Source of the DNA: Candidatus Binatia bacterium
Lineage (GTDB): Bacteria > Desulfobacterota > Binatia > Bin18
Assembly (NCBI GenBank): GCA_951812575.1
Contig: OX638322.1
Coordinates: 1,237,925 to 1,301,924 of the forward strand
DNA length: 64,000 nucleotides
Direction of reading: 5' to 3'
The notes beneath the pieces are model-generated. The model was given only the letters and a program-made list of their open reading frames with translations, searched no databases and was not told the DNA's origin. The number at the start of each line of letters is the position of its first letter. Positions within the stretch are counted from its first letter, which is position 1. The position numbers were made by a program, and so were the translations under genes. Positions 1-64,000 of the stretch are shown here, one piece after another.

Positions 1-373
1 TGCTCGGTCTCGCCGGGCCCGTTCTTTTCTGGAGCGGCAGTCCCGACCCGAAGAAAGAAAGAAGGCATGGATTGTGCGCACCCTCTTGAATGCATGCTGT
101 TTGCATGCTAAATAATGCGCATAGCTCTCTGCCTGAAGGAGGGAGAAGAAATGCTCTGGAGGAACATGCCGGTGCGGGATACAGGGACACTGCTGAGGGA
201 AGGGCCGGCGCACCGGGCGCCGCTCCCCCCCACGGGTGCGGCAGGCCGGGATGGCGTCTGCCCCCTGACATCCATACTGTTTGCATAGAAAGGACCCTAG
301 CCGACGCGCGCCGCCGCCTGAGCCCACTGAGCCGGACACCGCCCACCCGGAGAAACCACGAAAGGCCAACACC

Positions 374-3300
374 ATGACAGCGACATCCCCGTCCCGGACC
401 CCCCATACCCCCACCCCCGCCCCCGGTGCGGCCCCCAGCCGGCGCGCGGTTTTCCGGCCCCGCATCCTGGGCGCCGTCCTCGCCGCCGCCACCCTGCTGC
501 TCGCCCGCCCGGCCGCGGCGGCCGCGCCGACGATCGACTCGGGCGATACCGCGATCGACTACCAGGAGAACAGCACGGCGGTGGTGGAGACCTACACGGC
601 CAGCGACGCAGATGGGGATACCATCACATGGGACGTGACGGGGACGGACAGCGCCCTGTTCGCCATCTCCAGTTCCGGCGAACTGACGTTCAACAGCCCC
701 CCCGACTACGAGGACCCGCAGGACGACGGCGTGAACAACACCTACGCGGTCACGGTGGAGGCGACCGCCGGCGGAGACATGGTCACGGTGGATGTCACCG
801 TCACCGTCACCGACGTGAACGAAGCCCCGACGATCACGGGCGATACCGCGCCCGACTACCCGGAGAACGGCACGACCGTGGTGGAGACCTACACGGCCAC
901 CGACCCGGAGGGGGATCCCATCACGTCGTGGGACGTGACGGGGACGGACAGCGCCCTGTTCGCCATCTCCAGTTCCGGCGAACTGACGTTCAACAGCCCC
1001 CCCGACTACGAGGACCCGCAGGACGACAGAGCGAACAACACCTACGCGGTCACGGTGGAGGCGACCGCCATCGGCGGCACGAGCACGGAGGATGTCACCG
1101 TCACCGTCACCGACGTGAACGAAGCCCCGACGATCGACGCGGGCGATACCGAGATCGACTACCCGGAGAACGGCACGGCCGTGGTGGAGACCTACACGGC
1201 CACCGACCCGGAGGATGATGCCATCGCGTGGAGCGTGACGGGGACGGACAGCGCCCTGTTCGCCATCTCCAGTTCCGGCGAACTGACGTTCAACAGCCCC
1301 CCCGACTACGAGAATCCGCAGGACGACGGCACCGACAACACCTACGCGGTCACGGTGAATGCGGCCGACGGCGCATTCACGGTCACGGCGAATGTCACCG
1401 TCACCGTCACCGACGTGAACGAACCCCCGACGATCACGGGCGATACCGCGCCCGACTACGCGGAGAACGGCACGGCGGTGGTGGAGACCTACACGGTGAG
1501 CGACCCGGAGGGGGATACCATCACGTTGAGCGTGACGGGGACGGACAGCGCCCTGTTCGTCCTCTCTGCGACCGGCGCCCTGGCGTTCCGGACCCCCCCC
1601 GACTACGAGAATCCGCAGGACGACGGCGCCGACAACACCTACGCGGTCACGGTGAATGCGGCCACCACTGTCGGCACGAGCACGGAGGATGTCACCGTCA
1701 CCGTCACCGACGTGAACGAAGCCCCGACGATCGACGCGGGCGATACCGAGATCGACTACCCGGAGAACGGCACGGCCGTGGTGGAGACCTACACGGCCAC
1801 CGACCCGGAGGATGATGCCATCACGTGGAGCGTGACGGGGACGGACAGCGCCCTGTTCGCCATCTCTGCGACCGGCGGCGCCCTGACGTTCAACAACCCC
1901 CCCGACTACGAGAATCCGCTGGACGACGGCACCGACAACACCTACGCGGTCACGGTAAATGCGGCCGACGGCGCATTCACGGTCACGGCGAATGTCACCG
2001 TCACCGTCACCGACGTGAACGAACCCCCGACGATCGCGGGCGATACCGCGCCCGACTACGCGGAGAACGGCACGACCGTGGTGGCGACCTACACGGCCCG
2101 CGACCAGGAGGGGGATGCCATCACGTTGAGCGTGACGGGGACGGACAGCGCCCTGTTCGCCATCTCCAGTTCCGGCGAACTGACGTTCACCAGCCCCCCC
2201 GACTACGAGACGCCGCTGGACGACGGCGCCGACAACACCTACGCGGTGACGGTGAATGCGGCCGACGGCGAAAACACGGCCACGGCGAATGTCACCGTCA
2301 CCGTCACCGACGTGAACGAACCCCCGACGATCACGGGCGAGACCGCGCCCGACTACCCGGAGAACAGCACGGCGGTGATAGCGATCTACACGGCCAGCGA
2401 CCCGGAGAATGAGCCCATCACGTGGGCCGTGACGGGGCCGGACAGCGGCCGCTTTGCCCTCTCCCCGGCTGGCGAACTGACGTTCAACAGCCCCCCCGAC
2501 TACGAGATGCCGCAGGACGTCGCCCAGGACAACGCCTACGCGGTCACGGTGGAAGTGGCCGTCGGCACCCACACCGCCACGCGGGCCGTGACCGTGACCG
2601 TGACCGACGTGAACGAAGCCCCGACGATCGACGCGGGCCCGACCGCCACCACGTACGCGGAGAACGACACGGCGGTGGTGGCGACCTTCACAGCCACCGA
2701 CCCCGAGGGGGAGACCGTCAGGTGGCGGCTGAGCGGGGAGGACTCAGACCGCTTCGCCCTGTCCCCGACGGGGGTGCTGACGTTCCGGCGCCCGCCCGAC
2801 TACGATGCGCCGCAGGACACCGGCCAGGACAACACCTACACCGTCACGGTGGGCGTGGTCGACCCCGGCGGCCTGACCCACACGCAGGCCCTGACCGTGA
2901 GCGTGCTCGGCGTGGAAGAAGCCCCCGTGCTCACGGGCCCGACCGCCACCACGTACGCGGAGAACGGCACGACGGCGGTGGCGACCTTCACGGCCACGGA
3001 CCCCGAGGGGGAGCCCATCACGTGGGACGTGGAGGGGCTGGACGGCAGCCTGTTCGCCATCGACACCCTGACCGGCGCACTGACCTTCCAGCTCCCGCCC
3101 GACTTTGAGGCGCCGCAGGACACCGACCAGGACAACGTGTACGAGATCACCATGGCCGTGACCGCGGGCGCAGACACGGTCCGGCAGGACCTGACCGTGA
3201 CCGTGATCGACGAGAACGAAGCCCCGACGATCGACGCGGGCCCGACCGCGTTCGCGTACGCGGAGAACGACACGGTGGTGGTGGCGACCTTCACGGCCAC

Positions 3301-5326
3301 CGACCCCGAGGGGGATGACATCATGTGGCGCGTGGAGGGGCCGGACGGCGCCCGGTTCGCCCTGTCCGCCAGCGGGGAGCTGACCTTCCGGCGCCCGCCC
3401 GACTTTGAGGCGCCGCAGGACGCCGACCAGGACAACGTATACGAGATCGCCGTGGTCGCGGCCGACGCCAACCAATCGAGCGAGCGGGCCGTGACCGTGA
3501 CCGTGGGCGGCGTGGACGAAGCCCCGGTGATCACGGGCCCGCAAGCCACCCGCGTCGTGTTCTCCACGACGCGGGTGGTGGGCACCTACACGGCCACCGA
3601 CCCGGAGGGGGCGCCCGCGGCCTTGGACGTGGAGGGGCCGGACCTCGCCTTCTTCACCCTCGCCGAGTCCGGGGCGCTGACGTTCCAGGCCCCCCCCGCC
3701 GGTGGGGCGCCCCAGGACGCCAACCAGGACAACGTGTACGAGGTCACGGTGGTCGCGCGTGACGCCGGCCCGGAGGGCATGCTGGCCGTGGCCGTGCGGG
3801 TGACCCCGCCGCCGCGACCCAGCACGCCGGCGCGCGCCGGCACGCCGCCGGCCACGGATACGGCCCGCCCGCAGGTGACGCTGCAAGCGGCGGTGGCCAC
3901 CCATCTGGGCACGCCGTTCGGGCTCACCATCCGGTTCTCCGAGCCCGTGAGCGGCTTTCGCCTGGGGGCGATCGCGGTGCAGAACGGGACGGCGGCTCAG
4001 TTCACGCCACAGTCCCCCCAGACCTACACGGTGACGATCACCCCCGCCACCGCCGCCGCCGCCGTGCAGATCGCGGTGGGGGCGAACGGGGCGCAGGACA
4101 GGGCCGGCAACGGCAACCGGCCGGCGACCCTGGTCGTCGAGGCGGCCGCGGCCCTGGTCGGCTACTTTGAGAGCCCGGCGGCCGGCACCGCGGTGGCAGG
4201 CATTGACCTCATCCGCGGCTGGGTGTTTGCCTCCGCGGCCGACGTGGAGATCACCACCCTGGTGCTGTATATCGACGGGCAGCCGGCGGCCACCATCCCG
4301 TGTTGTTCGGCCCGCCTGGACGTGGCCGCGGCCTATCCGGCCCTGCCGGCGACCACCACCACCCTCAGTGGCTGGGGGGTGACCTATAACTGGGGCGAGT
4401 TGCCCGCCGGGCCGCATACCCTGCGGGTGGTGGCCACGAGCAGCCAAGGCCGCCAGTGGGAGTCGGCCCGCCGCCAGGTCGAGGTGCTCAAGCCCGGCGA
4501 TGTGGCCTTTGCCGACCGGGTGAGTCTGGCCACGGCCACGGCCCGGCTCGAGGACGAAGAGCTGGAGTTGCGGGAGGTGGTGCTGCGGGATCAGGCGAGC
4601 CAGCAGGAACAGACGCTGACCCTGCGCTATGCGTGGCAGACCGCGGCCCAGGGGCTCCGGCTGGTGGAGACGCGCCCGGCGGCGGCAGCGGCGGCGCCGG
4701 GCGCGGCCTCCCTGCTGGCGCGGCTGCGGGCCGGGCTGACCCGCTGGGGGCGGGGGTGGCTGAGCCCGGTGGCGGCGACCGCGGCCACGGGGCTGACCGC
4801 GGTCTATGAAGCCCCGGCCGACGGGAGCGTGGTGGCCGGGGTCGGGCTCGTGCGGGGCTGGGCCTTCAGCGACCTGACGCCGGCGGAGCCCCGGGTGGCC
4901 CTGCTCATTGACGGGGCGGAGCAGGGGCCCGTGCCGTGTTGTTCCGCCCGCCCGGATGTGGCCGCCGCCTATCCCGGGGTGGCCGGCGCCCTGGCCAGTG
5001 GCTGGGGGCTGGTGTTCAACTACGGCGACCTGGAGCCGGGCCCCCATACGCTCGGGGTGCGGCTCACGGCCCAGACCGCTGGGGGCGCCCCCCTGGAGGA
5101 GACCCTGACCCATACGGTCACGGTGGTCCGCCTGGGCGGCTATGCCTTTGTGGACGAGTTTGACCTGCGGGCGGCGACGGTGCGGCTGGAGGACGAGGTG
5201 GTGGTCTTGAGCGGGGTGGTGGTCCGGGACAAGGCCACCCAGGCCACCCAGGTGGTGGAGGTGCGCTTGCGCTGGACGGCCGCCACCCAGGGCTTGCGCA
5301 TTGTGGGCAGTCAGGTGCAGCCCTAG
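374..5326 (+). CDS. Secreted giant cadherin-repeat surface protein (about 11 cadherin-like domains, an Ig-like domain, duplicated C-terminal domain)
   Basis: ORF 281..5326. The internal ATG at 374 is followed by a signal-peptide-like RPRILGAVLAAATLLLARPAAAAA. About 100-aa units each end in TVTVTDVNE(A/P)PTI and contain PPDYE.PQD...DNTY.V (cadherin-type pattern). Two C-terminal copies of a unit carry G.DL.RGW.F ... PCCSAR.DVAAAYP ... GPHTL. Confidence 0.8.
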   Translation: MTATSPSRTPHTPTPAPGAAPSRRAVFRPRILGAVLAAATLLLARPAAAAAPTIDSGDTAIDYQENSTAVVETYTASDADGDTITWDVTGTDSALFAISSSGELTFNSPPDYEDPQDDGVNNTYAVTVEATAGGDMVTVDVTVTVTDVNEAPTITGDTAPDYPENGTTVVETYTATDPEGDPITSWDVTGTDSALFAISSSGELTFNSPPDYEDPQDDRANNTYAVTVEATAIGGTSTEDVTVTVTDVNEAPTIDAGDTEIDYPENGTAVVETYTATDPEDDAIAWSVTGTDSALFAISSSGELTFNSPPDYENPQDDGTDNTYAVTVNAADGAFTVTANVTVTVTDVNEPPTITGDTAPDYAENGTAVVETYTVSDPEGDTITLSVTGTDSALFVLSATGALAFRTPPDYENPQDDGADNTYAVTVNAATTVGTSTEDVTVTVTDVNEAPTIDAGDTEIDYPENGTAVVETYTATDPEDDAITWSVTGTDSALFAISATGGALTFNNPPDYENPLDDGTDNTYAVTVNAADGAFTVTANVTVTVTDVNEPPTIAGDTAPDYAENGTTVVATYTARDQEGDAITLSVTGTDSALFAISSSGELTFTSPPDYETPLDDGADNTYAVTVNAADGENTATANVTVTVTDVNEPPTITGETAPDYPENSTAVIAIYTASDPENEPITWAVTGPDSGRFALSPAGELTFNSPPDYEMPQDVAQDNAYAVTVEVAVGTHTATRAVTVTVTDVNEAPTIDAGPTATTYAENDTAVVATFTATDPEGETVRWRLSGEDSDRFALSPTGVLTFRRPPDYDAPQDTGQDNTYTVTVGVVDPGGLTHTQALTVSVLGVEEAPVLTGPTATTYAENGTTAVATFTATDPEGEPITWDVEGLDGSLFAIDTLTGALTFQLPPDFEAPQDTDQDNVYEITMAVTAGADTVRQDLTVTVIDENEAPTIDAGPTAFAYAENDTVVVATFTATDPEGDDIMWRVEGPDGARFALSASGELTFRRPPDFEAPQDADQDNVYEIAVVAADANQSSERAVTVTVGGVDEAPVITGPQATRVVFSTTRVVGTYTATDPEGAPAALDVEGPDLAFFTLAESGALTFQAPPAGGAPQDANQDNVYEVTVVARDAGPEGMLAVAVRVTPPPRPSTPARAGTPPATDTARPQVTLQAAVATHLGTPFGLTIRFSEPVSGFRLGAIAVQNGTAAQFTPQSPQTYTVTITPATAAAAVQIAVGANGAQDRAGNGNRPATLVVEAAAALVGYFESPAAGTAVAGIDLIRGWVFASAADVEITTLVLYIDGQPAATIPCCSARLDVAAAYPALPATTTTLSGWGVTYNWGELPAGPHTLRVVATSSQGRQWESARRQVEVLKPGDVAFADRVSLATATARLEDEELELREVVLRDQASQQEQTLTLRYAWQTAAQGLRLVETRPAAAAAAPGAASLLARLRAGLTRWGRGWLSPVAATAATGLTAVYEAPADGSVVAGVGLVRGWAFSDLTPAEPRVALLIDGAEQGPVPCCSARPDVAAAYPGVAGALASGWGLVFNYGDLEPGPHTLGVRLTAQTAGGAPLEETLTHTVTVVRLGGYAFVDEFDLRAATVRLEDEVVVLSGVVVRDKATQATQVVEVRLRWTAATQGLRIVGSQVQP
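525..3800. repeat. Tandem 297-300-bp coding repeats (cadherin units), the first seven nearly identical at DNA level
   Basis: For example, nt 630-727 and 930-1027 are identical (98 nt). The same block recurs near 1230, 1527, 1827, 2127 and 2424. Later units are progressively diverged. Confidence 0.85.
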
Positions 5327-5592
5327 GGCGCTCCCCGGCCGGCGCCGGCGGGGGGCGAGGCGTGCCATGCGCTGAGCCCCTTGACGGTCCCGGCGCTGCC
5401 ACCCCACCGGCAATGCCACCCCAAACGGTCCGCCCACGCCGGACTGCCCGGCCTCCTGGTGACACCCCTGACCCTCCGCCTGTCCGTGGGCTCGGCCCAC
5501 CTCGGCCTCAGGAAGATACCCCCGTCGGAGCAGCCTCACTGCGCACCGGGGCGCGTCTCCCTTCTCCTCCTGCTGGTGGACACGTCTCCGGA

Positions 5593-5622
5593 TTGTCACT
5601 GCCCTGTCATCCCGGTGTCAAA
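5593..5622 (+). promoter_or_regulatory. Pho-box-like triple direct repeat upstream of ppk1
   Basis: TTGTCACtgccCTGTCATcccgGTGTCAAat: three TGTCA cores starting at 5594, 5605 and 5616, exactly 11 bp apart, which is the PhoB/PhoP-type direct-repeat spacing. It lies ~190-275 bp upstream of the candidate ppk starts. Confidence 0.4.
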
Positions 5623-5895
5623 TCTCTCCGATACAACGGCAGACGCTCTCCCTCCCCCCGGCGCTGGCAGGCGCCGTGTCGCTCTCCCTCCCTCGGATCA
5701 CACGCCCTGGCAGCGTCCCCCCCCTCTCCTCGCTTCCGTGCACTTGGATCGGTGCACAATCTCCCTAGAGGTTGATGCTGTCCTGGTCGAGAGAAACGGA
5801 AACGTCCGGGCATGGGCTGGTCGGGTGGCGCAGCTCGCTCCACGGGGTTGCTATTCGGCGCGCTGAGCTTATATCTATCGTTTTTGGAGTGTACA

Positions 5896-8010
5896 GTGGA
5901 AGACAAGCCCTTCATTAATCGTGAGTTGTCCTGGCTCGAATTCAATAGACGCGTGCTTGAAGAAGCCTTCGACGAGAGCGTCCCCCTGCTCGAACGCGTC
6001 AAGTTCATGGCCATCTTCAGCGCCAATATGGACGAATTTTTTATGGTCCGGGTGGCACGGCTCAAGCGGCGGATCGTTCAGGGCGACCTGGAGGCCGGTC
6101 CGGATGGCATGACCCCGGCCCAGACCCTGACCGCTATCTCAAAGCGAGTCCATGAGCTTGCCGAGGAACAACACCGGGGTTTTCTGGAGACCATTCAGCC
6201 ACAACTGGAGGCTGAGGGGATTCATATTACCCGTCCGGAAGAGTTGAATACCGAGCAGAGCCATTTTCTGGAAGACTTCTTTCGTCGGATCCTGCTGCCG
6301 GTCGTCACGCCGCTGGCGATTGACCCCGGCCATCCCTTTCCCCACCTCGGCAACCGTTCCCTGTGCCTGGTCGCGGCCCTGCGCTCGGCCGGGACCTCGC
6401 GTCTGCCCCGGACCAAACTGGCCGTTGTCCATATTCCCAGCCAGGTCGTCCAGCGCTTCATCGCGCTACCGGCTCCGGCCGGCAAGCATATCTTTATCCT
6501 GCTCGAAGATGTGGTGCGGCTGTACCTGCCTCGCCCGTATCACGGCTATGAGATCCTGTCGTGTCACGCCGTCCGGGTGACGCGGGACGCGGACTCAGCC
6601 CTGGCGCTCGGCCGAACCGAAGATTTGCTGACGAGTATCGAAGAGAGCGTGCGCGACCGGCGCATGGGGACCGCGGTGCGGCTGCAATACGACTCCGACC
6701 TGCCGCAGAGCATTCTCAATATGTTTATCGATGAGCTCGACCTGCACTCCGAAGATCTGTACGCCGGTGAGGGTTTCACCGCTTTTACCGACCTGTTTCA
6801 GCTCTATGGAGCCGTGGACCTGCCGCAGCATAAAGACCAGCCCTGGACACCCCTGCCGGTTCCGGCCTGTGAGCAAAAGCCGGATATGTGGAGCGCGATT
6901 CGGGAGGGCGACATCCTGGTCCACCATCCCTACCAGTCTTTCGATGTGGTCACGCGCTTTGTGGAAGAGGCCGCGACCGACCCGAATGTCCTGGCCATTA
7001 AAATGACCCTCTACCGGGTCAGCCCGACCTCGCCCATTGCCCAGGCGCTCACGCGGGCCGCAGAAGCGGGGAAAGAAGTGGCCGTCCTGGTCGAACTCCG
7101 GGCCCGTTTTGATGAGGAAGCCAATATTACCTGGGCGCGCGCGCTCGAAGAGGTCGGCGCCCATGTGGTGTATGGCCTGGTCGGCTATAAGACCCACTGC
7201 AAGGCCTGCCTGGTGGTACGGCGTGAGAGTGCTGGCATCCGTCGCTACTGCCATCTCGCAACCGGCAACTATAACGTGAATACGAGCGGCATCTACGGCG
7301 ACTTCGGTCTCTTTACCTGCCGCGAGTCCTTTGGCGACGATCTCACCGACCTGTTTAACCTGTTGACCGGCTATACCCGTCCGCAGGCGTTTCACCATCT
7401 CCTGGTCGCTCCCACGAGTATGCGGGAGGGCATGATTGAGCGGATTCGGCGCGAAGCGGAACACGCCCTGGAGGGCAAGCCGGCCAGAATCATTGCCAAG
7501 ATCAACAGCCTGGTTGACGCGGCCATGATCGAGGAGTTGTATACCGCCAGTCAGGCGGGGGTGGAGATTGATCTCATCATCCGGGGTATCTGCTGCCTGC
7601 GGTCCGGACTGCCGGGCATATCCGAACGGATTCGGGTGATTTCGATTATCGATCGCTACCTCGAACACGCCCGCATCTTTTATTTTCATAATCGTGGCGA
7701 GGCCGAGTATTTCCTCTCCTCGGCCGACTGGATGCCGCGCAATCTTGACCGCCGCGTCGAAGTCGCCTTTCCCATCCTTGATCCGCATATCCAGGACCAG
7801 CTTTTTGAAATACTCAGCATTCAACTGGCCGACACGGTCAAGGCGCGCGCAGTTTTGCCTGACGGACGCTCCAAGCGGGTGGAGCCCGACCCACTCTCTC
7901 CTGTCCGCTCTCAGCAACGCCTGTACGAATTGACCAAGGCCCAGTCCGACGCCCAGATGCCCGTTGAGGGAGAGCCCGACCTGGACGGCTTGCAGCCGTT
8001 TGAGGGGTGA
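5896..8010 (+). CDS. ppk: Polyphosphate kinase 1
   Basis: VEDKPFINRELSWLEFNRRVLEEA... matches the conserved PPK1 N-terminus, and the ~700-aa length fits. The GTG at 5896 is preceded by GGAG. ATG 5812 (ORF track) is the alternative start. Confidence 0.9.
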   Translation: MEDKPFINRELSWLEFNRRVLEEAFDESVPLLERVKFMAIFSANMDEFFMVRVARLKRRIVQGDLEAGPDGMTPAQTLTAISKRVHELAEEQHRGFLETIQPQLEAEGIHITRPEELNTEQSHFLEDFFRRILLPVVTPLAIDPGHPFPHLGNRSLCLVAALRSAGTSRLPRTKLAVVHIPSQVVQRFIALPAPAGKHIFILLEDVVRLYLPRPYHGYEILSCHAVRVTRDADSALALGRTEDLLTSIEESVRDRRMGTAVRLQYDSDLPQSILNMFIDELDLHSEDLYAGEGFTAFTDLFQLYGAVDLPQHKDQPWTPLPVPACEQKPDMWSAIREGDILVHHPYQSFDVVTRFVEEAATDPNVLAIKMTLYRVSPTSPIAQALTRAAEAGKEVAVLVELRARFDEEANITWARALEEVGAHVVYGLVGYKTHCKACLVVRRESAGIRRYCHLATGNYNVNTSGIYGDFGLFTCRESFGDDLTDLFNLLTGYTRPQAFHHLLVAPTSMREGMIERIRREAEHALEGKPARIIAKINSLVDAAMIEELYTASQAGVEIDLIIRGICCLRSGLPGISERIRVISIIDRYLEHARIFYFHNRGEAEYFLSSADWMPRNLDRRVEVAFPILDPHIQDQLFEILSIQLADTVKARAVLPDGRSKRVEPDPLSPVRSQQRLYELTKAQSDAQMPVEGEPDLDGLQPFEG

Positions 8011-8023
8011 CGCCTTCCCCCTC

Positions 8024-8310
8024 AAAAATCCCCTCCCCGGAGGGGTGCTGCCTATGGTGTCGATGGCTCCCTACGGCCTGTCCGCTCGTGCCCTCACCCG
8101 GCCCTGCGGGCCACCCTCTCCCAGGGGGCGAGGGTAAAAAAGCTCCTCTCCCGCTGGGAGAGGGGTTGGGGTGAGGGCCAAACCGCCAGACAAGTTCATT
8201 TGCATCATACGTCCCGGAGGGGTGCCGCGTAGCGGCGGGGTGGGTTCCCTGCCCGTCGGCATCACACGTCCCTGGAGGGGTGCCGCGTCCCGACCGGAAG
8301 GGCGTTCCCC
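8024..8310. repeat. Cluster of GC-rich palindromic intergenic repeats between convergent genes
   Basis: AAAAATCCCCTCCCCGGAGGGGTG (8024-8047). Inverted arms GCCCTCACCC (8090-8099) and GGGTGAGGGC (8169-8178) enclose the hairpin CCTCTCCCGCTGGGAGAGG. There is a direct repeat CATCA(T/C)ACGTCCC(T)GGAGGGGTGCCGCGT at 8203 and 8260. The CCCCTCC..GGAGGGGTGGC..GGGGTGGGTTCC unit recurs at 27538-27584. Confidence 0.7.
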
Positions 8311-8353
8311 TGCTCCGTGCCTTATCTCTCGGTGTCCGAGTGTGCGGGCCACG

Positions 8354-8596
8354 TCAGGCTGCACCCTGTCGAATGGTAATGGCCTCGCGCAGGCCATCAA
8401 GCAGCCCTTCGAGGTGGGCCATACGCGCGCGCAGTTCGGTCATCTGCTGCTCCAGGGCCGTAAACCGCTCGTCAAAATACTGACGCTGCGCCGCCAGTTC
8501 GGCGCGGATGGCCCGTTGGCCGCCCAGCATCAACCCGGCCAGGGTCGCCCCCACCGCTACCACGGCTATCAGGACTCCGATCAGTTCGACACCCAT
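8354..8596 (-). CDS. Small membrane-anchored coiled-coil protein (hypothetical)
   Basis: 80 aa. N-terminal hydrophobic helix LIGVLIAVVAVGATLAGLMLGG, then a heptad-like segment FDERFTALEQQMTELRARMAHLEGLLDGL. Confidence 0.45.
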   Translation of the reverse strand: MGVELIGVLIAVVAVGATLAGLMLGGQRAIRAELAAQRQYFDERFTALEQQMTELRARMAHLEGLLDGLREAITIRQGAA

Positions 8597-8792
8597 GGCG
8601 TTTTCTCCAGTATACAGACCGGTGTTGAGCGAGGCATATACAGCCGATTATCACCAATAGGAAGGTCGGGGCAATACGGCGCAGGGCGTGCCACACGCAT
8701 ATTACCCTCAGCCTCAAACGTGCTGCCTGTCGGGTACAGCGCAGCGGCGGGTACATTGAAACCCTTGCGGAAATCCTCTAGCGTGCAGGACA

Positions 8793-10454
8793 ATGCTCGA
8801 ACGAATCTCGATCCTGTGCCTGAGCCTCGTGCTGGTGAGCGTCTGGGGCTGCTCGGCAACCCTCAGACGCCCCTCGGCCAAAGAATATTATCAGCAGGCA
8901 AGCGACTCTTTCACAGACGAGGACTATCTGGGAGCTTCCGATCAGTACCAGGAGTTGCTGGATCAATACCCACTCAACCCGTACGCTGAGGAAGCCCAGC
9001 TCAAAGCGGCCTATGGGCTGTTTATGGAAGAAAATTACGCCGAAGCCGTTGCGGCCTTTAAGGACTTTGAGCGGGCCTATCCGACCAGCAAGCATATGCC
9101 GTTTGTCAAATATTTTCTCGGTATTACGAATTATAGTCAGATTCGTTCCAAGGATCGTGACCAAGCCGTGACGCGCCGGGCGGACGGATTCTTTCAAGAG
9201 GTCATAGACCGATATCCGGAAAGTGCTTTCGTTCTCGAGGCTGAGGAAAAGAGCAAATCGGCGCGTGACATCCTGGCGGCCCACGAATTGATGGTGGCGA
9301 ACTTTAACGAAAAGCGCGACAATCTGACTGCCACAAAAGCCCGCCTGCGCAGCCTGATTGAGCAATACTCCGAAACGGATGCCACCGTGGAAGCCTTGGG
9401 TCGGCTCGAACAGATATTGAACGAAGAGGGTAACGTCGAGTTGGCCGAGCTGGCGGCCCGCGCTCAGTCTGCACGGAGAGCGGCCAGCCAGGCTCCCAGC
9501 GTGGAACCCCCCTTTTATTCCCCCCTATTAGGGGGGACACAGGGGGGTGAGGACGAGGTGACCGGCTCGGACGGTCTCCTCGTTGCCGGAGTCGATCCGT
9601 TATTGCTGCTCGTTTCCGAACTGAAAAAACAGGAGGAGGCAGAACGCCTGGCCCGGACGGAAGCGGATGCGGAAAGACTGGCAGCAGAAAAAGAGGCCGA
9701 GCAGGAGGAGCGGGCACTTGATGACGCCTTTGACGATGACCGCTCCTACGAAGTGGGTGACGATTATCGGGAAGTAGACTTGGAGGCCTTGGAAGCAGAG
9801 CGGGCCGCCCTGGAGACTCCCGACATTGAGGAGCTGGAATTCGACGTTGAGACAGACGATATCGGACCCTTGGAACTGACCGAGCAGGATGTAAAGAGGG
9901 AAGGTGTCCTTCCATCAGCCAGAGATGCTGGACACGTTTCCTCTTTCTCCGACGAGGACGATATTGATCTTTCTGACGATGACATCCTCACCCTTGACAT
10001 CGAGGACGACGCTATTGCGCTTGAGGAAGATGCTGAAGCCTTGGAAGCCGCTGGGGTGTTGGACGCTGAAGAAGAAGCTGGGGATGTCGTTGAAGAGATT
10101 GCTACAGTCGAGGACATGACTAGCGACGATGAGGTTGAAGGCGGCGCAGAGGTGGCCGAGGCAGAACCTGTCCTGAGCCCAGTCGAAGAGGAAGCCGAGG
10201 ACGACGAGGCAGTTATCGCAGTCGAGCAGAGTGAGCCGGTTGAGCTGGGTGAGTCAGAGGTTGAATACGCTGAAATAATAGATGAGGAGGCCGCCGCTTC
10301 CGACGTGCTCACGAACGGAGATGTCGCACTCAGCAAAAGAGGAAACGTTTCCTCCAATGATAGAGAGAGGCTGGAAACGTTCCCTCTTTCAGGACGGGAG
10401 GCCGTTCTGGGTATCGATATTGAGGAAATAGATTTCGAGTTTGAGGACGAATGA
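8793..10454 (+). CDS. bamD: BamD/YfiO-like outer-membrane assembly lipoprotein with ~330-aa acidic C-terminal extension
   Basis: Lipobox LVSVWGC. TPR-like N-terminal ~220 aa with the BamD-type pattern (YP.NPYAEEAQLK..Y, YPTSKH, RYPESAFV..A, AAHELMVANF). The remainder is D/E-rich low complexity. Confidence 0.65.
   Translation: MLERISILCLSLVLVSVWGCSATLRRPSAKEYYQQASDSFTDEDYLGASDQYQELLDQYPLNPYAEEAQLKAAYGLFMEENYAEAVAAFKDFERAYPTSKHMPFVKYFLGITNYSQIRSKDRDQAVTRRADGFFQEVIDRYPESAFVLEAEEKSKSARDILAAHELMVANFNEKRDNLTATKARLRSLIEQYSETDATVEALGRLEQILNEEGNVELAELAARAQSARRAASQAPSVEPPFYSPLLGGTQGGEDEVTGSDGLLVAGVDPLLLLVSELKKQEEAERLARTEADAERLAAEKEAEQEERALDDAFDDDRSYEVGDDYREVDLEALEAERAALETPDIEELEFDVETDDIGPLELTEQDVKREGVLPSARDAGHVSSFSDEDDIDLSDDDILTLDIEDDAIALEEDAEALEAAGVLDAEEEAGDVVEEIATVEDMTSDDEVEGGAEVAEAEPVLSPVEEEAEDDEAVIAVEQSEPVELGESEVEYAEIIDEEAAASDVLTNGDVALSKRGNVSSNDRERLETFPLSGREAVLGIDIEEIDFEFEDE
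9893..9947. repeat. ~55-bp palindromic interspersed element, copy b (inside the bamD-like CDS)
   Basis: AAAGAGGGAAGGTGTCCTTCC-loop-GGACACGTTTCCTCTTTC. Translated in frame as VKREGVLPSARDAGHVSSFS. Confidence 0.75.
10335..10390. repeat. ~55-bp palindromic interspersed element, copy a (inside the bamD-like CDS)
   Basis: AAAAGAGGAAACGTTTCCTCC-loop-GGAAACGTTCCCTCTTTC. Translated as KRGNVSSNDRERLETFPLS. Confidence 0.8.
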
Positions 10455-10488
10455 GACCTGTCGCCTGGGCAAAGAGTGAGCGTCGCCG

Positions 10489-10521
10489 AGCCTCTTTCCT
10501 CTTGGGAAGAGGCTTTTTATT
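10489..10521 (+). terminator. Rho-independent terminator after the bamD-like gene
   Basis: AGCCTCTT (10489-10496), a 10-nt loop, AAGAGGCT (10507-10514), followed by TTTTATT. Confidence 0.7.
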
Positions 10522-10542
10522 CTATTGGAAAAATAAGACAGC

Positions 10543-11307
10543 ATGAAACACGCCGCAGCCCCTGTTCCAAAGAGCGTCCGTGAGGGAAAAGTCCTGGTGG
10601 TCGGCGTCGGCGGCCTGGGCTCTCCGGCGGCATTGGCGCTCGCCCTGGCCGGGGTGGGAACGATTGGTCTGGTGGATTCGGACCGGGTCGAGCTGTCAAA
10701 CTTGCAACGGCAAATCCTGCACCTTACCCCGGATATTGGAAAGCCAAAGGTCGATTCGGCCAAGGAAAAAATTCAGCAACTCAACCCCGCGATAACAGTG
10801 GTGACCTATAACGAGTGGCTGCATGCGGCTAATCTCGCAGATATCTTTGCCGGCTATGATTTTATTATTGACGGGACGGACGGCGTGGCCACAAAGTTTC
10901 TGATCAATGACGGTGCCGTGCTGCTCAACAAACCACTCTCTCACGCTGGCATTGTCCAATTTCACGGTCAGGCATTGACGGTCTTACCCCATCGGACGAC
11001 GTGTTTGCGTTGCCTGTTCCCGGTCCCGCCTCATCCTGATGAGAATCCCACCTGCCAGGAGGCCGGCATCCTTGGCAGCCTGGCCGGCAGTCTGGGCGGC
11101 GTGCAGGCTGCCGAGGCTGTGAAATACCTGAGCGGAGCGGGGGAACTCCTGACCGACCGCTTACTGACCTATGACGCCCTGGCCTTACGCTGGCGAGAGG
11201 TCCGGGTGCGCCCCAGCCCGCACTGTCCGCTGTGCGGCACGCCGCGGACGATTACGGGCTTACAGCCCGAAGCCTATGAGTTGGAAAGACTCTGCACTCC
11301 TGTCTGA
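10543..11307 (+). CDS. ThiF/MoeB/HesA-family E1-like adenylyltransferase (intact)
   Basis: VLVVGVGGLGSPAALALALAGVGTIGLVDSDRVELSNLQRQILH (GxGxxG plus SNLxRQ). Two CxxC pairs (CLRC, CPLC). No rhodanese domain. Confidence 0.85.
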   Translation: MKHAAAPVPKSVREGKVLVVGVGGLGSPAALALALAGVGTIGLVDSDRVELSNLQRQILHLTPDIGKPKVDSAKEKIQQLNPAITVVTYNEWLHAANLADIFAGYDFIIDGTDGVATKFLINDGAVLLNKPLSHAGIVQFHGQALTVLPHRTTCLRCLFPVPPHPDENPTCQEAGILGSLAGSLGGVQAAEAVKYLSGAGELLTDRLLTYDALALRWREVRVRPSPHCPLCGTPRTITGLQPEAYELERLCTPV

Positions 11308-11405
11308 ATGAAAATCGGGCAGGGTGATTGTCAGACCGGCGCAAAAACGTAACAGTAGAAGCGCGAAAGAGTAGATGAGTGATTCTGAATCAGGAGGGAG
11401 TGCAT

Positions 11406-11717
11406 ATGAGTGCTCAGGTCCGTATCCCAACCCCGCTACGCCGCTTTACCGGCGGTGCGGAAGCAGTCTCGGCCGATGGAGCCACGGTTGGGGCCTTGGT
11501 CGATAGTATAGAGAGTAATCATCCTGGGATTAAGGAACGGTTGTGTGACGAGGCGGGCGAAGTCCGTCGCTTTGTCAATATCTTTGTAAATGGTGAAGAC
11601 ATTCGTTTTATCAACAATCTGGATACGCCGGTGAATGAGGGCGACGAAGTGTCTATCGTGCCTGCTATTGCCGGAGGCTCTTTTTGCCCCCGTCTCGCTA
11701 CGCTCGGCACCCCCTAG
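11406..11717 (+). CDS. MoaD/ThiS/CysO-type sulfur-carrier protein with a 12-residue extension after the GG motif
   Basis: ATG 11406 is preceded by AGGAGGGAG. The ~90-aa beta-grasp-like sequence ends ...GDEVSIVPAIAGG, followed by SFCPRLATLGTP and a stop. Confidence 0.7.
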   Translation: MSAQVRIPTPLRRFTGGAEAVSADGATVGALVDSIESNHPGIKERLCDEAGEVRRFVNIFVNGEDIRFINNLDTPVNEGDEVSIVPAIAGGSFCPRLATLGTP

Positions 11718-11737
11718 AGAAAAAAGGGGGGTAAAGC

Positions 11738-12799
11738 GTGTCACTCCTGCCGAAAAGAGTCAACGTGTCCTCCCAGGATAGAGAAGAGATGCTGGATACA
11801 TTTACTCTTTTTCCGACTGAGGGACCGCCGCCAGTCGGCCCCTTGCGTGTTCCGTCGGTTCTGCATCTGATTGGGAATACGCCGCTGCTTGAAATCACCC
11901 GGCTGAGTACGGACATTCCTCCAGGCGTCCGGGTCTATGCCAAACTCGAAGGTTTTAATCCCGGTGGATCGGTCAAAGATCGCCCCGCGCTGTGCATGCT
12001 CCAAAAAGGGATTGAGAGCGGCGCGCTGACCCCGGACAAGATTATTCTCGATTCCACCTCCGGGAATACCGGGATTGCGCTGGCCCTGATCGGAGCCGTG
12101 CTAGGCTACCCGGTCGAGCTGTGTATCCCGGCCAACGTCAGTATAGAGCGAAAAAAAATCATCTCCGCGTACGGGGCAAGAATGATTTTCAGCAGTCCCA
12201 TGGACGGCTCGGATGGCGCCTTGGAGCTATGTCGGGAGCGGCTGCAAGAGCGTCCCGAGCGCTATTTCAAACCGGATCAATACTTTAATCCACACAACTC
12301 GCTGGCTCACTACCAGACAACCGGGCCGGAGTTGTGGTGGCAGACCAAAGAGCAGATCACCCACTTTGTGGCCGGCATGGGCACCGGCGGCACCTTGATG
12401 GGAACCGGGCGCTATCTGAAGGAGAAAAACGCGGACATTCAGATTGTTGGGGTTGAACCGGATGATGCCTTTCACGGCCTTGAGGGGCTGAAGCATATGG
12501 ACAGTTCCATTGTGCCCGGCATCTACCATGAGGAGCAGCTTGACCGAAAGATCAGTGTTTCCACTGAAGACGCCTATGAAACGGTGTACCGGCTTGGTCG
12601 TAAAGAAGGGGTTTTGGTTGGCCAGTCATCCGGCGCGGCGATGTGGGCGGCACTCCAGGTGGCCCGTGAGATCAAGCAGGGAATAGTGGTGACGCTCTTC
12701 CCGGATTTTGGAGACAAATATCTCAGCACCAATCTGTGGATCGGCTGGAAAGAGTATAATCAGCGGCAAGCCCACACTCAGGCACAGGGAGCAGCGTGA
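11738..12799 (+). CDS. cysM: PLP-dependent cysteine synthase (CysK/CysM family)
   Basis: LIGNTPLLEI...KLEGFNPGGSVKDRPA...DSTSGNTGIALA, the typical PALP/CysM pattern. The start is uncertain: GTG 11738 or ATG 11789, which lies inside palindromic element copy c. Confidence 0.85.
   Translation: MSLLPKRVNVSSQDREEMLDTFTLFPTEGPPPVGPLRVPSVLHLIGNTPLLEITRLSTDIPPGVRVYAKLEGFNPGGSVKDRPALCMLQKGIESGALTPDKIILDSTSGNTGIALALIGAVLGYPVELCIPANVSIERKKIISAYGARMIFSSPMDGSDGALELCRERLQERPERYFKPDQYFNPHNSLAHYQTTGPELWWQTKEQITHFVAGMGTGGTLMGTGRYLKEKNADIQIVGVEPDDAFHGLEGLKHMDSSIVPGIYHEEQLDRKISVSTEDAYETVYRLGRKEGVLVGQSSGAAMWAALQVAREIKQGIVVTLFPDFGDKYLSTNLWIGWKEYNQRQAHTQAQGAA
11753..11812. repeat. ~55-bp palindromic interspersed element, copy c (degenerate; 5-prime end of cysM)
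   Basis: AAAAGAGTCAACGTGTCCTCC-loop-GGATACATTTACTCTTTTT. Reads as KRVNVSSQDREEMLDTFTLF in the ORF frame. Confidence 0.65.
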
Positions 12800-12809
12800 C
12801 GGAGACATT

Positions 12810-12874
12810 GGGGTCCGTTGGGTCAAGACCCTATAGACCCTACAGACTCAATAGACCCTATAGACTCTATAGAT
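12810..12874. repeat. 9-bp-periodic palindromic element, copy 1
   Basis: GGGGTCCGTTGGGTCAA, then GACCCTATA GACCCTACA GACTCAATA GACCCTATA GACTCTATA. Lies between the cysM stop and ATG 12875. Confidence 0.75.
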
Positions 12875-13633
12875 ATGCTCGAAGACGCTCAGATCGAACG
12901 CTATAGCCGACAGATCATTCTGCCCCGGGTTGGCGGAAGGGGGCAGGAAAAACTGCTTCGGAGTCAGGTGTATGTAGACGGGGACGGGCTGCTCGCTACC
13001 GCTGCGCTTTTTTATCTCGTCGCGGCCGGCGTTGGGACTATTGGCGTGGCGCGGGCCAAAGCCGCTCCAATCTTTTCCGCTCTTGCGGAGCAATCCCTGG
13101 GACCGGATGAGCAACCGCTGGCACACACCCTCAGGCGTCTGAATCCTGATTGTAGCATTGTGACCCATCTGGATGAGGACGAACAACCGGCTCACCACTA
13201 TGATCTGGTTCTGGCAACAACGGATGCATTGCACGATGGGTGGTACGCTCGGCACAAGCCGTTTGTGTGGGGAGCGGCCAGCGGAGAAGGCGCCTGTTTA
13301 TTCGTGAGTCGGGGAGACAGGGCTGACCGGCCCTGCCTGCGCTGTCTCTTCTCGGAACACCCACCCCGGCCCTATCGGGCCACCCCTCCAAGGAGGGGAG
13401 AGAAAACCGTCCCCGACCCGCTTGACTCTCCATACGCGCTCTTTTTGGGTACCCAACTCGTTACCGAAGCCCTGAAAATCATCCTCCAGCCTGAGGCGGA
13501 GAGCCCGCCAAAACTGTTGGCCTATACATTCCCGGCGTTTCACTGTACCGAGCAGACGGTTGAGAAGAACCCGCACTGCTCGGTCTGTTCGACACAAGCC
13601 CATGCCTGTCCTGAGCCTCGCCGAAGGAATTGA
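12875..13633 (+). CDS. Degenerate ThiF/MoeB-family paralogue (predicted inactive E1-like protein)
   Basis: Begins [25 protein letters not shown] like ThiF/MoeB. GxGxxG is replaced by VDGDGLLA and the D.D.V..SNL.RQ block by [15 protein letters not shown]. It keeps CLRCLF and CSVC. TTG 12818 (ORF track) is a less likely start. Confidence 0.65.
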
Positions 13634-13646
13634 GGAAGGAGCGGAC

Positions 13647-14594
13647 GTGGAGACCCAGGGGCCTCAGCCCGCCTCGAATAAAAAGAATTCCTATTCCCTC
13701 ACGCACCTCAAGTGTCTTGAGGCTGAAAGTATTCATATCATTCGTGAGGTGGCGGCGGAGTTTGATCGCCCGGTCATGCTGTACTCCATCGGCAAAGATT
13801 CGGCGGTCATGCTGCATCTGGCACGAAAAGCGTTCGCACCGGGGACACTGCCCTTCCCTCTGATGCATATTGATACGACCTGGAAATTCCGGGAGATGAT
13901 CGCCTTCCGCGAGACCTACATCAGACACGAACTCGGCCTCGACCTCATCGTGTATATTAACCGGGACGGGGTCACAGCAGGCATCGGCCCCATTACGCAT
14001 GGGTCCAAAAAACACACCGACGTGATGAAGACGCAGGCCCTCAAACAGGCGCTCGATCAGTACGGGTTTGACGCGGCTTTTGGGGGCGCCCGGCGGGATG
14101 AAGAGAAATCACGAGCCAAAGAACGGGTGTATTCGTTCCGTGACCGTAACCATCGCTGGGACCCCAAGAACCAGCGTCCCGAGCTGTGGAATCTGTACAA
14201 CTCCACGCTTGATAAAGGCGAGAGCATCCGGGTTTTTCCCTTATCGAACTGGACCGAGCTGGATGTCTGGCAGTATATCTACCGCGAAAACATCCCGATT
14301 GTTCCGCTGTACTTTGCCAAGGAACGTCCGGTTGTCGAGCGCGACGGAGTGCTCATTATGGTTGACGATGATCGTCTACCGCTCAACCCGGGCGAACGGC
14401 CGCAGTTGAAAAAAGTCCGCTTTCGCACCCTGGGCTGCTATCCGCTGACGGGGGCGATTGAATCCGAGGCAGACACCCTGCCGCTGATTATTCAGGAAAT
14501 GCTGCTGGCAACGCGGTCCGAACGGCAGGGCCGTGTCATTGATTTTGACCAGTCCGGCTCCATGGAAGAGAAAAAAAAGGAAGGCTACTTCTAA
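13647..14594 (+). CDS. cysD: Sulfate adenylyltransferase subunit 2
   Basis: [42 protein letters not shown] matches the CysD N-terminus. GTG 13647 has GGAAGGAG 5 nt upstream. The ORF-track start 13560 overlaps the preceding gene. Confidence 0.9.
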
Positions 14595-14602
14595 ATAGCA
14601 GG

Positions 14603-16543
14603 ATGTCTCACCAATCCGACCTGATCGCGACCGATATCGAAGCCTATCTCGCCCAGCATGAGCGCAAGGACCTGCTACGCTTTCTGACCTGCGGCAGCGT
14701 GGACGACGGCAAGAGCACCCTGATCGGCCGGCTCCTGTACGACTCCAAGCTGATCTATGAGGATCAGCTTGAGGCGATAAAAAAAGACTCGGTTCGACAT
14801 GGCACGACCGACACGGAGTTTGATCCCGCCCTGCTGACCGACGGCCTCAAGGCCGAACGCGAACAGGGCATCACCATCGATGTCGCCTATCGCTATTTTT
14901 CGACCGCCAAACGCAAATTCATTATTGCCGACACCCCAGGCCACGAGCAGTACACCCGGAATATGGCGACCGGCGCGTCAACCTGCGACCTGGCCATTAT
15001 CCTGATTGATGCCCGCCACGGGGTCCTGACCCAGACCCGGCGGCACAGCTTTATCACCTCGCTCTTGGGGATCAAGCACATCATTGTTGCCGTCAACAAG
15101 ATGGACTTGGTGGACTACAGCCAGGAGGTCTTTGAGCGGATTGTCAAAGACTATACCGACTTTGCCGCCAGACTGGAGCTGAACGATGTGCGTTTCCTGC
15201 CCATGGCGGCGCTGCGCGGCGATAACGTGGTGCACACAAGCGAGCATATGCCGTGGTATACGGGCAGCCCGCTGATGCACCTCTTGGAGCAGGTCTATAT
15301 TGCCTCGGATGCCAATCTGATCGACTTTCGCTTTCCGGTCCAATACGTCAATCGTCCCAACCCGGACTTCCGTGGTTTTTGTGGCACGGTGGCCTCGGGC
15401 ATCGTGCGGCCGGGCGACGAGGTCATGGTGTTCCCGTCACGCAAAACAAGCCGGGTGAAAGCCATCCATACCTTTGAGGGGGAACTGGAGCAGGCCATGC
15501 CGCCGCTGGCCGTGACCCTGACGCTTGAAGACGAGATCGACGTCAGTCGCGGAGATATGCTCGTTCACCCCAACAATATCCCCCTCATCGCCACGCACTT
15601 TGAAGCCATGCTGGTCTGGATGGCCGAGGAGCCCCTGCAGCCCGGCAGGCAGTATTTTCTCAAGCAGACCACCACCATGGCGCCTGGGGTCATTACCGAT
15701 GTGCGGTATCGTATAGACGTGAATACCCTCCACCGGGAAGACGCCGCGCAACTGACACTCAATGAAATCGGACGGTGCGCCTTTGCGCTCGAAAAGCCGA
15801 TTGCCTGTGACCCCTACCGCAAGAACCGCGCGTCTGGGGCGTTTGTCGTCATAGACCGCCTGACCAATAACACGGTCGGCGCCGGGATGATCATCGACCG
15901 AAATCAGTCTTTTGGGTCGGTTGAGTCAAGACTCAATGGACCCAATGACTCAACGGACCCAACGGACCCAAAAGACCCAACGGACCCGATGGCCGAGCGC
16001 GAGCAGGCCCTGCAACAGCACGCGCTCACGGTCTGGCTGACGGGTTTGTCCGGCTCCGGAAAATCGTCCATTGCGGAACGACTTGAGCAGCGTCTGCATA
16101 CCGAAGGGTTCCACGCCTATCGGCTCGACGGCGACAATCTGCGCCTGGGACTGAATCGGGACCTGGCCTTTTCCAAAGCCGACCGCGCAGAAAATATTCG
16201 CCGCATTGCCGAGGTCGCGCGACTCTTTAACCAGGCCGGGCTCATCGTCCTGGTGCCGGTCATTGCCCCCTTTCAGACAGACCGGCAACACGCGGCGGAG
16301 ATCGTCGGCGCGGACCGCTTTTTTGAGGTGTATGTGGACACCCCGCTTGAAGTATGCGAGGAGCGCGATGTGAAAGGGCTGTATCACAAGGCGCGGGCAG
16401 GGGAGGTTGCAGACTTTACCGGTATCTCCTCTCCATATGAACCACCGCCAGCGCCGGCACTCCGGCTGACGACGGTTGGCCACACCGTCGAGGAATCGAC
16501 CCAAGCCGTGTTCCAGGCGATCGCGGCTCGTATCCGGCTGTAG
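14603..16543 (+). CDS. cysNC: Bifunctional sulfate adenylyltransferase subunit 1 / APS kinase
   Basis: N-terminal GTPase ([21 protein letters not shown]). C-terminal APS kinase P-loop [11 protein letters not shown]. Confidence 0.9.
15905..15990. repeat. 9-bp-periodic palindromic element, copy 2 (in frame in the CysN-CysC linker)
   Basis: CAGTCTTTTGGGTCGGTTGAGTCAA, then GACTCAATG GACCCAAT GACTCAACG GACCCAACG GACCCAAAA GACCCAACG GACCCGATG. Encodes [27 protein letters not shown]. Confidence 0.8.
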
Positions 16544-16591
16544 GCGACTGTCTGTCCGCCCGCCTTATACATATCTTCTTGAGGAGGTTGG

Positions 16592-18166
16592 ATGGTTGAT
16601 CTCAAGCGTATCATCACGACGGGGGTTCTTGTTCTGACGTGTACGCTACCCGCGGCAGGTCAGGATCAGGAAGAAGTCCATTTCCGGACGCCAACCCAAA
16701 CCGTGGAGGAGCAGTTTCTGTTTCTGAGGAAAGGGATTCAGGCAGAATATTTTTCGCGTGAAGTCGGCCAGGACTGGGATCAGATGGTGTTCTGGCCGCA
16801 CGGGGCCGCTCGCCCAACCCATCTGGTCGGCTGTATTGAAGAAGTCCTCGACTGTTTGAGCGGCGACTGTGGTGAGTCCTTTGTTGTTGGGGATAAACTG
16901 ACACCGAGCGTCCAGGTCATTGACTTGCAGACCCGGACGGTCACCACCCTGGTGCGTGGGATGACGATTTGCGACGGGATCAGGACGACATCCTGGGGCA
17001 CGGTGATCGCAACGGAAGAGGACTTCGTCAGCGACACCGGGGCGGTATACGAAATCCTCGATCCGCTGACGAATGACGAGTTTACCATCCTTGAACGCGG
17101 CAGTGGCGACGCTCCGGCCCGGATCGTGGATCAGACCGGACAGGACGCCTCGGACCGCATTATCAAGCGCACAGCATTCCCGGTGATTCGATACGAAGGC
17201 TTCCTGGTGCATGAAACCGGCGTGGTGATTGCGGGCGACGAAGAACGGCCCGGCAGCTATCAGCCGGGCGATACCGACGGCGGCGGCGTGTATAAATTCA
17301 TCCCCACTCATCTGTACGACCCCGACACCGGGCCTGTTGCCTCCCTCGATACATCCCCCTTGATCGCAGGCACAACATACGCGCTGCAAGTGTCGTGTCG
17401 GGACGACCTCCAGCAGTTCGGCCAGGGCTGCGAGATTGGCAACGGCGCCTGGATTTCACTCACACCAACCGCCGCATCCGAGAGCAGTACTGATACGGGC
17501 AAAACCCGCACTGGGCGCGAGGCCGCCAATGCGGCTGGGGCAACGGGCTATTACCGTCCCGAAGACCTCCATCGTGACCCGATGTTCAGCGACCCCGACC
17601 GGCCCGCTGCCGTTCGCTTCTGTTTTGCCGTTACCGGGAACCATGCCGGCAGCAACTATGGCGAGGTACAGTGCGCGATTGACCGGGATGTGACTGCGGC
17701 AACCGGGGCAACGGGGGAAATCGTGCTGAACCGTTTCATTGAAGGCAGCCCCGAATTCAGTCAGCCGGACAATCTGGCCTTTCAGCCGATAACGGGGGTG
17801 CTGTTTGTTGTCGAGGACAATGGGACGAGCCAGGGCAATAGCGATATATGGGCCTGTCTGCCGGACGGCGCGGACGACGATATCAAGTCTGACGGCTGTG
17901 TGCGGCTGCTCAAAATTGCCGATGGTTCTGCCGAGTCAACCGGTTTTCTCTTCACGCCGGATGGCACCGAGGCGTATTTTGCGATCCAGCATAGTGCCGA
18001 CGGTAATATGCCCTTGGTGGACGATTTTCAGACCGATGACCTCATCCGGCTGTCCGGGTTTCGGGTCAGACCCATGCAGTATGATTTTGGCGCACGGACA
18101 GCGTACCGTCTCGAAAGGCAGTCCTATCGCTATTTCGGTTTTGGAGCCGAAAACCAAATCGAGTAG
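16592..18166 (+). CDS. Secreted DUF839/PhoX-like beta-propeller protein
   Basis: Signal peptide IITTGVLVLTCTLPAAG. Motifs YYRPEDLHRDP, QPDNLAFQP.TGVLFVVEDN and ESTGFLFTPDGTEAYFAIQH resemble the DUF839/PhoX family. Confidence 0.5.
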   Translation: MVDLKRIITTGVLVLTCTLPAAGQDQEEVHFRTPTQTVEEQFLFLRKGIQAEYFSREVGQDWDQMVFWPHGAARPTHLVGCIEEVLDCLSGDCGESFVVGDKLTPSVQVIDLQTRTVTTLVRGMTICDGIRTTSWGTVIATEEDFVSDTGAVYEILDPLTNDEFTILERGSGDAPARIVDQTGQDASDRIIKRTAFPVIRYEGFLVHETGVVIAGDEERPGSYQPGDTDGGGVYKFIPTHLYDPDTGPVASLDTSPLIAGTTYALQVSCRDDLQQFGQGCEIGNGAWISLTPTAASESSTDTGKTRTGREAANAAGATGYYRPEDLHRDPMFSDPDRPAAVRFCFAVTGNHAGSNYGEVQCAIDRDVTAATGATGEIVLNRFIEGSPEFSQPDNLAFQPITGVLFVVEDNGTSQGNSDIWACLPDGADDDIKSDGCVRLLKIADGSAESTGFLFTPDGTEAYFAIQHSADGNMPLVDDFQTDDLIRLSGFRVRPMQYDFGARTAYRLERQSYRYFGFGAENQIE

Positions 18167-18177
18167 CTCTGAGCACG

Positions 18178-19896
18178 ATGAAGCGTCTCCTGGTCAGTCT
18201 TTTGAGTCTTTGGGGTCCGTTGGGTCTCTTGGGTCTTTGGGGTCTGGACTCAACCGACTCAATGGCACAACCGACTCAACTAGCACAACCGACCCGAGCG
18301 GTCAGCTCTCCCCTCACGTCGGTTCAAAAGGTTGAGCTGCTGAAAGGATGGACGGCGGTGTTGCCGCCCCGCTCCCCCGGCTCGGGACTGGTCGGCGTCT
18401 ATAACCCTGAAGCGGTGATTCCTCCGCAATGCTATACCCGGACCGAGGGTGTCTTTAATCCGTGTTACGTCTGTCATCAAGATCATATCTCAGGCCGTGA
18501 AAATCGGATGAACGATGCCCATTTGCAACGCGCGTATAGCTTTAGTGACCACGGACAGACCAATCGCTGGCGGAATCTGTTTGAAGACCGTAGTGAGCGG
18601 GTTGCTGCGATCAGCGATGAGGACATACAGGCGTGGATTAACGAAGATAATTTTTCCGAACTGGCCGACCGATTGGAGGCGGTTCACTTTCGAGGCTATA
18701 TTCCCCGACTTCAAAACCTGTCTGATGGGGTAGCCGCCTTTGATGAAGAGGGCTTTGCTAAGGATGGCAGCCATTGGGTGGCTTTTAGCTATAAGCCCTT
18801 TCCGAGTACGTTTTGGCCGACCAATGGGTCTACCGATGATGTCATGATCCGCTTGCCTGCTCAGTTCCGACAAACGCAAGATGGCGCCTACTCGCGCGAA
18901 GTGTATAAGGCCAATCTCGCGATTCTCGAAGCCGCGATTAAGGGCTTTGATAGCATTGGCAGCCTGCCCATTGATGAGACCCAACTCGGCCAGGACCTGG
19001 ATGGCGACGGCGCGCTCGGCCGCATTCACGCCCTCACCCGCCCGGCAACCTATGTGGGGGCGGGGAGTGATACGCGGGTTGAACCCTATATCTATCCCCA
19101 CCGGACGGAATTCCTGCATACCGTGCGCTATGTTGGCGTCAGCGCGGACGGGAGCATCACAAATGCGCGACGGATGAAAGAAGCGCGCTATATGCTGAAG
19201 CGGGATTTCCTGTCCCCCACCGTCCTTGGGCATTACTACGACGAGGAATATCAGGAGAAGCTGGAAGGCACGCTGCCTCACTATCCGGATCGCGGCCATG
19301 CGGGTCTGTACAATAAAATGGGTTGGCTGCTCCAAGGATTTATTGAGGACAAGGACGGCCGGCTGCGCTTCAATACCTACGAAGAGACCATGTTCTGCAT
19401 GGGCTGCCATAACACGGTCGGCTCTTCGATTGACAAGACGTATAGCTTCCCGCGCAAAATCGACGGGGCTGCCGGATGGGGCTATATCAATCTGCGCGGC
19501 ATGCCGGACGCGCCCACCATGAACGAGCAGCAAGGGGAAATCCTGACCTATCTTGAACGCGTGGGTGGCGGCACCGAGTTTCGCAACAATCCGGAAATGG
19601 CGGCGCGCTGGTATCATGCGGACGGATCGGTCAATTACGCAGCCGTTGCCGCGGCCCGGGATGTCTACGAGCTGATTACCCCATCCCCCGCCCGGGCCTT
19701 ATTGCTCAACAAAGCCTATAAGCTCATTGTCGAAGACCAGGACTTTATCTACGGCCGCGACGCAACGCTGAGTCCGCCGGCAAACGTGTACGAATACGTT
19801 GATAACACCACCGCCCCGACGCTCCCGCCAGACAAAATTTATAGCTGGGATATTCGCCTCAATTGGGCAGCGGGAAGCGCGGAAGCAATAGAGTAG
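18178..19896 (+). CDS. Secreted protein with two CXXCH haem-binding motifs
   Basis: N-terminal MKRLLVSLLSLWGPLGLLGLWGL. CYVCH and CMGCH motifs. No family recognised. Confidence 0.5.
   Translation: MKRLLVSLLSLWGPLGLLGLWGLDSTDSMAQPTQLAQPTRAVSSPLTSVQKVELLKGWTAVLPPRSPGSGLVGVYNPEAVIPPQCYTRTEGVFNPCYVCHQDHISGRENRMNDAHLQRAYSFSDHGQTNRWRNLFEDRSERVAAISDEDIQAWINEDNFSELADRLEAVHFRGYIPRLQNLSDGVAAFDEEGFAKDGSHWVAFSYKPFPSTFWPTNGSTDDVMIRLPAQFRQTQDGAYSREVYKANLAILEAAIKGFDSIGSLPIDETQLGQDLDGDGALGRIHALTRPATYVGAGSDTRVEPYIYPHRTEFLHTVRYVGVSADGSITNARRMKEARYMLKRDFLSPTVLGHYYDEEYQEKLEGTLPHYPDRGHAGLYNKMGWLLQGFIEDKDGRLRFNTYEETMFCMGCHNTVGSSIDKTYSFPRKIDGAAGWGYINLRGMPDAPTMNEQQGEILTYLERVGGGTEFRNNPEMAARWYHADGSVNYAAVAAARDVYELITPSPARALLLNKAYKLIVEDQDFIYGRDATLSPPANVYEYVDNTTAPTLPPDKIYSWDIRLNWAAGSAEAIE
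18197..18296. repeat. 9-bp-periodic palindromic element, copy 3 (5-prime end of the CXXCH protein gene)
   Basis: CAGTCTTTTGAGTCTTTGGGGTCCGTTGGGTCTCTTGGGTCTTTGGGGTCTG, then GACTCAACC GACTCAATG ... GACTCAACT ... GACCCGAGC. Confidence 0.75.
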
Positions 19897-19956
19897 CGTT
19901 GACGCGCTGTTGCCTCCTTGATAGGCCCGCTACGGTACATGTGAAGGAGGACCGTT

Positions 19957-22365
19957 ATGCAAGGCTTGGAGGGCGTTCGCGTATTGGAACTCGGCAATAT
20001 GGTGTCTGCGGCGTATGCCACAAAGCTGCTGGCAGACCTTGGCGCCGATGTGATCAAAGTCGAGGAACCGGGCGGTGACCTGGCGCGAACCCGAGGCCCT
20101 TTTCCTCAGGGGCAGCCCGACCCGGAGCAGAGTGGCCTCTTTTTGTATTTGAATACCAATAAGCGCGGCGTGACCCTCGATATCCACCAGGATGTTGAAC
20201 GTCTGCGCGCCCTGATTGCGCAGACCGACGTGCTCGTTCACAACTACGCTCCGCCGGCCATGGCCGAGCTCGGCATCTCCTACACGGCGTTTCAGCAGGT
20301 GAATCCCAGCTTGGTGATGTGCTCGATCACCCCGTTTGGACTGACCGGCCCGTATAAAAATTACAGCGCCTATGAGTTGAACCTGGCCCACGGGGGCGGC
20401 TGGGCCTGGCTGAGTCCTGGGGCCTCAGATTGGCCGGACTTACCCCCGCTCAAAGCGGCCGGCCATCAGGCCGACTTTCAGGGTGGGCTGGCTGCGGCTA
20501 TGACGAGCCTGGCCGCCTATGGCAAAGCCTACGAAACCGGCCAGGGTGAGCATATCGATCTTTCGATTCAGGAGTTTGTCGCCTCCTTCCTGGAACAAAA
20601 CTTTGTCTACTACTCCTATATGGGTCAGGTGGCGTCTCGGCTGGGCCGCCGCCTGATCTATCCCTGGGGCATGTATCAGTGTCAGGACGGCCTGATCTTT
20701 GTGGTGACGGTGGAGCAGGACCAGTGGGAGCGCCTGGTTGATCTCATGGGGAATCCAGAGTGGGCGAGTTGGGAAATATTCAAAGACCCCTTTGTTCGCG
20801 CCGAGAACTGGGACGTGCTCAAGACCTATCTCGACGAGTGGATGCGGGGCTGGACAGTCCAGGACCTCTTCAAGGCCGGCCAGGAGCGTCGGATCTGTTT
20901 TGCCCCTGTATTGTCCATGGAAACCATGGCCCAACAGGAACAGCTCAAAGCCCGCAATTTTTTTGTTGACGTGACCCACCCCAAGGCCGGGACACTGACC
21001 CATCTGGGCCCGCCCTACCAGCTCAAAGAACCGTGGTGGGACATTCGCCGCCCGGCTCCCCTGCTGGGCGAGCATAATGACGAGGTGCTGCGCGAACCGG
21101 CCCCTCCAACCCCCAACCCCCAACCCCCAACTCCCAACTCCAGCCTTCCCCTTGAGGGTCTGCGCGTCGTCGATTTCAGTTGGGCCTGGGCCGGACCTTA
21201 CTGCGCCTTACAACTGGCCCATCTGGGGGCAGAGGTTATTCGGGTTGAATCTCAGGTGCGTCCCGACCTCGGACGGCGCGTTCCGATTTATCCAAGCGGC
21301 ATGGAGCCGAGTCTCAATCGTTCGGGCTATTTCAACCAATGGCATCAGGGCAAAAAGAGTACCCTGCTCAACCTGAGCAAACCGGAAGCCATTCCCATCG
21401 TCACCGCCTTGATTGAGAAATCCGACATTGTGGTGGAGAACTTTGCCACCGGAGTGATGGAGCGTTTGGGTCTGGGCTATGAGGAGCTGGCAAAACGGAA
21501 TCCGGCGCTGATCATGGCCTCCATCTCCGGCTATGGACATAGCGGACCACAGAAAAACTATATGGGCTACGGTCCGGCCATCGTACCGTTGACCGGCCTG
21601 TCTTCGCTGACTGGCTATCCCGGAAGCGGTCCCCAGGAGGTCGGTATTTCGTACGGCGACCCGAACGGCGGGCTGAACGCCGCCGTAGCCATTACTGCGG
21701 CCGTGACCGCGCGCAAACGGACAGGCAAGGGGCAGCATATTGATGCCTCATTATGGGAAACCATGGCGGCATTACTGGCGGAAGGCTGGATGGACTACGC
21801 CATGAATGCAACCCAACCGCCTCGCAGCGGCAATCGGGATGCGTGGATGGCGCCGCATAACTGCTTCCGCTGTGCCGGTCAGGAGGCCGACCAGGATGAA
21901 TGGGTCACCATCGTCTGCGGGACGGATGAAGAGTGGCAGGCGTTGTGCCAGGCCATCGGCCACACCCACCTCGGTCAGGACTCACGCTTTCGTACCGCGG
22001 CAGACCGCAAGGCCAACGAAGACGAACTCGAACGCCTCCTGACGGAATGGACCAAAGAGCGAACGAAATGGGAGGTAACGGAAGCGCTCCAGGCCGTAGG
22101 GGTGGCCGCCTTTCCGTCCATGAACAGTAAAGACCTGAGCGAGGACCCGCATTTGAACGCACGTGACTTTTTTGCCCGCTTGCCGCACGCCGAGGTTGAG
22201 ATGCAGACCCATATCGGCATTCCGTGGCGGCTCACCGCCGCGCCAAACGGCGTCCGTTCCCCCGCACCCCTCATGGGCCAGGACACTGCGTATGTGATGA
22301 AGGACCTGCTGGGATATACCGACGAAGAGATCTCCCAACTCACAGCCGCAGAGGTGTTGTATTAA
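19957..22365 (+). CDS. Tandem fusion of two family III (CaiB/BaiF) CoA-transferase domains
   Basis: LEGVRVLELGNMVSAAYATKLLADLGADVIKVE and, after the linker, LEGLRVVDFSWAWAGPYCALQLAHLGAEVIRVE. 802 aa is about twice the usual length. Confidence 0.8.
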   Translation: MQGLEGVRVLELGNMVSAAYATKLLADLGADVIKVEEPGGDLARTRGPFPQGQPDPEQSGLFLYLNTNKRGVTLDIHQDVERLRALIAQTDVLVHNYAPPAMAELGISYTAFQQVNPSLVMCSITPFGLTGPYKNYSAYELNLAHGGGWAWLSPGASDWPDLPPLKAAGHQADFQGGLAAAMTSLAAYGKAYETGQGEHIDLSIQEFVASFLEQNFVYYSYMGQVASRLGRRLIYPWGMYQCQDGLIFVVTVEQDQWERLVDLMGNPEWASWEIFKDPFVRAENWDVLKTYLDEWMRGWTVQDLFKAGQERRICFAPVLSMETMAQQEQLKARNFFVDVTHPKAGTLTHLGPPYQLKEPWWDIRRPAPLLGEHNDEVLREPAPPTPNPQPPTPNSSLPLEGLRVVDFSWAWAGPYCALQLAHLGAEVIRVESQVRPDLGRRVPIYPSGMEPSLNRSGYFNQWHQGKKSTLLNLSKPEAIPIVTALIEKSDIVVENFATGVMERLGLGYEELAKRNPALIMASISGYGHSGPQKNYMGYGPAIVPLTGLSSLTGYPGSGPQEVGISYGDPNGGLNAAVAITAAVTARKRTGKGQHIDASLWETMAALLAEGWMDYAMNATQPPRSGNRDAWMAPHNCFRCAGQEADQDEWVTIVCGTDEEWQALCQAIGHTHLGQDSRFRTAADRKANEDELERLLTEWTKERTKWEVTEALQAVGVAAFPSMNSKDLSEDPHLNARDFFARLPHAEVEMQTHIGIPWRLTAAPNGVRSPAPLMGQDTAYVMKDLLGYTDEEISQLTAAEVLY
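21106..21141. repeat. CCCCAA-type hexamer run forming the inter-domain linker
   Basis: CCAACCCCCAACCCCCAACCCCCAACTCCCAACTCC, encoding PTPNPQPPTPNS. It is the reverse complement of the GGGGTT runs at 25120 and 27470. Confidence 0.7.
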
Positions 22366-22392
22366 ACAGATGTCAGGCGCTTTTCACTGAGG

Positions 22393-23226
22393 ATGACGAT
22401 GCAATACCGCATCCTGGGCCGGACCGGCCTGCGCGTCAGCGCCGTGAGCATGGGCACGTGGAATGCGTTTGATGTGCACGGAGAGCGGGCGATCGAGCAG
22501 GTCGGACGGCTGGTGACCGAAGCCCTGGCCTGTGGGGTGAATCTGTTTGACACCGCGCCCATGTATGGTGAGGCGGAAAGCGTGCTGGGTCGGGCACTGC
22601 GGGGACGGCGCGAGGGCGTGGTGATCGCAACCAAGGTCCTGGCAACGGATCGCACCTCGGCTCAGCGCCGCATCGAAGCGTCATTCCGGAAACTTCAGGT
22701 CGAGGTGATCGACCTCATGCAGGTCCATAATATGGCGGCCTGGCGCACAGTTGCTCCGCTCCTTGAAGAATACAAGGCAGCGGGTCGCATTCGGTTTCTG
22801 GGTATTACCGACTATCGAACCGGCATGTTTCCGGAAATGATGACGGCCATGCAAACCGGCATCTTTGATACGATCCAGATTCCGTACAATATCGGGGAGA
22901 GAGAAGCCGAACGTGCCATCCTCCCCTTGGCTCAGCAGTGCAATATGGGTGTCTTAATCATGACGCCGCTGTGTCCGATCTTTCATCGCTCCCAACTGCT
23001 TGGGGTTTTGCACCAGCACGATCTCTCGTTCCTAGAGTCCTATGGGGTAACAACTCCGGGGCAGGCGCTGCTCGCCTACCTGCTGACAAAATCCGAAGAC
23101 GCGATTCTGCTGCCCGCCACCTCGCGCCTGGAACGGGTCCGGGAAAATACGACCGCCGGAGGGATCGCGGCATTACCCCGGCAGGCAGTGAGGCAACTTG
23201 AAGCATTCTTTACCCCTCCGCATTGA
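22393..23226 (+). CDS. Aldo/keto reductase
   Basis: MQYRILGRTGLRVSAVSMGTW...FDTAPMYGEAE...IDLMQVHN, the typical AKR pattern. Confidence 0.8.
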   Translation: MTMQYRILGRTGLRVSAVSMGTWNAFDVHGERAIEQVGRLVTEALACGVNLFDTAPMYGEAESVLGRALRGRREGVVIATKVLATDRTSAQRRIEASFRKLQVEVIDLMQVHNMAAWRTVAPLLEEYKAAGRIRFLGITDYRTGMFPEMMTAMQTGIFDTIQIPYNIGEREAERAILPLAQQCNMGVLIMTPLCPIFHRSQLLGVLHQHDLSFLESYGVTTPGQALLAYLLTKSEDAILLPATSRLERVRENTTAGGIAALPRQAVRQLEAFFTPPH

Positions 23227-23343
23227 TCGATCGAACGCCCTCTGGCATACTACCGCCCCTCACAAGATGAGCATGCAGCCTGGGCATAATCATAACCCTG
23301 GCCGGCATAGTTCCCGGCCAGGTAATAACACAAGGGAGATGGT

Positions 23344-25116
23344 GTGGAGTCTTTAGGTGATTGGCAGCGAAGCTGCTATTGCGGGGAGCCCCGCGTGACC
23401 CAAGTCGGACAACCGCTGACCGTGATGGGTTGGGTGCATTCCCGGCGCGATCATGGCGGCGTGACCTTTGTCGATGTTCGCGACCGTTCCGGCTTGGTCC
23501 AAATTGTCTGTAACCCGCAAGTCAGCCCCGCCGCCCATACGCAGGCGAAAGAGCTGCGTATGGAATATGTGGTGGCCGCGAGGGGCAGGCTGGAACGGCG
23601 CTCGCAGGAGACGATCAATCCGAATATCCCAACCGGAGGAGTCGAACTCGTTGTGGAAGAGCTACGGGTGCTCAATGCCTCGCGGACACCACCGTTTCCG
23701 ATTGATGCCGACACAGAGCCCGCAGAGAACACCCGCTTGCGCTATCGCTATCTTGATCTCCGTCGGCCCAAGATGTTCGAGAACTTACGCCTGCGGCATC
23801 GACTGGCCAAGGTAGTCCGCGATTATCTTGACGGGGAGGAGTTTCTTGAGGTTGAAACCCCGGTCCTGACCCGGAGTACCCCGGAAGGCGCACGCGACTA
23901 TCTTGTTCCGAGCCGAGTCATTCCAGGCGGATTTTTTGCCCTGCCACAGTCGCCGCAGCTTTTCAAGCAACTCCTGATGGTGAGCGGGATGGAGAAATAC
24001 TTCCAGATCGTGCGCTGCTTTCGGGATGAAGACTTACGGGCCGACCGTCAACCCGAGTTCACCCAGATTGATATTGAGATGTCGTTTGTCCGACCGGACG
24101 ATGTGTTCCAGCTTATTGAAGGCATGATGGTCCGGCTGTGTAAGGAAGTGAAAGGCATCGACATCCCTACCCCGTTTCCCCGGATGCCCTACAGCCAGGC
24201 CATGGCCCGCTTCGGGAACGATAAACCCGACATTCGGTTTGACCTGGAAATCCAGGAGCTGTCGGCGCTATTCAGCCAGACCGATATCAAGGTCTTTCGC
24301 CAGATCGTTGCCGACGGGGGCGTGGTGCGCGGACTGATTGTGTCGGACGATCCGTTCTCACGCAAAGAACTCGATGATTTGATTCCGCTGGCCCAGGATT
24401 TCGGGGCGAAAGGCCTGGCCTGGATTCGCCTGACCGAGGACGGATGGCAGTCGCCCTTGGCGAAATTCGTGAGCGACGACCGGAAAAAGGAAATTGAAGC
24501 CACCCTCGGGCTCAAACCAAAAGACTTGTTGCTCATGGTGGCCGATCAGGAACAGGTAGCGTGCGAGGTGCTGTCACGCTTGCGTCTCTATCTTGGCGAC
24601 AAACTCGGGCTGATTCCCAAGGATGACATGCGTTTCCTGTGGGTGACGGATTTTCCGCTGGTCGAATACGACGCGGACGAGGGACGCTATATGGCCAAGC
24701 ATCACCCGTTTACCGCGCCCAACGACCAGGATTTGGCCCTGCTTGAGACCGACCCAGGCAAGGTACGGGCGTTTGCCTACGATGTTGTGCTGAACGGGGT
24801 CGAATTGGGTGGTGGCAGTATCAGAATTCACCGCCAGGACGTGCAGCAAGAGATTTTTACCTTGCTGGGTATCGGTGAGGCTGAGGCTCAGGAGAAGTTC
24901 GGGTTTCTGCTGGAAGCCCTGTCGTATGGCGCTCCTCCCCACGGTGGGATTGCCCTGGGATTTGACCGTCTGGCCATGTTGTTTGCCGGTATGGATTCGC
25001 TGCGCGAAGTCATTGCCTTTCCCAAGACGGCCCGCGCCCAGTGCCTGATGACACAAGCGCCGGGTGGGGTCGATACCAAACAGTTGCGAGAGTTGAGCAT
25101 TAAAGTCGATTTGTAA
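23344..25116 (+). CDS. aspS: Aspartyl-tRNA synthetase
   Basis: 590 aa. GWVHSRRDHGGVTFVDVRDRSG (OB fold). Class II motifs FRDEDLRADRQPEFTQID and GGGSIRIH...FDRL. Confidence 0.95.
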   Translation: MESLGDWQRSCYCGEPRVTQVGQPLTVMGWVHSRRDHGGVTFVDVRDRSGLVQIVCNPQVSPAAHTQAKELRMEYVVAARGRLERRSQETINPNIPTGGVELVVEELRVLNASRTPPFPIDADTEPAENTRLRYRYLDLRRPKMFENLRLRHRLAKVVRDYLDGEEFLEVETPVLTRSTPEGARDYLVPSRVIPGGFFALPQSPQLFKQLLMVSGMEKYFQIVRCFRDEDLRADRQPEFTQIDIEMSFVRPDDVFQLIEGMMVRLCKEVKGIDIPTPFPRMPYSQAMARFGNDKPDIRFDLEIQELSALFSQTDIKVFRQIVADGGVVRGLIVSDDPFSRKELDDLIPLAQDFGAKGLAWIRLTEDGWQSPLAKFVSDDRKKEIEATLGLKPKDLLLMVADQEQVACEVLSRLRLYLGDKLGLIPKDDMRFLWVTDFPLVEYDADEGRYMAKHHPFTAPNDQDLALLETDPGKVRAFAYDVVLNGVELGGGSIRIHRQDVQQEIFTLLGIGEAEAQEKFGFLLEALSYGAPPHGGIALGFDRLAMLFAGMDSLREVIAFPKTARAQCLMTQAPGGVDTKQLRELSIKVDL

Positions 25117-25192
25117 TTGGGGGTTCGGGATTCGGGGTTCGGGAGCAGGGCAACCACAGGGGGTTGCCCCTACGGTAACCCCCAACCCCTCC
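25117..25192. repeat. GGGGTT-run plus GC-hairpin intergenic element, copy 1
   Basis: TTGGGGGTTCGGGATTCGGGGTTCGGGAGCAGGGCAACCACAGGGGGTTGCCCCTACGGTAACCCCCAACCCC. The hairpin is GGGCAACC/GGTTGCCC. Confidence 0.75.
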
Positions 25193-25198
25193 TTAACC

Positions 25199-26608
25199 AT
25201 GCTGAGAACATGTGGTCGGCGCCTGGCCGTGCTCGTATTGCTCTGGCACTGCATGCCTCCGCTTCCGTCACCGGCTGCGGAGACCTGTAGCGCTATCCGC
25301 ACGAGCTATAATCCGACGGCGGCTCTCCGGTCTGACGCCTTTACCTTAGCGCCCGACGATCCGCGCTGGTCCGCGTTTCTCGCATGGGCCAAGGCGAAAA
25401 AGCTCTATACCTTTCAGATCATCGGGCTGAGCCAAAAAAAAGATGCGCCGCCCAGCATTCTCTTTCGCTGGGCCAAAGACACGCTCTGGCAAAAGGATGT
25501 CGTTCTCCCTTTTGGACAGGCGCTGGGACATATGATTGCCGAACGCCGCTGGCGAGACGCTGACTTTCCAGAGTTTTTTTCCTCTCGCGGCGGCATATTC
25601 GGCGTTGATCTGGCCGAGCGCCTGTCTGGCATGGATACGCAGACGCTAGATCCCTGGCAAGACTTCTTCCAGAGCGTCACCGCACCCAAAAGCCCGGCGC
25701 GACCCCGGCTCAACGCCCGGCTGCTCAGCGTTGCCCCAGACGGGCAGTCGGCCTCGATTGCCCTTGGACAGGATCGCATAACGATATATCTGGCAGACCG
25801 CCTGCGGAGCGACCTGGCCTTATTTCTGACGGATTGCGCCATTGCTGAATTTTTTCAGGAGTACGATAAATCGAAGGAAGCGACTCCTGGCGAAAGACCT
25901 GAGACGACCGCTGAGGGGTCAGCCCCGGGCAAAGCCATCTACACCAGCCAGTGTAGCGGCTGTCACGGCGAGGCTGGTGACGGGCAGGGCATGCTTACGC
26001 TGAGCTGGCTGCCGCGACCGCGTAACTTCGTGCGCGGCTCATTCCGGTATCGTTCAACACCCACCGGGAGTCCACCAACCAACACGGACCTGTTCCGAAC
26101 CGTATCAAAGGGGCTGGCCGGGAGTGGGATGCCGGCGTTTGAGGCCATCCTCAGTGAGCGGGAGCGGCGGGATGTGGTCGCTTATATCAAACAGTTCTCA
26201 CAGCGTTTTGCCTCTGGGTCAGAGCCTCCGTCCACTTCAGTTTCGGCGCCGCCCCAGGTGACGAAGAAACACATCGCCCGAGGTGCGTCGCTCTACGTGG
26301 ATTCCGGCTGTCCGAGCTGTCATGGAGCAGAGGGTAGAGGGGACGGACGCTCGGGTCAGGACTTGAAAACCGCGGAGGGCGATCCGATCATACCCCGCGA
26401 TTTAACCCATAAATGGAGTTTCCATGGCGGCCATACGCCGAGCGATATCTATCGACGCATCGCCAACGGCATGGACGGCTCCTCTATGGCCGCATACGAA
26501 GAGGTATTGGAGCCAAATGATCTGTGGGACCTAGTCTTTTACGTGCTCTCGCTCTCTCCGGAGCAGCGGCCGCAAGCGGAAGCCGGCCATAGAGCAGAAA
26601 ACAAATAA
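25199..26608 (+). CDS. Secreted dihaem c-type cytochrome with N-terminal domain of unknown function
   Basis: Signal peptide LAVLVLLWHC. CSGCHGEAGDG and CPSCHGAEGRGDG haem motifs, each followed by a distal M (SGMPAF, SSMAAY). Confidence 0.7.
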   Translation: MLRTCGRRLAVLVLLWHCMPPLPSPAAETCSAIRTSYNPTAALRSDAFTLAPDDPRWSAFLAWAKAKKLYTFQIIGLSQKKDAPPSILFRWAKDTLWQKDVVLPFGQALGHMIAERRWRDADFPEFFSSRGGIFGVDLAERLSGMDTQTLDPWQDFFQSVTAPKSPARPRLNARLLSVAPDGQSASIALGQDRITIYLADRLRSDLALFLTDCAIAEFFQEYDKSKEATPGERPETTAEGSAPGKAIYTSQCSGCHGEAGDGQGMLTLSWLPRPRNFVRGSFRYRSTPTGSPPTNTDLFRTVSKGLAGSGMPAFEAILSERERRDVVAYIKQFSQRFASGSEPPSTSVSAPPQVTKKHIARGASLYVDSGCPSCHGAEGRGDGRSGQDLKTAEGDPIIPRDLTHKWSFHGGHTPSDIYRRIANGMDGSSMAAYEEVLEPNDLWDLVFYVLSLSPEQRPQAEAGHRAENK

Positions 26609-26618
26609 GGAGGAAAAC

Positions 26619-27452
26619 ATGGGCAAACTGGATGGAAAAGTCGCGTTGATTACGGGTGGGGCCAGCGGTATTGGAGCTGCAACCGTCCGCCTGTTCGCCG
26701 CAGAGGGGGCCCGGGTTGTGGTGGCGGATATGCAGGATGACAAGGGCCAGGAGATGGCGCGCGAGCTGGGAGACCAGGGCGCTTTTGTTCAGGTGAACGT
26801 GACCCAGGAGGCCGAGGTCAAAGCGGCCATTGAGGCCGCGGTCGAACGCTGGGGGCGGTTGGACTGTATCTACAATAACGCCGGGTTTGGCGGCGCGCTG
26901 GGGCCGATCGAGAGTATCAGTGTGGAAGACTACGATATGACCTTTGATGTACTGCTCAAAGGCGTGTTTCTCGGCATCAAGCACGCCGCGCCCATCATGA
27001 AAAAACAGCAGTCCGGCAGTATTATCAGCACCTCCAGCGCGGCCGGCGTAGAAGCCGGCATGGCGACCCACCTCTACAGTGTGGCAAAAGCAGGAGTGAT
27101 TCATCTCACCAAGTCGGTCGCCCTGGAACTGGGTGAGTTCAATATTCGAGCGAACTGCATCTGTCCGGGTGCGATTGTGACGCCCCTGGCCGTTGGCCGA
27201 CCGTCGCCAACGGACAAACAGGTGGCCGGTCTGCGCACAGGCGCGGCCCACCTGCATCCGCTCGGTCGGGTCGGTGAACCTGAAGAGATCGCCAAGGCCG
27301 CCTTATGGCTGGCCAGTGACGATTCAAGTTTTGTGACCGGTCAGGCCCTGGCCGTAGACGGCGGGATCACCGCAGGCCGCCCCTGGCGCGACCTGCCCGA
27401 ATTCCACCGCACGCCCCATCCGATCCGCATGTACCGCGTACCGGGAAAGTAA
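26619..27452 (+). CDS. Short-chain dehydrogenase/reductase (SDR)
   Basis: KVALITGGASGIGAA (TGxxxGxG), NNAG and YSVAKAG (YxxxK). Confidence 0.85.
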   Translation: MGKLDGKVALITGGASGIGAATVRLFAAEGARVVVADMQDDKGQEMARELGDQGAFVQVNVTQEAEVKAAIEAAVERWGRLDCIYNNAGFGGALGPIESISVEDYDMTFDVLLKGVFLGIKHAAPIMKKQQSGSIISTSSAAGVEAGMATHLYSVAKAGVIHLTKSVALELGEFNIRANCICPGAIVTPLAVGRPSPTDKQVAGLRTGAAHLHPLGRVGEPEEIAKAALWLASDDSSFVTGQALAVDGGITAGRPWRDLPEFHRTPHPIRMYRVPGK

Positions 27453-27460
27453 AGAATATC

Positions 27461-27584
27461 CGGGGATTATGGGGTTAGGGATTGGGGAAGGCGCAATGTA
27501 GGGACAACCCCCCGTGGTTGCCCTTCCTAATTTCCCAGAAAATCCCCTCCAAGGAGGGGTGGCCAAAGGCCGGGGTGGGTTCCG
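27461..27584. repeat. GGGGTT-run plus GC-hairpin element, copy 2, followed by a CCCCTCC/GGAGGGG unit
   Basis: CGGGGATTATGGGGTTAGGGATTGGGGAAGGCGCAATGTAGGGACAACCCCCCGTGGTTGCCC, then AAAATCCCCTCCAAGGAGGGGTGGCCAAAGGCCGGGGTGGGTTCC. Confidence 0.75.
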
Positions 27585-27586
27585 TC

Positions 27587-28051
27587 CTATGACAACGCTT
27601 CAATAACTTCAGCCGGGGCCTGTACCAACTCGATCAACACGCCCTCACCACACAGCGGGAACTCCGCATTACCCTTGGGGTGGATGAAACACACATCATA
27701 GCCAGCCGCGCCCTTGCGTATGCCGCCCGGAGTGAACCGTACGCCCTGCTCTGCCAGCCATTTCTCAGCCACATGCAGATCATCGATCCACAGACCGATA
27801 TGATTCAGTGGCGGGTCCTGGACCTTGGGTCGTTTCTCCGGGTCGATAGGCTGCATTAAATCCACTTCCAGTTTGAGTGGTCCCGAGCCAATCACCGCAA
27901 TATCCTCGTCCACATTCTCGTTCTCACTGCGATAATTGCCGCTCAGGCTCAGCCCCAGGGTATCGACCCAGAACTTCCGCAGCGGATTCTTATCCAGCCC
28001 GCCCACCGCGATTTGTTGAATCCCCAGCACTCTAAACGGTCGCTCACTCAT
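27587..28051 (-). CDS. VOC (glyoxalase/dioxygenase-fold) family protein
   Basis: [13 protein letters not shown]...[10 protein letters not shown]...FIHPKG...IELVQ pattern. The start is taken at MSERPF (28051) rather than ORF-track 28117. Confidence 0.55.
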
Positions 28052-28224
28052 GGTTTGCTTCCCTCGTATGCCAGTAGTGTCGGGAGTTGTTGTACCGGTT
28101 CTGGGGGAGGGGAACAATTGGGGATGGTGTCAAAGAGGCGCTCGACAATCGTGACGTAATTACAACAATAATCTATACTGATGCACTGACTCAATCTAAG
28201 TGTGAGTATTTGGGAGGTTAAGCG

Positions 28225-29139
28225 ATGGCGGCAAAAATCACTCCACGGCTGATTGAGTTGACGTATGAGGCCGCCCTAAAATCTTACTGGCGCAAAAGTG
28301 CTCTCCGAAAGTTTCTTCGCGCATCTCATATTTCTGAGACCTTCTTGGGCTCCTGGACTGGGGACGAGAGTAAACGTGAATTCTTAGATCGCGCTTTTGA
28401 GGAACTTCAGGAATCTGACAGGGGTAAAGCTGTAATTTTTCAAATGGCTCGAAGCCTCTCCGAGCAGACAACCTTTCCAGACCTTCGTAATTGGGAAGAC
28501 TCAGAACAAAAAGTCCAAGAGGCCCACGGAGCCGTTCAGGAGCTAAAGATATATCTTAAGCAACAGGATGAAGAAATTCGTAGTGAGAGAGAACAAGAAG
28601 AAGCTAAAAAAAGGGCGCGCGAAGAAAAGGCTCGTATACAACGATCCTTGACGGATCGAGCGTCTTTGCAACAACGTCTCGACGCTCTTCACTCTCAAGT
28701 TGGTACCCAAGTTGGTGGATATAAATTTGAGAATTGGTTCTATGATTTTTTAGATTTTTTCGATATCGACAATCGGCGTCCATACAAGACGAATGGAAGG
28801 CAAATTGATGGCTCCCTGACTTATGATGGGACAACCTACCTAGTTGAGCTCAAGTTCACATCTAATCAAGCGAAGCCCGCAGACATAGATTCTCTACGAG
28901 CAAAAGTTGAGGACAAAGCTGATAATACGATGGGGATCTTGGTATCCATATCGGGGTTCTCTAGTGTAGCGATTGACGGAGCTTCAGGACGACGCGGAGT
29001 ACTTCTCCTTTTCGATGCCCAACATATTTACTTATCTTTGTCAGGATCTCTAGGATTCGGTGATGTCATTTCTCGTATTAGAAGGCATGCTGCTCAAACC
29101 GGGAAAGCCTATCTTGAGGTGAGTAAATTCGGCGGATGA
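28225..29139 (+). CDS. Mrr-like PD-(D/E)xK restriction-endonuclease-fold protein with helical/coiled-coil N-terminal domain
   Basis: The C-terminal GRQIDGSLTYDGTTYLVELKFTS...MGILVSISGFSSVA fits the D...E.K Mrr_cat pattern. N-terminal ~190 aa are charged helices (EEIRSEREQEEAKKRAREEKARIQR). The region is AT-richer than its flanks. Confidence 0.55.
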   Translation: MAAKITPRLIELTYEAALKSYWRKSALRKFLRASHISETFLGSWTGDESKREFLDRAFEELQESDRGKAVIFQMARSLSEQTTFPDLRNWEDSEQKVQEAHGAVQELKIYLKQQDEEIRSEREQEEAKKRAREEKARIQRSLTDRASLQQRLDALHSQVGTQVGGYKFENWFYDFLDFFDIDNRRPYKTNGRQIDGSLTYDGTTYLVELKFTSNQAKPADIDSLRAKVEDKADNTMGILVSISGFSSVAIDGASGRRGVLLLFDAQHIYLSLSGSLGFGDVISRIRRHAAQTGKAYLEVSKFGG

Positions 29140-29179
29140 GTCGCATAGTAAGCCTTGCATATCATTCCACGAGGGTATT

Positions 29180-29371
29180 ATGAGAACGAGTGTCGAGATC
29201 GACGATAAACTGATGTCATGCGCTCTTCGTGCTAGCGGCTGTCGTACGAAACGGGCGGCGATTGAAGCCGGCTTGCGCCTGTTGGTTCAGTTCCACAGTC
29301 AGAAAAAACTCCGTACTCTCAAAGGGAAGATCACTTGGGAGGGTGATCTCGATGAGATGAGAAAGGGCTGA
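29180..29371 (+). CDS. VapB-type (DUF2191-like) antitoxin, orphan
   Basis: MRTSVEIDDKLMSCALRASGCRTKRAAIEAGLRLLV resembles the VapB at 46877 (MKTTLDIHDELLARAKRHA...). No PIN gene follows. Confidence 0.6.
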   Translation: MRTSVEIDDKLMSCALRASGCRTKRAAIEAGLRLLVQFHSQKKLRTLKGKITWEGDLDEMRKG

Positions 29372-29422
29372 CGTAGTTCGGAGGTGCCTGGGACTCCTCT
29401 TTTCCCCTGCTCTTCGTCGAGT

Positions 29423-29451
29423 TTGACACGTGTCACGTGACGGATTACTCT
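29423..29451 (+). promoter_or_regulatory. Candidate higBA promoter/operator (TTGACA, 12-bp perfect palindrome, TACTCT)
   Basis: TTGACA at 29423-29428, a 17-nt spacer, then TACTCT at 29446-29451. The perfect palindrome TGACACGTGTCA at 29424-29435 overlaps the -35. The higB GTG lies only 7 nt after the -10. Confidence 0.35.
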
Positions 29452-29458
29452 CGGTGAA

Positions 29459-29740
29459 GTGATCCAAACATTTGCTGATAGAAACACCGCAGAGTTGTAT
29501 AAAAGAGGAAAAGCAAAACGTTTCCCTTCGGAAATATGGAGACAGGCACGGCGACGATTGGAGTATATCGATTTGGCGACTCGCTTAGAAGATTTGCAGG
29601 TCCCTCCAAGTAATCGTTTACATAAACTGAGTCGAGACCGAGAAGGGCAGTATGCTATCTCGGTGAACACCCAATGGCGGATATGCTTTCGTTTTGTGGA
29701 TGGCGACGCATACGATGTCGAAGTAACGGATTATCACTGA
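29459..29740 (+). CDS. higB: HigB-type (RelE/ParE superfamily) toxin
   Basis: MIQTFADRNTAELY...VPPSNRLHKLSRDREGQYAISVNTQWRICFRF, the typical plasmid-maintenance-killer HigB pattern. Confidence 0.85.
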   Translation: MIQTFADRNTAELYKRGKAKRFPSEIWRQARRRLEYIDLATRLEDLQVPPSNRLHKLSRDREGQYAISVNTQWRICFRFVDGDAYDVEVTDYH

Positions 29741-29753
29741 GACGAGGTATCGG

Positions 29754-30068
29754 ATGAGTATTCCCAACAATAGAGCAAGACAGGTCCGTCCGACCCATCC
29801 AGGGGAAATGTTGCGGGAAGATTTCTTACCGGACTATGGGCTGACCGTGTCGAATTTTGCCCAGGCCCTTGGAGTGTCGCGCCAGACGGTGAATGAGTTG
29901 CTGCGAGAACGACGAGCCGTGAGCCCGGAGATGGCGCTACGGCTCTCTCGACTCTTTGGCAATACCGCTGAGTTTTGGCTAAACGCTCAGCAGGCGGTTG
30001 ATCTGTGGGATGGGGCCAGAGATATGAAAAAGCAACTCGCTCGGATTTCGCCCTTGAAAGCAGCGTAA
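29754..30068 (+). CDS. higA: HigA-type XRE-HTH antitoxin
   Basis: HPGEMLREDFL...LTVSNFAQALGVSRQTVNELLRERRAVSPEMALRLSRLFG.TAEFWLN.Q. Confidence 0.85.
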   Translation: MSIPNNRARQVRPTHPGEMLREDFLPDYGLTVSNFAQALGVSRQTVNELLRERRAVSPEMALRLSRLFGNTAEFWLNAQQAVDLWDGARDMKKQLARISPLKAA

Positions 30069-30115
30069 CCGTGTTGTGGGAGGTCAGACGAATCTGAGCC
30101 CCCCATATTTCTCAC

Positions 30116-30520
30116 TCACACCCACTTAAAAATCCGGGCGGCCTTGAGCGTATCCGCGTACTCTTCGATCTTGGCGATTTTGCCGTCGCGACACTGATAC
30201 ACCCAGCAGTATTCGTTATCGTACTGCTCGCCGTCTTTGGACTTGGCAGAGATGGCGTGCTGGACCACCGCGGTGTCGCCATCGGCCAGGATACGGTGGA
30301 TGGTCAGGCGGAAGGTCTTCATATCGAACAGTTTTTTCGGGGTGTCGCCGCCCAACTCGGCCGCGACCGCCTCCGGCCCCTCAATGACCCCGATCGGCGT
30401 GCTCTGGGGTGGATACCAGACCACGTCTTCGGTAAACAGAGACGCCAGCTTTTTCCGGTCTCCGGTCGGCAGGGTTTCGTAATAGGTCTTGATTAAGGAC
30501 CGGGTTTCTTCTGTTTGCAT
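30116..30520 (-). CDS. SnoaL/NTF2-like fold protein
   Basis: 134 aa. LFTEDVVWYPP...DGDTAVVQH...YCWVYQCRDGKIAKIEEY, the typical ketosteroid-isomerase-like pattern. Confidence 0.55.
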   Translation of the reverse strand: MQTEETRSLIKTYYETLPTGDRKKLASLFTEDVVWYPPQSTPIGVIEGPEAVAAELGGDTPKKLFDMKTFRLTIHRILADGDTAVVQHAISAKSKDGEQYDNEYCWVYQCRDGKIAKIEEYADTLKAARIFKWV

Positions 30521-30669
30521 GGGTTCGTCCTCCTCAGGATACGTTTCTCTTCCGCTGCCAACTTGTTTGCGCCCTCATGTTCGGCTACCGTCCCAAACAT
30601 TCTTCTGTGTGTCTTGAACTTTTTGACCCGCTCTCGACATCAAAGAGACAGAGATCATAATATAGGTGT

Positions 30670-31791
30670 ATGGTGCAATACGTAGGCATTTTAACCAGCG
30701 GTGGAGATTGTCCCGGACTCAACGCGGCCATTCGCGCGGTCGGTAAGGCTTGTTTGGAAGCCTATGACATCCGGATTATCGGTTTTCAAAACGGTTTTCG
30801 CGGATTGGTGCAGAATCAAACCCTGGAGTTAGACAGAAAAGCGCTCTCGGGCATTCTGACCGACGGCGGGACCATTCTCGGCACCAGTCGGGATAAGCCG
30901 CACCGGATGTCCATTGGCGGCAGAGTCCACGATATGACAGATGCTGTCGTTGATACCTACCGGCGGCATCATCTGGATGCGCTGGTCTGTCTGGGCGGGG
31001 GCGGTACGCAGAAAAACGCGCTGCGTCTCAAAAAAGCCGGGCTGAGTATCATTACCTTGCCAAAAACGATTGATAACGATATTGCCAAGACCGACGTCAC
31101 GTTCGGGTTTAATACCGCGGTGGGCATTGCGACCGAGGCCATAGACCGGCTGCATTCAACCGCGACTAGCCATGACCGGATTATCGTGGTCGAAGTGATG
31201 GGCCACAGAGCGGGCTGGTTGGCTCTTCAAGCCGGAACGGCCGGTGGGGCGGATGTCATTCTTATCCCGGAAATCCCCTATCATATTGAGCGGGTTGCCC
31301 AGACTATCCGGGAACGGACCAGGCAGGGCAAACACTTCAGCATTGTCGTGGTCGCAGAAGGCGCGCTGTCTCTCAGTGACGCCGAAAAGGTCGAGGAACT
31401 CGTGCACCAAAAACGGGAGGCCAAAGACAGAGAAGAAAAGGAAAAGGCCTCGGCCAAACTGGAAAAATTCCATAAGGAGCACGTTGGCCATACGATTCAC
31501 CTCACCCAGGAGTTGGAGCGCCTGACGGGCCAGGAATCGCGCCTGACCATTCTTGGCCATCTGCAACGCGGGGGAACACCCTCGGCCACGGACCGTGTCC
31601 TTGCCACCTGGCTGGGCACACGCTGCGCTCAGTTGCTGCGCGAAGGTCACGACGGCTTTATGCTGGCCGTGCAGGACCAAGAGCTCCGGCCCGTGCCTTT
31701 GGAAGAAGTCGCAGGGAAAAAGAAGCTGGTCTCTCCGGACCATCCCCTCGTTGAAGCGGCGCGTCTGGTCGGAACCAGCTTTGGCGATTAA
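30670..31791 (+). CDS. pfkA: 6-phosphofructokinase
   Basis: [46 protein letters not shown]. Confidence 0.85.
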
Positions 31792-31826
31792 TATGCTTCG
31801 GCCTGTCCACAACAGAGGGAGACACT

Positions 31827-32753
31827 ATGAAAACGGAAGAGATCCTCGCCCATAGCCCAAAGGTCCTCACCCAGGAGCAGCGTGAGTTTTATTTCGATCA
31901 GGGATATCTGCTGCTGGAGAAATTCATCTCTGACGACTGGCTGGATACCCTCTGGGCAACGACCAGCGCGTTCATTGAGCAGAGCCGGGTAGAAACTCCG
32001 TCCAAAGAACTCTTTGACGTGGAACCGAGTCATACCCCGAGCAGTCCCCGCCTGCGGCGTCTCCTTAGCCCGGTCGATACGCATCCGGTCTATCGCGAGT
32101 TTGCGTTTGAAGGACCGCTGGCCGACCTCGCCCAGGACCTGCTCGGTCCGAACGTGAAATACCACCACTCAAAACTCAACTTCAAATGGTCGGACGGGGG
32201 CGAAGAAGTGAAGTGGCATCAGGATATTCAGTACTGGCCGCACACCAATTATTCACCCCTCACGATTGGCGTCTACCTGAGTGATGTGGACGAGGAGATG
32301 GGTCCGATGGGAGTGATTCCTGAAAGCCATAAAGGACCACTGTTTGATCTGTACAACGAGAACAATGAGTGGACCGGCGCCCTCAACGATCAGGATGTGG
32401 CCCGTGTCGGCCCACACAATGCCGTGTGGCTGAAGGGCCCGAGAGGCTCGGTGACCGTCCATAACTGCCGTATGGTCCACGGGTCGATGCCCAATCACTC
32501 GCCGCGTATGCGCCCGCTCCTTCTCCAGACGTACGCGGCGGCCGATGCGATTACGCTCACAAACCTGACAGACCGGTTCCCGCACTCGAATCGCATTATC
32601 CGTGGCGAGGCCGCGAAGTGGATCGATTTCGACCCACGCCCGTGCCTCATGCCGCCCGACTGGTCCGCCGGCTACCGCTCCATCTTTGCCGTGCAGCAGA
32701 TGGAAGAGGGTGCCGGCAGCCGGACGGTCGCTGGGAGCGCGGGTATGATGTAA
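31827..32753 (+). CDS. Phytanoyl-CoA dioxygenase (PhyH) family Fe(II)/2OG oxygenase
   Basis: F..QGYL.LE.F, the WHQDIQYWPH (HxD) motif, and a distal VHGS.PN. Confidence 0.7.
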   Translation: MKTEEILAHSPKVLTQEQREFYFDQGYLLLEKFISDDWLDTLWATTSAFIEQSRVETPSKELFDVEPSHTPSSPRLRRLLSPVDTHPVYREFAFEGPLADLAQDLLGPNVKYHHSKLNFKWSDGGEEVKWHQDIQYWPHTNYSPLTIGVYLSDVDEEMGPMGVIPESHKGPLFDLYNENNEWTGALNDQDVARVGPHNAVWLKGPRGSVTVHNCRMVHGSMPNHSPRMRPLLLQTYAAADAITLTNLTDRFPHSNRIIRGEAAKWIDFDPRPCLMPPDWSAGYRSIFAVQQMEEGAGSRTVAGSAGMM

Positions 32754-32926
32754 GCAACGCGTCGAATAGTCTCCGAGTCGACCGTAGCTCTCTTCAGGCA
32801 AGACACCCACACGACAGGCATGAGAGGGAAATCAGGCGGCGAGTGAGACCCGCCGCCGGTGAGCATCCCGGTCGAGATGGGGCTCCTGAACACACCTGGA
32901 CGGCTCTTCCCTCAGAAGGAGAAGGT

Positions 32927-33799
32927 ATGAAATTCGGTATCGTACCCATTAACCTGCGTGAGTTCACCGACCCGGAAATGGTGATTCCGCTTGTCCAAAG
33001 GGCGGAAGCACTTGGGTATGAGTCTGTCTGGACCGCAGAGCATGTGATCATTCCCAAGCAGTATGACTCGGTGTATCCCTATAATCCGGACGGAAAACTG
33101 CCGTTCAAACCTGACGCGCCGATTATCGACCCCTTGGTTGCCCTGACCTTTATCGCCTCGGCCACCACGACGCTCCGGTTGGGCACCGGGGTCAATATTC
33201 TGCCCCAGATGAGCCCGCTCTATTTGGCCAAATGGGCCTCGTCGATTGATCATCTGTCCCAGGGACGGTTGATGCTCGGCCTGGGCATAGGCTGGCTGCG
33301 TGAGGAGTTTGCCGCTATCGGCGTGCCGTTCGAGCGGCGAGGCAAGCGGGCCAATGAATATCTCGAAGCCCTCAAGACAGTCTGGACTGGTGAGGAGATT
33401 GATTTCCGAGGCGAGTTTGTCAACTGGCAGGGGTTTACCATGCGGCCCAAACCCGCCCAGGCAGGCGGGGTACCGCTGGTCATTGGGGGTATAACGGCAT
33501 CTGCGATCCGGCGCACGGTCAAATATGGCGATGGCTGGTATGTGATTGGCAAAGACTTGGACGACTACCGGGCCCATATGCAGGCGCTGGCAGAAGAATG
33601 TGACCGCCAGGGCCGTGACAAACAGGAACTCGAAATTACCGCCTACTGGAATTACTACGGAGAGGGGCTGGACAGTCTTGCCGTGTACGAAGACCTCGGC
33701 GTGCACCGCCTCTTGGTCAATATGCACGCGCTGCGGGCCGGCGATGTCACCACTGCCATGGAGCGTTTTGCCGACGAGGTCGTGGCCAAACGCGGCTAG
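32927..33799 (+). CDS. Luciferase-like monooxygenase (LLM) class, probably F420-dependent oxidoreductase
   Basis: The ATG at 32927 is preceded by AGGAGAAGG. MKFGIVP...AEALGYESVWTAEH...LRLGTGV...LGLGIGW. The ORF-track start 32618 overlaps the PhyH gene. Confidence 0.75.
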   Translation: MKFGIVPINLREFTDPEMVIPLVQRAEALGYESVWTAEHVIIPKQYDSVYPYNPDGKLPFKPDAPIIDPLVALTFIASATTTLRLGTGVNILPQMSPLYLAKWASSIDHLSQGRLMLGLGIGWLREEFAAIGVPFERRGKRANEYLEALKTVWTGEEIDFRGEFVNWQGFTMRPKPAQAGGVPLVIGGITASAIRRTVKYGDGWYVIGKDLDDYRAHMQALAEECDRQGRDKQELEITAYWNYYGEGLDSLAVYEDLGVHRLLVNMHALRAGDVTTAMERFADEVVAKRG

Positions 33800-33814
33800 T
33801 CAAGGATACGGAAG

Positions 33815-34768
33815 ATGAGCCACGTCACGTTCGGAACAACCTTGGGCGGGTTTGGGGGCGGGCTGGTTTCCGGCCCGACGCTGTGTCGCTGGGCCGAGGA
33901 AATCGAACAGCTCGGCTATGACATTCTTTTCTACCGCGACCATGTGCTGTGGCACAGCCCGGTGCTTGACCCGTTCACCATGCTGGGCGCGTTTGCGGCG
34001 CGGACAACGAAGATCAAACTCGGCACTGGGGTGCTGCTCCTCCCGCTGCGCAATCCAACCCTGGTCGCCAAAATGATAGGCAGCCTGGACTGGCTGTCCG
34101 GCGGGCGGTCCATCCTCGGCGTGGGCGTTGGGGGCGAGTTTCAAAAAGAATATGAAGCTTGCGGTATTTCCTTGAGGGAACGTGGCCGGCGTGCCACTGA
34201 AGGGCTGCGTGTGATTAAGAAACTCTGGACCAACCCGTCAGCGACGTGTGAGGGCCAATTTCTACAATTTGAGGACGCCCAGATGACTCCGCGTCCGCTT
34301 CAGCAACCGCATCCCCCTATCTGGGTCGGCGGCCGGGTTGACGCGGCGCTGAAACGGGCTGGGACGTATGGGGACGGCTGGTTTGCGTATTTTGTGACAC
34401 CGGAGCGTTTTCGCACCAGCCTGGACAAGGCGTTGGAGCACTGGCATCAACGCCAGGCTGCCGCGCGGACCACGTTTACCGGGGGCGTGGTCCTGTATTT
34501 CTGTATCGCACCCACGTACGAAGCAGCGCGAGCGAATGCCATGCACACCTTGTCAACGGAATATAATCAGTCGTTTGAGAGGATTATCGATAAGTATAGC
34601 GCACTGGGTCCGGCTTCGGAGTGCGTAGCCACGATTCAACGTTATATCGAAGCCGGAGCACAGCATATGACCCTGCTGCCGGCGGTCCCGGCCGCCGCGA
34701 CCATGGATCAACTCCGATCCCTTGCGACAGACGTGTTGCCGCACTTACGGTCCTTGCCGTCCCCATAG
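33815..34768 (+). CDS. Second LLM-class oxidoreductase
   Basis: GYD.LFYRDH...IKLGTGVLLLPLRNP...GRSILGVGVGGE...GDGWF pattern. Confidence 0.7.
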   Translation: MSHVTFGTTLGGFGGGLVSGPTLCRWAEEIEQLGYDILFYRDHVLWHSPVLDPFTMLGAFAARTTKIKLGTGVLLLPLRNPTLVAKMIGSLDWLSGGRSILGVGVGGEFQKEYEACGISLRERGRRATEGLRVIKKLWTNPSATCEGQFLQFEDAQMTPRPLQQPHPPIWVGGRVDAALKRAGTYGDGWFAYFVTPERFRTSLDKALEHWHQRQAAARTTFTGGVVLYFCIAPTYEAARANAMHTLSTEYNQSFERIIDKYSALGPASECVATIQRYIEAGAQHMTLLPAVPAAATMDQLRSLATDVLPHLRSLPSP

Positions 34769-34852
34769 GTGGGAAGTCTGGGGTCGGGTATGGCCGTGTT
34801 GACCGGCGAGAGGGGGACATGATGGACAGCGCTGGGGAATGCTTGCGGCCAA

Positions 34853-35200
34853 TTAGCCAGACGGACGAGAGTGGCGATAGCCGTGTGTAGGATTGGAACC
34901 GGCATTGAGACAGCCTTCCAATCTTTCGTAATCGCCCAGGTGAGCCCGCATCAGACTTTTCCACAGTCTGCCATGATTCGGCACGGAGAAATGCAGGAGC
35001 TCATGGACGATGACATAGTCCCACAGTTCGTCGTCAAGATCGAGCAACTCGCGGTTGAAGTTCAGATGGCCGTTCGTTGAGCAAGACGCCCACTTGTTGC
35101 GCATCGGACGAATGCCCAGCCAGACGATCTTCACGTCCAACTTCTCAGCCCAGGAATGGACGCGTTGCTTGAACTCCCGTTTGTGGTCGGTCGCCGGCAT
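34853..35200 (-). CDS. Short DUF45/YgjP-like (M48-type) zinc metallopeptidase, R-M-linked
   Basis: RNKWASCSTNGHLNFN..L......DYVIVHELLHF.VPNH (HExxH). Its start lies 3 nt after the hsdR stop. Only the C-terminal half of the usual ~230-aa protein is present. Confidence 0.65.
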   Translation of the reverse strand: MPATDHKREFKQRVHSWAEKLDVKIVWLGIRPMRNKWASCSTNGHLNFNRELLDLDDELWDYVIVHELLHFSVPNHGRLWKSLMRAHLGDYERLEGCLNAGSNPTHGYRHSRPSG

Positions 35201-35203
35201 AGA

Positions 35204-38107
35204 TTAATCTTGTCCGCCCCGCTCCAGCAACGTGAACAGCTCATCGACCATCGCCGTCACCCGCTCAAGCTCCTCTGTCTCCGCGAGAATGGCAAAGGTG
35301 ACCTCCTGGCGCAGTTCGCGGAGCGCACTCTCGCTTTGTTTCCAATTCGGAAAGTCAGAGAAGGCTTGACGAATGGTGCGGCTGACCGCCTCCGCATTGT
35401 CGATCCCGGCATCCGACAGACTCCGATACACGAAATACGTCAGCCCATCAAAGGACTTCTCCGTCTGTTCCTTTTTGCGCGCTTCGTTTTTGTCAACTTC
35501 CTTGAGGAGAGCTTCCAGGGCCTCGGCAGTGCTGGCCTGGCGGCTTTCAAAACTTTCCTGTACGGCCCGGGCGCGCTCGGCCATGGCGATCAGATACGGA
35601 TCGTCGCTGCCTTCCTCCGCCACCTTCTCAATGCTTTTGATCAAGTTGATGACCTGGGTTCCGTCGCTGCCTTGTCGCTTCTTGATGAGCTCAACGGTGT
35701 CCGCATTGATTGCGATGAGTCCTTCGAGCGATTCCACGCCATAGGAACTCACCTGCTCACGGACCAACAGCGCCGTTTTCCTTTGAAACTCCCGGTCGGC
35801 CTGAATCCGTCGTGTGTAAGCCTTGCGCACAACCTGGAAGATTGCGCTTAATGTTCCATACGTTTCCATGAACGGCCGCAGGAAGGCATCCGGCGAGATG
35901 ATCTCATACAGCATCTCGATCTCTTTGTATTCCCGAAAGAACTCTTTCCGCCGCTCAGGGGCGCGGAAGTGCTCAATCAGGATATCGACATCTTGGTCGT
36001 TAAAGGCGTGCTCGATAAGGCCGAGGTATTCCGGCGCTTTCTGCTGCATCTTGTTTTTGAAGAGGACCTTCAGGAGTGTGAGGTCTTTGACGATGGCGTT
36101 GATCTCATCGCTGTCGAAGGCGAGCGCCTTTTCGAGTTTGTCGAAGATACCGACGAAATCGAGGACAAAGCCGTGAGGTTTCACCATCCCCCGCGCCTCG
36201 TTTTCGTAGGGGCGGTTCACCCGGGCGATGGCCTGGAGCAGGGTGTGGTCGCGCATCGGCTTATCGAGATACATGGCGTAGAGCAGCGGCGCGTCAAAGC
36301 CGGTCAGCAGTTTCTCGGTCACGATGAGGATTTTCGGGTTCTGGTCGCGCTTGCCGAAGCGCTTGCGAATTTGCCGCTCCTGCTTCGGGTCAAGGTGAAA
36401 TTTCTTCAGCAACGCGGAGTCGTTGTTGTTCTTGGTGTAAACGACCTCGGAATACTCGGGCGGGAGGAATTCGTCGAGGGCGTGTTTGTAGTAGGCGCAG
36501 GCTTCGCGGTCGACGCCGACGAGGAAAGCCTTGTAACCGAGCGGTTCGACGTTCTCCACGTAGTGTGTGGCCACATACTGCGCCACCTGCGTGATCCGCT
36601 CCTGACTCTTGAGGAAGTTCTTCAAATGAACCGCACGCTCCAGAATCTTGTTGAGTTCTTCAATATCCGCCACCCCCTCGGCCTCGGCCAGGGAGAGAAA
36701 CTCCGCGTCCAGGGTCTCGTGCGGGACGAGCATCTTGTTGGGGGCGAGTTGGTAATAGAGCGGGAGCGTGGTGCCGTCCTCAATGCTGTCGGCAATGGAA
36801 TACTTGTGCAGATAGCCTTGGTCATCCTCGCAGCCGAAGGTCTTGAAGGTGCCCTTGCCATAGGCGGTCTTGTCCACTGGGGTGCCGGTGAAACCGAGAT
36901 AGGTGGCGTTTGGCAGACCGGCCATGAGAAAGTTGCCGAGATCGCCGCCGGTGGTGCGGTGGGCTTCGTCGATGAGGACGTAGATGTTCGAGCGGGTATT
37001 GAGGTCCGCCGGCATGCCGCGGAACTTGTGGATCATCGTGACGATGATGCCCCGATAGTCGTCCTTCAGTAACTGGTTGAGCCGCTCTATGCTGTCGGCG
37101 TGTTCCAGGTTGCCCAAGCCGAGTGCGGCCAGGTTCTTGAGCATCTGGTCTTCCAATTCGTTGCGGTCAATCATGAGGAGGACGGTCGGCTTGTCGGCCT
37201 CGGGCGCGCGGAAAAGTCGCTCTGCCGCTTTGATCATGGTGAAGGTCTTGCCGCTGCCCTGGGTGTGCCAAACGAGGCCACGGGTCCGGTCGGGGGTTAG
37301 GGCGCGTCCAACCGTGGCGTCCACCGCGCCGGTTTGGTGCTGGCGCAGAATGTATTTGTTCAGCTCCTCATCCTTCTCGGCAAAGATGATGTAGTCCTTC
37401 AGGAAGGCGAGCACCTGGGGGATGGCGCAGAAGCTCTTCACCTTGGCCTCCAGCCTGCCGGCCTCGGCATCCTTCCAGTTGAAGATGTTGCGCCGCACCG
37501 TGTTCCAGGTCGCGCCGTAGGAAAAGCCGATGGCGTCGGTGGCGATAAAGAGTTGCTGGGAAATGAACAGCTCGGGGGTCTCGCGGTGGTAACGGCGGAT
37601 TTGATCCACGCCGAGGGCTATCGCCTCGTCTTTGGTGGCGTTCTTACACTCGATGACCAGCACGGGAATGCCGTTGATAAGAAAGACGACATCCTCCCGC
37701 GTACCATAATGGCCGTTGTGACAAGCCCACTCTTCGGTGACTTCGTACACGTTGCGCGTCGGGTCGTTGTAATCGATCAGGATCAGGTCGCGCTCGCGGT
37801 TCTCCTCGTGGTCAAGGAACTTGCCACGGTTGCGCAGGTGCTCGACGAAGTCCCGGTTGCCGTAGATATCGGTGTGGAAATGTCGTAACTGGCCGAGCAA
37901 GGTGTCCTCGGCCTCGGTATAGCGCGGGTTGAATTCCCGTACTTTGGCGTCAAGCAAATCGTCGAAGAAAAGCGACAAGGGAGGGGAGGCAGGAGTCCTT
38001 CCTCTCCTTTGCTCGGCTTGCTCGCGGGGCACAAACGTCCAACCAATAGCCTCGGCGTATGTGAGGATGCGGGCTTGGACGGTTTTGTGTTCGGTAGGGG
38101 TGGGCAT
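35204..38107 (-). CDS. hsdR: Type I restriction enzyme R subunit
   Basis: N-terminal PD-(D/E)xK (DVVFLINGIPVLVIECK). Helicase motifs HTQGSGKTFTM and VLIDEAHRT. 967 aa. Confidence 0.95.
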   Translation of the reverse strand: MPTPTEHKTVQARILTYAEAIGWTFVPREQAEQRRGRTPASPPLSLFFDDLLDAKVREFNPRYTEAEDTLLGQLRHFHTDIYGNRDFVEHLRNRGKFLDHEENRERDLILIDYNDPTRNVYEVTEEWACHNGHYGTREDVVFLINGIPVLVIECKNATKDEAIALGVDQIRRYHRETPELFISQQLFIATDAIGFSYGATWNTVRRNIFNWKDAEAGRLEAKVKSFCAIPQVLAFLKDYIIFAEKDEELNKYILRQHQTGAVDATVGRALTPDRTRGLVWHTQGSGKTFTMIKAAERLFRAPEADKPTVLLMIDRNELEDQMLKNLAALGLGNLEHADSIERLNQLLKDDYRGIIVTMIHKFRGMPADLNTRSNIYVLIDEAHRTTGGDLGNFLMAGLPNATYLGFTGTPVDKTAYGKGTFKTFGCEDDQGYLHKYSIADSIEDGTTLPLYYQLAPNKMLVPHETLDAEFLSLAEAEGVADIEELNKILERAVHLKNFLKSQERITQVAQYVATHYVENVEPLGYKAFLVGVDREACAYYKHALDEFLPPEYSEVVYTKNNNDSALLKKFHLDPKQERQIRKRFGKRDQNPKILIVTEKLLTGFDAPLLYAMYLDKPMRDHTLLQAIARVNRPYENEARGMVKPHGFVLDFVGIFDKLEKALAFDSDEINAIVKDLTLLKVLFKNKMQQKAPEYLGLIEHAFNDQDVDILIEHFRAPERRKEFFREYKEIEMLYEIISPDAFLRPFMETYGTLSAIFQVVRKAYTRRIQADREFQRKTALLVREQVSSYGVESLEGLIAINADTVELIKKRQGSDGTQVINLIKSIEKVAEEGSDDPYLIAMAERARAVQESFESRQASTAEALEALLKEVDKNEARKKEQTEKSFDGLTYFVYRSLSDAGIDNAEAVSRTIRQAFSDFPNWKQSESALRELRQEVTFAILAETEELERVTAMVDELFTLLERGGQD

Positions 38108-38119
38108 CTCTTGTCTTTC

Positions 38120-39265
38120 CTACCTTTTCTTGGCGTTCCCAGGACGCTTTGCGGGTAATCCAATGGCCACGCCCAGTTCTTTCGCCGTTGGCAGTTTGCC
38201 TTTCAGTTCCTTCGGCAAGGTTGGCTTCAGCTGATATTCCGCCACTCCGATCGGGTTAACTTTCGACTTCAGCGCGAATTCGACTTCGACATCATCCTTT
38301 TCCGCGCAGAGGATAATCCCGATGGACGGGTTGTCATCAGTCGCCCGTTCCTTTTCATTCAGCACATTCAGATAGAAATCCATCTTGCCGGCGAACTCCG
38401 GCTTAAACTCGCCGATCTTCAGTTCAATGGCGACGAGGCATTTGAGGAAGCGATGATAGAAGAGCAGATCAATGAAGTATTCCTTCTTCCCGGCCACCAC
38501 TCGATGTTGCCTGCCGATGAAACAGAAACCGTAGCCGAGTTCCAGGATGAAATCCTTCAACTGCTCAATCAGCTTGTCTTCCAGCTCCCGTTCCTTAATC
38601 TCCCGACCGATGCCAAGAAATTCCAGGTTGTAGGAACTCTTCAGCGCTTCCTCCGCCTGCTCGGCGAGGTACTCCGGCAGAGCGAGAGGGAAATTGTGTA
38701 CTTTTCCTTCAGCTAGGCTGCGCCCGTAGGCATCCGCTTTGATCTGGTTCAGCAGAACAGCTCTCGTCCAACCAAACTGAGCAGTTGCTCGGAGGTAGTA
38801 AAGTCGTTCTCGTGGCGCCTTCACTTTCTTGGTGATCTCAACAAGGTGCCCCCAAGGCACTGGCGACAGAACTTCTTGAACAAGCTGTTCAAGAATTGCC
38901 GATTCTCCCACGGCCGCTTCCGGGGAATCCAATCGCTGCGACAGAACTTCTTGAACAAGCTGTTCAAGAATTGCCGGGGAACTGTATTCCGAGTAAAACT
39001 GCCGCATAAGCCAGAGGTTATTGGCAGAAACCCCCTTCATCCCTGGAAACTCTGCCCTCAAATCCAAGGACAATTGCTCCACCACCGACTTCCCCCAACC
39101 CAACTCTCCCTGCTTCTCTACGATTCCGCGTCCGATGTCCCAGTAGAGCAGGATCAGGTCGCGGTTCACCGAGCGCGCCGCCGAGATCCGCGCCGACTGA
39201 ATCCGCGATTTTACTTCGCCCAGCCAAGCGGTGTAGTCAGGAGATGGCGTCAGTTTGTCAGGCAT
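38120..39265 (-). CDS. DUF1016/YhcG-like PD-(D/E)xK nuclease-fold protein
   Basis: AARSVNRDLILLYWDIGRGIVEKQ...WG..VVEQLS.DL...FPG.KG.S..NL..MR.FY and a C-terminal IDLLFYHR.L.C.VAIELK. Confidence 0.8.
   Translation of the reverse strand: MPDKLTPSPDYTAWLGEVKSRIQSARISAARSVNRDLILLYWDIGRGIVEKQGELGWGKSVVEQLSLDLRAEFPGMKGVSANNLWLMRQFYSEYSSPAILEQLVQEVLSQRLDSPEAAVGESAILEQLVQEVLSPVPWGHLVEITKKVKAPRERLYYLRATAQFGWTRAVLLNQIKADAYGRSLAEGKVHNFPLALPEYLAEQAEEALKSSYNLEFLGIGREIKERELEDKLIEQLKDFILELGYGFCFIGRQHRVVAGKKEYFIDLLFYHRFLKCLVAIELKIGEFKPEFAGKMDFYLNVLNEKERATDDNPSIGIILCAEKDDVEVEFALKSKVNPIGVAEYQLKPTLPKELKGKLPTAKELGVAIGLPAKRPGNAKKR
38863..38975. repeat. In-frame 75-bp tandem duplication inside the DUF1016 gene
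   Basis: The 38-nt perfect repeat GCGACAGAACTTCTTGAACAAGCTGTTCAAGAATTGCC occurs at 38863-38900 and 38938-38975. In the protein this gives AILEQLVQEVLS twice. Confidence 0.85.
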
Positions 39266-39341
39266 AGTCTTTCACGAAAACAAGCTGCGATGGCGTTCTG
39301 TGGTTGAGGCAAATTCATTCCACTTTGTTGCTGTAATTGAT

Positions 39342-39612
39342 CAGGGTGTTCGACGAATTCCCGGTTGGTGTGGAAATGTCGTAACTGGCCGAGCAAGGTG
39401 TCCTCGGCCTCGGTATAGCGCGGGTTGAATTCCCGCACTTTGGCGTCAAGCAGGTCGTCGAAGAAAAGCGACAAGGGAGGGGAGGGAGGGGAGGCAGGAG
39501 TACCCCTTCTCCGTTGCTCGGCCTGCTCGTGAGGTACAAATGTCCACCCGATGGCCTGGGCGTATGTGAGGATGCGGGCCTGGACGGTTTTGTGCTCGGA
39601 GGGAAGAGGCAT
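39342..39612 (-). pseudogene. hsdR: Remnant of an hsdR 5-prime end (first ~90 codons)
   Basis: MPLPSEHKTVQARILTYAQAIGWTFVPHEQAEQRR...LSLFFDDLLDAKVREFNPRYTEAEDTLLGQLRHFHT parallels the N-terminus of the intact HsdR. It includes a 69-nt run identical to 37871-37939. Homology stops near 39342. Confidence 0.85.
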
Positions 39613-39646
39613 GAGATCTAGTTTGCTTCAGAACCCAAATGGTGAG

Positions 39647-41908
39647 TCATTTCTCTACATCCTCCTCGCGTGCGGGTTCGACAGGAATGACTTGTTCATC
39701 GATTCTATTTGGAACGTCATTTGTGATAATGTTTCCAATGATTCCCAGGACAAGTACCAAAATAATTGAGGACCAAAGCCACGCCCGAAATCGACTTATC
39801 TGCTGAAACGGCCAGAGCTGGTTAAACGCCTCATTTCGTTTCACGCATGCCTCAATAATTAAGTGGAGGAGGACGAAGACGAAAACGCCAATAATGATTT
39901 GAAAGGGAATGGTGCCAATTAATTTTGTCAATAGCTGGACTTTTCCAGCCAGCCAGCCTCCAAATACCGAGATCAAGAGGACACCAGCGAAAAGGAAACT
40001 ATATTTGACGAAAGCACCCTTTTTCGCCTGCTCGATCTTGCTGTCATTGAGTCGATTTGAAATCTCTTCGATCTTCTGATCTTGCTCTTGGAGTTTGGAG
40101 TTCGCCAACGCAATCTCTGTCTTCTCAGCAGCCACACGCGCTTGCAGTTTCTTGATCTCCTTTTCCTTTCCAGCGGACTCAGACATCAAAGTTAGAATCT
40201 GGGAATCCCGAGCTTTGACCTCCGTGTCCAAATTCTCTGCGCGATTCTTTTCTTTCTCGGCTTGAGCCTGTATTTCCTCTACGAGCGCGTCCCGAATCAG
40301 TTTGGCTTCCACGTCTTTGTTCTGTTCGGAACCCAATCGAGCTCGCAGTTCTTCGTTAAGCATGACCTGGCTAATAGATTCCTCAGAGATATGCTCATTT
40401 CCCTCAAACTGGCCAATTCTTTTCAAGATTCGAAGACTTATGCGTTCGGCTTCCGGATCGAAATCCTGAAATAAGAATGGCAGCCGCATGCTGCCGAGGA
40501 TCGCTTCTTCAAACTCTGGTGTCCGGGGAACCCAGAATTGAAGAAGCTGAATTAGTGATGTGGGATGAACGCAGATCGGAACAGAGGCACCCTGGCTTTT
40601 ACGCTTGCGCTCATCGAATCCGATAAATCGAAAATCTAACGTAAGGATCCAGTCTTGGGCGTCGACTGGTGACTCGACGTAGCTCGGCCGATTGTCATTA
40701 ACAAGGTGCCAAAGAACCATGTCGTGCTGAACCATTTCAAATGACTTAGCACGAAGTCCCCTGTCTTTTTCAGATTCTAAAACAGTGTGAATATCATCAA
40801 CTACGTCCTGGCGAACTACGTAATCGTCGAGCTCTTCATTGTATAGCTTGACACCTTTGTCTCGTGCTAAAAGGACAAAGTTATCCAGGTAAGGGTCGAA
40901 CCAATCACCAACTGACAATTCCTCTGACCTGTCAGCCTGCTCATTGAGAAATCTCGCGAGGAGCCCCGAAAATCTGACGTGTGATGCAGCCCCGGCAAAG
41001 TTGGTTCCGGCAGGAAGTCCAGCAAGGCGGTATTTAGCTGATGAGATGGAACGCTTTGCCTCGTCAATCGTTCGCGGCGTCACATAAAGATCAATTTTCA
41101 GATTCGAGTTTAACGAATCAATCAGGTCTTTCAGCTCGGTTGCTGCCGAATTAGAAGGATTATCATGCAGATTCAAAATTGAAAACAGGAAGTTTGTATC
41201 AACAAACACACGGAATCTGATCCTCTTGCCCGCACTGGATCTCAACTTTGTAATCACGCTGTCTGGTAAACCGCTCGCTGCGACACAAAATGTAGCGTGA
41301 AGCGTCCGGCTGATGTATGACCTCACTGCTTCGTTCTTCGGATCAAGAAAGCGCGAGATCAGTTCCAATAACTGGGTTTCAATATTCGAGTCGAATTCCT
41401 CCTGAAACTCGCGAACGAGTTTCTTGTTAACCGTCATTTCTTCACCGGCGATTAGCTTGTAGGCGTTCGCTCCTATTTCGCGAATGAGCGGCGCAAGAAA
41501 GACGGATTCAAATTTGCTCCACGCCTCCTCAGGTGAGAGATCATTACAAAGCTCTTTAACTAGCTCGAAAAAAAATTCTTTTGCGACCCGGCCCGAGTTT
41601 TCTGCAGACGCGATTTCTTCCTCAAAAACAGACTGTTTGCTATCAGGAATGCGAAACTCGTCGTTTGAGAGTCGAATCAGAAAATCCTGTGATTCGAGCA
41701 CTTTTATTACAGACTCGACCTTTGCTACGCTCACGGATAGGGCGAATGCCGATTCCAAGATTGTTCGAATCTTGTCGACTGATGGATTGTTGTCGGCAAG
41801 CCAAACAGAAGCAAGAATCAGACGCTGCATGGCTTTATCCCACCAACCATCTCTATGCAACTCAACGTGGTGGACGATAGCAGCCAACAGTTTGGAAGTG
41901 GAATTCAT
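39647..41908 (-). CDS. PIN-like domain protein with coiled coil and three C-terminal transmembrane helices (unknown function, R-M embedded)
   Basis: RFRVFVDTNFLFSIL, YVTPRTIDEAKR, VQHDMVLWH (PIN-like acidic pattern). Coiled coil at ~590-660. TM helices FLFAGVLLISVFGGWLAG, IPFQIIIGVFVFVLLHLII and LWSSIILVLVLGIIGNII. 13-nt gap to the hsdS stop. Confidence 0.55.
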   Translation of the reverse strand: MNSTSKLLAAIVHHVELHRDGWWDKAMQRLILASVWLADNNPSVDKIRTILESAFALSVSVAKVESVIKVLESQDFLIRLSNDEFRIPDSKQSVFEEEIASAENSGRVAKEFFFELVKELCNDLSPEEAWSKFESVFLAPLIREIGANAYKLIAGEEMTVNKKLVREFQEEFDSNIETQLLELISRFLDPKNEAVRSYISRTLHATFCVAASGLPDSVITKLRSSAGKRIRFRVFVDTNFLFSILNLHDNPSNSAATELKDLIDSLNSNLKIDLYVTPRTIDEAKRSISSAKYRLAGLPAGTNFAGAASHVRFSGLLARFLNEQADRSEELSVGDWFDPYLDNFVLLARDKGVKLYNEELDDYVVRQDVVDDIHTVLESEKDRGLRAKSFEMVQHDMVLWHLVNDNRPSYVESPVDAQDWILTLDFRFIGFDERKRKSQGASVPICVHPTSLIQLLQFWVPRTPEFEEAILGSMRLPFLFQDFDPEAERISLRILKRIGQFEGNEHISEESISQVMLNEELRARLGSEQNKDVEAKLIRDALVEEIQAQAEKEKNRAENLDTEVKARDSQILTLMSESAGKEKEIKKLQARVAAEKTEIALANSKLQEQDQKIEEISNRLNDSKIEQAKKGAFVKYSFLFAGVLLISVFGGWLAGKVQLLTKLIGTIPFQIIIGVFVFVLLHLIIEACVKRNEAFNQLWPFQQISRFRAWLWSSIILVLVLGIIGNIITNDVPNRIDEQVIPVEPAREEDVEK

Positions 41909-41921
41909 GGGTGACGCAATC

Positions 41922-43235
41922 CTAATCCGTTGGCGTGTTAACCCTAGTCTTCGCGGTCATCAGTTCGTGAAGAAGGGTGCGGAAGAGAGATTGAAGAGCA
42001 TCTCTCTTCTCTTGGTGTTTCTGTATCTTCTCTTCCACGCCGTGGATGGCGTTCGCGATCTCGACCTGCTCGTCGTAGGTGGGACTTGGAATCTTTAGTG
42101 CGGAAATCTCGTTCTTGTTGTAGTTGGCCTGATTGACGGCTCTACGAGCGAGCTTTACGAATACGCTTTCCTCCCTGTAGTGATTCATCAAGTGTTTAAG
42201 AAAGTAGTTGTGGGACTTTTTTTCACCAGTGCAGATCCGCAGGATAAACGAGGCAAAGATATACTTCTCATTTTGCGTATGAAAGATGGTGCTTTTCCCG
42301 ATTAGCGGAGGGCTATTGCGCCAGTTGAAGAGGACGTCGCCATCGTTCAGCGTGAGCCGGGTGGCGGTCTTTTCTGGGACTTCAATCCGGCGAATTTTCC
42401 CGTAAAGCAGGTTTCCTTGTTTATCGATATCGGCAGTACTAACGATCTTCACACCATCCGCAGGTGGTGTTTTTGGGATCGCTTGAGAGACACCATAGTC
42501 TATGAACTCAACTGTCTCAATTAGCGGGACCACCTCCCAACTTTCGGGCATGGGACCGATTTCAGTTTGTTTTCGGGGTTCGTTGCGAAGGCCTTCGGTG
42601 AAGAGCTTGTGCATGAGAGTCTTTTTCAGCTCGGTGGTGGCCTGAATGATCCGCTCCTGCGCTTCGATCGCCCGCTGCACCGTCGAAAGGATGTGCGCGA
42701 TCTTCTTCTGCTCGGGGAGCGGAGGTAGCGGAACCGTGATGCGGTAGAAACTCTTTGGATCCACACGTTGACGACTCGGTGTGGAACCAGAGACCAGCGT
42801 TTTCGCGATGGGCATAACGTGGTCGGACCATTCAAGGAAGTAAAGGAAGTCAGGATCGACTCGCTCATCAGGAAGAATGGGAATCCACTCCGTTGATCCA
42901 ATTTGACGAAATTCAGATGACTCGGCAACGCGCCACACTTTTTCCACTCTCGGATTCAGTTTGCCGAAAAGGACTGTCTTTGGTTCCAGAAGTAGCTTGG
43001 AACTCTCTATTGCATCGCCCGCAGTGAGACTTGGGGTCTGACCGCGCTGATAGTCGGGGATGCTGTAATACTCAAACGTCTCGTCGGCGAAGTTCTTTGG
43101 AGTCAGTGTTGGCGCTTTCCGAATGTTAATATCACCAAGAGCGATGATATCCCAATCATCGGGAAGATTTTCGAGAAGTATGCTCATACCCCAATCCTCT
43201 CCGGTCCAATCGGGAGGAAGTTCTTTGTACAACAC
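41922..43235 (-). CDS. hsdS: Type I restriction enzyme specificity subunit
   Basis: Two target-recognition halves separated by the conserved helices PLPPLPEQKKIAHILSTVQRAIEAQERII and IPSPTYDEQVEIANAIHGVEEKIQ. Confidence 0.9.
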   Translation of the reverse strand: MLYKELPPDWTGEDWGMSILLENLPDDWDIIALGDINIRKAPTLTPKNFADETFEYYSIPDYQRGQTPSLTAGDAIESSKLLLEPKTVLFGKLNPRVEKVWRVAESSEFRQIGSTEWIPILPDERVDPDFLYFLEWSDHVMPIAKTLVSGSTPSRQRVDPKSFYRITVPLPPLPEQKKIAHILSTVQRAIEAQERIIQATTELKKTLMHKLFTEGLRNEPRKQTEIGPMPESWEVVPLIETVEFIDYGVSQAIPKTPPADGVKIVSTADIDKQGNLLYGKIRRIEVPEKTATRLTLNDGDVLFNWRNSPPLIGKSTIFHTQNEKYIFASFILRICTGEKKSHNYFLKHLMNHYREESVFVKLARRAVNQANYNKNEISALKIPSPTYDEQVEIANAIHGVEEKIQKHQEKRDALQSLFRTLLHELMTAKTRVNTPTD

Positions 43236-43318
43236 GCCCGTTGCGATGTCGGCCCTATTGTTCCACCCAATCGTTCCCCTCCGAGCGTCGCCCTGTGCCG
43301 CCGACGATGGAGCTATGC

Positions 43319-43996
43319 TCAGCGATTCAAGTTCTCCAATTTACTTACCCATTCGTTGAAGAGCGGGCATGACTCGCGCATTCTATCAATTCCGATTTCC
43401 TGAGCGATGCCGATACCAGTCACGGTCTTCTTGAATCGGTCAGACAAGCCTTCCAACTGCTTGGATGGAGCAGTCTGGGGATTGTCGTTGATCTTCTCCG
43501 GTTCGTCGTCGTATCCAGAAAGAATTTTCTGCACCTCTTCTGGCCGAACATTCAATTTTCGGGCCAGAATTTCGGCATCACTGAAGAGCAGTGCCTCAAA
43601 CTCGAACATCGAAACATAGGGTATGAATCGCCGCTGTGCATATTGATCGCTGAAGAGTTCGTTTACCCGCTTCCGGGTCGCTTCGTTCATCACTCGCGCC
43701 TTCGATGTGTGGCGTCTTTTACGTTTTGACTCCTCGTAGCCGGGCCAATCACCCTTAATACCGAAGTAATCGACAAGCAACGTCAGCCAGGTTTCGTTTC
43801 TTTGCTTGAGATGGCGTTCAATGTCGTTTCTGGCCCGCGAAAAACGAACGTCACCGCCCTTCTGGCCGGGCTTTGTCAGGATAATCGGGGTGATGTAGAC
43901 CTCTGTCCGCGCGAGATAGGGACCTAAAATATCTTGGACAAAGATTCTCTCGGTCGGGCCTTCGACCAGCGCTACCACCTCGGCGGTCCTACTCAT
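43319..43996 (-). CDS. DUF4276-like (Toprim-like) protein
   Basis: MSRTAEVVALVEGPTERIFV (conserved E), LTLLVDYFG, FIPYVSMFEFEALLFSD. Its ATG overlaps the ATPase stop (TATGAGTAG). The ORF-track start 44056 is rejected. Confidence 0.6.
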   Translation of the reverse strand: MSRTAEVVALVEGPTERIFVQDILGPYLARTEVYITPIILTKPGQKGGDVRFSRARNDIERHLKQRNETWLTLLVDYFGIKGDWPGYEESKRKRRHTSKARVMNEATRKRVNELFSDQYAQRRFIPYVSMFEFEALLFSDAEILARKLNVRPEEVQKILSGYDDEPEKINDNPQTAPSKQLEGLSDRFKKTVTGIGIAQEIGIDRMRESCPLFNEWVSKLENLNR

Positions 43997-45095
43997 AAAC
44001 CGGCCCCCCCGAGATGACGTTTTTACTCCACAGTTCGCCCACGGAATAACTTTCAAGCCATGCTCGATAGTCCTCTTCGTTCAGGCGTTCAAACGTGGAC
44101 GCGCCCCTTTTCCGGTTGACCACAACGACATCCTCAACCGAGAAGTTGTCGATCAGTGCCGGTGACTGTGTCGCCACGATGAGCTGGGTGCGCTTCGAGG
44201 CGTTTTGAATCAGCTCTGCCAAAATGCTGATTGCGGCAGGATGGAGTCCCAACTCCGGTTCGTCAATGATTAAGGAAGAGGGAAGGTCGGGTTGCAATAA
44301 GGCGGTTGCCAGACAGATAAACCGGATACTGCCGTCGGAGAAATGATACGGCTGCATCGGGTAATCCGAGCCCTTGGCGTGCCAGGAAAGCGCCACCTTC
44401 CTTTTCGGTCCGAAGCTTTCTACGTCAAGGAGAAAATCATCGAGACAGGGAATCACCAATTTACAGGACTGGAGAATTTCTTGGTACGTTTCCTCGTCCC
44501 TTTTTTTGAGTCTCCGCAAGAATGGCGCAATATTCGAGGCATCGAAACGCAGAGTCTTGTTGTCTTGCACGATCTCTGCATGCCGCATTGCCGCCGTCTC
44601 GCTCGTGTCGTGAAAATGATAGATTTTCCATGAAGCAATGGACTCATATACTGGCCTGCTGTATTGGGCGTCATGGGCCTTTTCTTTTGCCTCTTTCACA
44701 AGCAAGGGTTGTCCATCCGGACTGTCTCCTAGCTCCCACCATTTCGTCATCCCGTGCCCATAGTAACGAGCTTCGTCTGTCAGCGCACAACCTTCGGATG
44801 GGCCGGGTTTGATAGTAAAACGGTATCCGCGTGACCCGAAGCGCGTTTCAAACTTGAGGCGTTTTGTGACCCTTCGTCCGTTAAAGAGGAGGTCGCTGAT
44901 TCCCCCGCTGTCTCGAACGTAGTCATTCAGATTTCCGTTGATGAGTGCTTGCAGCAGGCGGAAAAAGGCAATGAGGTTGCTTTTTCCCGTGCCATTGGCA
45001 CCGATTAACACATTCAGGCTCTTGATCTCAAAATTTTCCAGCTCACGGATAGATTTGAATCCTCGTATCGTCAGTCTGTCTAAAGGGTCTCCCAT
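43989..45095 (-). CDS. ABC/SMC-like AAA ATPase partnered with DUF4276
   Basis: Start taken at MGDPLDRLTIRGFKSI. Walker A LIGANGTGKSN, signature-like FSDGSIRF, Walker B LIIDEPELGLHP. The ORF-track N-terminal extension overlaps hsdM. Confidence 0.8.
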   Translation of the reverse strand: MGDPLDRLTIRGFKSIRELENFEIKSLNVLIGANGTGKSNLIAFFRLLQALINGNLNDYVRDSGGISDLLFNGRRVTKRLKFETRFGSRGYRFTIKPGPSEGCALTDEARYYGHGMTKWWELGDSPDGQPLLVKEAKEKAHDAQYSRPVYESIASWKIYHFHDTSETAAMRHAEIVQDNKTLRFDASNIAPFLRRLKKRDEETYQEILQSCKLVIPCLDDFLLDVESFGPKRKVALSWHAKGSDYPMQPYHFSDGSIRFICLATALLQPDLPSSLIIDEPELGLHPAAISILAELIQNASKRTQLIVATQSPALIDNFSVEDVVVVNRKRGASTFERLNEEDYRAWLESYSVGELWSKNVISGGPVYE

Positions 45096-45118
45096 ATCAA
45101 AGTCCCCCGTTTGTTTGC

Positions 45119-46666
45119 TTATACCCCAATCTTCCCCAGAATCTGCCGCAATACCGTGTCCGTTTCCCGCGCCTCGGCTTCGATAACGTCGAGTTCGGCC
45201 ACAATCTCCGCAAGCGGCCGGTAGGTCTCCGCGTCGTCGGTGTGAATGTAGCGACTGGGGGAGATGTTGTAGTCGTTTTTCTTCAGCTCCGCGTGATCGA
45301 CAATGCGGCTGAGTTTTTCCTCTTCCTGCCACCCTATCAGGGTGTCGGCGATACGGGTGATACCCTCGGGTGGGATGAAGTTCTTGGGGTCGCCCTTCTC
45401 GAAGACCCGGCTGGCATTAACGAGAAAGACTTTGCCCTGCCGGGCTTTTGGCTTGGCCTTGTTGAGGAACAGGACGATACCTGGGGCTGTGGTGTTGTAG
45501 AAGAGGTTTTCGGGCAGATAGAGGACGCTCTCGATGAGGTCCTGCTCAACAAACCACTGACGGACGGTTTTTTCCTTGTTGGTGCCGGCATTGCCCGAGC
45601 CTCGGGAGGCGGCACCGGTGTCGAGGACGACGGCAGCGCGACCTTCGGCATTGAGGCTGGCGTGCATGTGCTGGACCCAGCCCCAGTCGGCGGAAGATTT
45701 TCCGGGGAAACCGGGCGGGAAGCGGTCGAATTCGTCATTGTCGTAGTCGGCCTCAGTGTACCAGTCCTGATTCCACATGGGATTGGCGACGACGCGATCG
45801 AAAGTACGCAGCTTGCCGTTTTTTTCGGCGCGGAACTTGGGGTTCTTGAAGGTGTCGCCGATCTCGATCTGGCCCTCCATGTCGTGGATGATCATATTCA
45901 TGTTGGCCATGGCCCAGGTCTCGGGGATGTATTCCTGGCCGAACAGTTTGAGAGGCGGGTATTGCGTCTTGTCGGCGGCTGTCATTTTCGCTTCCATGGC
46001 GAGCTCGCACTTGATGAGAAGGCCGCCGGAGCCGCAGGTGGGGTCGTAGATTTCCATACCCGGATCAGGCACGAGGACGCGGGCGATGATCTCGCCGACC
46101 TCGCCGGGGGTGTAGAACTCGCCGGCACTCTGACCGCTGCCCTCGGCGAACTTGCGGATAAGGTATTCGTAGCTCTTGCCGATGATGTCGGCCTCAACGT
46201 CCTCAAGCCCGAGGCGCTTGGTGCTGATGGCCTCAATGAGGTTGGAGAGGCGGTCGTCGTCGAGGTCGCGCTGGCCGTGGGTGGTCGCGTTGAAGTCCAC
46301 GCGGTCGATGATGCCTTGCAGGGGCGGGTTTTCCCTGGCGATGGCCCGCATGTGGCTGGTGACGCCTTCGCCGATCTTGTCCGAGAGCTTGCGAATGACG
46401 GACCAGACCGGCTGTTCGGGATCGTCCGGCATGAGGGGGAGGTAGAAGCGGACAAGCTTGTGGTCGGCTCCGGCGAGCTGGAAGGCTTTCTTGCGCGAGC
46501 CGACCTTGGCGTCGATGCGGTTCAGTTCATCATCAAAGACATCGCACAGGCGTTTGGTGAAAATAAGGGGCAGGATGTAGTCCTTGTATTTCGGTGCGTC
46601 CTTGGCCCCACGGATGGAGCAGGCGGCGTCCCATATCCAGGATTCCAAGGATTTGAAGTGGGACAA
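45119..46666 (-). CDS. hsdM: Type I restriction enzyme N6-adenine methyltransferase subunit
   Basis: HsdM_N-like N-terminus (LWDAACSIRG..D...YKDYILPLIF.KRL), AdoMet motif YDPTCGSGGLL, catalytic ANPMWNQ. Confidence 0.95.
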   Translation of the reverse strand: MSHFKSLESWIWDAACSIRGAKDAPKYKDYILPLIFTKRLCDVFDDELNRIDAKVGSRKKAFQLAGADHKLVRFYLPLMPDDPEQPVWSVIRKLSDKIGEGVTSHMRAIARENPPLQGIIDRVDFNATTHGQRDLDDDRLSNLIEAISTKRLGLEDVEADIIGKSYEYLIRKFAEGSGQSAGEFYTPGEVGEIIARVLVPDPGMEIYDPTCGSGGLLIKCELAMEAKMTAADKTQYPPLKLFGQEYIPETWAMANMNMIIHDMEGQIEIGDTFKNPKFRAEKNGKLRTFDRVVANPMWNQDWYTEADYDNDEFDRFPPGFPGKSSADWGWVQHMHASLNAEGRAAVVLDTGAASRGSGNAGTNKEKTVRQWFVEQDLIESVLYLPENLFYNTTAPGIVLFLNKAKPKARQGKVFLVNASRVFEKGDPKNFIPPEGITRIADTLIGWQEEEKLSRIVDHAELKKNDYNISPSRYIHTDDAETYRPLAEIVAELDVIEAEARETDTVLRQILGKIGV

Positions 46667-46876
46667 AAAGAACCTCCCGTATCAGTTTATTGAGACTCCA
46701 GGTTCCGCGACAGGCAGCGGCTTGCTTGGGTCTCCCGACTTTCTTTCAGGTAACATTTCAACAACCTGTAGTCGAATTTAAGGCGACAACAGGCTCATCA
46801 ATCAACCCCTGGAGTGCCCTGCGTTGCTGATGGCCGCTGGCTATCTGTATAATATGGTCTTGCCGTACTCTCTCAT

Positions 46877-47143
46877 ATGGGTAATATGGGAGAGATGAAA
46901 ACGACCCTTGATATCCACGACGAACTTCTGGCACGGGCGAAACGTCATGCCAAGAAGACGGGCCGCCCCTTGCGCGCCGTGGTTGAGGACGGGCTCCGAC
47001 AGGTGCTTGCTGCGTCTCCCTCCCGGAACCGCTATCGGCTGCCCGATTTGAGCACCGGCCATGCCGGCGCGGAGGACCCTCTTGAGGTCTATTCGTGGCA
47101 GGACCTGCGCGGGTTGATCTACGGAGAGACTGAAACACGATGA
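46877..47143 (+). CDS. vapB: VapB-type antitoxin
   Basis: MKTTLDIHDELLARAKRHAKKTGRPLRAVVEDGLRQVL. Its stop overlaps the vapC ATG (ATGA). The true start may be ATG 46895. Confidence 0.75.
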   Translation: MGNMGEMKTTLDIHDELLARAKRHAKKTGRPLRAVVEDGLRQVLAASPSRNRYRLPDLSTGHAGAEDPLEVYSWQDLRGLIYGETETR

Positions 47144-47574
47144 TTGCTGTCGATACGAACCTGCTCGTCTACGCCCACCGCAAGGAATCCCGCGTGCATG
47201 AAGCCGCCTTTGCGATTGTGCGGACGCTTGCCGAGGGGAACCAGGTGTGGGCGATTCCCTGGCCCTGCTGCTACGAATTCCTGAGTGTCGTAACAAACCC
47301 TCGAATTTGGAAAGACGCGGCAACATCGCCGGAGCGTGCATGGCGGCAACTCGAAGCCTGGACCACCTCGCCAAATAATCGTCTGCTCGGCGAGACCGAC
47401 GACTTTCTCAAGGTATTGAGCGATCTCGTGCAGCGGCCGCGGGTGCGCGGTGCGGTCGTCCACGATGCCCGGATCGCCGCGCTCTGCCTGGCCCACGGTA
47501 TTGAAGCGCTCCTCACCCGTGACCGTGATTTCTCGCTATTTCCAGAACTGCGAACACGAGATCCGTTCGGTTAG
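47140..47574 (+). CDS. vapC: VapC PIN-domain toxin
   Basis: MIAVDTNLLVYAH....HE.A ... HDARIAALCLAHG...LLTRDRDF. Confidence 0.85.
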   Translation: MIAVDTNLLVYAHRKESRVHEAAFAIVRTLAEGNQVWAIPWPCCYEFLSVVTNPRIWKDAATSPERAWRQLEAWTTSPNNRLLGETDDFLKVLSDLVQRPRVRGAVVHDARIAALCLAHGIEALLTRDRDFSLFPELRTRDPFG

Positions 47575-47635
47575 CGCAATGTACGCTGCCATGTTGCCGC
47601 ACCTCAGGCAAAGCGGATCGTAGGAGAGGCGAGCC

Positions 47636-48595
47636 TTAACGTATCTTCCCCTCAACAAATGGGACTTCGTAGGCTTTTTCGTGGTTGATGGGGCCGTGTC
47701 CGAAATAGCCCTCTTCGCCAAATAACTCGCCGTGGTCCGCGGTAATCGTAGTATAGGTATTGGGGGGGACGATGTCGAAGAGGCGCTCAAACACGCCGTC
47801 AAGATAGCGCACGGCGTTGACTTGGCGCTGACGGAGCAGGTCGAGTTTGTCCTGGTCAAAGAACCGCTCCCCCGCTTCGTCCTCGATCAGCTTCCCGCCG
47901 ACGACGGCGTCATCGAGATGCTTGAAGACGCCGTGGACGCCGTGAATCTTCGGCCACTCTTCGCTCGGCTCGTCGGGCAAGGCGTACGGGTAGTGCGTCT
48001 CTCCAACATTCAGCAGGTAAAACGACGGTCGGTCGGGGGAGAAGGATAAGCGCTCAACCATGGCGGCCATGTCATTATGGGTCGGCATCAGGGTAAAGGA
48101 GTCGAAGTCCTTATTGAGCAGCGTGGCCGGGTTCAGCACGGGCAGGGAGACCATCGCGTGCGTATGGTAGCCCAGCTTCCATTTCAAGAAGGTGGGTAAA
48201 AAGAGCTGCGGCACCAGATTCTTGAACTCAACCTGTTCGGCGCCCAGGCGTTCCCGGTATTTGAAAAAATCCTGTTTGTAATACTCCGAAGCATAAACCT
48301 GCCGCGGGCTGGAGTGGGGCAGCAGCCCCATCAGCAGGTTGTAATGGGACGGGGCGGTCCAGGACGCGTAGCTCCACCGCCGCTCGACCTCGCCCAGGGC
48401 GCTGACCGTTTTCGGCCGGGCCTCCATAAAGGTGTCATACCGGCAGCTATCGAGGATCACGACGAGATAATTATTCGTACCCTGAGGGGGCGGAAGCTGC
48501 GGCACCTCGACGCTGGGGGATGATGTAATCAGCGGGGTCTCCAGAGACTCCGCCTCAGGCGCACCCCGCTTGAAGAGCCGGTTCAGAATACCCAT
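47636..48595 (-). CDS. Alkaline-phosphatase-superfamily (sulfatase-like) protein
   Basis: LVVILDSCRYDTF near the N-terminus and ITADHGELFGEEGYFGHG near the C-terminus. Confidence 0.45.
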   Translation of the reverse strand: MGILNRLFKRGAPEAESLETPLITSSPSVEVPQLPPPQGTNNYLVVILDSCRYDTFMEARPKTVSALGEVERRWSYASWTAPSHYNLLMGLLPHSSPRQVYASEYYKQDFFKYRERLGAEQVEFKNLVPQLFLPTFLKWKLGYHTHAMVSLPVLNPATLLNKDFDSFTLMPTHNDMAAMVERLSFSPDRPSFYLLNVGETHYPYALPDEPSEEWPKIHGVHGVFKHLDDAVVGGKLIEDEAGERFFDQDKLDLLRQRQVNAVRYLDGVFERLFDIVPPNTYTTITADHGELFGEEGYFGHGPINHEKAYEVPFVEGKIR

Positions 48596-48604
48596 ACCTA
48601 CTCC

Positions 48605-49294
48605 TCAACTGGCGAGTCTGACTTTTCCAGCCTGTACCTGGGAGAGTACGCGGTCAGGATCATGTCCCCCCGCGCGTAATAAGCGGATCACTTCCGCCTC
48701 TGGTAACGGCCGGCCTCCGCCGAGGAGGTGTGCCCGGAAGAGAATCTGGGCGGCGTGTTCAAGCATCTCCAGCTTTGAGTAGGCCTCTTGGAGGGTTTCG
48801 CCGACCGTGACAGAGCCGTGCCGGGCTAGCATCAGGGCGTCGAACTGGCGGATAAAAGGGCAGATGGCCTCACCGGCCTCACACGTCCCCGGCGTTACAT
48901 ATGGAACGGTTGGAATGGCGCCCAGAGCCGTCACGACTTCAGGTAAGGTCCCGTCGGCCAGTGAGATGTCCGCTAAGGTACACGCAATCGCGGTGGTCGG
49001 ATGGGCGTGAATGACTGCCGTAATATCCTCCCGTTCTCGATACGCGGCAAGGTGGAGGGCGATTTCCGATGACGGTGCACGCTCGTCACTCAGCGCCTTC
49101 CCGTCTAAATCGGTTTCAACCAACTGCTCTGATCGGAGGAAGCCTTTGTGTACTCCCCGAGTTGTGATCAGGATACGGTCCGGCCCCAGACGCACGCTGG
49201 CATTCCCTTCTGAGGACGCAATGAAGCCCTTTTGGTACATGGCGTGGCAGATATTCACCAGATCAGTCCGTAAAGTATGCCCGCTGGTATCCAT
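48605..49294 (-). CDS. Class II aldolase/adducin-family protein
   Basis: GNASVR, ALHLAAY......AVIHAHPT, MLARHG.VTVGETL.EAY...E.LE. Confidence 0.7.
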   Translation of the reverse strand: MDTSGHTLRTDLVNICHAMYQKGFIASSEGNASVRLGPDRILITTRGVHKGFLRSEQLVETDLDGKALSDERAPSSEIALHLAAYREREDITAVIHAHPTTAIACTLADISLADGTLPEVVTALGAIPTVPYVTPGTCEAGEAICPFIRQFDALMLARHGSVTVGETLQEAYSKLEMLEHAAQILFRAHLLGGGRPLPEAEVIRLLRAGGHDPDRVLSQVQAGKVRLAS

Positions 49295-49462
49295 AACGGT
49301 TCTCGATCAGAAAGAGCTTTTTCTGGACTTGGCCTAAAGATGAGTCGTAGACCCACGCAGTCTTTTTTACAAGAGAGGAAGCAAAAAATCTGGGTGAGGA
49401 CTGCAATACGTGGAGAATGCTGGTAGGTTAGATGCACATAAGGAAGATGAGGAGGTGCATAC

Positions 49463-50641
49463 GTGACGGCAGGTGTCGATATCTTTCATCCCTCTGCAGA
49501 GCATCGTCTTTTGCGGCAGACGGTTCGGGAGTTTGTCAAAGAGCGGGTTGAGCCGCAGGCACTGGAGCACGACCGTCAGGAACGCTTCAATATCACCCTC
49601 TTTCGCGAACTCGGCGAACTCGGACTGCTGGGCATTACGGTGCCGGAAGCGTATGGCGGTGTGGGTATGGATGCGGTGGCTGCCGTTATCGCGCACGAGG
49701 AACTGTCCGCCTCAGACCCAGGCTTCTGCCTGGCCTACCTGGCCCACGCCATGCTCCTGGTCAATAATTTCTGTCGCAATGCCAATGACGAACAGCGCCA
49801 GAGGTATTTGCCGCCCCTCCTCTCCGGGGAATGGGTTGGCGGGATGTGTATGACGGAGCCCTCAGCCGGTACGGATGTGCTCGGGATGAAAACGCAGGCG
49901 GTCCGCCGTGGAGATACCTATGCCATTACCGGCCGCAAGATGTTCATTACCAACGGCGCGCTGGATGACACCACGCTGGGCAACCTGTTTCTCGTCTACG
50001 CAAAAACAGACAAGGGTTTGAGTTCGTTTATTGTGGAGAAAGATTTTCCCGGATTTGCACTCGGGCAACGGCTCCACGGCAAAACCGGTATGCGCGCCTC
50101 CATGACCGCCGAACTCGTCTTTGACGACTGTCAGGTTCCGGTTGCCAATCGTCTCGGCCAAGAGGGCGACAGCGTGCTCCACATGATGCGCAACCTGGAA
50201 ATCGAGCGGGTCACGATTGGAGCCATGTCTACGGGTATCGCCGGCCGCTGCGTCGAAGATATGACCCGCTACGCGAGTGAGCGCACCGCCTATGGTCAGC
50301 CCATTAACCACTTTGGGCAGATCCAGCGCTATATCGCGGATTCCTATGCCCAATACATGGCGGCACGGACCTATCTGTATCACACCGCACGGAATATGGA
50401 CCTTGATCAGCCCGGCCATCGTATCGACTCGGACGGCGTCAAGCTGGTTGCCACGACCATGGCAAAAAATGTCGCGGACAACGCCATGCAGGTGTTGGGT
50501 GGCTATGGCTATTTTAACGAGTACGTGGTTGAGCGCTTATGGCGAGACGCAAAGCTGCTTGAGATTGGCGGCGGCACCCTGGAAGCGCATCAGAAGAATA
50601 TCACCAAAGATTTGACGCGGCATATGGACCGCATTCGATAG
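49463..50641 (+). CDS. Acyl-CoA dehydrogenase (isovaleryl-CoA dehydrogenase-like)
   Basis: GMCMTEPSAGTD, FITNG, LGGYGY..EY.VERLWRDAKLLEIGGGT.E. Confidence 0.85.
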   Translation: MTAGVDIFHPSAEHRLLRQTVREFVKERVEPQALEHDRQERFNITLFRELGELGLLGITVPEAYGGVGMDAVAAVIAHEELSASDPGFCLAYLAHAMLLVNNFCRNANDEQRQRYLPPLLSGEWVGGMCMTEPSAGTDVLGMKTQAVRRGDTYAITGRKMFITNGALDDTTLGNLFLVYAKTDKGLSSFIVEKDFPGFALGQRLHGKTGMRASMTAELVFDDCQVPVANRLGQEGDSVLHMMRNLEIERVTIGAMSTGIAGRCVEDMTRYASERTAYGQPINHFGQIQRYIADSYAQYMAARTYLYHTARNMDLDQPGHRIDSDGVKLVATTMAKNVADNAMQVLGGYGYFNEYVVERLWRDAKLLEIGGGTLEAHQKNITKDLTRHMDRIR

Positions 50642-50658
50642 AATCATTGGAGAGAGCC

Positions 50659-50850
50659 ATGCGTAACCTGTGGGACCGGATCATGATTGCCCTCATGGTG
50701 GGGGTGATCGGCTTTTGCCTGATAGAGATATGGAACGGAACCACGGGGCTGCTCCGGTGTGGGGTCGGCATAGGCGGAGCCGTGCTGGTGATTCTCCTCA
50801 AGCTGAACGCCTTGCAGAAGGCGAGGCAGCAGACACCCTCAAACCCTTGA
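50659..50850 (+). CDS. Small two-helix membrane protein (hypothetical)
   Basis: MRNLWDRIMIALMVGVIGFCLIEIW....GVGIGGAVLVILLKL. GGAGAGAG lies upstream. Confidence 0.35.
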   Translation: MRNLWDRIMIALMVGVIGFCLIEIWNGTTGLLRCGVGIGGAVLVILLKLNALQKARQQTPSNP

Positions 50851-50871
50851 GCGCTCCGCTCGCTCTTCTCC

Positions 50872-51429
50872 ATGCGATACAGACTCTCCAACCTTGGCAG
50901 ACCCCCCGGTCTTTTTCCATCCAACGCGGAGAATGGCTTTACCCTTATCGAGCTGATTCTGGTTCTCGTCATTATCAGCATCGCCTTTGCCATTGTCGCC
51001 CCTGCGGTCGGGAATCGGTTTGGCGGCAGTGACCCGAAGCGGACGGCGGCGCAGTTACGAACCACGCTGGAACTCTTGCGACTGCGGGCGCTCACGGATG
51101 GTATAGAACAGCGTCTCGTCATTAACCCCGAAGACAATCAGTATTGGCAGGAGTCCGGGCGCCAGGTTGTAGCTCGGGATGACAGCGAGGAGGAGTCCGA
51201 CCACGAAGACGAGCAGATTACTTCCTCCGATGAAGACATACAGCTCTCAGCCACGAGCCTGTGGGTACGGGAGGAGGGGGAAGTCGAGTTCCGCTTTTAT
51301 CCGGACGGCACAAATTCCGGCGGGGAGATCACCATAGAACAGCAGCGGGGGGCGAATGAGGTCGCCTATACCATTACGCTCAATCCACTGCTGGGGACAG
51401 CCACCGTCCGTTACGCCGAAGAAGAATAG
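50872..51429 (+). CDS. gspH: GspH-like minor pseudopilin
   Basis: Prepilin motif G-FTLIELILVLVIISIAF after a 22-aa leader. Size and position fit the H-I-J-K order. Confidence 0.55.
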   Translation: MRYRLSNLGRPPGLFPSNAENGFTLIELILVLVIISIAFAIVAPAVGNRFGGSDPKRTAAQLRTTLELLRLRALTDGIEQRLVINPEDNQYWQESGRQVVARDDSEEESDHEDEQITSSDEDIQLSATSLWVREEGEVEFRFYPDGTNSGGEITIEQQRGANEVAYTITLNPLLGTATVRYAEEE

Positions 51430-51474
51430 TCAGGAGACAGAGGAGGGCCGCCGTCCAGAGCGGGGGCCGGCAGC

Positions 51475-52008
51475 ATGAAAAAAGAAGACCAGCAGTGTCA
51501 GATACGCCATTGGCGAAAAGAGGGAACGTATCCTTCCTCGACCGGCAGATGCGGGATACGTTCCCTCTTTGCAGGATTTACCCTCCTAGAAATCATGATC
51601 GCGCTCTCCATCCTGGCGGTCGGCCTGGTGGCCGTGCTGGAACTCTTTGCCGGCAGTCTCCGCCTCACCGGAAAAGCCTCCCACCGCACCCAGGCGGTCA
51701 TCCATGCCCAGAACGTTATGGGCGGGTTTTTTGCCCCGGATTTCCTGGAAGATGGGGAGGACAGCGGGGAGCTGCCGGATGGCTTTTTTTGGCGGGCACG
51801 GGTGCAGGAAATCTTTCCGGATGAAACCGAAGAGGAGGCCGCGGAAAGGGAAAACGATGCGCTGGGCGGGGGGTCGTCTCTGCTGCACATCAAGGAGATA
51901 ACGGTCAGCGTCGGCTGGGAGGAGGGGGACAGCCACCGGAGTTTCGAGCTGCGTTCCATGCGCCTCATGTACGAAGAGCCCGATAGCCTCGAAGAGGGGG
52001 AAGGATAA
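51475..52008 (+). CDS. gspI: GspI-like minor pseudopilin with an unusually long leader
   Basis: G-FTLLEIMIALSILAVGLVAV preceded by ~50 residues that include palindromic element copy d. No in-frame start lies closer to the cleavage motif. Confidence 0.55.
   Translation: MKKEDQQCQIRHWRKEGTYPSSTGRCGIRSLFAGFTLLEIMIALSILAVGLVAVLELFAGSLRLTGKASHRTQAVIHAQNVMGGFFAPDFLEDGEDSGELPDGFFWRARVQEIFPDETEEEAAERENDALGGGSSLLHIKEITVSVGWEEGDSHRSFELRSMRLMYEEPDSLEEGEG
51516..51570. repeat. ~55-bp palindromic interspersed element, copy d (best-preserved arms)
   Basis: AAAGAGGGAACGTATCC-loop-GGATACGTTCCCTCTTT, with perfect 17-bp arms. Read as KEGTYPSSTGRCGIRSLF. Confidence 0.85.
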
Positions 52009-52010
52009 GC

Positions 52011-52694
52011 ATGCGCCCGGCCCGCGGCTTTACCCTGCTTGAGCTCCTGATCAGCCTGATGCTGATCAGCCTGGTCAGCCTCGGCGTCTATGGCGCGCTC
52101 GGCTTTGGCGCAAACGCGCTCGAACGGGGCACATCCCGGAGTCTTGAGAACCAGCGTGTCCGGGCGGCCCTGGCCCTGATTGTCCGCAAGCTGAAGTCGG
52201 CCTACCCGCTCATGCTGCTGGTCGACGGCGAGCGCCTGGTCTACTTTTTTGGTGACGAAGAGGAACTCCGTTTCGTGGCCTCGGCCGACCGACCCGAAAT
52301 CGGCGGGTTGGAGAAGGTCTCCTACTTCATCAAAGAAGATGAAGACGGCGAGCACGGGCTGTGGATGCGGCTTTCCGCGCCGACTCTACCGGCCGATTTG
52401 GCCGAAGAGCGGGAAGGGAGTTTATACTTGGAGGCCGAGGTTCTGTCCGATGTTGACGAACTGGTCTGGGAGTATTTCGGGCAACGACAAAACGAAGACG
52501 AAGAAGCCTGGCACGAGAGTTGGAACGGTGAGGAGGAACCGAAGCTGCCGCAGGCCGTGCGGCTGTCGTGGCGCGCCCAGGTGAGCAACCTGCCAAACGA
52601 ATGGCAGATCGAGGTCCCGATTCAGGTCCAGGAGCCTGTTGCGGAGCTGCGTCGCACTCCCCAGAACCGCCGCCGGAGCCGGGGTCGGAGATAG
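52011..52694 (+). CDS. gspJ: GspJ-like minor pseudopilin
   Basis: MRPARG-FTLLELLISLMLISLVSL. 227 aa. Confidence 0.6.
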   Translation: MRPARGFTLLELLISLMLISLVSLGVYGALGFGANALERGTSRSLENQRVRAALALIVRKLKSAYPLMLLVDGERLVYFFGDEEELRFVASADRPEIGGLEKVSYFIKEDEDGEHGLWMRLSAPTLPADLAEEREGSLYLEAEVLSDVDELVWEYFGQRQNEDEEAWHESWNGEEEPKLPQAVRLSWRAQVSNLPNEWQIEVPIQVQEPVAELRRTPQNRRRSRGRR

Positions 52695-52699
52695 CGGCC

Positions 52700-53761
52700 A
52701 TGAAGAGTACACGTGTCCTCCAATCAGACAAAAAAGCTGAACGCGTTTACTCTGTGCGGAACGAGCGCGGCGTTATCCTGATTGTGGTCGTGTGGGCGCT
52801 GATGGTGCTCATGGTTGTGGCGATTGAGCTTGGCCGCACCGCCCGGGTGGAGGGGTTGAGTACCGATGTCTACCAACAGGAGGTCAAAACCTATTATTTA
52901 GCCGTAGCCGGACTGAACCGCGTCCTCTACCAGCTCATCCGAACGAGCCAGCAGGGCCGCACGCGCAATCTCCAAGACGAAGATCGGCTGGGCCCACGCG
53001 ACCGGCTGAGCGAGAATGATCCAGAGGAATGCCCGGACCTCTGGCTGCTCGGTGATGGCCAATGGAGAGACGAAGCGTATGGCGAGGGCGGGTATCAGGT
53101 TCGGGTCAGTGACGAGAGCGGCAAAATCAATATCAACCAGGCGGATGAGATTATTTTACGGCAAACCTTTACCAATCTGGACTTTGATCCGGACTTTGGG
53201 GATGCCCTGGCCGATGCGATCCTCGACTGGCGTGACCCGGACCCCTTGGAGCGGCTGAATGGGGTTGAGAGTGATTACTATCTGGCCCAGGACATTGCCT
53301 ACCCGGCCAAGGACGGACCGCTCGACACGATTGATGAGCTGCTGTTGATCCGTGATGTCAGCCAGGATCTCTTCTACAACACCCTGAACGAGGTGTTCAC
53401 GGTGTATGGCAATGCGCGCAGCGGCAATATGGCCAACACCCAAACCGCAAACGCCCTCGTGCTCCGGGCCATACAGGGAGTTGATGCGGAAACCGCGGAG
53501 GAAACGATCCGGCAAAGGCGCGAAAACTGCGGGGAAGAGTTCCTGGACGCGACCGCAGCACGGGGGGGACTGCCCACGATTGTCACTATAGAAAGCGTCG
53601 GCTATCTGAACACCGGACGCATCACCCGCCGGCTGGCCGGCGTGATTGACCGCACGGGAGGCCAGTCCCATCGGGTGCTGCGCTGGCATGACCGTCTGCC
53701 TTCGCAGGCCCTCCCGCTCAGAAAAGACGACTTTGAGGACGAGGAAGAGGGGTGGTTCTGA
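52700..53761 (+). CDS. gspK: GspK-like minor pseudopilin
   Basis: Start taken at MKSTRVL. The helix GVILIVVVWALMVLMVVAIEL lacks the G-F-T-L-E site, as is usual for GspK. ININ.A....L and the ~350-aa size fit. Confidence 0.55.
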   Translation: MKSTRVLQSDKKAERVYSVRNERGVILIVVVWALMVLMVVAIELGRTARVEGLSTDVYQQEVKTYYLAVAGLNRVLYQLIRTSQQGRTRNLQDEDRLGPRDRLSENDPEECPDLWLLGDGQWRDEAYGEGGYQVRVSDESGKININQADEIILRQTFTNLDFDPDFGDALADAILDWRDPDPLERLNGVESDYYLAQDIAYPAKDGPLDTIDELLLIRDVSQDLFYNTLNEVFTVYGNARSGNMANTQTANALVLRAIQGVDAETAEETIRQRRENCGEEFLDATAARGGLPTIVTIESVGYLNTGRITRRLAGVIDRTGGQSHRVLRWHDRLPSQALPLRKDDFEDEEEGWF

Positions 53762-53764
53762 GCC

Positions 53765-53882
53765 GGCCCTTCTCACCCCGCAATGCTTCCAATCGATTGC
53801 CGGGTGGTACCCGCAGGTCATCAAGCTGAGCGGCTGCCTCAATCGCCAGAAGCTTCGCCCGTGCCCGTCGCTGAATCTTCAT
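53765..53882 (-). pseudogene. HigB-like toxin remnant (central ~40 codons only)
   Basis: The minus-strand translation MKIQRRARAKLLAIEAAAQLDDLRVPPGNRLEALRGEKGR aligns with WRQARRRLEYIDLATRLEDLQVPPSNRLHKLSRDREGQ of the HigB at 29459. Similarity ends where it meets the gspK stop. It is below the ORF-track length cut-off. Confidence 0.5.
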
Positions 53883-54328
53883 AGGTAAGCCACGGACGGC
53901 GTAACCAGCAAAGACCGCCGCGGTGTGCTTGATAGCCCGAAGCCGAGGAGGACGCCTACCGCAGTGAACGCCTTGGCGTGATGGAACTCTTCCTTCGGCG
54001 CCTTGAGCTTAGCGGACATCCAGACGGCGGCGATCAGGAACGAAAGACAGGTGAGCACCTCGGTCACGATGATCGCGATGTACGCCCCGGTCTGGATTGC
54101 AGGGTTCGTAATGGCTCGCCAAGTGAGGGTTGGTCCGGGGAGGATGGTGTCCGTAGCAAGGACGTGCTGGACGAACGCCCGGTTGCTCTCGTAGTCGGTG
54201 AGGTTCCCAAGCGTAAACAGGAGCGCCCTCTGGGCGCTCCCTGCGGTAATCACAATCTTCGAGAGGCGGATAACGACTGGTCCGGCGTTCATTGCTCGGC
54301 AGAAAACTTCAACTTTTCTAGGCGTCAC
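53879..54328 (-). CDS. DUF2165-like small integral membrane protein
   Basis: NRAFVQHVLATDT...AYIAIIVTEVLTCLSFLIAAVWM, with several hydrophobic helices. The start is uncertain (MNAGP at 54292 is possible). Confidence 0.45.
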   Translation of the reverse strand: MTPRKVEVFCRAMNAGPVVIRLSKIVITAGSAQRALLFTLGNLTDYESNRAFVQHVLATDTILPGPTLTWRAITNPAIQTGAYIAIIVTEVLTCLSFLIAAVWMSAKLKAPKEEFHHAKAFTAVGVLLGFGLSSTPRRSLLVTPSVAYL

Positions 54329-54338
54329 TCAAGTAGTG

Positions 54339-54575
54339 TCACGCCTCCTCATCTTCCAGTTCCGCTTCCAGCAATTCCTCCTGTTCTTCCAGGCGGACCT
54401 GGAGGGTGCTCAGCGCTTCAAACACGGAACGCACCGCTGCCTGAAAATCCTCTTCGGCACTGACCACGCCGGCGGCCACGCGGGTCTCACAATCCTGACT
54501 CACCTCTGCAATGGACAGCTTGGCTGACTTCACCAGACCGATCCATTGACCGATAATCGCAAGTGCATCTTCCAT
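54339..54575 (-). CDS. Small acidic helical protein (hypothetical)
   Basis: 78 aa starting MEDALAIIGQW. AAGGAGG lies 6-8 nt upstream. The longer 188-aa ORF-track version overlaps the thiolase gene. Confidence 0.4.
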   Translation of the reverse strand: MEDALAIIGQWIGLVKSAKLSIAEVSQDCETRVAAGVVSAEEDFQAAVRSVFEALSTLQVRLEEQEELLEAELEDEEA

Positions 54576-54633
54576 CCGGTCTGCCTCCTTTGGTAGACTA
54601 GGAGCCCTCACATCTACAGGAAAGGGGAATGGT

Positions 54634-55836
54634 ATGCGACAGGTTGCACTCGTTGGAGCGGGGATGACGCGCTTTGGCAAACATATAGACCGCAGCATGA
54701 AGGATCTGGCCCGTGAGGCGATTGAAGGAGCCGTCCAATCGGCAGGGGTCACTCCGCAGGATATTGAGGCCGCGGCCGTGGGGAATGCGGTGGCCGGTCT
54801 GATCACCGGACAGGAGTGTATCCGGGGCCAGGTCGTGCTGCGCGAGCTCGGCATCGGCGGCATCCCGGTCATTAATACGGAAAACGCGTGCGCCAGCTCT
54901 TCCACCGCCTTTCATCTGGCCTGGCTCTATGTCGCGTCCGGGATGTATGAGGTCGTGCTCGCGCTCGGGATGGAAAAGCTCTTTCACCCGGATAAGCAGC
55001 GGACGTTCGAGGCGATTGGCAGCGCCATCGATCTTGAGCTGGCCGATACCTTTGCCAGAGAGATGAGCGGCGAGCAGAGCGTGGGGGCCGGTCAGTCCCG
55101 CAGCGTTTTCATGGACTATTATGCCAACCTCGCCCGCCAGCATATGCAGCGCTACGGCACGACGCGGGAACAGTTTGCCCGGATCGCCGCCAAGAATCAC
55201 ACCAACGGGAGCCTGAACCCGCACGCCCAGTATCAAACCAAGCGCTCGGTCGAGGATGTGCTGGCCGCGCCCCTCATCGCGGAGCCGCTCACCCGCATGA
55301 TGTGTTCCCCGATTGGCGATGGCGCGGCCGCGGTCCTGGTGACAACGGCCGATAAGGCCCGCCAACTCACCACCCAGCCCGTCTATGTCAAAGCCTCGAC
55401 TTTGGGTTCGAGTAATAAACAGGCGGTCGATTCCCCCGGCATCGTCCCGTCAGTCGCCCGCAAGGCGTACGAGCAGGCCGGGCTCGGGCCGGACGATCTC
55501 CAGGTGATCGAGGCCCACGACGCCACCGCGCCGGCCGAACTGCTGGTGTATGAGGAGTTGGGCCTGTGCCAAGCGGGCGAGGGCGGGAAACTCATCGACG
55601 AGGGCGTGACCCAGCTTGGTGGCCGCTGCCCGGTCAATCCAAGTGGCGGTCTCCTGGCCAAGGGGCATCCGGTCGGCGCGACCGGCGTTGCCCAGATCTG
55701 CGAAGTATTCTGGCAGCTCCGGGGCGAAGCGGGTGAGCGGCAGGTCGCCGGTGCCAGAGTCGGCCTGACCGAAAACGGCGGCGGCGTCCTTGACGGCGAA
55801 AACGCGGTCGCGTCCGTCCACGTGTTTAGCGTCTGA
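54634..55836 (+). CDS. Thiolase-family protein (SCP-x/lipid-transfer-type)
   Basis: VALVGAGMTRFGK, NACASSSTAF (active-site Cys), NPSGGL.AKGHP.GATG. Confidence 0.8.
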   Translation: MRQVALVGAGMTRFGKHIDRSMKDLAREAIEGAVQSAGVTPQDIEAAAVGNAVAGLITGQECIRGQVVLRELGIGGIPVINTENACASSSTAFHLAWLYVASGMYEVVLALGMEKLFHPDKQRTFEAIGSAIDLELADTFAREMSGEQSVGAGQSRSVFMDYYANLARQHMQRYGTTREQFARIAAKNHTNGSLNPHAQYQTKRSVEDVLAAPLIAEPLTRMMCSPIGDGAAAVLVTTADKARQLTTQPVYVKASTLGSSNKQAVDSPGIVPSVARKAYEQAGLGPDDLQVIEAHDATAPAELLVYEELGLCQAGEGGKLIDEGVTQLGGRCPVNPSGGLLAKGHPVGATGVAQICEVFWQLRGEAGERQVAGARVGLTENGGGVLDGENAVASVHVFSV

Positions 55837-55852
55837 TCGCTCAAAAGAAAAA

Positions 55853-55923
55853 GGCTCGCAGGGGAAAGGAGGGGAAACCTGCGAGCCTTGAACCATCGTC
55901 AGGACGGGGAGGACCTGACGATG
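55853..55923 (+). terminator. Two consecutive 10-bp-stem hairpins after the thiolase gene
   Basis: GGCTCGCAGG(55853-62)/CCTGCGAGCC(55878-87) and CATCGTCAGG(55894-903)/CCTGACGATG(55914-23). No clear U-tract follows. An AT-rich convergent spacer lies downstream. Confidence 0.4.
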
Positions 55924-56072
55924 ATGACCTGAACGATTTGTTCAATAAGGAGAACTATAGCCGAGGTAACCAACTTTAACAAGATAAGTTAACCTGAATT
56001 AAATTTGTTTTACTTATAAGGATAACTTATATAGGGTAGTCATTCCAGCGCTGCCTTCGTTATCTTCAACTT

Positions 56073-57359
56073 TCAGAATAGGATCTGGGTCTGCACCCGG
56101 AGGCGGTCGGCACTCGTACTCTTGCCCACAAACGGGTCGCCATCCAGAAAGCTGTAGTCCACCTGGAGTTTGACCCCATGCCCGTACAGATAATAATTCA
56201 GTCCTCCCGTGTACTCTCGCATATCCCCCGCCGTCCTCGGGTTATTGGCAACCTGAAAGTCCACACCGGAGACGCGGCCGGCAAGCTCCAGCTTGTCCGT
56301 GAGATAGTACCCAATCTGGCCGTAGTAGCCCCAGTCGTGGCCAATCTCGTTGAGAGCTTCGAGGTTATTACGACGGTAATAGCCCGCGGCCTGAACACTG
56401 AGACCTTGATAACGGAAGCCGCCGTCGATGGTGACGTTGGTCGTGCGGTCGCCGGACATCACGTTCTGAAAGCGAGAGGCCTGATCGACCGGGTTAAAGG
56501 CCGCGGCAATCCCCAGGGATAGTTGCGGGTCCAGGGCCGGAGTTGGGGAACTTTCCAGATAGCCGTAGGGATCAAGGATGTCGTATTCCAGCCGTCCCTG
56601 CCAGGCGACTTCGGCGCCGGCGTTCTGTTGTCCGCTCGCGTCCAGGGCTCGGATACTATTTGTGGCCAGCGCGTGATAGGACAGCCGACCGACTTTCCCA
56701 CTGATGTACAGGCCAATCGCCCGGTGTAAATTAAAGGCATAATCCGCTTCGGATAAGTCCGGGAACAGCAGGCGGCCCGGGTGTGCGTAGAACTGACGAC
56801 TGTAGGGCAGGAGAAAGCGACCGGCTTGTGCCCTCAGGTATGGGGAGTGGCTATACTGCATCCACCAGTCGAGCAGGGTCGATCGGTTACTGTTGCCGAG
56901 AGTGGTTGTTTCGTACTGAAAGAAATATTTGACTTTGGGATCAAAGACATTCCCGGAAAACGCCAAGTGTGCCAGGGCCACGTCGAAATTATTGCGGCTT
57001 CGTCCGGCATCCGGGGCCGTCAGCGTATAGCGGGCTTGCAGGAAGCCGTTGAGGGTGAGCGAGTAGCGCCCATCCTTGCTGCGGATAAAAAACCCCTTGT
57101 CATACACATCCTCCGCTGCAAAGCCTTGCTTGCGAACGCCTGCCGCGTAACCAAACCCAACCTTTTGCTCGGTCCGTTCCTGCTCTTTGGCTTCCAGCTC
57201 TCGCATACGGCGTTCCAGGGCCTGCATGACCTTGTGCTGCTCGGTGAGTTGTTGGCGTAACTCGCTGAGTTCATCGGCCAGCACCGGAGTCGCCAGAGTG
57301 CTGATAACAAGACTGGTAATAAGACGGACCCGGACGACAAAACCTCCTCTTCCTCTCAT
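56073..57359 (-). CDS. Outer-membrane porin (OprO/P-like)
   Basis: Start at MRGRGG preceded by AAGGAGGG. Signal peptide ...STLATPVLA. N-terminal coiled coil LSELRQQLTEQHKVMQALERRMRELEAKE. Alternating beta-strand pattern and a C-terminal ...VQTQILF. Confidence 0.6.
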   Translation of the reverse strand: MRGRGGFVVRVRLITSLVISTLATPVLADELSELRQQLTEQHKVMQALERRMRELEAKEQERTEQKVGFGYAAGVRKQGFAAEDVYDKGFFIRSKDGRYSLTLNGFLQARYTLTAPDAGRSRNNFDVALAHLAFSGNVFDPKVKYFFQYETTTLGNSNRSTLLDWWMQYSHSPYLRAQAGRFLLPYSRQFYAHPGRLLFPDLSEADYAFNLHRAIGLYISGKVGRLSYHALATNSIRALDASGQQNAGAEVAWQGRLEYDILDPYGYLESSPTPALDPQLSLGIAAAFNPVDQASRFQNVMSGDRTTNVTIDGGFRYQGLSVQAAGYYRRNNLEALNEIGHDWGYYGQIGYYLTDKLELAGRVSGVDFQVANNPRTAGDMREYTGGLNYYLYGHGVKLQVDYSFLDGDPFVGKSTSADRLRVQTQILF

Positions 57360-57592
57360 ATCCGTACTCCCTCCTTCCTTTCGGCGGTGAGGCGACCCTG
57401 AGAGCTCAATGCGAAACTGTACCGGGGATAAAAACGCGGGGGGGCGGGCCGCTCCCACGGGCTCCCAGCCGCGGAAAAGACATCATGACGTAATCTATCT
57501 ACGGGAGCGATAGCTACGCAATCTTCAGCGCCAGAGTCAGTCTGACCGAAAAGGCCCGCAGGGGAGAGAAATCTACGAACCTTTTTGTCTCG

Positions 57593-59311
57593 TCAGAAGA
57601 GAAAATAGCGTTGGGCGAGGGGCAGGACCTGGGCCGGTTCACAGGTGAGTATTTCACCGTCGGCTTTCACGACGTAGGTCTCCGGGTTGACCTCTATGTC
57701 CGGCAGGGCCTGATTGTGGACCAGGTCTTTTTTTCCGACACTCCGACAGCCCTGGACCGGGACGAGCGGCTTCTGGAGCCGTAAGCGCTGGCCCAGGCCG
57801 TTTTCGTAGGCGGCGCGCGAGACAAAACTCACGGACAGCGAGGCCGGGGCCCGCCCCAGGTGGCCAAACATCGGCCGTCCGAACACCGGTTGGGGGGTCG
57901 GAATGGAGGCGTTGGGATCACCCATCGCCGCCCAGGCAATGAAGCCGCCCTTGAGAATCAGTTCCGGCTTGACGCCAAAAAACTTCGGCTCCCACACCAC
58001 CAAGTCGGCCAGCTTACCCACCTCAATCGATCCCACCTGCTGGGCGATACCGTGGGTCAGGGCCGGGTTGATGGTGTATTTGGCAATATAACGCTTGACC
58101 CGAAAATTATCGTTTTCCCCTGTCTCTTCCGGTAAGCGACCGCGTTGGACTCGCATCTTATGGGCGGTCTGCCAGGTGCGGAGAATCACTTCCCCAACGC
58201 GGCCCATGGCCTGCGAGTCCGACGCCATCATACTGAAGGCACCCAGATCGTGCAGCACGTCCTCGGCCGCAATCGTTTCCGGTCGAATACGCGATTCGGC
58301 AAAGGCCACGTCTTCGGGAACACCGGGGTCCAGATGGTGGCAGACCATCAGCATGTCGAGGTGTTCGTCTATGGTGTTGACAGTGAAGGGCCGGGTCGGG
58401 TTGGTTGACGACGGCAGGACGTTCGGGAACCCGCACACCTTGATGATATCCGGCGCATGTCCCCCGCCTGCTCCCTCGGTATGGTAGGTGTGGATCGCGC
58501 GGCCCTTAAACGCCGCAATCGTATCCTCGACATAGCCGGTTTCGTTTAAGGTATCGGTGTGGATGGCGACCTGGACGTCATAGTCGTCGGCCACGGAGAG
58601 CGCACAATCAATCGCGGCAGGCGTCGAGCCCCAGTCTTCGTGGAGTTTGAGCCCCATGGCACCGGCTTCGAGCTGCTCGCGTAGGGCCTCGGGACGAGAG
58701 GCATTGCCCTTGCCCAGAAAACCCAGATTCATGGGAAAGTCCTCGATCGATTCGAGCATACGGGCGATGTTCCACGGCCCCGGTGTACAGGTGGTCGCGT
58801 TGGTGCCGGTGGCCGGGCCAGTCCCACCGCCAAACATCGTGGTGATGCCCGACGCCAGCGCTTCGGTGATCTGTTGGGGACAGATAAAATGAATATGCGC
58901 GTCAATACCACCCGCAGTCAGAATCTTCCCTTCTCCGGCCAGAATTTCCGTCCCAGGGCCAATGACCAGTTCGGGCGAGACGCCCTCCATCAGGAGGGGG
59001 TTACCGGCTTTACCGATGCCGCAAATTCGGCCGTCTTTCACCCCGACATCGGCTTTCACAATGCCCCAGTGGTCAATCACGGTCGCATTGGTAATCACCA
59101 GATCCGGCGCGCCTTGAACCGAGGTTTGGACGGGTGACTGGCCCATACCGTCGCGAATGACTTTGCCGCCACCGAACTTTACCTCATCCCCGAGTTGCGT
59201 ATGGTCCTGCTCGACCTCAATCACCAGGTCGGTATCGGCCAGCCGGACCCGGTCGCCAACGGTCGGCCCGAACATTTCGGCATACCGACGGTGTTCCATC
59301 GTTCGACTCAT
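57593..59311 (-). CDS. ureC: Urease alpha subunit
   Basis: [52 protein letters not shown] and MVCHHL. 572 aa, i.e. alpha only. Confidence 0.95.
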
Positions 59312-59328
59312 CCGTCCCTCCTCACCTC

Positions 59329-59379
59329 AAGAGGGAACGTGTCTTTCAATAGACTAAAGATGGACACGTTCCCTCTTTC
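59329..59379. repeat. ~55-bp palindromic interspersed element, copy e (fills the ureA-ureC spacer)
   Basis: AAGAGGGAACGTGTC-loop-GACACGTTCCCTCTTTC. Abuts the ureA stop codon. Confidence 0.85.
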
Positions 59380-59681
59380 TAGCGTATCGGCCGGTGGACG
59401 CTGACCAGCTTGGTCCCGTCTGGAAAGGTGGCCTCGACCTGCACCAGATCAATCATCTCGGCCACCCCGTCCATCACATCGTCCCGGCCAAGGATGGTCG
59501 CGCCGTACGACATGAGTTCCGACACGGATTGCCCGTCCCGAGCTCCTTCCAGCACCGCACTGGTAATCAGAGCCATGGCTTCGGGATAGTTCAGCTTCAA
59601 CCCGCGCGCCCGTCGTTCCCGGGCCAGTTGGGCGGCGAGATAGATCATCAGCTTCTCTTGTTCGTGCGGAGTAAAATGCAT
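59379..59681 (-). CDS. ureA: Urease gamma subunit
   Basis: [39 protein letters not shown]...[16 protein letters not shown]. 100 aa. Confidence 0.95.
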
Positions 59682-59692
59682 AGAGCGAGAGC

Positions 59693-60388
59693 CTAGACTG
59701 ATAAATGCTGCCGGACAATATCATCCGTCAAGGCGGTGATGGGTCCGTCGGCCACTACACTGCCCTTTTCCATCACGGCAAAGGCATCCGCCACCCGGCG
59801 GGCAAAGGAGAGCTTCTGCTCAACTAACAGAATGGTCAGGTTTTCCTCTTGGTTGAGCCGTAGCAGGATATCGCCGATCTCCTGGACGATATTCGGCTGA
59901 ATGCCCTCGGTGGGCTCATCCAGAATCAGCAGCTTCGGGTTCAGGACCAGGGCACGGCCTATGGCCAACTGCTGCTGCTGTCCGCCGGATAGATCCCCGC
60001 CCCGCCGTCCGAGCATTTGCTCGAGCACGGGGAAATAGTGGAACACCGACTCGGGGATAGCCCCGACCGCATCACGGCGCGCCGGCAGGCCGATGCGCAG
60101 GTTTTCCTCAACGGTCAGTTGCGAAAAGATCTCGCGGCCCTGGGGAACGTAGCCGATGCCGAGGTGCGCCCGCAGCGCAGCCGGACGACGCGCCAACTCG
60201 GTGTCCTCAAACTGGAGACTGCCGGAGGCGATGGGCAAGATGCCCATGATGGTCTTGAGTAGCGTGGTCTTGCCGACCCCGTTCCGGCCCATCAGGCAGG
60301 TGCAGGACCCGGCCGGGATGTGAAGGTCAACATCCCATAAGATGTGACTCTCGCCGTAATATTGATTCAGGTCCTGAATGCGGATCAT
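59693..60388 (-). CDS. urtE: Urea ABC transporter ATP-binding protein
   Basis: [28 protein letters not shown]. Branched-chain-type ABC ATPase immediately upstream of ureA. Confidence 0.8.
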
Positions 60389-60404
60389 CGTCGTCCTCGG
60401 CCGG

Positions 60405-61229
60405 CTAGGCTCCCAAATAGACCTCGACCACCCGGGGGTCGCTCTGCACCTCTTCCATACTGCCCTCGGCCAGGACGCTGCCCTCGTGCAAGACCGTCAC
60501 CGTCCGGGCCAGACTGCGGACAAACTCCATGTCGTGTTCGACAACCACGACGGTGTGTTTGCCAGCCAGCGACACCAGCAATTCGGCCGTGCGTTCGGTC
60601 TCCTGGTGGGTCATACCGGCCACGGGCTCGTCCACCAACAATAACTGCGGATCTTGAATCAGCAGCATGCCGAGTTCCAACCACTGCTTTTGTCCGTGTG
60701 AGAGTAACCCGGCGCGGGTGTAGAGCTGATCGAGGAGGCCGATCGTGTCAGCGGTCGAGGCAATGCGCTCGTGTTGCGTCCGGCTCAGCCGGGCGAGCAG
60801 GCTGTGCCACACCTTTTTACTCGCCTGCATGGCCAGCTCGAGGTTTTCGAAAACGGTATGGCCGTGGAAGACGGTCGGGCGCTGAAACTTCCGGCCGATT
60901 CCGGCCAGGGCGATTTCGTATTCCGAGAGGAGCGTCAGGTCCAGGTTATTGCCAAAAAACACCGTACCGGTATCCGGCCGGGTCTTGCCGGTGATGACGT
61001 CCAGCAGCGTTGTTTTACCGGCCCCGTTGGGGCCAATCAGGCAGCGCAGCTCGCCGGCGTTGAGATACAGCGTCAGCCCATTCAGGGCTTTCAGGCCATC
61101 AAAGCTCACCGTCACCTCTTCAGCGTAGAGAATGACGCCGTGGCTGGTATCCAGTCCGGGCCGAGCCACATGGGCCATCGACGGGCTACCGCCCTGATCG
61201 ATTGTTTCCTCCGGTATATCCCGATTCAT
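60405..61229 (-). CDS. urtD: Urea ABC transporter ATP-binding protein
   Basis: GPNGAGKTT, LSHGQKQWLE, LLLVDEPVAGM. Confidence 0.8.
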   Translation of the reverse strand: MNRDIPEETIDQGGSPSMAHVARPGLDTSHGVILYAEEVTVSFDGLKALNGLTLYLNAGELRCLIGPNGAGKTTLLDVITGKTRPDTGTVFFGNNLDLTLLSEYEIALAGIGRKFQRPTVFHGHTVFENLELAMQASKKVWHSLLARLSRTQHERIASTADTIGLLDQLYTRAGLLSHGQKQWLELGMLLIQDPQLLLVDEPVAGMTHQETERTAELLVSLAGKHTVVVVEHDMEFVRSLARTVTVLHEGSVLAEGSMEEVQSDPRVVEVYLGA

Positions 61230-61240
61230 CTGACCGGCAC

Positions 61241-62425
61241 CTATCCCGTCGTCTCACCGGTCTGTCGACGCAAGAGACCGGCCACACCACGGGGGAGAAA
61301 GAGGGTGACGACAATAAACATCGCACCGAGAATATACAGCCACAGATAGGGAAACGCAGCCGTACACCAGCTTTTGACACCATTGACCAAAAAGGCACCG
61401 AGCAGAGCGCCGGACAGGGTACCACGACCACCGACCGCGACCCAGATAGCCATCTCAATGGAATTGGCGGGCTGCATCTCGCTGGGGTTAATAATCCCGA
61501 CCTGGGGGACGTACAGCGCGCCCGCCAAACCGCACAGCACCGCGGACAGGGTCCACAGGAAGAGTTTATAGCCATGTGGGTTATAGCCGCAGAACATCAA
61601 ACGGCTCTCCGCATCGCGCACGGCCATGAGTACCCGCCCCAGCTTCGACGTGACCAGATAGCGGCAGGCCAGATAGGCGAGCACGAGGACCACTACAGAG
61701 ATCACGTAGAGCCCCAGCCTGGTCGTCGGCTCTTGCAGCGAAAACCCGAGCAGACGCTTAAAATCGGTCAGGCCGTTATTCCCGCCGAATCCGGTGTCGT
61801 TGCGGAAAAACAACAGCATCAGCGCGTAGGTCATAGCCTGGGTAATGATAGAGAAATAGACCCCTCGAATCCGCGAGCGAAAGGCAAAAAACCCAAAGAT
61901 ATAGGCCAGTATTCCAGGGACGAAGAGCGCCATCCCCAGGGCAAACCCAAAGTTGCTGAACCCATACCAGTACCATGGCAGTTCCTTCCAATCGAGAAAG
62001 ACCATGAAGTCGGGCAGTTCGCTTCGATAGACCCCCTCCGTCCCGATGGCCCGCATCAGGTACATCCCCATGGCATAGCCGCCCAGCGCAAAGAACACGC
62101 CGTGTCCCAGGCTGAGAATGCCGGCATACCCCCAGATCAGATCCACGGCCAGGGCAACCAGGGCATAGCACATGAACTTGCCGAGCAGCGGGATGAGATA
62201 GTCCGGGAAGTGGAACGCCGAGTCAGCGGGCAGAAGATTCAGGCCGGGAATGACAATCACCCCAAGGAAGAAGAGCAGCCCGATCAGGCTCCACTCGCCT
62301 CGGGTATGAAGCCGCAGCAGAGACGTCAGCACGGAGCCGGACTGCTCAGGCTGCTCCGCTGGCCGCGCCGACGGGTCGGCCACCAGCGGCTCTGGGGAGG
62401 TCTCAGACAATGAAGAACTCACCAC
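61241..62425 (-). CDS. urtC: Urea ABC transporter permease
   Basis: LIWGYAGILSLGHGVFFALGGY, LivM-type permease. GTG 62425 (or 62422) lies just after the urtB stop. The ORF-track extension to 62989 overlaps urtB. Confidence 0.75.
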   Translation of the reverse strand: MVSSSLSETSPEPLVADPSARPAEQPEQSGSVLTSLLRLHTRGEWSLIGLLFFLGVIVIPGLNLLPADSAFHFPDYLIPLLGKFMCYALVALAVDLIWGYAGILSLGHGVFFALGGYAMGMYLMRAIGTEGVYRSELPDFMVFLDWKELPWYWYGFSNFGFALGMALFVPGILAYIFGFFAFRSRIRGVYFSIITQAMTYALMLLFFRNDTGFGGNNGLTDFKRLLGFSLQEPTTRLGLYVISVVVLVLAYLACRYLVTSKLGRVLMAVRDAESRLMFCGYNPHGYKLFLWTLSAVLCGLAGALYVPQVGIINPSEMQPANSIEMAIWVAVGGRGTLSGALLGAFLVNGVKSWCTAAFPYLWLYILGAMFIVVTLFLPRGVAGLLRRQTGETTG

Positions 62426-62429
62426 CGAC

Positions 62430-64000
62430 TTAGCTTTCCGCCAGGCGTCCCTTGAGCGCAAATAAACCTTGGGGTCGCTGCTGGATAAATAAGATAATAA
62501 AAATGAGCACGCCAATTTTTCCCAATACCGCGCCGGCGACCGGTTCGAGCAGCTTATTGACCAGGCCCAGACCCAGCGCCCCCACCACTGTGCCGGCGAT
62601 ATTCCCGACCCCGCCCAGCACCACGACCATGAACGAATCAACAATATAGAGGCGACCGAGTTCCGGCCCGACATTGCCAATCTGAGACAGCGCCACCCCA
62701 CCCAGACCGGCAATACCCGAACCCAGGCCAAAGGTCCACATATCAACGCGGTTGGCCGATATGCCCATGCAGGAGGCCATGGGTCTGTTCTGGGTGACGG
62801 CTCGGACCTGTAAGCCCAGGCGGGTCCGCTGGAGAATGAGCCAGACCAGGCCGACCACCAGCGCGACAAACAGGATGATGGCCAGCCGACTATACGGCAA
62901 AACCACGCCGTACAGGACTTCGGTGCCACCCGACAGCCAGGCCGGATTCGCCACCTGCACATTTTGGGCCCCAAAGATGAGACGCACACTCTGAATCAGC
63001 ACGAGGCTGATACCCCAAGTTGCGAGCAAGGTTTCCAATGGACGGCCGTATAAAAAGCGGATCACCCCGCGCTCCAGTATCATCCCCGCCAGCAAGCACA
63101 CCCCAAAGGCGGCCGGGATCGCGACTGCCAGATACCAGTCGAACAAGGCCGGAAAGCTCTCTTGAAAGATCCCCTGAACCACATAGCTGGCGTATGCGCC
63201 GAGCATCAACATTTCGCCGTGGGCCATATTAATGACGCCCATTAAGCCAAACGTGATCCCCAGACCAAGGGCAGCCAGGAGCAACACGCTTCCAAGACTG
63301 ACGCCATAGAAGAGATTCCCCAGGCTGTTGATCAGAAACTGAGTACGTTCAAAGCTGGCCAGAGCGGCCTCGGCGGCTTCGCGCACCTCCGGGTCGGCCT
63401 CGGCAAAAGAGCCATCTTCGTTTGTCGAGACCAGGGCTTCCAGTTGGGGCCGCAGCCCAAGGTTGCCCGACTCACCAATCATCCGAATGGCGTCCAGCCG
63501 CACCGCTGGGTCTTCGCTCTGGAGCTGCATTTGCGCCACAGCGACGGCCAGGACGTCCCGCACGGTAGCCTCGGTCTCGCGCTCCAGGGCAGCTTGTAGA
63601 GGGCCCATCATCTCGGGCCGCGGACGCTTGGTCAGCTCCTCCGCCGCGGCCAGGCGGACGGCAGCGTCGGGAGCGTGTAGCTGAAGTTGAGCAATAACCG
63701 GCCGGAGCGCGCGCCGAATGGCATTATTAATACGGGGCGTCCGCAGCGCGGCCGCGTCCAGCTCCACGGGCTCCCCACTGAGCGCATCGCGCAGGCTACC
63801 GTCTTCGGTTTTGATATAGATGAGTCCAGCCGCATCGACCCGCAAACGCCGGTCGCCTAAAGCTTTAAGAGCGGAGAGTGCAGCCGGGTCGTTCAGCGTG
63901 CCGAGCGCCGTTATGGCCTGCCGGATGTCCCGACGGCTCTTGGCTCCGAGTCCCTGAAGGAGAGAGGCCAAGTCTTCCCCCGCGGCGAAGGCACCGGGGG
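62430..64000 (-). CDS. urtB: Urea ABC transporter permease with N-terminal HEAT-like extension (probably 5-prime truncated by the window edge)
   Basis: LivH-type core (GVINMAHGEM.MLGAY). The N-terminal region has repeated AA.ALG.L.DP.A. The frame stays open to nt 64000. Confidence 0.75.
   Translation of the reverse strand, partial: PGAFAAGEDLASLLQGLGAKSRRDIRQAITALGTLNDPAALSALKALGDRRLRVDAAGLIYIKTEDGSLRDALSGEPVELDAAALRTPRINNAIRRALRPVIAQLQLHAPDAAVRLAAAEELTKRPRPEMMGPLQAALERETEATVRDVLAVAVAQMQLQSEDPAVRLDAIRMIGESGNLGLRPQLEALVSTNEDGSFAEADPEVREAAEAALASFERTQFLINSLGNLFYGVSLGSVLLLAALGLGITFGLMGVINMAHGEMLMLGAYASYVVQGIFQESFPALFDWYLAVAIPAAFGVCLLAGMILERGVIRFLYGRPLETLLATWGISLVLIQSVRLIFGAQNVQVANPAWLSGGTEVLYGVVLPYSRLAIILFVALVVGLVWLILQRTRLGLQVRAVTQNRPMASCMGISANRVDMWTFGLGSGIAGLGGVALSQIGNVGPELGRLYIVDSFMVVVLGGVGNIAGTVVGALGLGLVNKLLEPVAGAVLGKIGVLIFIILFIQQRPQGLFALKGRLAES

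Follow-up and report, generated by a model that had tools for sequence, protein, structure and literature searches.

Palindromic repeats in the window, the whole 64,000-nucleotide stretch of Candidatus Binatia DNA analysed here, are probably copies of a non-autonomous selfish mobile element of 54 bp, or 18 codons, that is specific to one Candidatus Binatia clade. The copies constitute a repeat family with a covarying hairpin; they are exact insertions without target duplication, and those within genes preserve the reading frame. The family is restricted to one clade, its copies decay by internal deletion, and the loop of the hairpin inverts in place.

Sequence, structure and range of the repeat

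The element is palindromic over its 54 bp, a stem of 17 bp closing an asymmetric 20-nt loop, and the majority consensus reads AAAGAGTAAACGTGTCC-(20 nt loop)-GGACACGTTTACTCTTT. Copies in the window represent a GGA/GAA variant in which the other arm carries the matching change. With up to 2 mismatches allowed, the arm motif was found 12 times in the window (1.47 expected; none of 100 shuffles gave 12), and a profile of the element identified 148 copies at E<0.01 in the whole 5.18 Mb genome, or 144 unique copies once four from duplicated contig ends were dropped. The borders of the element are sharp, with conservation dropping to background at exactly positions 1 and 54.

The 17-bp stem was paired in 93% of cells, compared with 34–59% in shifted-register controls, and 9 of the 17 stem pairs showed compensatory changes on both sides, a number that 0 of 500 shuffles equalled. 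Folding of the element as DNA gave a dG of −17 kcal/mol (z of −9). Conservation as strong as that of parts of the stem was observed for CCTCCA and GCTGG, which flank the loop. A TAA is located two codons inside either end of the element, on both strands, and an ATG is located in the loop; stop-free variants of the arms also exist. Orthologous copies erode in place through one-sided stem changes and internal deletions, and at orthologous sites the loop is found inverted in place. Occurrence of the element is confined to Candidatus Binatia genomes from one genus-level clade. A search of window positions 9000–12500 against Rfam 15 matched no family at the elements, and no intrinsic-terminator T-tract was found 3′ of the stem.

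Copies in the window and their empty sites

The window contains six copies, five of which are inside coding sequence. The five copies originally predicted are all present, at most 1 nt from where they had been placed, and a sixth had been missed. The copies and their host genes are as follows.

8793..10454, + strand: BamD-like lipoprotein gene with a long acidic tail, host of copies a and b
9893..9946, + strand: element copy a, in frame in the BamD-like acidic tail, encoding (V)KREGVLPSARDAGHVSSF
10336..10389, + strand: element copy b, in frame 21 codons ahead of the BamD-like stop, encoding KRGNVSSNDRERLETFPL
11738..12799, + strand: cysM (cysteine synthase), GTG start at 11738 conserved genus-wide
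11754..11810, + strand: element copy c, 57 bp, after cysM codon 5, loop ATG at 11789 in frame
51475..52008, + strand: GspI-like minor pseudopilin gene, host of copy d
51517..51570, + strand: element copy d, in frame within the prepilin leader, two codons upstream of the G|FTLLE cleavage site
52700..53761, + strand: GspK-like gene, start at 52700 set by orthologue comparison
52702..52755, + strand: sixth copy, inside the GspK-like ATG (CCAT^GCGG)
59328..59378, − strand: element copy e, intergenic, immediately 3′ of the TAG of the upstream urease gene and 5′ of the ureC Shine-Dalgarno

Comparison with orthologues established that four of the five predicted copies, along with the sixth, are true in-frame coding insertions, and that the copy assigned to the ureA-ureC spacer is indeed intergenic, directly 3′ of a stop codon. 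The three peptide readings quoted in the original prediction and the perfect 17-bp arms of copy d were also confirmed. A possible degenerate copy at ~5548–5592, in contrast, was not recovered by the profile at E<0.01. Elsewhere, a 64-nt insertion after a sulfur-carrier gene has a single occurrence in the genome and belongs to no repeat family.

In the BamD-like gene, the sites of copy a (GATGT^CTCCG; 5 genomes filled, 18 empty) and copy b (CAGAA^CAGGA; an in-frame remnant is kept in L017) each show exact 54-bp presence/absence. Sister species have exactly 18 codons fewer at each site and retain the conserved C-terminus GREAVLGIDIEEIDFEFEDE downstream, and other species have a third insertion site in this gene at nt 761. 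The ancestral GTG start of cysM lies immediately 3′ of the upstream stop, and empty alleles (L011, L020, L023, L025 and L027) read GTGTCACTCCTGCCGA^GCCCA. In four relatives a deletion took the GTG and the left arm but left the right half with its in-frame loop ATG, which is the first ATG ahead of the conserved CysM N-terminus. This lends partial support to the earlier suggestion that the loop ATG could act as a start codon.

Insertion of copy d lengthens the GspI-like leader from the normal 15 aa to 33 aa. The ATG of this gene is common to all species, and no start codon occurs in frame from the element to the cleavage site. The site shows exact 54-bp presence/absence, with a 51-bp in-frame version in G019 and a 6-nt footprint in G003. 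The sixth copy adds 18 N-terminal residues (MKSTRVLQSDKKAERVYSV...) to the GspK-like protein, the ATG of which is preserved because the first base of the element is G; the empty alleles in nine genomes read ATGCGGAACGAG. GspH also shows clean presence/absence of the element. At copy e, where both adjoining genes are on the minus strand, the G019 site is empty.

Clean presence/absence thus applies to three sites in the BamD-like gene and to GspI, GspK, cysM and GspH, with insertions into the empty orthologous sites of sister species of exactly 54 bp (57 bp at cysM). Removing exactly the element restored gap-free colinearity in 20 of 37 comparisons with G019, which indicates that there is no target-site duplication. 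A search for a target motif gave a flank logo of at most 0.3 bits, and the 20 clean empty sites share none. Presence is patchy on the local tree (3–5 changes per site), a pattern for which interspecies recombination, precise excision and repeated insertion are all candidate causes. With ~144 dispersed copies, most of them non-coding, it is difficult to explain the empty alleles as secondary losses of a coding segment that was there ancestrally.

No enzyme that would mobilise the element was found. A full-length parent element was not found: the genome has 10 solo arms, and those inspected resemble truncated copies, while no arm pair enclosing a transposase was present in G000 or in 80 loci from relatives. 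A RAYT/IS200 mobiliser was rejected, as the distribution of PF01797 matches over 25 genus genomes does not follow that of the element; five genomes (G004, G006, G010, G011 and G015) have 17–25 strict copies each and no Y1 match, and the single RAYT-like (Y1) gene of the genome is flanked by a different REP array, not by the element. A weak strand bias relative to replication (p=0.03) is uninformative on single-strand transposition, given that orthologous sites show in-place flipping of the loop.

Placement and reading frame across the genome

Genome-wide, we estimate that ~80 copies (56%) are intergenic and that ~37% overlap coding sequence, with 15 internal copies, 14 N-terminal in-frame copies (four orthologue-verified and ten putative and ambiguous) and 24 copies within which a gene terminates, mostly at the element's TAA; gene calls beyond the window are those of our own codon-usage score, which is not a validated gene finder. 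The possibility that copies of the repeat are almost exclusively intergenic is refuted by this census. The element TAA, at positions 7–9, is the stop codon of 18 genes, and a further 17 genes have their stop codon at most 4 nt from the element edge. Many copies lie exactly at a stop, just before the Shine-Dalgarno of the next gene in operon junctions.

This placement, the intergenic majority, the strong stem covariation and the stem-like conservation of CCTCCA and GCTGG beside the loop favor a different reading, in which the repeat is a host-serving REP-type regulatory hairpin, acting in mRNA 3′-end stability, cistron separation, translational coupling or host-protein binding, and in-gene copies are a tolerated by-product. 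However, the lack of a T-tract 3′ of the stem means that the element does not qualify as an intrinsic terminator, the elements at window positions 9000–12500 match no Rfam family, orthologous copies decay through one-sided stem changes and internal deletions, presence at a site varies freely among close species, and the 54-bp unit is read in three frames within essential genes. We therefore regard a regulatory role of this kind as improbable.

Within genes, the reading frame is preserved. All 15 internal copies and all 4 verified N-terminal copies have a length that is a multiple of three, compared with 58% of intergenic copies, and orthologous coding copies, at 51, 54, 57 and 63 bp plus a remnant of 24 bp, differ only by indels of a length divisible by three. 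A search among the copies for disrupted genes or bypass candidates found none, and every copy with coding signal from the same gene on both flanks is open in frame. The frame-1 coding copies are all variants that lack the TAA, and stop-free arm variants showed a trend, but only a trend, toward enrichment among translated-frame copies (p=0.06).

A second alternative is that the coding copies are not translated, either because the ORFs are mis-set or because the 54 nt are skipped by ribosome bypass or removed by RNA excision. Short hairpin elements that invade coding regions include the yeast mitochondrial byps and T4 gene 60, which feature a strong hairpin with a stop near its 5′ end, and many copies of the element likewise combine a strong hairpin with a stop codon near the 5′ end. 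Nevertheless, bypass elements are skipped by the ribosome and need neither open frames nor lengths divisible by three, whereas all coding copies and their indels keep frame, and this strict preservation argues for read-through translation. In addition, there are no matching take-off and landing codons around the element, since its ends carry no direct repeat, the frame-1 coding copies are without TAA, the GspI-like gene has no alternative start, and the BamD-like C-terminus is conserved in frame downstream of both inserts. Lack of translation is accordingly very unlikely, and the coding copies are probably translated, as judged from their frames.

Host proteins share similar 18-residue segments (e.g., KSKRVLQ...AGHVYSS), which might point to a repeated peptide-coding module, a protein motif that duplication or recombination has spread, and not to a mobile element at the DNA level. 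Yet all three frames of one DNA sequence are used, in either orientation, the majority of copies are non-coding, and conservation is at the level of nucleotides and stem pairing, with sharp 54-bp borders. The census effectively refutes this explanation, to which we assign almost no likelihood.

The hosts include MetH, Lnt and a RimO-like enzyme, with inserts in linkers or loops. When MetH and an APH-like kinase were aligned with solved homologues, the gap coincided exactly with the insert, which in MetH lies in the cap/B12 linker; for the second Lnt insert the alignment is less clean. Elsewhere, copies occupy the leader of a prepilin, the n-region of a signal peptide and a disordered acidic tail. 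From their sequences, the insertions appear to occupy permissive (surface or linker) positions of the host proteins. Predicted peptides across element-host junctions are TEQDVKREGVLPSAR, FMEKKRERVLQQPENAGHVSSLTDGG (MetH) and MKSTRVLQSDKK (GspK-like).

Returning to the selfish mobile element, we propose that it would spread as a hairpin-forming unit, inserting almost anywhere without duplicating its target, and that selection would then retain only harmless copies. Such copies would lie between genes, where tight operon junctions often have them precisely at the stop codon, or within a few codons of a gene's start or end; inside proteins, they would be found in leaders or signal peptides that are cleaved off, in disordered tails, and in loops or inter-domain linkers. 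With a length divisible by three and several frames open, a copy inside a gene would be read through as 18 extra residues; in frame 1, the element TAA would terminate the gene after an added Lys-Glu, and the first base or the loop ATG could contribute to a start codon. We infer that movement occurs via a single-stranded hairpin and an enzyme acting in trans, and that the distribution is probably shaped by selection, not targeting, although the clustering at start and stop codons might reflect real targeting.

A less likely, though not negligible, extension is that hairpin-specific machinery inserts and excises the element precisely, with no target duplication and nearly no target preference, and that the architecture of the element has become adapted to do no harm in coding DNA. 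Its 18-codon length, the TAA near both ends, the loop ATG and the stop-free variant arms may all be part of such an architecture. Homoplastic presence, clean empty sites and an excess at start and stop codons are compatible with this extension but are not proof of it. If true, this would make the element a 'coding-compatible' transposon, reshaping the ends of proteins and the junctions of operons throughout a bacterial genus.

Significance and comparison with known systems

In the literature consulted, in-frame palindromic repeats at such frequency are described only from Rickettsia, and their occurrence elsewhere has been suggested as possible (PMC10969869). The element described here provides an independent case, in a phylum unrelated to Rickettsia. 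With filled, empty, flipped and decayed alleles at the same sites in ~28 related genomes, many of them complete, the insertion and loss of the element and the enzyme responsible become approachable, as does the contribution of 18-residue inserts to the evolution of essential enzymes (MetH, Lnt and cysM among them) and of secretion-system pilins. For annotators, the repeat often supplies start and stop codons in these genomes.

The likeness to Rickettsia palindromic elements (RPEs) that was originally proposed is borne out in behavior, namely a hairpin, frequent in-frame insertion into unrelated intact genes, and permissive positions. As far as the summary of RPE-1 to RPE-10 (Ogata et al. 2000, 2002) in PMC10969869 extends, RPEs and the element alike are short, selfish and palindromic repeats; neither carries a gene, no mobilising enzyme is known for either, and both have a large share of copies in frame at permissive places of unrelated housekeeping genes, the rest being intergenic. 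According to the same summary, RPEs are ~100–150 bp, whereas the element is a simple 54-bp hairpin of exactly 18 codons. The hosts also differ (Binatota with 4–6 Mb genomes, as opposed to Alphaproteobacteria), and, unlike RPEs, many element copies lie at the ends of genes and provide the stop codon or fall inside the start codon. Kinship to the Rickettsia RPE families is implausible given length and host, and we do not class the element with them.

Bacterial MITEs (Correia/NEMIS, ERIC/IRU, QMITE and Nezha) resemble the element in being small, non-autonomous and multi-copy with terminal inverted repeats, and they occasionally fuse in frame with host genes (PMC10969869). Unlike MITEs, the element has no target-site duplication, no parent insertion sequence with matching ends was found, and the fraction overlapping coding sequence is much higher. 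The element shares with the REP/REPIN-RAYT system hairpin repeats in hundreds of copies, stem covariation and a one-lineage range, but it lacks the GTAG head, is not extragenic, and neither flanks nor co-occurs with a cognate Y1 (RAYT) gene. IS200/IS605-derived palindrome-associated elements ('peel and paste') are likewise hairpin-dependent and leave no target duplication, and the clean empty sites of the element are compatible with precise excision as in that group. However, IS200/IS605-type elements carry two subterminal hairpins that differ from each other and insert on the 3′ side of a fixed tetra- or pentanucleotide, whereas the element has one symmetric hairpin and no 4–5 nt target motif. 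Finally, the palindromes of Volvox organelles (PMC2670323) are, like the element, short hairpin elements that invade coding regions.

A 54-bp hairpin element confined to one lineage

The original prediction described five copies of a palindromic element in the window. All five are present, each within one base of its predicted position, and a profile search revealed a sixth that had been overlooked, while a degenerate copy suspected near 5548 was not recovered by this search. The copies are placed as follows:

Copies a and b: BamD-like gene
Copy c: cysM
Copy d: GspI-like pseudopilin gene
Sixth copy (52702-52755): GspK-like gene
Copy e: between ureA and ureC

With ≤2 mismatches allowed, the window contains 12 occurrences of the 13-nt arm motif, compared with 1.47 expected, and no shuffle reached 12. 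The host genome is a single contig of 5.18 Mb (58% G+C; window at 1,237,925-1,301,924). A genome census, in which a regular-expression search supplied the matches for an nhmmer profile, identified 148 copies at E<0.01, or 144 unique copies after four were discounted because their sequence is repeated at both contig ends. The majority consensus reads AAAGAGTAAACGTGTCC-TCCAATAGACATGAGATGCT-GGACACGTTTACTCTTT, with a modal length of 54 bp, and positions 1 and 54 are the exact points where conservation drops to background.

About half of the copies lie in 18% of the chromosome (0.9-1.85 Mb), a dense zone that contains the window and surrounds the cumulative GC-skew minimum at ∼1.08 Mb (putative origin). 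The contig ends (29-101 kb and 5.085-5.161 Mb) are near-identical, including the four element copies, with offsets differing by a few kb; they probably reflect either a circular chromosome assembled with overlapping ends or a mixture of strains. The contamination estimate for this assembly is 7.7%.

The BamD-like protein has its relatives in metagenome-assembled genomes carrying the label Candidatus Binatia. Published work counts Binatota among the symbionts of sponges. The strict two-arm pattern matched 16 of 25 genomes of the same genus but none of 16 from other genera of the class. A scan of ∼185,000 species genomes with exact 17-mers found, among the matches listed, essentially only these Binatia genomes; the matches listed outside Binatia were two isolated single-arm chance matches. 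A search of the accessible literature returned no paper describing the 54-bp element.

Across 68 distinct 54-nt copies, 93% of cells in the 17-bp stem are paired, compared with only 34-59% in shifted-register controls, and none of the five measures was matched by a shuffle. Changes on both sides were found in 9 of the 17 stem pairs (at pair 7:48, for instance, 43 copies have U-A and 20 have G-C), and the consensus folded as single-stranded DNA has a predicted energy of −17 kcal/mol (z∼−9). These many copy-specific compensatory changes argue that propagation of the element depends on the hairpin. The loop is asymmetric and occurs in both orientations, and the loop-proximal bases, CCTCCA and GCTGG, are conserved nearly as well as the stem. 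At two orthologous sites (BamD nucleotide 761, loci L008 and L009; the 3′ end of the GspH-like gene, loci L034 and L043) the loop is reverse-complemented between species while arms and flanks are unchanged, suggesting that the loop inverts in place between the 17-bp arms. Orientation thus cannot serve as a stable marker, and a weak replichore orientation bias (p=0.03) is undermined by this inversion.

Element copies within genes

Every copy was classed by a codon log-odds score trained on 449 long open reading frames (120-nt windows; median +15 in frame and −22 off frame), and the classes were hand-corrected against a 0.8-Mb syntenic region of G019, a relative with few copies.

Table. Location of the 144 unique copies, obtained with purpose-made codon scoring instead of a validated gene finder; certainty is lowest for the N-terminal class.
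Internal to coding sequence: 15
N-terminal, orthologue-confirmed: 4
N-terminal, likely: 10
N-terminal, ambiguous: 11
Gene end inside element: 24
Intergenic: 80

The original prediction had proposed a genome-wide count of coding and intergenic copies; by this count ∼37% of the 144 overlap coding sequence, and ∼20% add residues in frame.

Table. Hosts of internal copies include the following, named from sequence motifs (M) or from motifs and a match to a solved structure (M+S).
Methionine synthase (MetH): M+S
Apolipoprotein N-acyltransferase (Lnt), two inserts: M+S
Aminoglycoside-phosphotransferase-like kinase: M+S
RimO/MiaB-like enzyme: M
vWA protein: M
TonB-dependent receptor: M
MltA: M
Acyl-CoA dehydrogenase: M
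ArnT-like transferase: M
HEAT-repeat protein: M
Geranylgeranyl-reductase-like flavoprotein: M

In alignments with solved structures, the MetH insert appears as a clean 19-residue gap in the linker that joins the cap to the B12-binding domain, and the kinase insert as a 20-residue gap after the HGD catalytic loop and before the DWE motif; the second Lnt insert lies where the solved homologue aligns with gaps. Other copies occupy a prepilin leader, signal-peptide n-regions and a disordered acidic tail.

Every internal copy and every verified N-terminal copy has a length divisible by three (comparison with G019 shows that one apparent 55-mer has 54 bp), compared with only 58% of intergenic copies. 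Later indels in orthologous coding copies also preserve the frame, giving lengths of 51, 54, 57 and 63 bp, a 24-bp remnant and a net +3 footprint. Every copy with a strong coding signal from the same gene on both flanks is open in frame, and the remaining two-sided cases are adjacent-gene junctions. Copies with a predicted translation in frame 1 are all TAA-less variants. Indirectly, these sequence patterns suggest that coding copies are read through in frame. Among copies predicted to be translated, one orientation is favoured (20 versus 7).

In the BamD-like gene, site 1 carries 18 additional codons in five species and site 2 carries 18 in three, with a 24-bp in-frame remnant in a fourth; all other species lack exactly those codons, and the conserved C-terminal GREAVLGIDIEEIDFEFEDE follows in frame in every species. 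At the DNA level each insert is exactly the 54-bp element, at GATGT^CTCCG (site 1) and CAGAA^CAGGA (site 2), with 0 bases duplicated. A third site, at nucleotide 761, carries the element in six other species but not in the window. Directly 3′ of the stop codon lies a terminator-like hairpin (10488-10520; GCCTCTT…AAGAGGC, then TTTTTA), which supports the idea that the acidic tail and both inserts lie inside the transcribed gene.

Several copies are found at gene starts. The GspI-like pseudopilin uses the same ATG in all species, and its empty allele encodes a 15-residue leader; the element lies two codons upstream of the G|FTLLE cleavage site, and a search for an in-frame start between element and mature protein found none. 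The element is present as a 51-bp in-frame version in one species, and another retains a 6-nt footprint. In cysM, the ancestral arrangement (...GGA TAA AGC GTG TCA CTC CTG CCG...) is interrupted after codon 5 by a 57-bp copy; four relatives have lost the GTG and the left arm by deletion, and their first ATG ahead of the conserved N-terminus is the one in the loop, which is in frame. In the GspK-like gene the element lies within the start codon (CCAT^GCGG), its first base, G, keeping the ATG, and a second, independent start-codon case occurs at 1,552,696. Another copy, 6.5 kb beyond the window (1308379-1308429), lies exactly between a reverse-strand start codon (CAT) and the first base of a tRNA gene; this site is empty and otherwise identical in G019.

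A separate insertion of ∼64 nt (11668-11731), unique in the genome, follows the C-terminal Gly-Gly codons of the MoaD/CysO-like sulfur-carrier gene (11408-11717) and adds a 12-residue extension (SFCPRLATLGTP) ahead of the stop. In five relatives this gene ends GG-stop, with the cysM GTG immediately next. Such an extension on a GG sulfur carrier would require proteolytic removal.

Elements also face 102 gene 3′ ends. In 18 of these the gene stop is the element's own TAA (positions 7-9), giving ...Lys-Glu-stop, and in 17 the stop codon lies ≤4 nt from the element edge, several stops being split by the insertion (T^AG, TG^A); further upstream, stop density is ∼1 per nt or lower. Where the frame is readable past the element, the native stop lies 0-5 codons downstream, and in four relatives a TAA-bearing copy cuts off the last six codons of the GspH-like gene. 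Where an empty allele is known, the site is mostly a tight operon junction (stop, Shine-Dalgarno sequence, start). The simplest reading of this clustering is selection, the stop codon being the only harmless place in such a spacer, although real targeting is a conceivable alternative. The ureA-ureC copy is intergenic, directly 3′ of the stop codon and 5′ of the ureC ribosome-binding site. In G019, which lacks the element there (window 59250-59460), the upstream urease gene directly adjoins ureC with overlapping stop and start, and therefore the missing separate ureB was not caused by the element.

Gain, loss and mobilisation

Comparison with orthologues, as the original prediction had suggested, identified empty sites that confirm insertion at both BamD-like sites and in the GspI-like, GspK-like and cysM genes. 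For 20 of 37 comparisons, exact removal of the element made the sequence colinear with G019 without gaps, so there is no target duplication; these 20 empty sites have no target motif in common. In one 5.5-kb region, presence or absence at five sites requires 3-5 changes each on the local tree of 23 species, the same 51-bp allele is present in non-sister species, and clean empty sites distinguish sister genomes. These patterns therefore indicate frequent precise loss, recombination with empty alleles, or both. Elements also decay by internal deletion, leaving footprints.

Inspection of PF01797 (Y1 transposase) matches, RAYT flanks and arm pairs identified no mobilising enzyme. PF01797 matches do not track the element, and they are absent from five genomes that each carry 17-25 strict copies. 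The sole RAYT-like gene in the host genome (3104200-3105350) was rejected as mobiliser: tandem arrays of another hairpin repeat, …GGGAGCGCGGGCATCTTGCCCGC…, lie on either side of it, forming a classical REP/RAYT arrangement that has no relation to the 54-bp element. There are few solo arms, and the ones inspected resemble truncated copies; no arm pair enclosing a gene was found in 80 loci from relatives. Beyond dependence on the hairpin, any mechanism of mobilisation is something we infer.

Relationship to known repeat families

The element differs from MITEs in having neither target duplication nor a parent insertion sequence, from REP/RAYT systems in not being restricted to extragenic locations and having no cognate RAYT, from IS200/IS605 elements in having no fixed target motif, and from bypass elements in having no matched take-off and landing codons. 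The original prediction likened it to Rickettsia palindromic elements (RPEs), and this interpretation is supported, the in-frame insertions being well documented by empty orthologous sites. The element represents a new RPE-like family. Its behaviour matches that of RPEs as described in review; however, it is much shorter and occurs in another phylum, and the comparison rests on the published description of RPEs. For these reasons we file it as a new family of the RPE kind rather than as an RPE.

Follow-up and report, generated by a model that had tools for sequence, protein, structure and literature searches.

A type I restriction-modification operon with three embedded cassettes in a Candidatus Binatia genome

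An intact type I restriction-modification (R-M) operon lies in the 64,000-nucleotide stretch of Candidatus Binatia DNA analysed here (the window, 64 kb). Most likely, the hsdM/hsdS and hsdS/hsdR junctions of its family are insertion hot spots for further defence or toxin genes, and the three candidate defence cassettes that the operon carries were acquired through recombination at the ends of the scaffold genes. Cassettes 1 and 3 are bordered by duplicated ends of scaffold genes, present as direct repeats, and comparisons of related loci show cargo that varies on near-identical scaffolds.

That type I R-M operons harbour nested defence genes has been described before as ‘guilt-by-embedding’ (Payne et al. 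2024, bioRxiv 10.1101/2024.01.29.577857), which agrees with the view of the initial annotation that such operons are hot spots for defence genes. In that survey, 96.7% of the embedded genes are co-oriented, and HEC-01 and the PDC candidates are catalogued (bioRxiv 10.1101/2024.01.29.577857). Since embedding has been described and HEC-01 and PDC-S02 are catalogued candidates, the locus is less novel than first thought. It resembles the published cases in that co-oriented foreign defence genes are nested in a DNA-modification system (type I R-M, BREX, DISARM or Hma) and in the diversity of the cargo. On the other hand, the published survey gives no account of how cargo enters, whereas duplicated scaffold ends are found here at two of the cassettes. 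Two things are new in this locus. One is the uncharacterised 753-residue protein (p753), for which Pfam, PADLOC and NCBIfam offer no model and which is found linked with type I R-M genes at 15 of the 24 informative loci; the other is the junction scars.

The restriction-modification core and its layout

The operon consists of nine closely packed open reading frames, all on the minus strand from 46666 to 34853, as had been annotated, in the order hsdM, ATPase, DUF4276, hsdS, p753, hsdR 5' remnant, DUF1016, hsdR and DUF45. The intergenic gaps in this order are 23, -8, 83, 13, 34, -16, 12 and 3 nt. Of these, the largest gap (83 nt) and the overlap of 8 nt had been recognised earlier; it had been overlooked that the remnant ORF and the DUF1016 gene also overlap, by 16 nt. 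The hsdS frame opens with a GTG at 43235, but translation probably begins at the ATG at 43187, in which case the largest gap of the operon becomes 131 nt. A promoter and terminator scan was uninformative: 16 terminator-like sites were found where 15.5 were expected. The gene spacing and the absence of a terminator-like excess would both allow a single transcript, and on these grounds one promoter upstream of hsdM may serve the whole string of genes. A tRNA scan found no tRNA genes within the window, so there is no integration site of the tRNA type.

The methyltransferase subunit gene hsdM (45119-46666, minus strand; 515 aa, TTG start) matches N6_Mtase (3.9e-88) and HsdM_N (5e-19) in Pfam and MTase_I (1e-163) in PADLOC. 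The specificity subunit gene hsdS (41922-43235, minus strand) matches Specificity_I over residues 24-426 (3e-53, PADLOC) and Methylase_S in two stretches (9e-20, Pfam), corresponding to two target recognition domains. The restriction/translocase subunit gene hsdR (35204-38107, minus strand; 967 aa) is one intact ORF, which matches TIGR00348 above its 284.55-bit cut-off (1.9e-144, NCBIfam) and contains HSDR_N, SWI2_SNF2, ResIII and T1R_D3-like domains (Pfam). By these profile matches, HsdM, HsdS and HsdR all have the domains that characterise a type I R-M system.

The last gene (34853-35200, minus strand; 115 aa) encodes a DUF45/YgjP-like HExxH metallopeptidase domain, with a HELLH motif and a match to the YgjP-like profile over positions 113-205 of 207 (2.3e-24, Pfam). 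It had been counted among five passengers. Because a short form of this gene (~100-115 aa) follows hsdR in 68/68 relatives having downstream sequence, a truncated pseudogene and a passenger are both ruled out, and the gene is a core accessory. This leaves four passenger genes, grouped in three cassettes, and a single pseudogene scar. As read from these sequences, this very widespread R-M family has hsdM-hsdS-hsdR as its fixed core, with the short DUF45/YgjP gene as an invariant partner.

The composition of the operon is mosaic and not uniform. Relative to 26 other genes of the window (GC3 0.691, sd 0.046), the core genes hsdM (GC3 0.80, z = +2.4) and hsdR (0.77, +1.8) are GC-rich, DUF45 (0.69, 0.0) is average, and hsdS (0.58-0.59, -2.3) is AT-richer. 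All four passengers lie below the reference: ATPase (0.60, -2.1), DUF4276 (0.61, -1.9), DUF1016 (0.64, -1.2) and, lowest of all, p753 (0.50, -4.2). A CAI-like index gives the same pattern, and both measures agree with an earlier impression, gained by eye, of GC-rich hsdM and hsdR and AT-richer ATPase, DUF4276, hsdS and p753 genes.

Cassettes 1 and 3 and their flanking repeats

Cassette 1 begins with an ABC-type (AAA_21) ATPase gene (43989-45095, minus strand; 368 aa), which matches AAA_21 (5.5e-37, Pfam) and HEC-01A (5.2e-134, PADLOC). It is followed by a DUF4276 gene (43319-43996, minus strand; 225 aa) matching DUF4276 (3.7e-51, Pfam) and HEC-01B (4.8e-72, PADLOC). DUF4276 has been assigned to the Toprim superfamily (PMC12065111; bioRxiv 10.1101/2024.01.29.577857). 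[quoted passage not shown] HEC-01 belongs with MADS mad3/mad4, AbiL, RloA/RloB, PARIS AriA/AriB, OLD and Gabija; the AriA, AbiLi and mad3 matches found here (1e-34 to 1e-23) are much weaker than the HEC-01 matches. Unlike HEC-01 as defined, which is Hma cargo, the pair is located between type I hsdM and hsdS, as mad3/4 are in MADS.

The right-hand scar of cassette 1 is a 21-nt relic of the original hsdM 3' end/hsdS start junction at 43182-43202 (minus strand), which reads GGAGAGGATTGGGGTATGAGC and is a direct repeat of the present hsdM end at 45113-45137 (repeat family D9). The relic matches the hsdM end/hsdS start of the relative L042, and the GGGGTATGA overlap of hsdM and hsdS is common to many relatives. 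In another relative, L105, an hsdM 3' relic of ~100 nt is located directly before the ATPase gene. The window segment 43302-45203 is 85.7% identical to L105 at the nucleotide level, against 73% for the remaining hsdM, and this HEC-01 homology block takes in the last ~85 nt of hsdM (45119-45203). In L105-L108 the HEC-01 homologues are 84-86% identical at the amino acid level and are found between hsdM and hsdS (M-HEC-01-S-...-R), riding on a scaffold that is only 73% identical at the nucleotide level. This disparity upholds the suggestion of the initial annotation that cargo was exchanged into an R-M scaffold.

The order HsdM-like gene, ATPase, DUF4276, HsdS-like gene is shared with MADS (mad1-8), in which mad2-mad3-mad4-mad5 are arranged in the same way and defence depends on mad3 and mad4. 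This likeness favours a reading in which the extra genes are working subunits of an enlarged MADS-like system, with the ATPase/Toprim pair, and perhaps p753, acting together with HsdM, HsdS and HsdR. The recurrence of the M-HEC-01-S arrangement and weak matches to MADS2/3/5 point the same way, and the observation that a HEC-01 representative gave no phage protection in E. coli (bioRxiv 10.1101/2024.01.29.577857) would fit a requirement for partners. We nevertheless consider this reading unlikely. MAD6, MAD7 and MAD8 are mandatory in the published MADS model, and none of the locus proteins matches mad6, mad7 or mad8 in PADLOC; a canonical HsdR is present. With 41.9, 90.3 and 32.2 bits, the MADS2/3/5 matches fall far short of the NCBIfam cut-offs (720, 420 and 400 bits), and HEC-01, although defined from Hma systems, is found outside them too. 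Membership of the locus in MADS was rejected on account of the missing mad6-8 and the low scores.

Cassette 3 carries a DUF1016/YhcG gene of the PD-(D/E)xK nuclease family (38120-39265, minus strand; 381 aa), with matches to YhcG_C (2.9e-61) and DUF1016_N (4e-39) in Pfam and a full-length match to PDC-S02 (2e-130) in PADLOC. PDC-S02 is a PADLOC candidate derived from genes nested within BREX, DISARM and type I R-M systems, and the gene described here likewise lies inside a type I R-M operon. It differs in a 25-aa in-frame internal duplication, which is shared by the copy in L042, and in the hsdR 5' repeats that flank it. In L042 the DUF1016 gene (84-91% identical at the amino acid level) is located directly upstream of hsdR, after a 37-nt hsdR remnant; the gene is also present in L071, L073, L092, L107 and L108.

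Before the DUF1016 gene lies a pseudogene scar (39250-39612, minus strand), the first ~95 codons of which are derived from hsdR. The hsdR-derived stretch is ~245 nt long (repeat copy 39367-39612) and lacks the HsdR catalytic region. It is formed by two direct repeats of the hsdR 5' end, D1 (39367-39489 against 37871-37993, 97%) and D2 (39483-39612 against 37978-38107, 83%). No single simple event accounts for the difference between the 97% and the 83% halves. Remnants of the hsdR 5' end are found in 15/64 relatives and internal control segments in 0/64, which points to homology-driven shuffling of cassettes.

The 753-residue protein between hsdS and hsdR

Cassette 2 consists of the p753 gene (39647-41908, minus strand). 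From N to C terminus, the protein appears to contain a winged helix (~25-88), a helical region, a PIN-like alpha/beta domain (~230-460), a helix of ~120 residues (531-654, coiled coil) and three transmembrane (TM) helices (~636-729). It has no match at threshold in Pfam, PADLOC or NCBIfam and is absent from the candidate models of PADLOC-DB v2.0.0. The AF2 model has a pLDDT of 77.9, with a beta-alpha-beta pattern across residues 230-460 at a pLDDT of 80-92. No junction scar was seen flanking this cassette.

The PIN call of the initial annotation was examined by several approaches. Residues 233-290 match PIN_3 below the cut-off (E = 0.074), and PIN_12 matches, also below cut-offs, are found in 10/20 homologues (best E = 0.1). 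A Foldseek search with the full model returned winged-helix matches only. The central domain modelled alone is poorer (pLDDT 61), and the leading Foldseek matches of that model are the PIN proteins VapC20, PAE2754, HARP, PAE0151 and Nmd4 (best E 0.022, TM 0.2-0.4). An hhalign comparison of the p753 family with the VapC encoded in the window found nothing, and PDB sequence searches with the full and domain profiles gave coiled-coil noise only. On the other hand, D237 (FVDTNFLFS), E283, D396 and D425 (WILTxD) do not vary among 60 family members, nor across 17 homologues down to 29% identity. These residues and the VDTN and (L)T.D motifs follow the D...E...D...D acidic pattern of PIN domains. A PIN-like assignment is plausible, the invariant acidic tetrad being better support than the weak, non-significant profile and fold matches.

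The p753 family comprises 729 clusters at E<=1e-30, or about 730-1600 clusters at 50% identity, from Proteobacteria, Nitrospirota, Bacteroidota, Chloroflexota, Acidobacteriota and Planctomycetota. Beyond the loci linked to type I R-M, p753 adjoins another methyltransferase and helicase system at two further loci: in L002 a type III-like mod/res pair, in L015 an Hma-like set. The gene stands between hsdS and hsdR here and in L001, L003, L004, L005, L007-L010, L102 and L111. By sequence comparison, p753 represents an unnamed, widespread family that is recurrently found inside type I R-M operons. The family keeps a stable architecture and is missing from current defence-finder libraries. Literature searches found no described protein of the wHTH-PIN-CC-TM type in R-M loci; small VapC-type PIN toxins occur in type I operons (PMC5499597), and PIN defence proteins unrelated to p753 have been reported (PMC13092281).

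The position of p753 bears on the MADS-like reading as well. The gene shares 4 nt with hsdS in both L003 and L111; it also shares 4 nt with hsdR in L003 and is 5 nt from hsdR in L111. Such close coupling would suit a working subunit. Against this, p753 occurs without an R-M gene in 7/24 loci, with flanks of 8-10 kb examined where the contig allows.

A gene order comparable to that around p753 is known from EcoprrI of E. coli CT196, which is arranged as hsdM-hsdS-prrC-hsdR (bioRxiv 10.1101/2024.01.29.577857). Both p753 and prrC are nuclease-type genes (putatively so for p753) that lie co-directionally between hsdS and hsdR. PrrC is a soluble fusion of an ABC ATPase and an anticodon nuclease, whereas p753 lacks a P-loop and has three TM helices, a winged helix, a PIN-like domain and a coiled coil. 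A PrrC-type anticodon nuclease was rejected as an identity for p753, which has no ATPase or PrrC match in Pfam, PADLOC or NCBIfam and has only its genomic position in common with PrrC.

We tentatively entertain a further reading, less probable than the favoured one of cassette insertion, in which p753 stands for a new and widespread kind of effector or guard tied to R-M, and cassettes are exchanged through duplicated hsdM 3' and hsdR 5' arms. The protein would then be a PIN-like nuclease that is anchored in the membrane, has a coiled coil, binds DNA through its winged helix and occupies the PrrC slot. It might be kept latent by the R-M complex, or cooperate with it, and fire when restriction fails or is inhibited.

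Related loci and the proposed movement of cassettes

More than 100 related loci were compared in all, including the best 80 (68-87% identity) of 580+ metagenomic hsdR relatives. The closest scaffold relative, L102 (hsdM 95%, hsdR 91% and DUF45 91% identical at the amino acid level), has the order M-S-p753-small genes-R-DUF45. It carries a p753 that is 58% identical and is without HEC-01 and DUF1016, so that two of the three cassettes are missing from a near-identical scaffold. L055, L060 and L096 are minimal M-S-R-DUF45 loci. Together with L102, these loci argue against the passengers being working subunits of a MADS-like system and favour exchangeable cargo. L006 has the order p753, HEC-01-like pair, hsdM (82%), RhuM, Fic, hsdS, ABC-3C genes and hsdR.

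The S-R gap exceeds 300 nt in 36/44 relatives and the M-S gap in 13/34. Within these gaps, 88 embedded proteins in the best 80 of the 580+ relatives fall into 60 families, so the passengers are variable among related versions of the locus. By Pfam, the cargo includes AAA_21/AAA_15, OLD-Toprim with UvrD (Gabija-like), SIR2_2 with DUF87, Fic and RhuM, as well as HipA, GmrSD, TIR and SMODS. The locus illustrates type I R-M operons as landing pads for other immune modules.

The turnover seen in these gaps can also be read as the work of selfish addiction or toxin-like elements, or of decaying hitch-hikers, that bring no defence benefit and exploit an R-M locus which is prone to recombination and horizontally mobile. 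The foreign, AT-richer composition, the scars and the pseudogene remnant, which record recombinational turnover, would be expected under such a reading, and BrnTA, MNT/HEPN-like, HipA, Fic and VapBC genes are common as cargo or neighbours in the relatives. The failure of HEC-01 to protect in the one published test fits as well. We regard this reading as improbable and the least favoured of those considered, given that none of the four passenger ORFs is disrupted, that residues of catalytic type are conserved in them and that the passenger families are 70-90% identical across many environments. The cargo of the relatives consists mostly of experimentally validated defences (Gabija-like, SIR2-HerA, GmrSD and CBASS parts), and 7/9 similarly embedded candidates have been validated as defences (bioRxiv 10.1101/2024.01.29.577857).

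Under the favoured reading of cassette insertion at the two junctions, cassettes would enter, and could leave, by homologous or unequal recombination, with the conserved hsdM 3' and hsdR 5' ends serving as portable homology arms. Possible routes are the Campbell-type integration of a looped-out circle and an unequal crossover between alleles; circle integration, unequal crossover and illegitimate joining look alike from sequence alone. The duplicated scaffold ends offer a concrete mechanism, open to checking, by which embedding could come about and cassettes may move between alleles. Restriction by the R-M enzyme may come first in defence, with the passengers serving as nuclease effectors of the abortive-infection type, either independent of it or as a back-up, and possibly triggered when R-M is inhibited.

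A vapB-vapC toxin-antitoxin pair lies outside the operon (46877-47574, plus strand) and points away from hsdM; a neighbouring VapBC pair had been annotated there. The PIN toxin gene follows the small antitoxin gene with a stop-start overlap of 4 nt (47140-47143). VapC matches PIN (4.6e-10), and VapB matches VapB_antitoxin below the cut-off (2.8e-4; both Pfam). A vapBC homologue is also found upstream of hsdM in L008.

Operon layout and base composition

The R-M operon runs on the minus strand from 46666 to 34853 as nine consecutive, co-directional ORFs, and the order from hsdM to DUF45 described in the initial annotation was confirmed by ORF listing and domain searches. The first gene, hsdM (45119–46666; N6_Mtase, 4e-88), is followed by an AAA_21/ABC ATPase gene (43989–45095), a DUF4276 gene (43319–43996), hsdS (41922–43235, from domain searches), the gene for p753, a 753-aa protein (39647–41908), a 120-aa ORF corresponding to the first ~95 codons of hsdR (39250–39612), a DUF1016/YhcG gene (38120–39265), the intact hsdR (35204–38107; TIGR00348, 2e-144), and a DUF45/YgjP-like gene of 115 aa (34853–35200, from domain searches). 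The successive gaps are 23, -8, 83, 13, 34, -16, 12, and 3 nt. The spacing reported earlier (3–34 nt, a maximum of 83 nt, and an 8-nt overlap) was found, with the correction that the hsdR remnant and DUF1016 form a further overlap of 16 nt. The M-S-R set is intact and joined by an invariant short metallopeptidase-like partner, and the operon holds three foreign cassettes, all in the same orientation and minimally spaced. A sequence scan identified a promoter-like site upstream of hsdM, and terminator-like hairpins show no excess across the operon (16 vs. 15.5 in shuffled sequence); the whole gene string is probably co-transcribed. The adjacent vapBC pair is indeed present, on the plus strand at 46877–47574. 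A homologous pair (E 4e-6 and 3e-11) lies directly upstream of hsdM, and co-directional with it, in a Nitrospirales MAG (locus L008, 4870–5554), whose operon also includes p753.

The mosaic composition previously judged by eye holds quantitatively. Relative to the 26 other window genes (GC3 0.691 +/- 0.046), the GC3 z-scores are +2.4 for hsdM, +1.8 for hsdR, and 0.0 for DUF45, and those of the ATPase, DUF4276, hsdS, p753, and DUF1016 genes are -2.1, -1.9, -2.3, -4.2, and -1.2, respectively; the codon-adaptation index gives the same pattern. Two other regions of the window also stand out. About 5 kb from the operon, a 304-aa Mrr_cat-domain gene with a very low GC3 (0.40, z = -6.4) is followed by an HTH_3 (Xre/HigA-like) gene (28225–30068), forming another small islet of foreign or defence genes. 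The first 6000 nt have 67–72% GC, compared with 58.6% for the window, and contain a 1681-aa ORF (281–5326) with a GC3 of 0.92.

The scaffold family and its variable cargo

A search with HsdR as the query gave more than 580 metagenomic relatives, and the window proteins were mapped onto the best 80 (68–87% identity) for gene order and gaps. The order hsdM, hsdS, hsdR is kept among these 80, and all 68 loci with at least 400 nt downstream have a short DUF45 gene after hsdR. Therefore, the 115-aa DUF45 is the native form and a core member; its earlier listing as a passenger is refuted, and its reading as a truncated gene was rejected on the same count. Based on sequence comparison, the ~100-aa form appears specific to this R-M family. 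A full-length DUF45/YgjP gene (238 aa) comes after hsdR in a type I family that is more distant (L103/L104, 19612–20364) and has p753 upstream of hsdM.

Within the 80 relatives, hsdS and hsdR are separated by more than 300 nt in 36/44 loci (maximum 6.7 kb) and hsdM and hsdS in 13/34, while a few loci (L055, L060, L096) retain the minimal M-S-R-DUF45 arrangement. The gaps encode 88 proteins in 60 families. A Pfam scan covering 81 of them identified ABC ATPases (AAA_21, AAA_15), OLD-type Toprim proteins with UvrD helicases (Gabija-like), SIR2_2 with HerA/DUF87, as well as DUF4062, Fic, RhuM, HipA, GmrSD, TIR, SMODS, and DUF1016. This diversity of defence and toxin proteins makes the R-M family a general hot spot for embedded modules, matching the “embedding” phenomenon described by Payne et al. 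(bioRxiv 10.1101/2024.01.29.577857).

Allelic loci bear out the proposal that cargo has been exchanged into an R-M scaffold. The closest scaffold relative, L102, matches the window at 95% (hsdM), 91% (hsdR), and 91% (DUF45) aa identity and 91–93% nt identity, but its order is M-S-p753-small nucleotidyltransferase-type genes-R-DUF45, with neither HEC-01 nor DUF1016 present and a p753 merely 58% identical to that of the window. In L006 (hsdM 82%), p753 and a distant AAA_21 ATPase-DUF4276 pair (ATPase ~23% identical) lie upstream of hsdM, and the operon interior carries RhuM, Fic, and ABC-3C genes. Thus, it is the cargo that varies, not the scaffold.

These comparisons bear on the main rival reading, an integrated machine like the methylation-associated defence system (MADS). 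The M-ATPase-DUF4276-S order is common to both, and mad3/4 are required in MADS; however, mad6-8 are absent from the window operon, MADS models score far under their cut-offs on the window proteins, and near-identical scaffolds exist without the ATPase/DUF4276 genes. In the preferred model of separate modules, the R-M enzyme would provide first-line, sequence-specific restriction, and each passenger would serve as an effector of its own or as a back-up, in analogy to PrrC, PARIS, and Gabija, systems that react to anti-restriction proteins (bioRxiv 10.1101/2024.01.29.577857).

Scaffold-end repeats at the cassette borders

The ATPase and DUF4276 genes match the PADLOC candidates HEC-01A and HEC-01B (5e-134 and 5e-72). 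Since DUF4276 proteins are members of the Toprim superfamily (PMC12065111; Payne et al., bioRxiv 10.1101/2024.01.29.577857), the pair is a split OLD/PARIS/AbiL-type ATPase-nuclease, presumably an ATPase sensor with a Toprim nuclease. The HEC-01 representative assayed in E. coli in published work was not protective (Payne et al., bioRxiv 10.1101/2024.01.29.577857). In L105-L107 and L108, whose scaffold is of this family, the pair again occupies the interval from hsdM to hsdS (ATPase 84–86%, DUF4276 77–82% aa identity). The sequence GGAGAGGATTGGGGTATGAGC, which precedes hsdS at 43182–43202, is the typical hsdM-stop/hsdS-start overlap of the R-M family, and the L042 junction has the identical sequence; the related GGGGAAGATTGGGGTATAA ends the present hsdM. 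The block 43302–45203, common with L105 at 85.7% nt identity, reaches 85 nt into hsdM, the remainder of which lies outside the block and is 73% identical. L105, which has since gained a BrnTA pair, has a ~100-nt hsdM 3' relic immediately before the ATPase gene.

The DUF1016/YhcG gene (PADLOC candidate PDC-S02, 2e-130), putatively a PD-(D/E)xK nuclease effector, lies directly upstream of hsdR in the window and L042 (84–91% aa identity) and is also found in L071, L073, L092, L107, and L108. Direct repeats of the hsdR 5' end (39367–39612 and 37871–38107) stand on both sides of its cassette. The two halves of the repeat are 97% and 83% identical, a difference that requires an extra event, e.g., gene conversion. 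A start fragment of hsdR also precedes the cassette in L042 (37 nt) and L108 (51 nt). Probing the upstream DNA of each relative with the initial 300 nt of the hsdR at that locus revealed remnants in 15/64 loci, two each in L042 and L047, while two internal 300-nt control segments gave no upstream copies in any of the 64. Two successive remnants, each before a different passenger, are seen in L047/L066 (6347–10001) and L042 (7111–10001). This pattern suggests that cassettes were stacked stepwise upstream of hsdR in some relatives. Separately, the DUF1016 gene contains a perfect 39-nt direct repeat (38863–38901 and 38938–38976, 75-nt period), each copy with the palindrome TTCTTGAACAAGCTGTTCAAGAA, so that 25 aa of the N-domain are duplicated in frame; in L042 the core motif with the palindrome likewise occurs twice, at matching positions.

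Two of the three cassettes are therefore bounded by what align as duplicated scaffold-gene ends, and recombination-borne travel is the simplest reading. A travelling cassette would bring with it some hsdM 3' or hsdR 5' sequence, and homologous or unequal recombination with the counterpart gene in a related locus would then insert it; loop-out would be possible through these same repeats. Inspection of the junctions of the p753 cassette found no such scar.

The p753 family

No match at threshold to p753 was found in Pfam, PADLOC, NCBIfam, or PHROG. The family is large and conserved over its full length, with more than 450 matches in a word-indexed search and 729, 1227, and 1608 clusters at E <= 1e-30, 1e-10, and 1e-3 in an exhaustive profile search, nearly all of 700–800 aa. 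The AlphaFold2 model (60 homologues, pLDDT 77.9) has an N-terminal winged helix, matched by Foldseek to IclR, Fur, MarR, and DtxR-type domains (probability ~1.0), a helical region, an alpha/beta domain at about 230–460, a single ~120-residue helix (531–654), and three hydrophobic C-terminal helices. The central domain has the motifs FRVFVDTNFLFS, T..EA, HD..LWH, and WILT.D.R; D237, E283, D396, and D425 do not vary among 60 close members or among 17 homologues from six phyla, down to 29% identity. Pfam PIN matches are below threshold (PIN_3, E 0.074; PIN_12 in 10/20 members). Modelled alone, the domain is poorer (pLDDT 61), and its Foldseek list is led by the PIN proteins VapC20, PAE2754, HARP, PAE0151, and Nmd4, none significant. 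The central domain is likely to be a PIN-like nuclease, and p753 may be a membrane-tethered nuclease with a DNA-binding head.

Of 24 informative loci, 15 have p753 inside or adjoining a type I R-M operon, most commonly as hsdM-hsdS-p753-(0–3 genes)-hsdR; it overlaps hsdS by 4 nt in L003 and L111, and hsdR by 4 nt in L003. Two loci place it after another methyltransferase-plus-helicase system (N6_N4_Mtase ... ResIII in L002; Hma-like DUF1156 methylase, DUF499, and helicases in L015), and neither kind of system is visible in the flanks covered (8–10 kb, contig permitting) in the remaining 7. PrrC of EcoprrI fills the same hsdS/hsdR slot, but the two proteins have no domain in common.

Defence genes embedded in type I R-M are already known (PrrC, RloA/B, and the HEC and PDC candidates), and two of the three window cassettes are catalogued candidates. 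Three points are new: p753 represents a recurrent R-M-embedded gene family not yet catalogued, the duplicated scaffold ends provide evidence for the insertion route, and the short DUF45 gene is an invariant partner of this R-M family. The p753 lead merits experimental follow-up.

Elsewhere in the window, an Rfam 5_ureB_sRNA match (58861–59159, plus strand; 90 bits, E 4e-22) lies antisense inside the urease alpha-subunit gene (57593–59311, minus strand).

Follow-up and report, generated by a model that had tools for sequence, protein, structure and literature searches.

The window, a stretch of 64,000 nucleotides from a Candidatus Binatia bacterium (contig OX638322.1), contains a type I restriction-modification (R-M) operon encoded on the minus strand, whose genes are given here in the order of transcription. 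The methyltransferase subunit gene hsdM (45119-46666; N6_Mtase, E 4e-88, and HsdM_N) is separated from hsdS by an HEC-01 pair (43319-45095), formed by an ABC/AAA_21 ATPase with a likely start at 45095 and a DUF4276 protein with a likely start at 43996, both recognised by Pfam and by PADLOC (HEC-01A, E 9e-134; HEC-01B, E 3e-72). The specificity subunit gene hsdS (41922-43235), assigned from its Methylase_S match (E 9e-20), is followed after a gap of exactly 13 nt (GATTGCGTCACCC) by an ORF at 39647-41908, which starts with ATG and encodes the 753-aa protein discussed here. Further 3' lie a duplicated hsdR 5' stub of 120 codons (39250-39612), which starts 34 nt past the stop of the ORF and closely matches the true hsdR start in an alignment of ~270 nt; a DUF1016_N and YhcG PDDEXK nuclease gene (38120-39265; Pfam E 3e-61 and 4e-39), also detected as the PADLOC candidate PDC-S02 (E 2e-130) and inserted before hsdR; the intact hsdR (35204-38107), the restriction/translocase subunit gene with HSDR_N, SWI2_SNF2, ResIII and T1R_D3-like regions; and, last in the operon, a short YgjP-like metallopeptidase gene (34853-35200; E 2e-24), the match covering profile positions 113-205 only. 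The original prediction had placed the ORF between hsdS and hsdR: its length, its location on the strand shared with hsdM, hsdS and intact hsdR (the minus strand, which the prediction left unnamed) and its gap to hsdS are as described, but hsdR is not immediately 3', the interval being filled by the stub and the DUF1016/YhcG gene. The ORF is a single-gene cassette and its operon holds two more, HEC-01 and DUF1016/PDC-S02. A scan of the operon for promoters and terminators performed no better than on shuffled sequence, and an Rfam search of the operon found no RNA.

The ORF is a real gene rather than a chance reading frame because at least 454 full-length homologues and 727 representative clusters (50% identity, E<=1e-30) were found, spread over many bacterial phyla and an archaeal MAG; a tblastn search of the PLSDB plasmids returned no homologue. 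No Pfam, NCBIfam or PADLOC model matches the family, and PADLOC-DB 2.0.0 (5027 models) yielded only a coiled-coil match to PbeC (E 0.091). The family is thus without a name, a domain model or an entry in a defence catalogue, in agreement with the original prediction, which had recognised no named defence system here.

The AlphaFold model of the full-length protein (AF2; mean pLDDT 77) shows a beta-alpha core (residues 230-457), one unbroken helix (531-654) and two further helices (666-689 and 699-729). The N-terminal ~220 residues had been described as helical and of unknown type. This is accurate for residues 91-225 (41234-41638), an all-helical domain in the AF2 secondary structure with no family match in Pfam, NCBIfam or PADLOC and to which no type is assigned, but not for residues 1-90 (41639-41908), which comprise an N-terminal motif (H14, E16, G21 and W22, kept in both clades of the family) and a winged helix-turn-helix at ~22-90 (helices 22-37, 44-55 and 61-73 and a beta wing), assigned from fold matches of the model to PadR, IclR, MntR, Fur and LmrR regulators. 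A search for folds among viral structures returned only small winged helix-turn-helix proteins and a weak XRN match. The PIN-like alpha/beta core (226-480; 40469-41233) is connected by a linker (481-530; 40319-40468) to a charged coiled-coil stalk (531-635; 40004-40318), which exists as anticipated but is ~105 rather than ~70 residues long; its sequence is poorly conserved and gives weak SMC/Rad50/coiled-coil matches. The three predicted C-terminal TM helices (636-731; 39716-40003), already expected from the sequence, appear both as hydropathy segments (~636-657, 665-688 and 709-731) and as helices of the model; they have basic cytoplasmic flanks and are followed by an acidic C-terminal tail, and the protein is predicted to keep its N-terminus inside and its C-terminus outside. 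Two to three C-terminal TM segments are present in 23 of the 24 relatives. Conservation peaks in the PIN region (63% within clade A, 42% between clades) and is lowest in the TM and coiled-coil regions (16-18% between clades, with 16% for the TM region).

The PIN-like nature of residues 226-480 is moderately supported. The best match of the full-length model in the PDB is the PIN domain of yeast Nmd4 (8rdd; probability 1.00, borderline E of 0.015, target-normalised TM score 0.54), in a region modelled with a pLDDT of ~80-90. The four motifs quoted in the original prediction are found at residues 230-244, 275-286, 393-401 and 420-428, and the acidic positions that it had pointed out are among the residues that do not vary: D237, T238, N239, E283, D372, H395, D396, D425 and D432 are invariant at 24 loci from bacteria and one archaeon, that is from Proteobacteria to a member of the Methanosarcinaceae, and D237, E283, D425 and D432 are also invariant in 50 database members. 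The acidic pattern of the PIN superfamily is present (an Asp after strand 1, a Glu in the helix after strand 2, an Asp after strand 4 and a further Asp/Glu), and the canonical positions may be given to D237, E283, D425 and D432 on the model. Strand 2 of the core is followed by a long helical insert, as published for DUF4935-type PIN domains (PMC5499597). Sequence profiles are less clear: PIN_12 was matched by 18 of the 50 members, always below threshold (best E 0.044; 10.8 bits in the L019 homologue vs a Pfam gathering threshold of 32 bits for PF16289), sub-threshold matches to PIN_3 (E 0.074) and PF01850 (E 0.0039 and 0.046) fell at a common position in different members, and no PIN-clan profile reached its curated threshold in the family members searched. 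Comparison by hhalign of the PIN region with a VapC alignment gave a probability of 2%, which counts only weakly against a PIN fold, the VapC alignment being shallow (30 sequences, >=72% identity), and comparison with the window's own VapC as a single sequence gave no meaningful match. Searching the PDB by sequence with full-length and PIN-only profiles brought up no PIN protein, all matches being to coiled coils or due to chance. A domain-only model (residues 225-500, 17-sequence alignment) was poor (pLDDT 55), and its fold search was uninformative, with Nmd4 ranked second and VapC20 fifth, both with low probability. Because the profile and PDB sequence searches were negative, the assignment rests on one borderline fold match and on the motifs. 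With these elements, the protein appears to be a membrane-anchored nuclease.

The genomic context of the family is marked by its proximity to R-M systems. Close relatives (>=40% identity) lie mostly in or beside type I R-M operons (18 of 21 contexts; ~80-85% of the informative contexts), often in an hsdS-X-hsdR arrangement, and hsdS is directly 5' at 17 of the 23 informative metagenome loci, so that the enrichment anticipated by the original prediction is strong for close relatives. Their other neighbours include SoFic, Thoeris TIR, CBASS, Shedu and GmrSD, and one copy resides on an ICE. The junctions are tight at many loci (a 13 nt gap or overlaps of 4-14 nt), and at several S-X-R loci the gene abuts or overlaps both hsdS and hsdR, leaving no space for a partner. 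Elsewhere, members lie 5' of hsdM or 3' of a complete operon, adjoin type IIG/ISP enzymes or stand away from any R-M system. The distant clade is solitary or adjoins type IIG/ISP enzymes, some of its members being flanked by an Eco57I-type enzyme and by Mrr or found next to Type ISP enzymes; most of its loci have housekeeping neighbours (e.g. IF-2, chaperonin, ribonucleotide reductase, SLT/LysM), and no conserved neighbour emerged from 63 distant loci. An antitoxin partner, as in type II toxin-antitoxin pairs of the VapBC kind, was ruled out: there is no conserved neighbour, no space at the overlapping junctions and no Rfam RNA in the operon.

The gene also behaves as a mobile cassette. It is compositionally foreign in the window, with a GC content of 0.467 vs 0.586 for the window as a whole and 0.58-0.60 for hsdM and hsdR. 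At the L029 locus the R-M backbone is 91-93% identical in DNA to that of the window, but for the counterpart of the gene DNA identity falls to 65% and protein identity to 58%; between the window and the L006 locus, HsdM is 82% identical and the protein 50%. The distribution of the family is patchy and its allelic turnover rapid. The hsdS-hsdR junction is known as a general landing site for unrelated defence cassettes, e.g. DarTG2, TgvAB and PrrC (PMC12255303, PMC11411939, bioRxiv 10.1101/2024.01.29.577857). hsdR-type stubs like that of the window also lie 3' of the homologue at three other loci (L005, L032 and L052), and these remnants beside cassettes suggest a route by which cassettes are swapped.

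We propose, with moderate confidence, that the gene is a horizontally mobile and self-contained one-gene module from a large undescribed family, most likely anti-phage, that acts as an independent layer of defence and not as a guard of the R-M system. The protein would be anchored in the inner membrane through its three C-terminal helices, and the ~105-residue stalk would probably bring it together as a dimer or higher oligomer and carry a cytoplasmic head in which a metal-dependent PIN-like nuclease is joined to the N-terminal winged-helix/helical module. The conserved working part would be the nuclease, the anchor and stalk being structural, and the N-terminal module would most likely bind nucleic acid or an activating cue. 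The analysis shows the ORF, its architecture and pattern of conservation, the missing partner gene, the R-M and defence neighbourhoods, the foreign composition and the exchange of the gene as a cassette, whereas nuclease activity, its substrate, oligomerisation and a defence phenotype are what we infer here. Its co-transcription with the type I R-M genes would stem from the nature of the hsdS-hsdR junction, a recombination hotspot that gathers defence cassettes, and the module would work as a second layer, neither a subunit nor a dedicated guard of the R-M enzyme. Tethering could confine an otherwise toxic nuclease to membrane-near nucleic acid, such as an entering phage genome or early transcripts, which would account for the missing antitoxin. 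There are precedents for several of these features: DS-3 (PMC13092281) and Cosus (bioRxiv 10.1101/2024.07.02.601719) are validated one-protein PIN defence genes without antitoxin, SNIPE is a membrane-bound defence nuclease (PMC13190303), and genes embedded in defence systems show high validation rates (bioRxiv 10.1101/2024.01.29.577857).

The original prediction favoured another role: from the 'prrC slot' of the gene, it envisaged a PrrC-like guard, a nuclease held inactive by the R-M complex and freed by a phage anti-restriction factor to cut tRNA or another RNA and abort the infection. The slot is indeed that of prrC (hsdS-gene-hsdR), with tight junctions at many loci; the ~80-85% association with type I systems approaches the exclusivity reported for PrrC (bioRxiv 10.1101/2024.01.29.577857) and, being so frequent, could mean functional coupling to R-M; related R-M operons apparently gained the gene independently at different positions (the window and L006), and other members adjoin type IIG/ISP enzymes. 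However, (i) the partners, drawn from at least six type I lineages (HsdM <=35% identical between lineages), differ in the C-terminal domains of HsdR and in some cases have M-S fusions, and the homologues remain 40-60% identical throughout, which argues against one co-evolved interface; (ii) the gene is kept beside a degraded R-M system (L033) and without any R-M system (L002, L011, L013, L041, L061 and most of the distant clade); (iii) the protein has neither the ABC ATPase nor the anticodon-nuclease domain of PrrC; and (iv) its position varies, and the operon of the window itself houses unrelated cassettes. Because the junction is a landing site for such cassettes, embedding does not make the case for a guard, nor is it by itself evidence for coupling. 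The step from slot to guard is not supported as it was put forward, and a guard, which is unproven, is in our opinion an unlikely reading and less likely than a stand-alone defence gene.

A broader version of coupling, to which we give similarly little weight, would make the protein a general companion of restriction enzymes, a membrane-tethered PIN nuclease that senses the failure or engagement of ATP-dependent R-M systems (type I, IIG, ISP) or, alternatively, a SNIPE-like nuclease cutting the genome of the phage or its first transcripts where the phage enters. If either were true, it would reveal a new separation of self from non-self by location and a nuclease fold not known for such use.

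A role outside defence is improbable for the family as a whole, although it is possible for part of it. The protein would then be a membrane-associated enzyme of nucleic-acid processing or housekeeping, or a selfish toxin stabilising mobile DNA, that hitch-hikes in R-M operons; the housekeeping neighbours of most distant-clade loci and their lack of a conserved partner point this way, and membrane-bound PIN proteins whose function is probably not defence exist (COG4956, PMC5499597). Against it stand the patchy distribution, foreign composition and rapid allelic turnover, the very strong enrichment of close relatives beside R-M and other defence genes, and the copy carried by an ICE. Co-orientation and tight coupling in defence operons also fit the published pattern of embedded genes. 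Finally, TM effectors being common among abortive-infection systems, the coiled-coil-oligomerised TM helices might depolarise or permeabilise the membrane with the PIN-like and winged-helix head as a mere sensor, as could be suggested by H682 and E686 (polar, in TM2) and W712, invariant within the close clade, and by weak holin-like or SLATT matches in a few members, but this is the least probable reading, since the TM region is the part least conserved between clades, H682 and E686 are not kept in the distant clade, and no clade shows variation at the candidate catalytic residues of the PIN-like core, which is unexpected for a pure sensor.

We thus consider the gene as a candidate for an undescribed single-gene defence system. 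Few genes accompany type I R-M operons as consistently as the close members of its family. Should it protect against phage, it would be a one-gene system of unusual design, combining a PIN-like nuclease, a coiled-coil stalk and a membrane anchor, and it would offer a tractable case to understand why defence cassettes accumulate at the hsdS-hsdR junction and whether such passengers act with the R-M enzyme or alongside it.

Comparison with known systems places the protein near several of them. With PrrC and RloC it shares the hsdS-hsdR slot, a single nuclease gene, the absence of an antitoxin and co-orientation with R-M genes. Unlike them, it has no ABC ATPase and gives no PrrC/RloC match in Pfam, NCBIfam or PADLOC, and unlike PrrC it is predicted to be membrane-anchored and spans several R-M lineages and slots. 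HEC-03 and the other embedded candidates of Payne et al. 2024 (guilt-by-embedding) likewise place a gene with a nuclease domain, a PIN protein in HEC-03, inside a defence system of several genes, but HEC-03 is a two-gene ATPase and PIN system, and none of the PADLOC 2.0.0 models, whether HEC, PDC or known systems, matches our protein. COG4956/YacL-type proteins also join a PIN domain to TM helices, but the four TMs of COG4956 are N-terminal and come with a TRAM domain (PMC5499597), whereas in our protein the TMs are C-terminal and accompanied by a coiled coil and a winged helix-turn-helix, and there is no sequence match. Identity with DefensePredictor DS-3 was considered and rejected: DS-3 is ~340 aa long, has D7 and E42 as catalytic residues and lacks a TM segment.

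For the nuclease part, the comparison is with PIN_12/DUF4935 (PF16289), from the VapC-like group of the PIN-like superfamily, to which the validated defence genes Cosus (integron cassette Brc24) and DS-5 belong (bioRxiv 10.1101/2024.07.02.601719; PMC13092281). PIN_12 is the most frequent PIN-clan match of the family; both have an Asp at beta1 followed by Glu/Asp/Asp, the helical insert after strand 2 and helices after strand 3 (PMC5499597), and genes of both kinds are usually monocistronic, single-gene defence having been shown for relatives. However, DUF4935 proteins are ~350 aa long and soluble with an N-terminal PIN domain, whereas a 225-residue winged-helix/helical module precedes the core of our protein and a coiled coil and three TMs follow it, and its PIN_12 scores are far below the gathering threshold. 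In its general design, the protein is reminiscent of SNIPE (DUF4041 and GIY-YIG), a one-protein defence nuclease tethered to the inner membrane, a design by which self DNA may be spared through location (PMC13190303). The nucleases differ, ours being PIN-like with no Pfam match to DUF4041 or GIY-YIG (T5orf172), and so do the anchors, N-terminal in SNIPE and C-terminal with three TMs here, but in both proteins the nuclease is well conserved and the anchor/coiled-coil part poorly so.

The prediction of a 753-residue ORF at 39647-41908 was confirmed: it opens with an ATG and lies on the minus strand, a correction to the original prediction, exactly 13 nt from hsdS (41922-43235) as had been stated, and all the peptide motifs quoted for it were found in the protein. 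The operon genes are co-stranded with it and start with hsdM (45119-46666), followed by an AAA_21 ATPase and a DUF4276 protein (43319-45095, called HEC-01A/B by PADLOC), hsdS and the target. The target does sit in the hsdS-hsdR slot, but a stub and another cassette intervene before the intact hsdR (35204-38107), namely a 120-codon duplicate of the hsdR start (39250-39612) and, directly before hsdR, a gene encoding a DUF1016_N domain and a YhcG PDDEXK nuclease (38120-39265, PADLOC candidate PDC-S02). A short YgjP-like gene (34853-35200) comes last. With the PADLOC calls for HEC-01 and PDC-S02, three modules, the target included, are therefore embedded in a single R-M operon. HEC-01 gave no protection against the phages tried in its source paper; the pair is missing from a near-identical operon, that of the homologue locus L029, where another insert precedes hsdR. 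The YgjP-like protein (115 aa) matches only the C-terminal half of its Pfam profile (positions 113-205 of 207); the short form also occurs in L029, and the version in locus L030 has 238 residues.

Other genes of the window deserve mention. The plus strand at 46877-47574 encodes an 88-aa VapB-like antitoxin and a 144-aa VapC, a canonical PIN toxin (PF01850 E 5e-10), in a head-to-head arrangement with the beginning of the R-M operon; an identical copy of the VapC is recorded on the 5.18 Mb contig P0270. Two more possible defence or TA genes lie about 6 kb from the operon: one (28225-29139) encodes a 304-residue protein that has a charged coiled-coil segment and ends with an Mrr_cat restriction-endonuclease domain, and the other, ~600 nt away (29754-30068), a HigA-like HTH_3 protein.

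The architecture of the target was modelled with AlphaFold from 50 homologues (mean pLDDT 77). Residues 1-20 are disordered and open an invariant motif (H14, E16, G21, W22) that extends to residues 21-22. The N-terminal ~220 residues, previously described as helical and of unknown type, are indeed helical from 91 to 225, but residues 22-90 form a winged helix-turn-helix whose fold matches the PadR, IclR, MntR, Fur and LmrR regulators. Next comes the beta-alpha core (226-480), whose second strand is followed by a long helical insert, and then a single continuous helix (531-654) that covers the anticipated coiled coil and extends into TM1; beyond residue 654 there are two more hydrophobic helices. 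Hydropathy likewise yields the three C-terminal TM segments that had been proposed. A basic stretch precedes TM1, the TM2-TM3 loop is also basic and the C-terminal tail acidic, and the bulk of the protein is therefore predicted to be cytoplasmic. Two or three C-terminal TM segments are kept in all relatives but one, a distant 643-residue protein of Dyadobacter koreensis (L028, 9539-11470). In this relative, which has no TM segments, the D-T-N, E, H-D and T-x-D motifs are retained; its gene lies ~5.5 kb upstream of an hsdM-hsdS pair.

We consider it probable, from the model and the conserved residues, that the core is PIN-like, as originally proposed. Compared with the PDB, the whole model finds its top match in the Nmd4 PIN domain of yeast (8rdd; probability 1.00, E 0.015, target-normalised TM-score 0.54), and the core matches the topology published for DUF4935-type PIN domains, in which S2 is followed by a helical insert and S3 by helices (PMC5499597). 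The expected acidic positions D237, E283, D425 and D432 are invariant, together with T238, N239, D372, K388, H395 and D396, in 24 loci from Proteobacteria, Nitrospirota, Bacteroidota, Acidobacteriota, Chloroflexota, Actinomycetota and a Methanosarcinaceae MAG, at overall identities down to 30%. Three PIN-clan Pfam families match the same place in different members, all below threshold: PIN_3 in the window protein (E 0.074), PF01850 in two distant members (E 0.0039 and 0.046) and PIN_12 in 18 of 50 members. No PIN profile reached its curated threshold on the target or on these members, hhalign of the PIN region against a shallow VapC alignment gave no match, searches of PDB sequences found no PIN protein, and a domain-only model of the core was of poor quality. 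The target lies outside every existing Pfam PIN family.

A word-indexed search returned 454 relatives, all full-length (~720-790 residues) and, where they carry any source name, all called hypothetical; an exhaustive profile search of 1.84 billion representatives gave 727 clusters at E<=1e-30 and 1232 at E<=1e-10. Pfam, NCBIfam and PADLOC hold no model of the family, in line with the earlier view that it is not a named defence system. Identity in the PIN-like core is 63% within the close clade (~40% identity or more) and 42% between clades, against 29% and 18% in the coiled coil and 37% and 16% in the TM region, a pattern that fits a conserved enzyme on a stalk and anchor constrained by structure, not sequence. 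Nuclease genes embedded in type I R-M operons, PIN-like ones included, are already known (PMC5499597; bioRxiv 10.1101/2024.01.29.577857). No description of this family or architecture was found in searchable profile libraries and literature, and the target is a good defence candidate.

Close-clade contexts were read from genome contigs and long metagenome contigs. The homologue occupies the hsdS-hsdR slot, at times with extra genes, in the window and in L001, L003, L004, L005, L007, L008, L009, L010, L029 and L035. Elsewhere it lies upstream of hsdM (L006, L030/L031, the latter beside SoFic, a Thoeris-type TIR protein or CBASS genes), precedes an AAA_13 gene and an hsdR-S-M operon (L032), follows an operon of hsdR, hsdMS and DUF3644 (L036) or an hsdS remnant (L033), or ends a string of hsdR, PLD, hsdM, Shedu and GmrSD on an ICE (L034). 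At L002, L011 and L013 no type I system lies within 10 kb, the neighbours being a ResIII helicase, a NACHT ATPase and glmS/glmU, respectively. A separate scan of metagenome contigs came out much the same: of the 23 informative loci, 17 had hsdS as the immediate upstream neighbour and 14 had hsdR downstream. A random gene would be this near a type I system ~1% of the time by our own rough estimate, which is not a computed control; the close-clade enrichment is therefore very large. The defence islands of L030, L031 and L032 start right after radC, in a dut/dfp/radC neighbourhood, with differing cargo (Thoeris TIR, CBASS, SoFic); possibly the site is a hotspot for integration in these genomes.

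Type I systems are absent from all 63 distant-clade loci (30-40% identity), and any given neighbour is shared by six of these loci at most. The homologue directly follows an Eco57I-type enzyme of ~1340 residues (1339) that includes a methylase domain, and precedes a Mrr_N and Mrr_cat gene, in L078, L099 (4931-11205), L104 and L110; it adjoins a Type ISP enzyme in L023, L092, L093 and L096. The R-M association therefore reaches beyond type I. A PADLOC scan of 116 neighbours added a few further defence genes, among them Iet, a PARIS-like AriA and type IIG enzymes.

The target is compositionally foreign (GC 0.467 vs 0.595 for hsdM, 0.579 for hsdR and 0.586 for the window). The hsdM, hsdR and YgjP-like genes of L029 and the window share 91-93% DNA identity, whereas the target copies (8001-10307 vs 39647-41908) share 65% of DNA and 58% of protein sequence, a contrast suggesting that the embedded gene was replaced by another allele or has diverged very fast. 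Across loci, the partner HsdM and HsdR fall into at least six lineages (35% identity or less), and the target proteins are 40-60% identical to each other whatever the R-M lineage. Two copies of ~270 nt from the hsdR 5' end flank the DUF1016 gene (39250-39612 and 37840-38107), and hsdR stubs directly follow the homologue in L005 (12274-12702), L032 (10193-10519) and L052 (4405-4707), which suggests that cassettes are swapped via recombination through this end. Foreign composition, the L029 contrast, the six partner lineages and the stubs together indicate repeated cassette exchange at the hsdS-hsdR junction by recombination through conserved gene ends. This junction has already been described as a hotspot for DarTG2, TgvAB, PrrC and others (PMC12255303; PMC11411939; bioRxiv 10.1101/2024.01.29.577857).

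Because the type I association is so frequent, it is possible that the target is, as first suggested, a PrrC-like latent nuclease kept silent by the R-M complex; however, the gene is found with very different partner systems and in varying positions, some copies occur without any R-M system and all the PrrC domains are missing from the target. Ordinary genes are the majority of distant-clade neighbours, and a non-defence role for that clade is also possible. Pore formation by the TM region is unlikely, because this region is poorly conserved and the putative catalytic residues of the PIN-like core are invariant.

The evidence best supports a self-contained defence module of a single gene. Its product would be a nuclease tethered to the membrane and probably oligomerised by its coiled coil; the winged-helix and helical head would bind nucleic acid or the trigger, and the tethering would limit self-damage. 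Substrate (RNA or DNA), trigger and phenotype are what we infer. No conserved antitoxin or partner gene was found at the homologue loci, and no RNA family in the operon. A membrane location can serve to strike entering phage DNA, as in the SNIPE nuclease (PMC13190303). One-protein PIN defence genes that lack an antitoxin have been validated in DS-3 (PMC13092281) and Cosus (bioRxiv 10.1101/2024.07.02.601719), although their architectures differ from that of the target.
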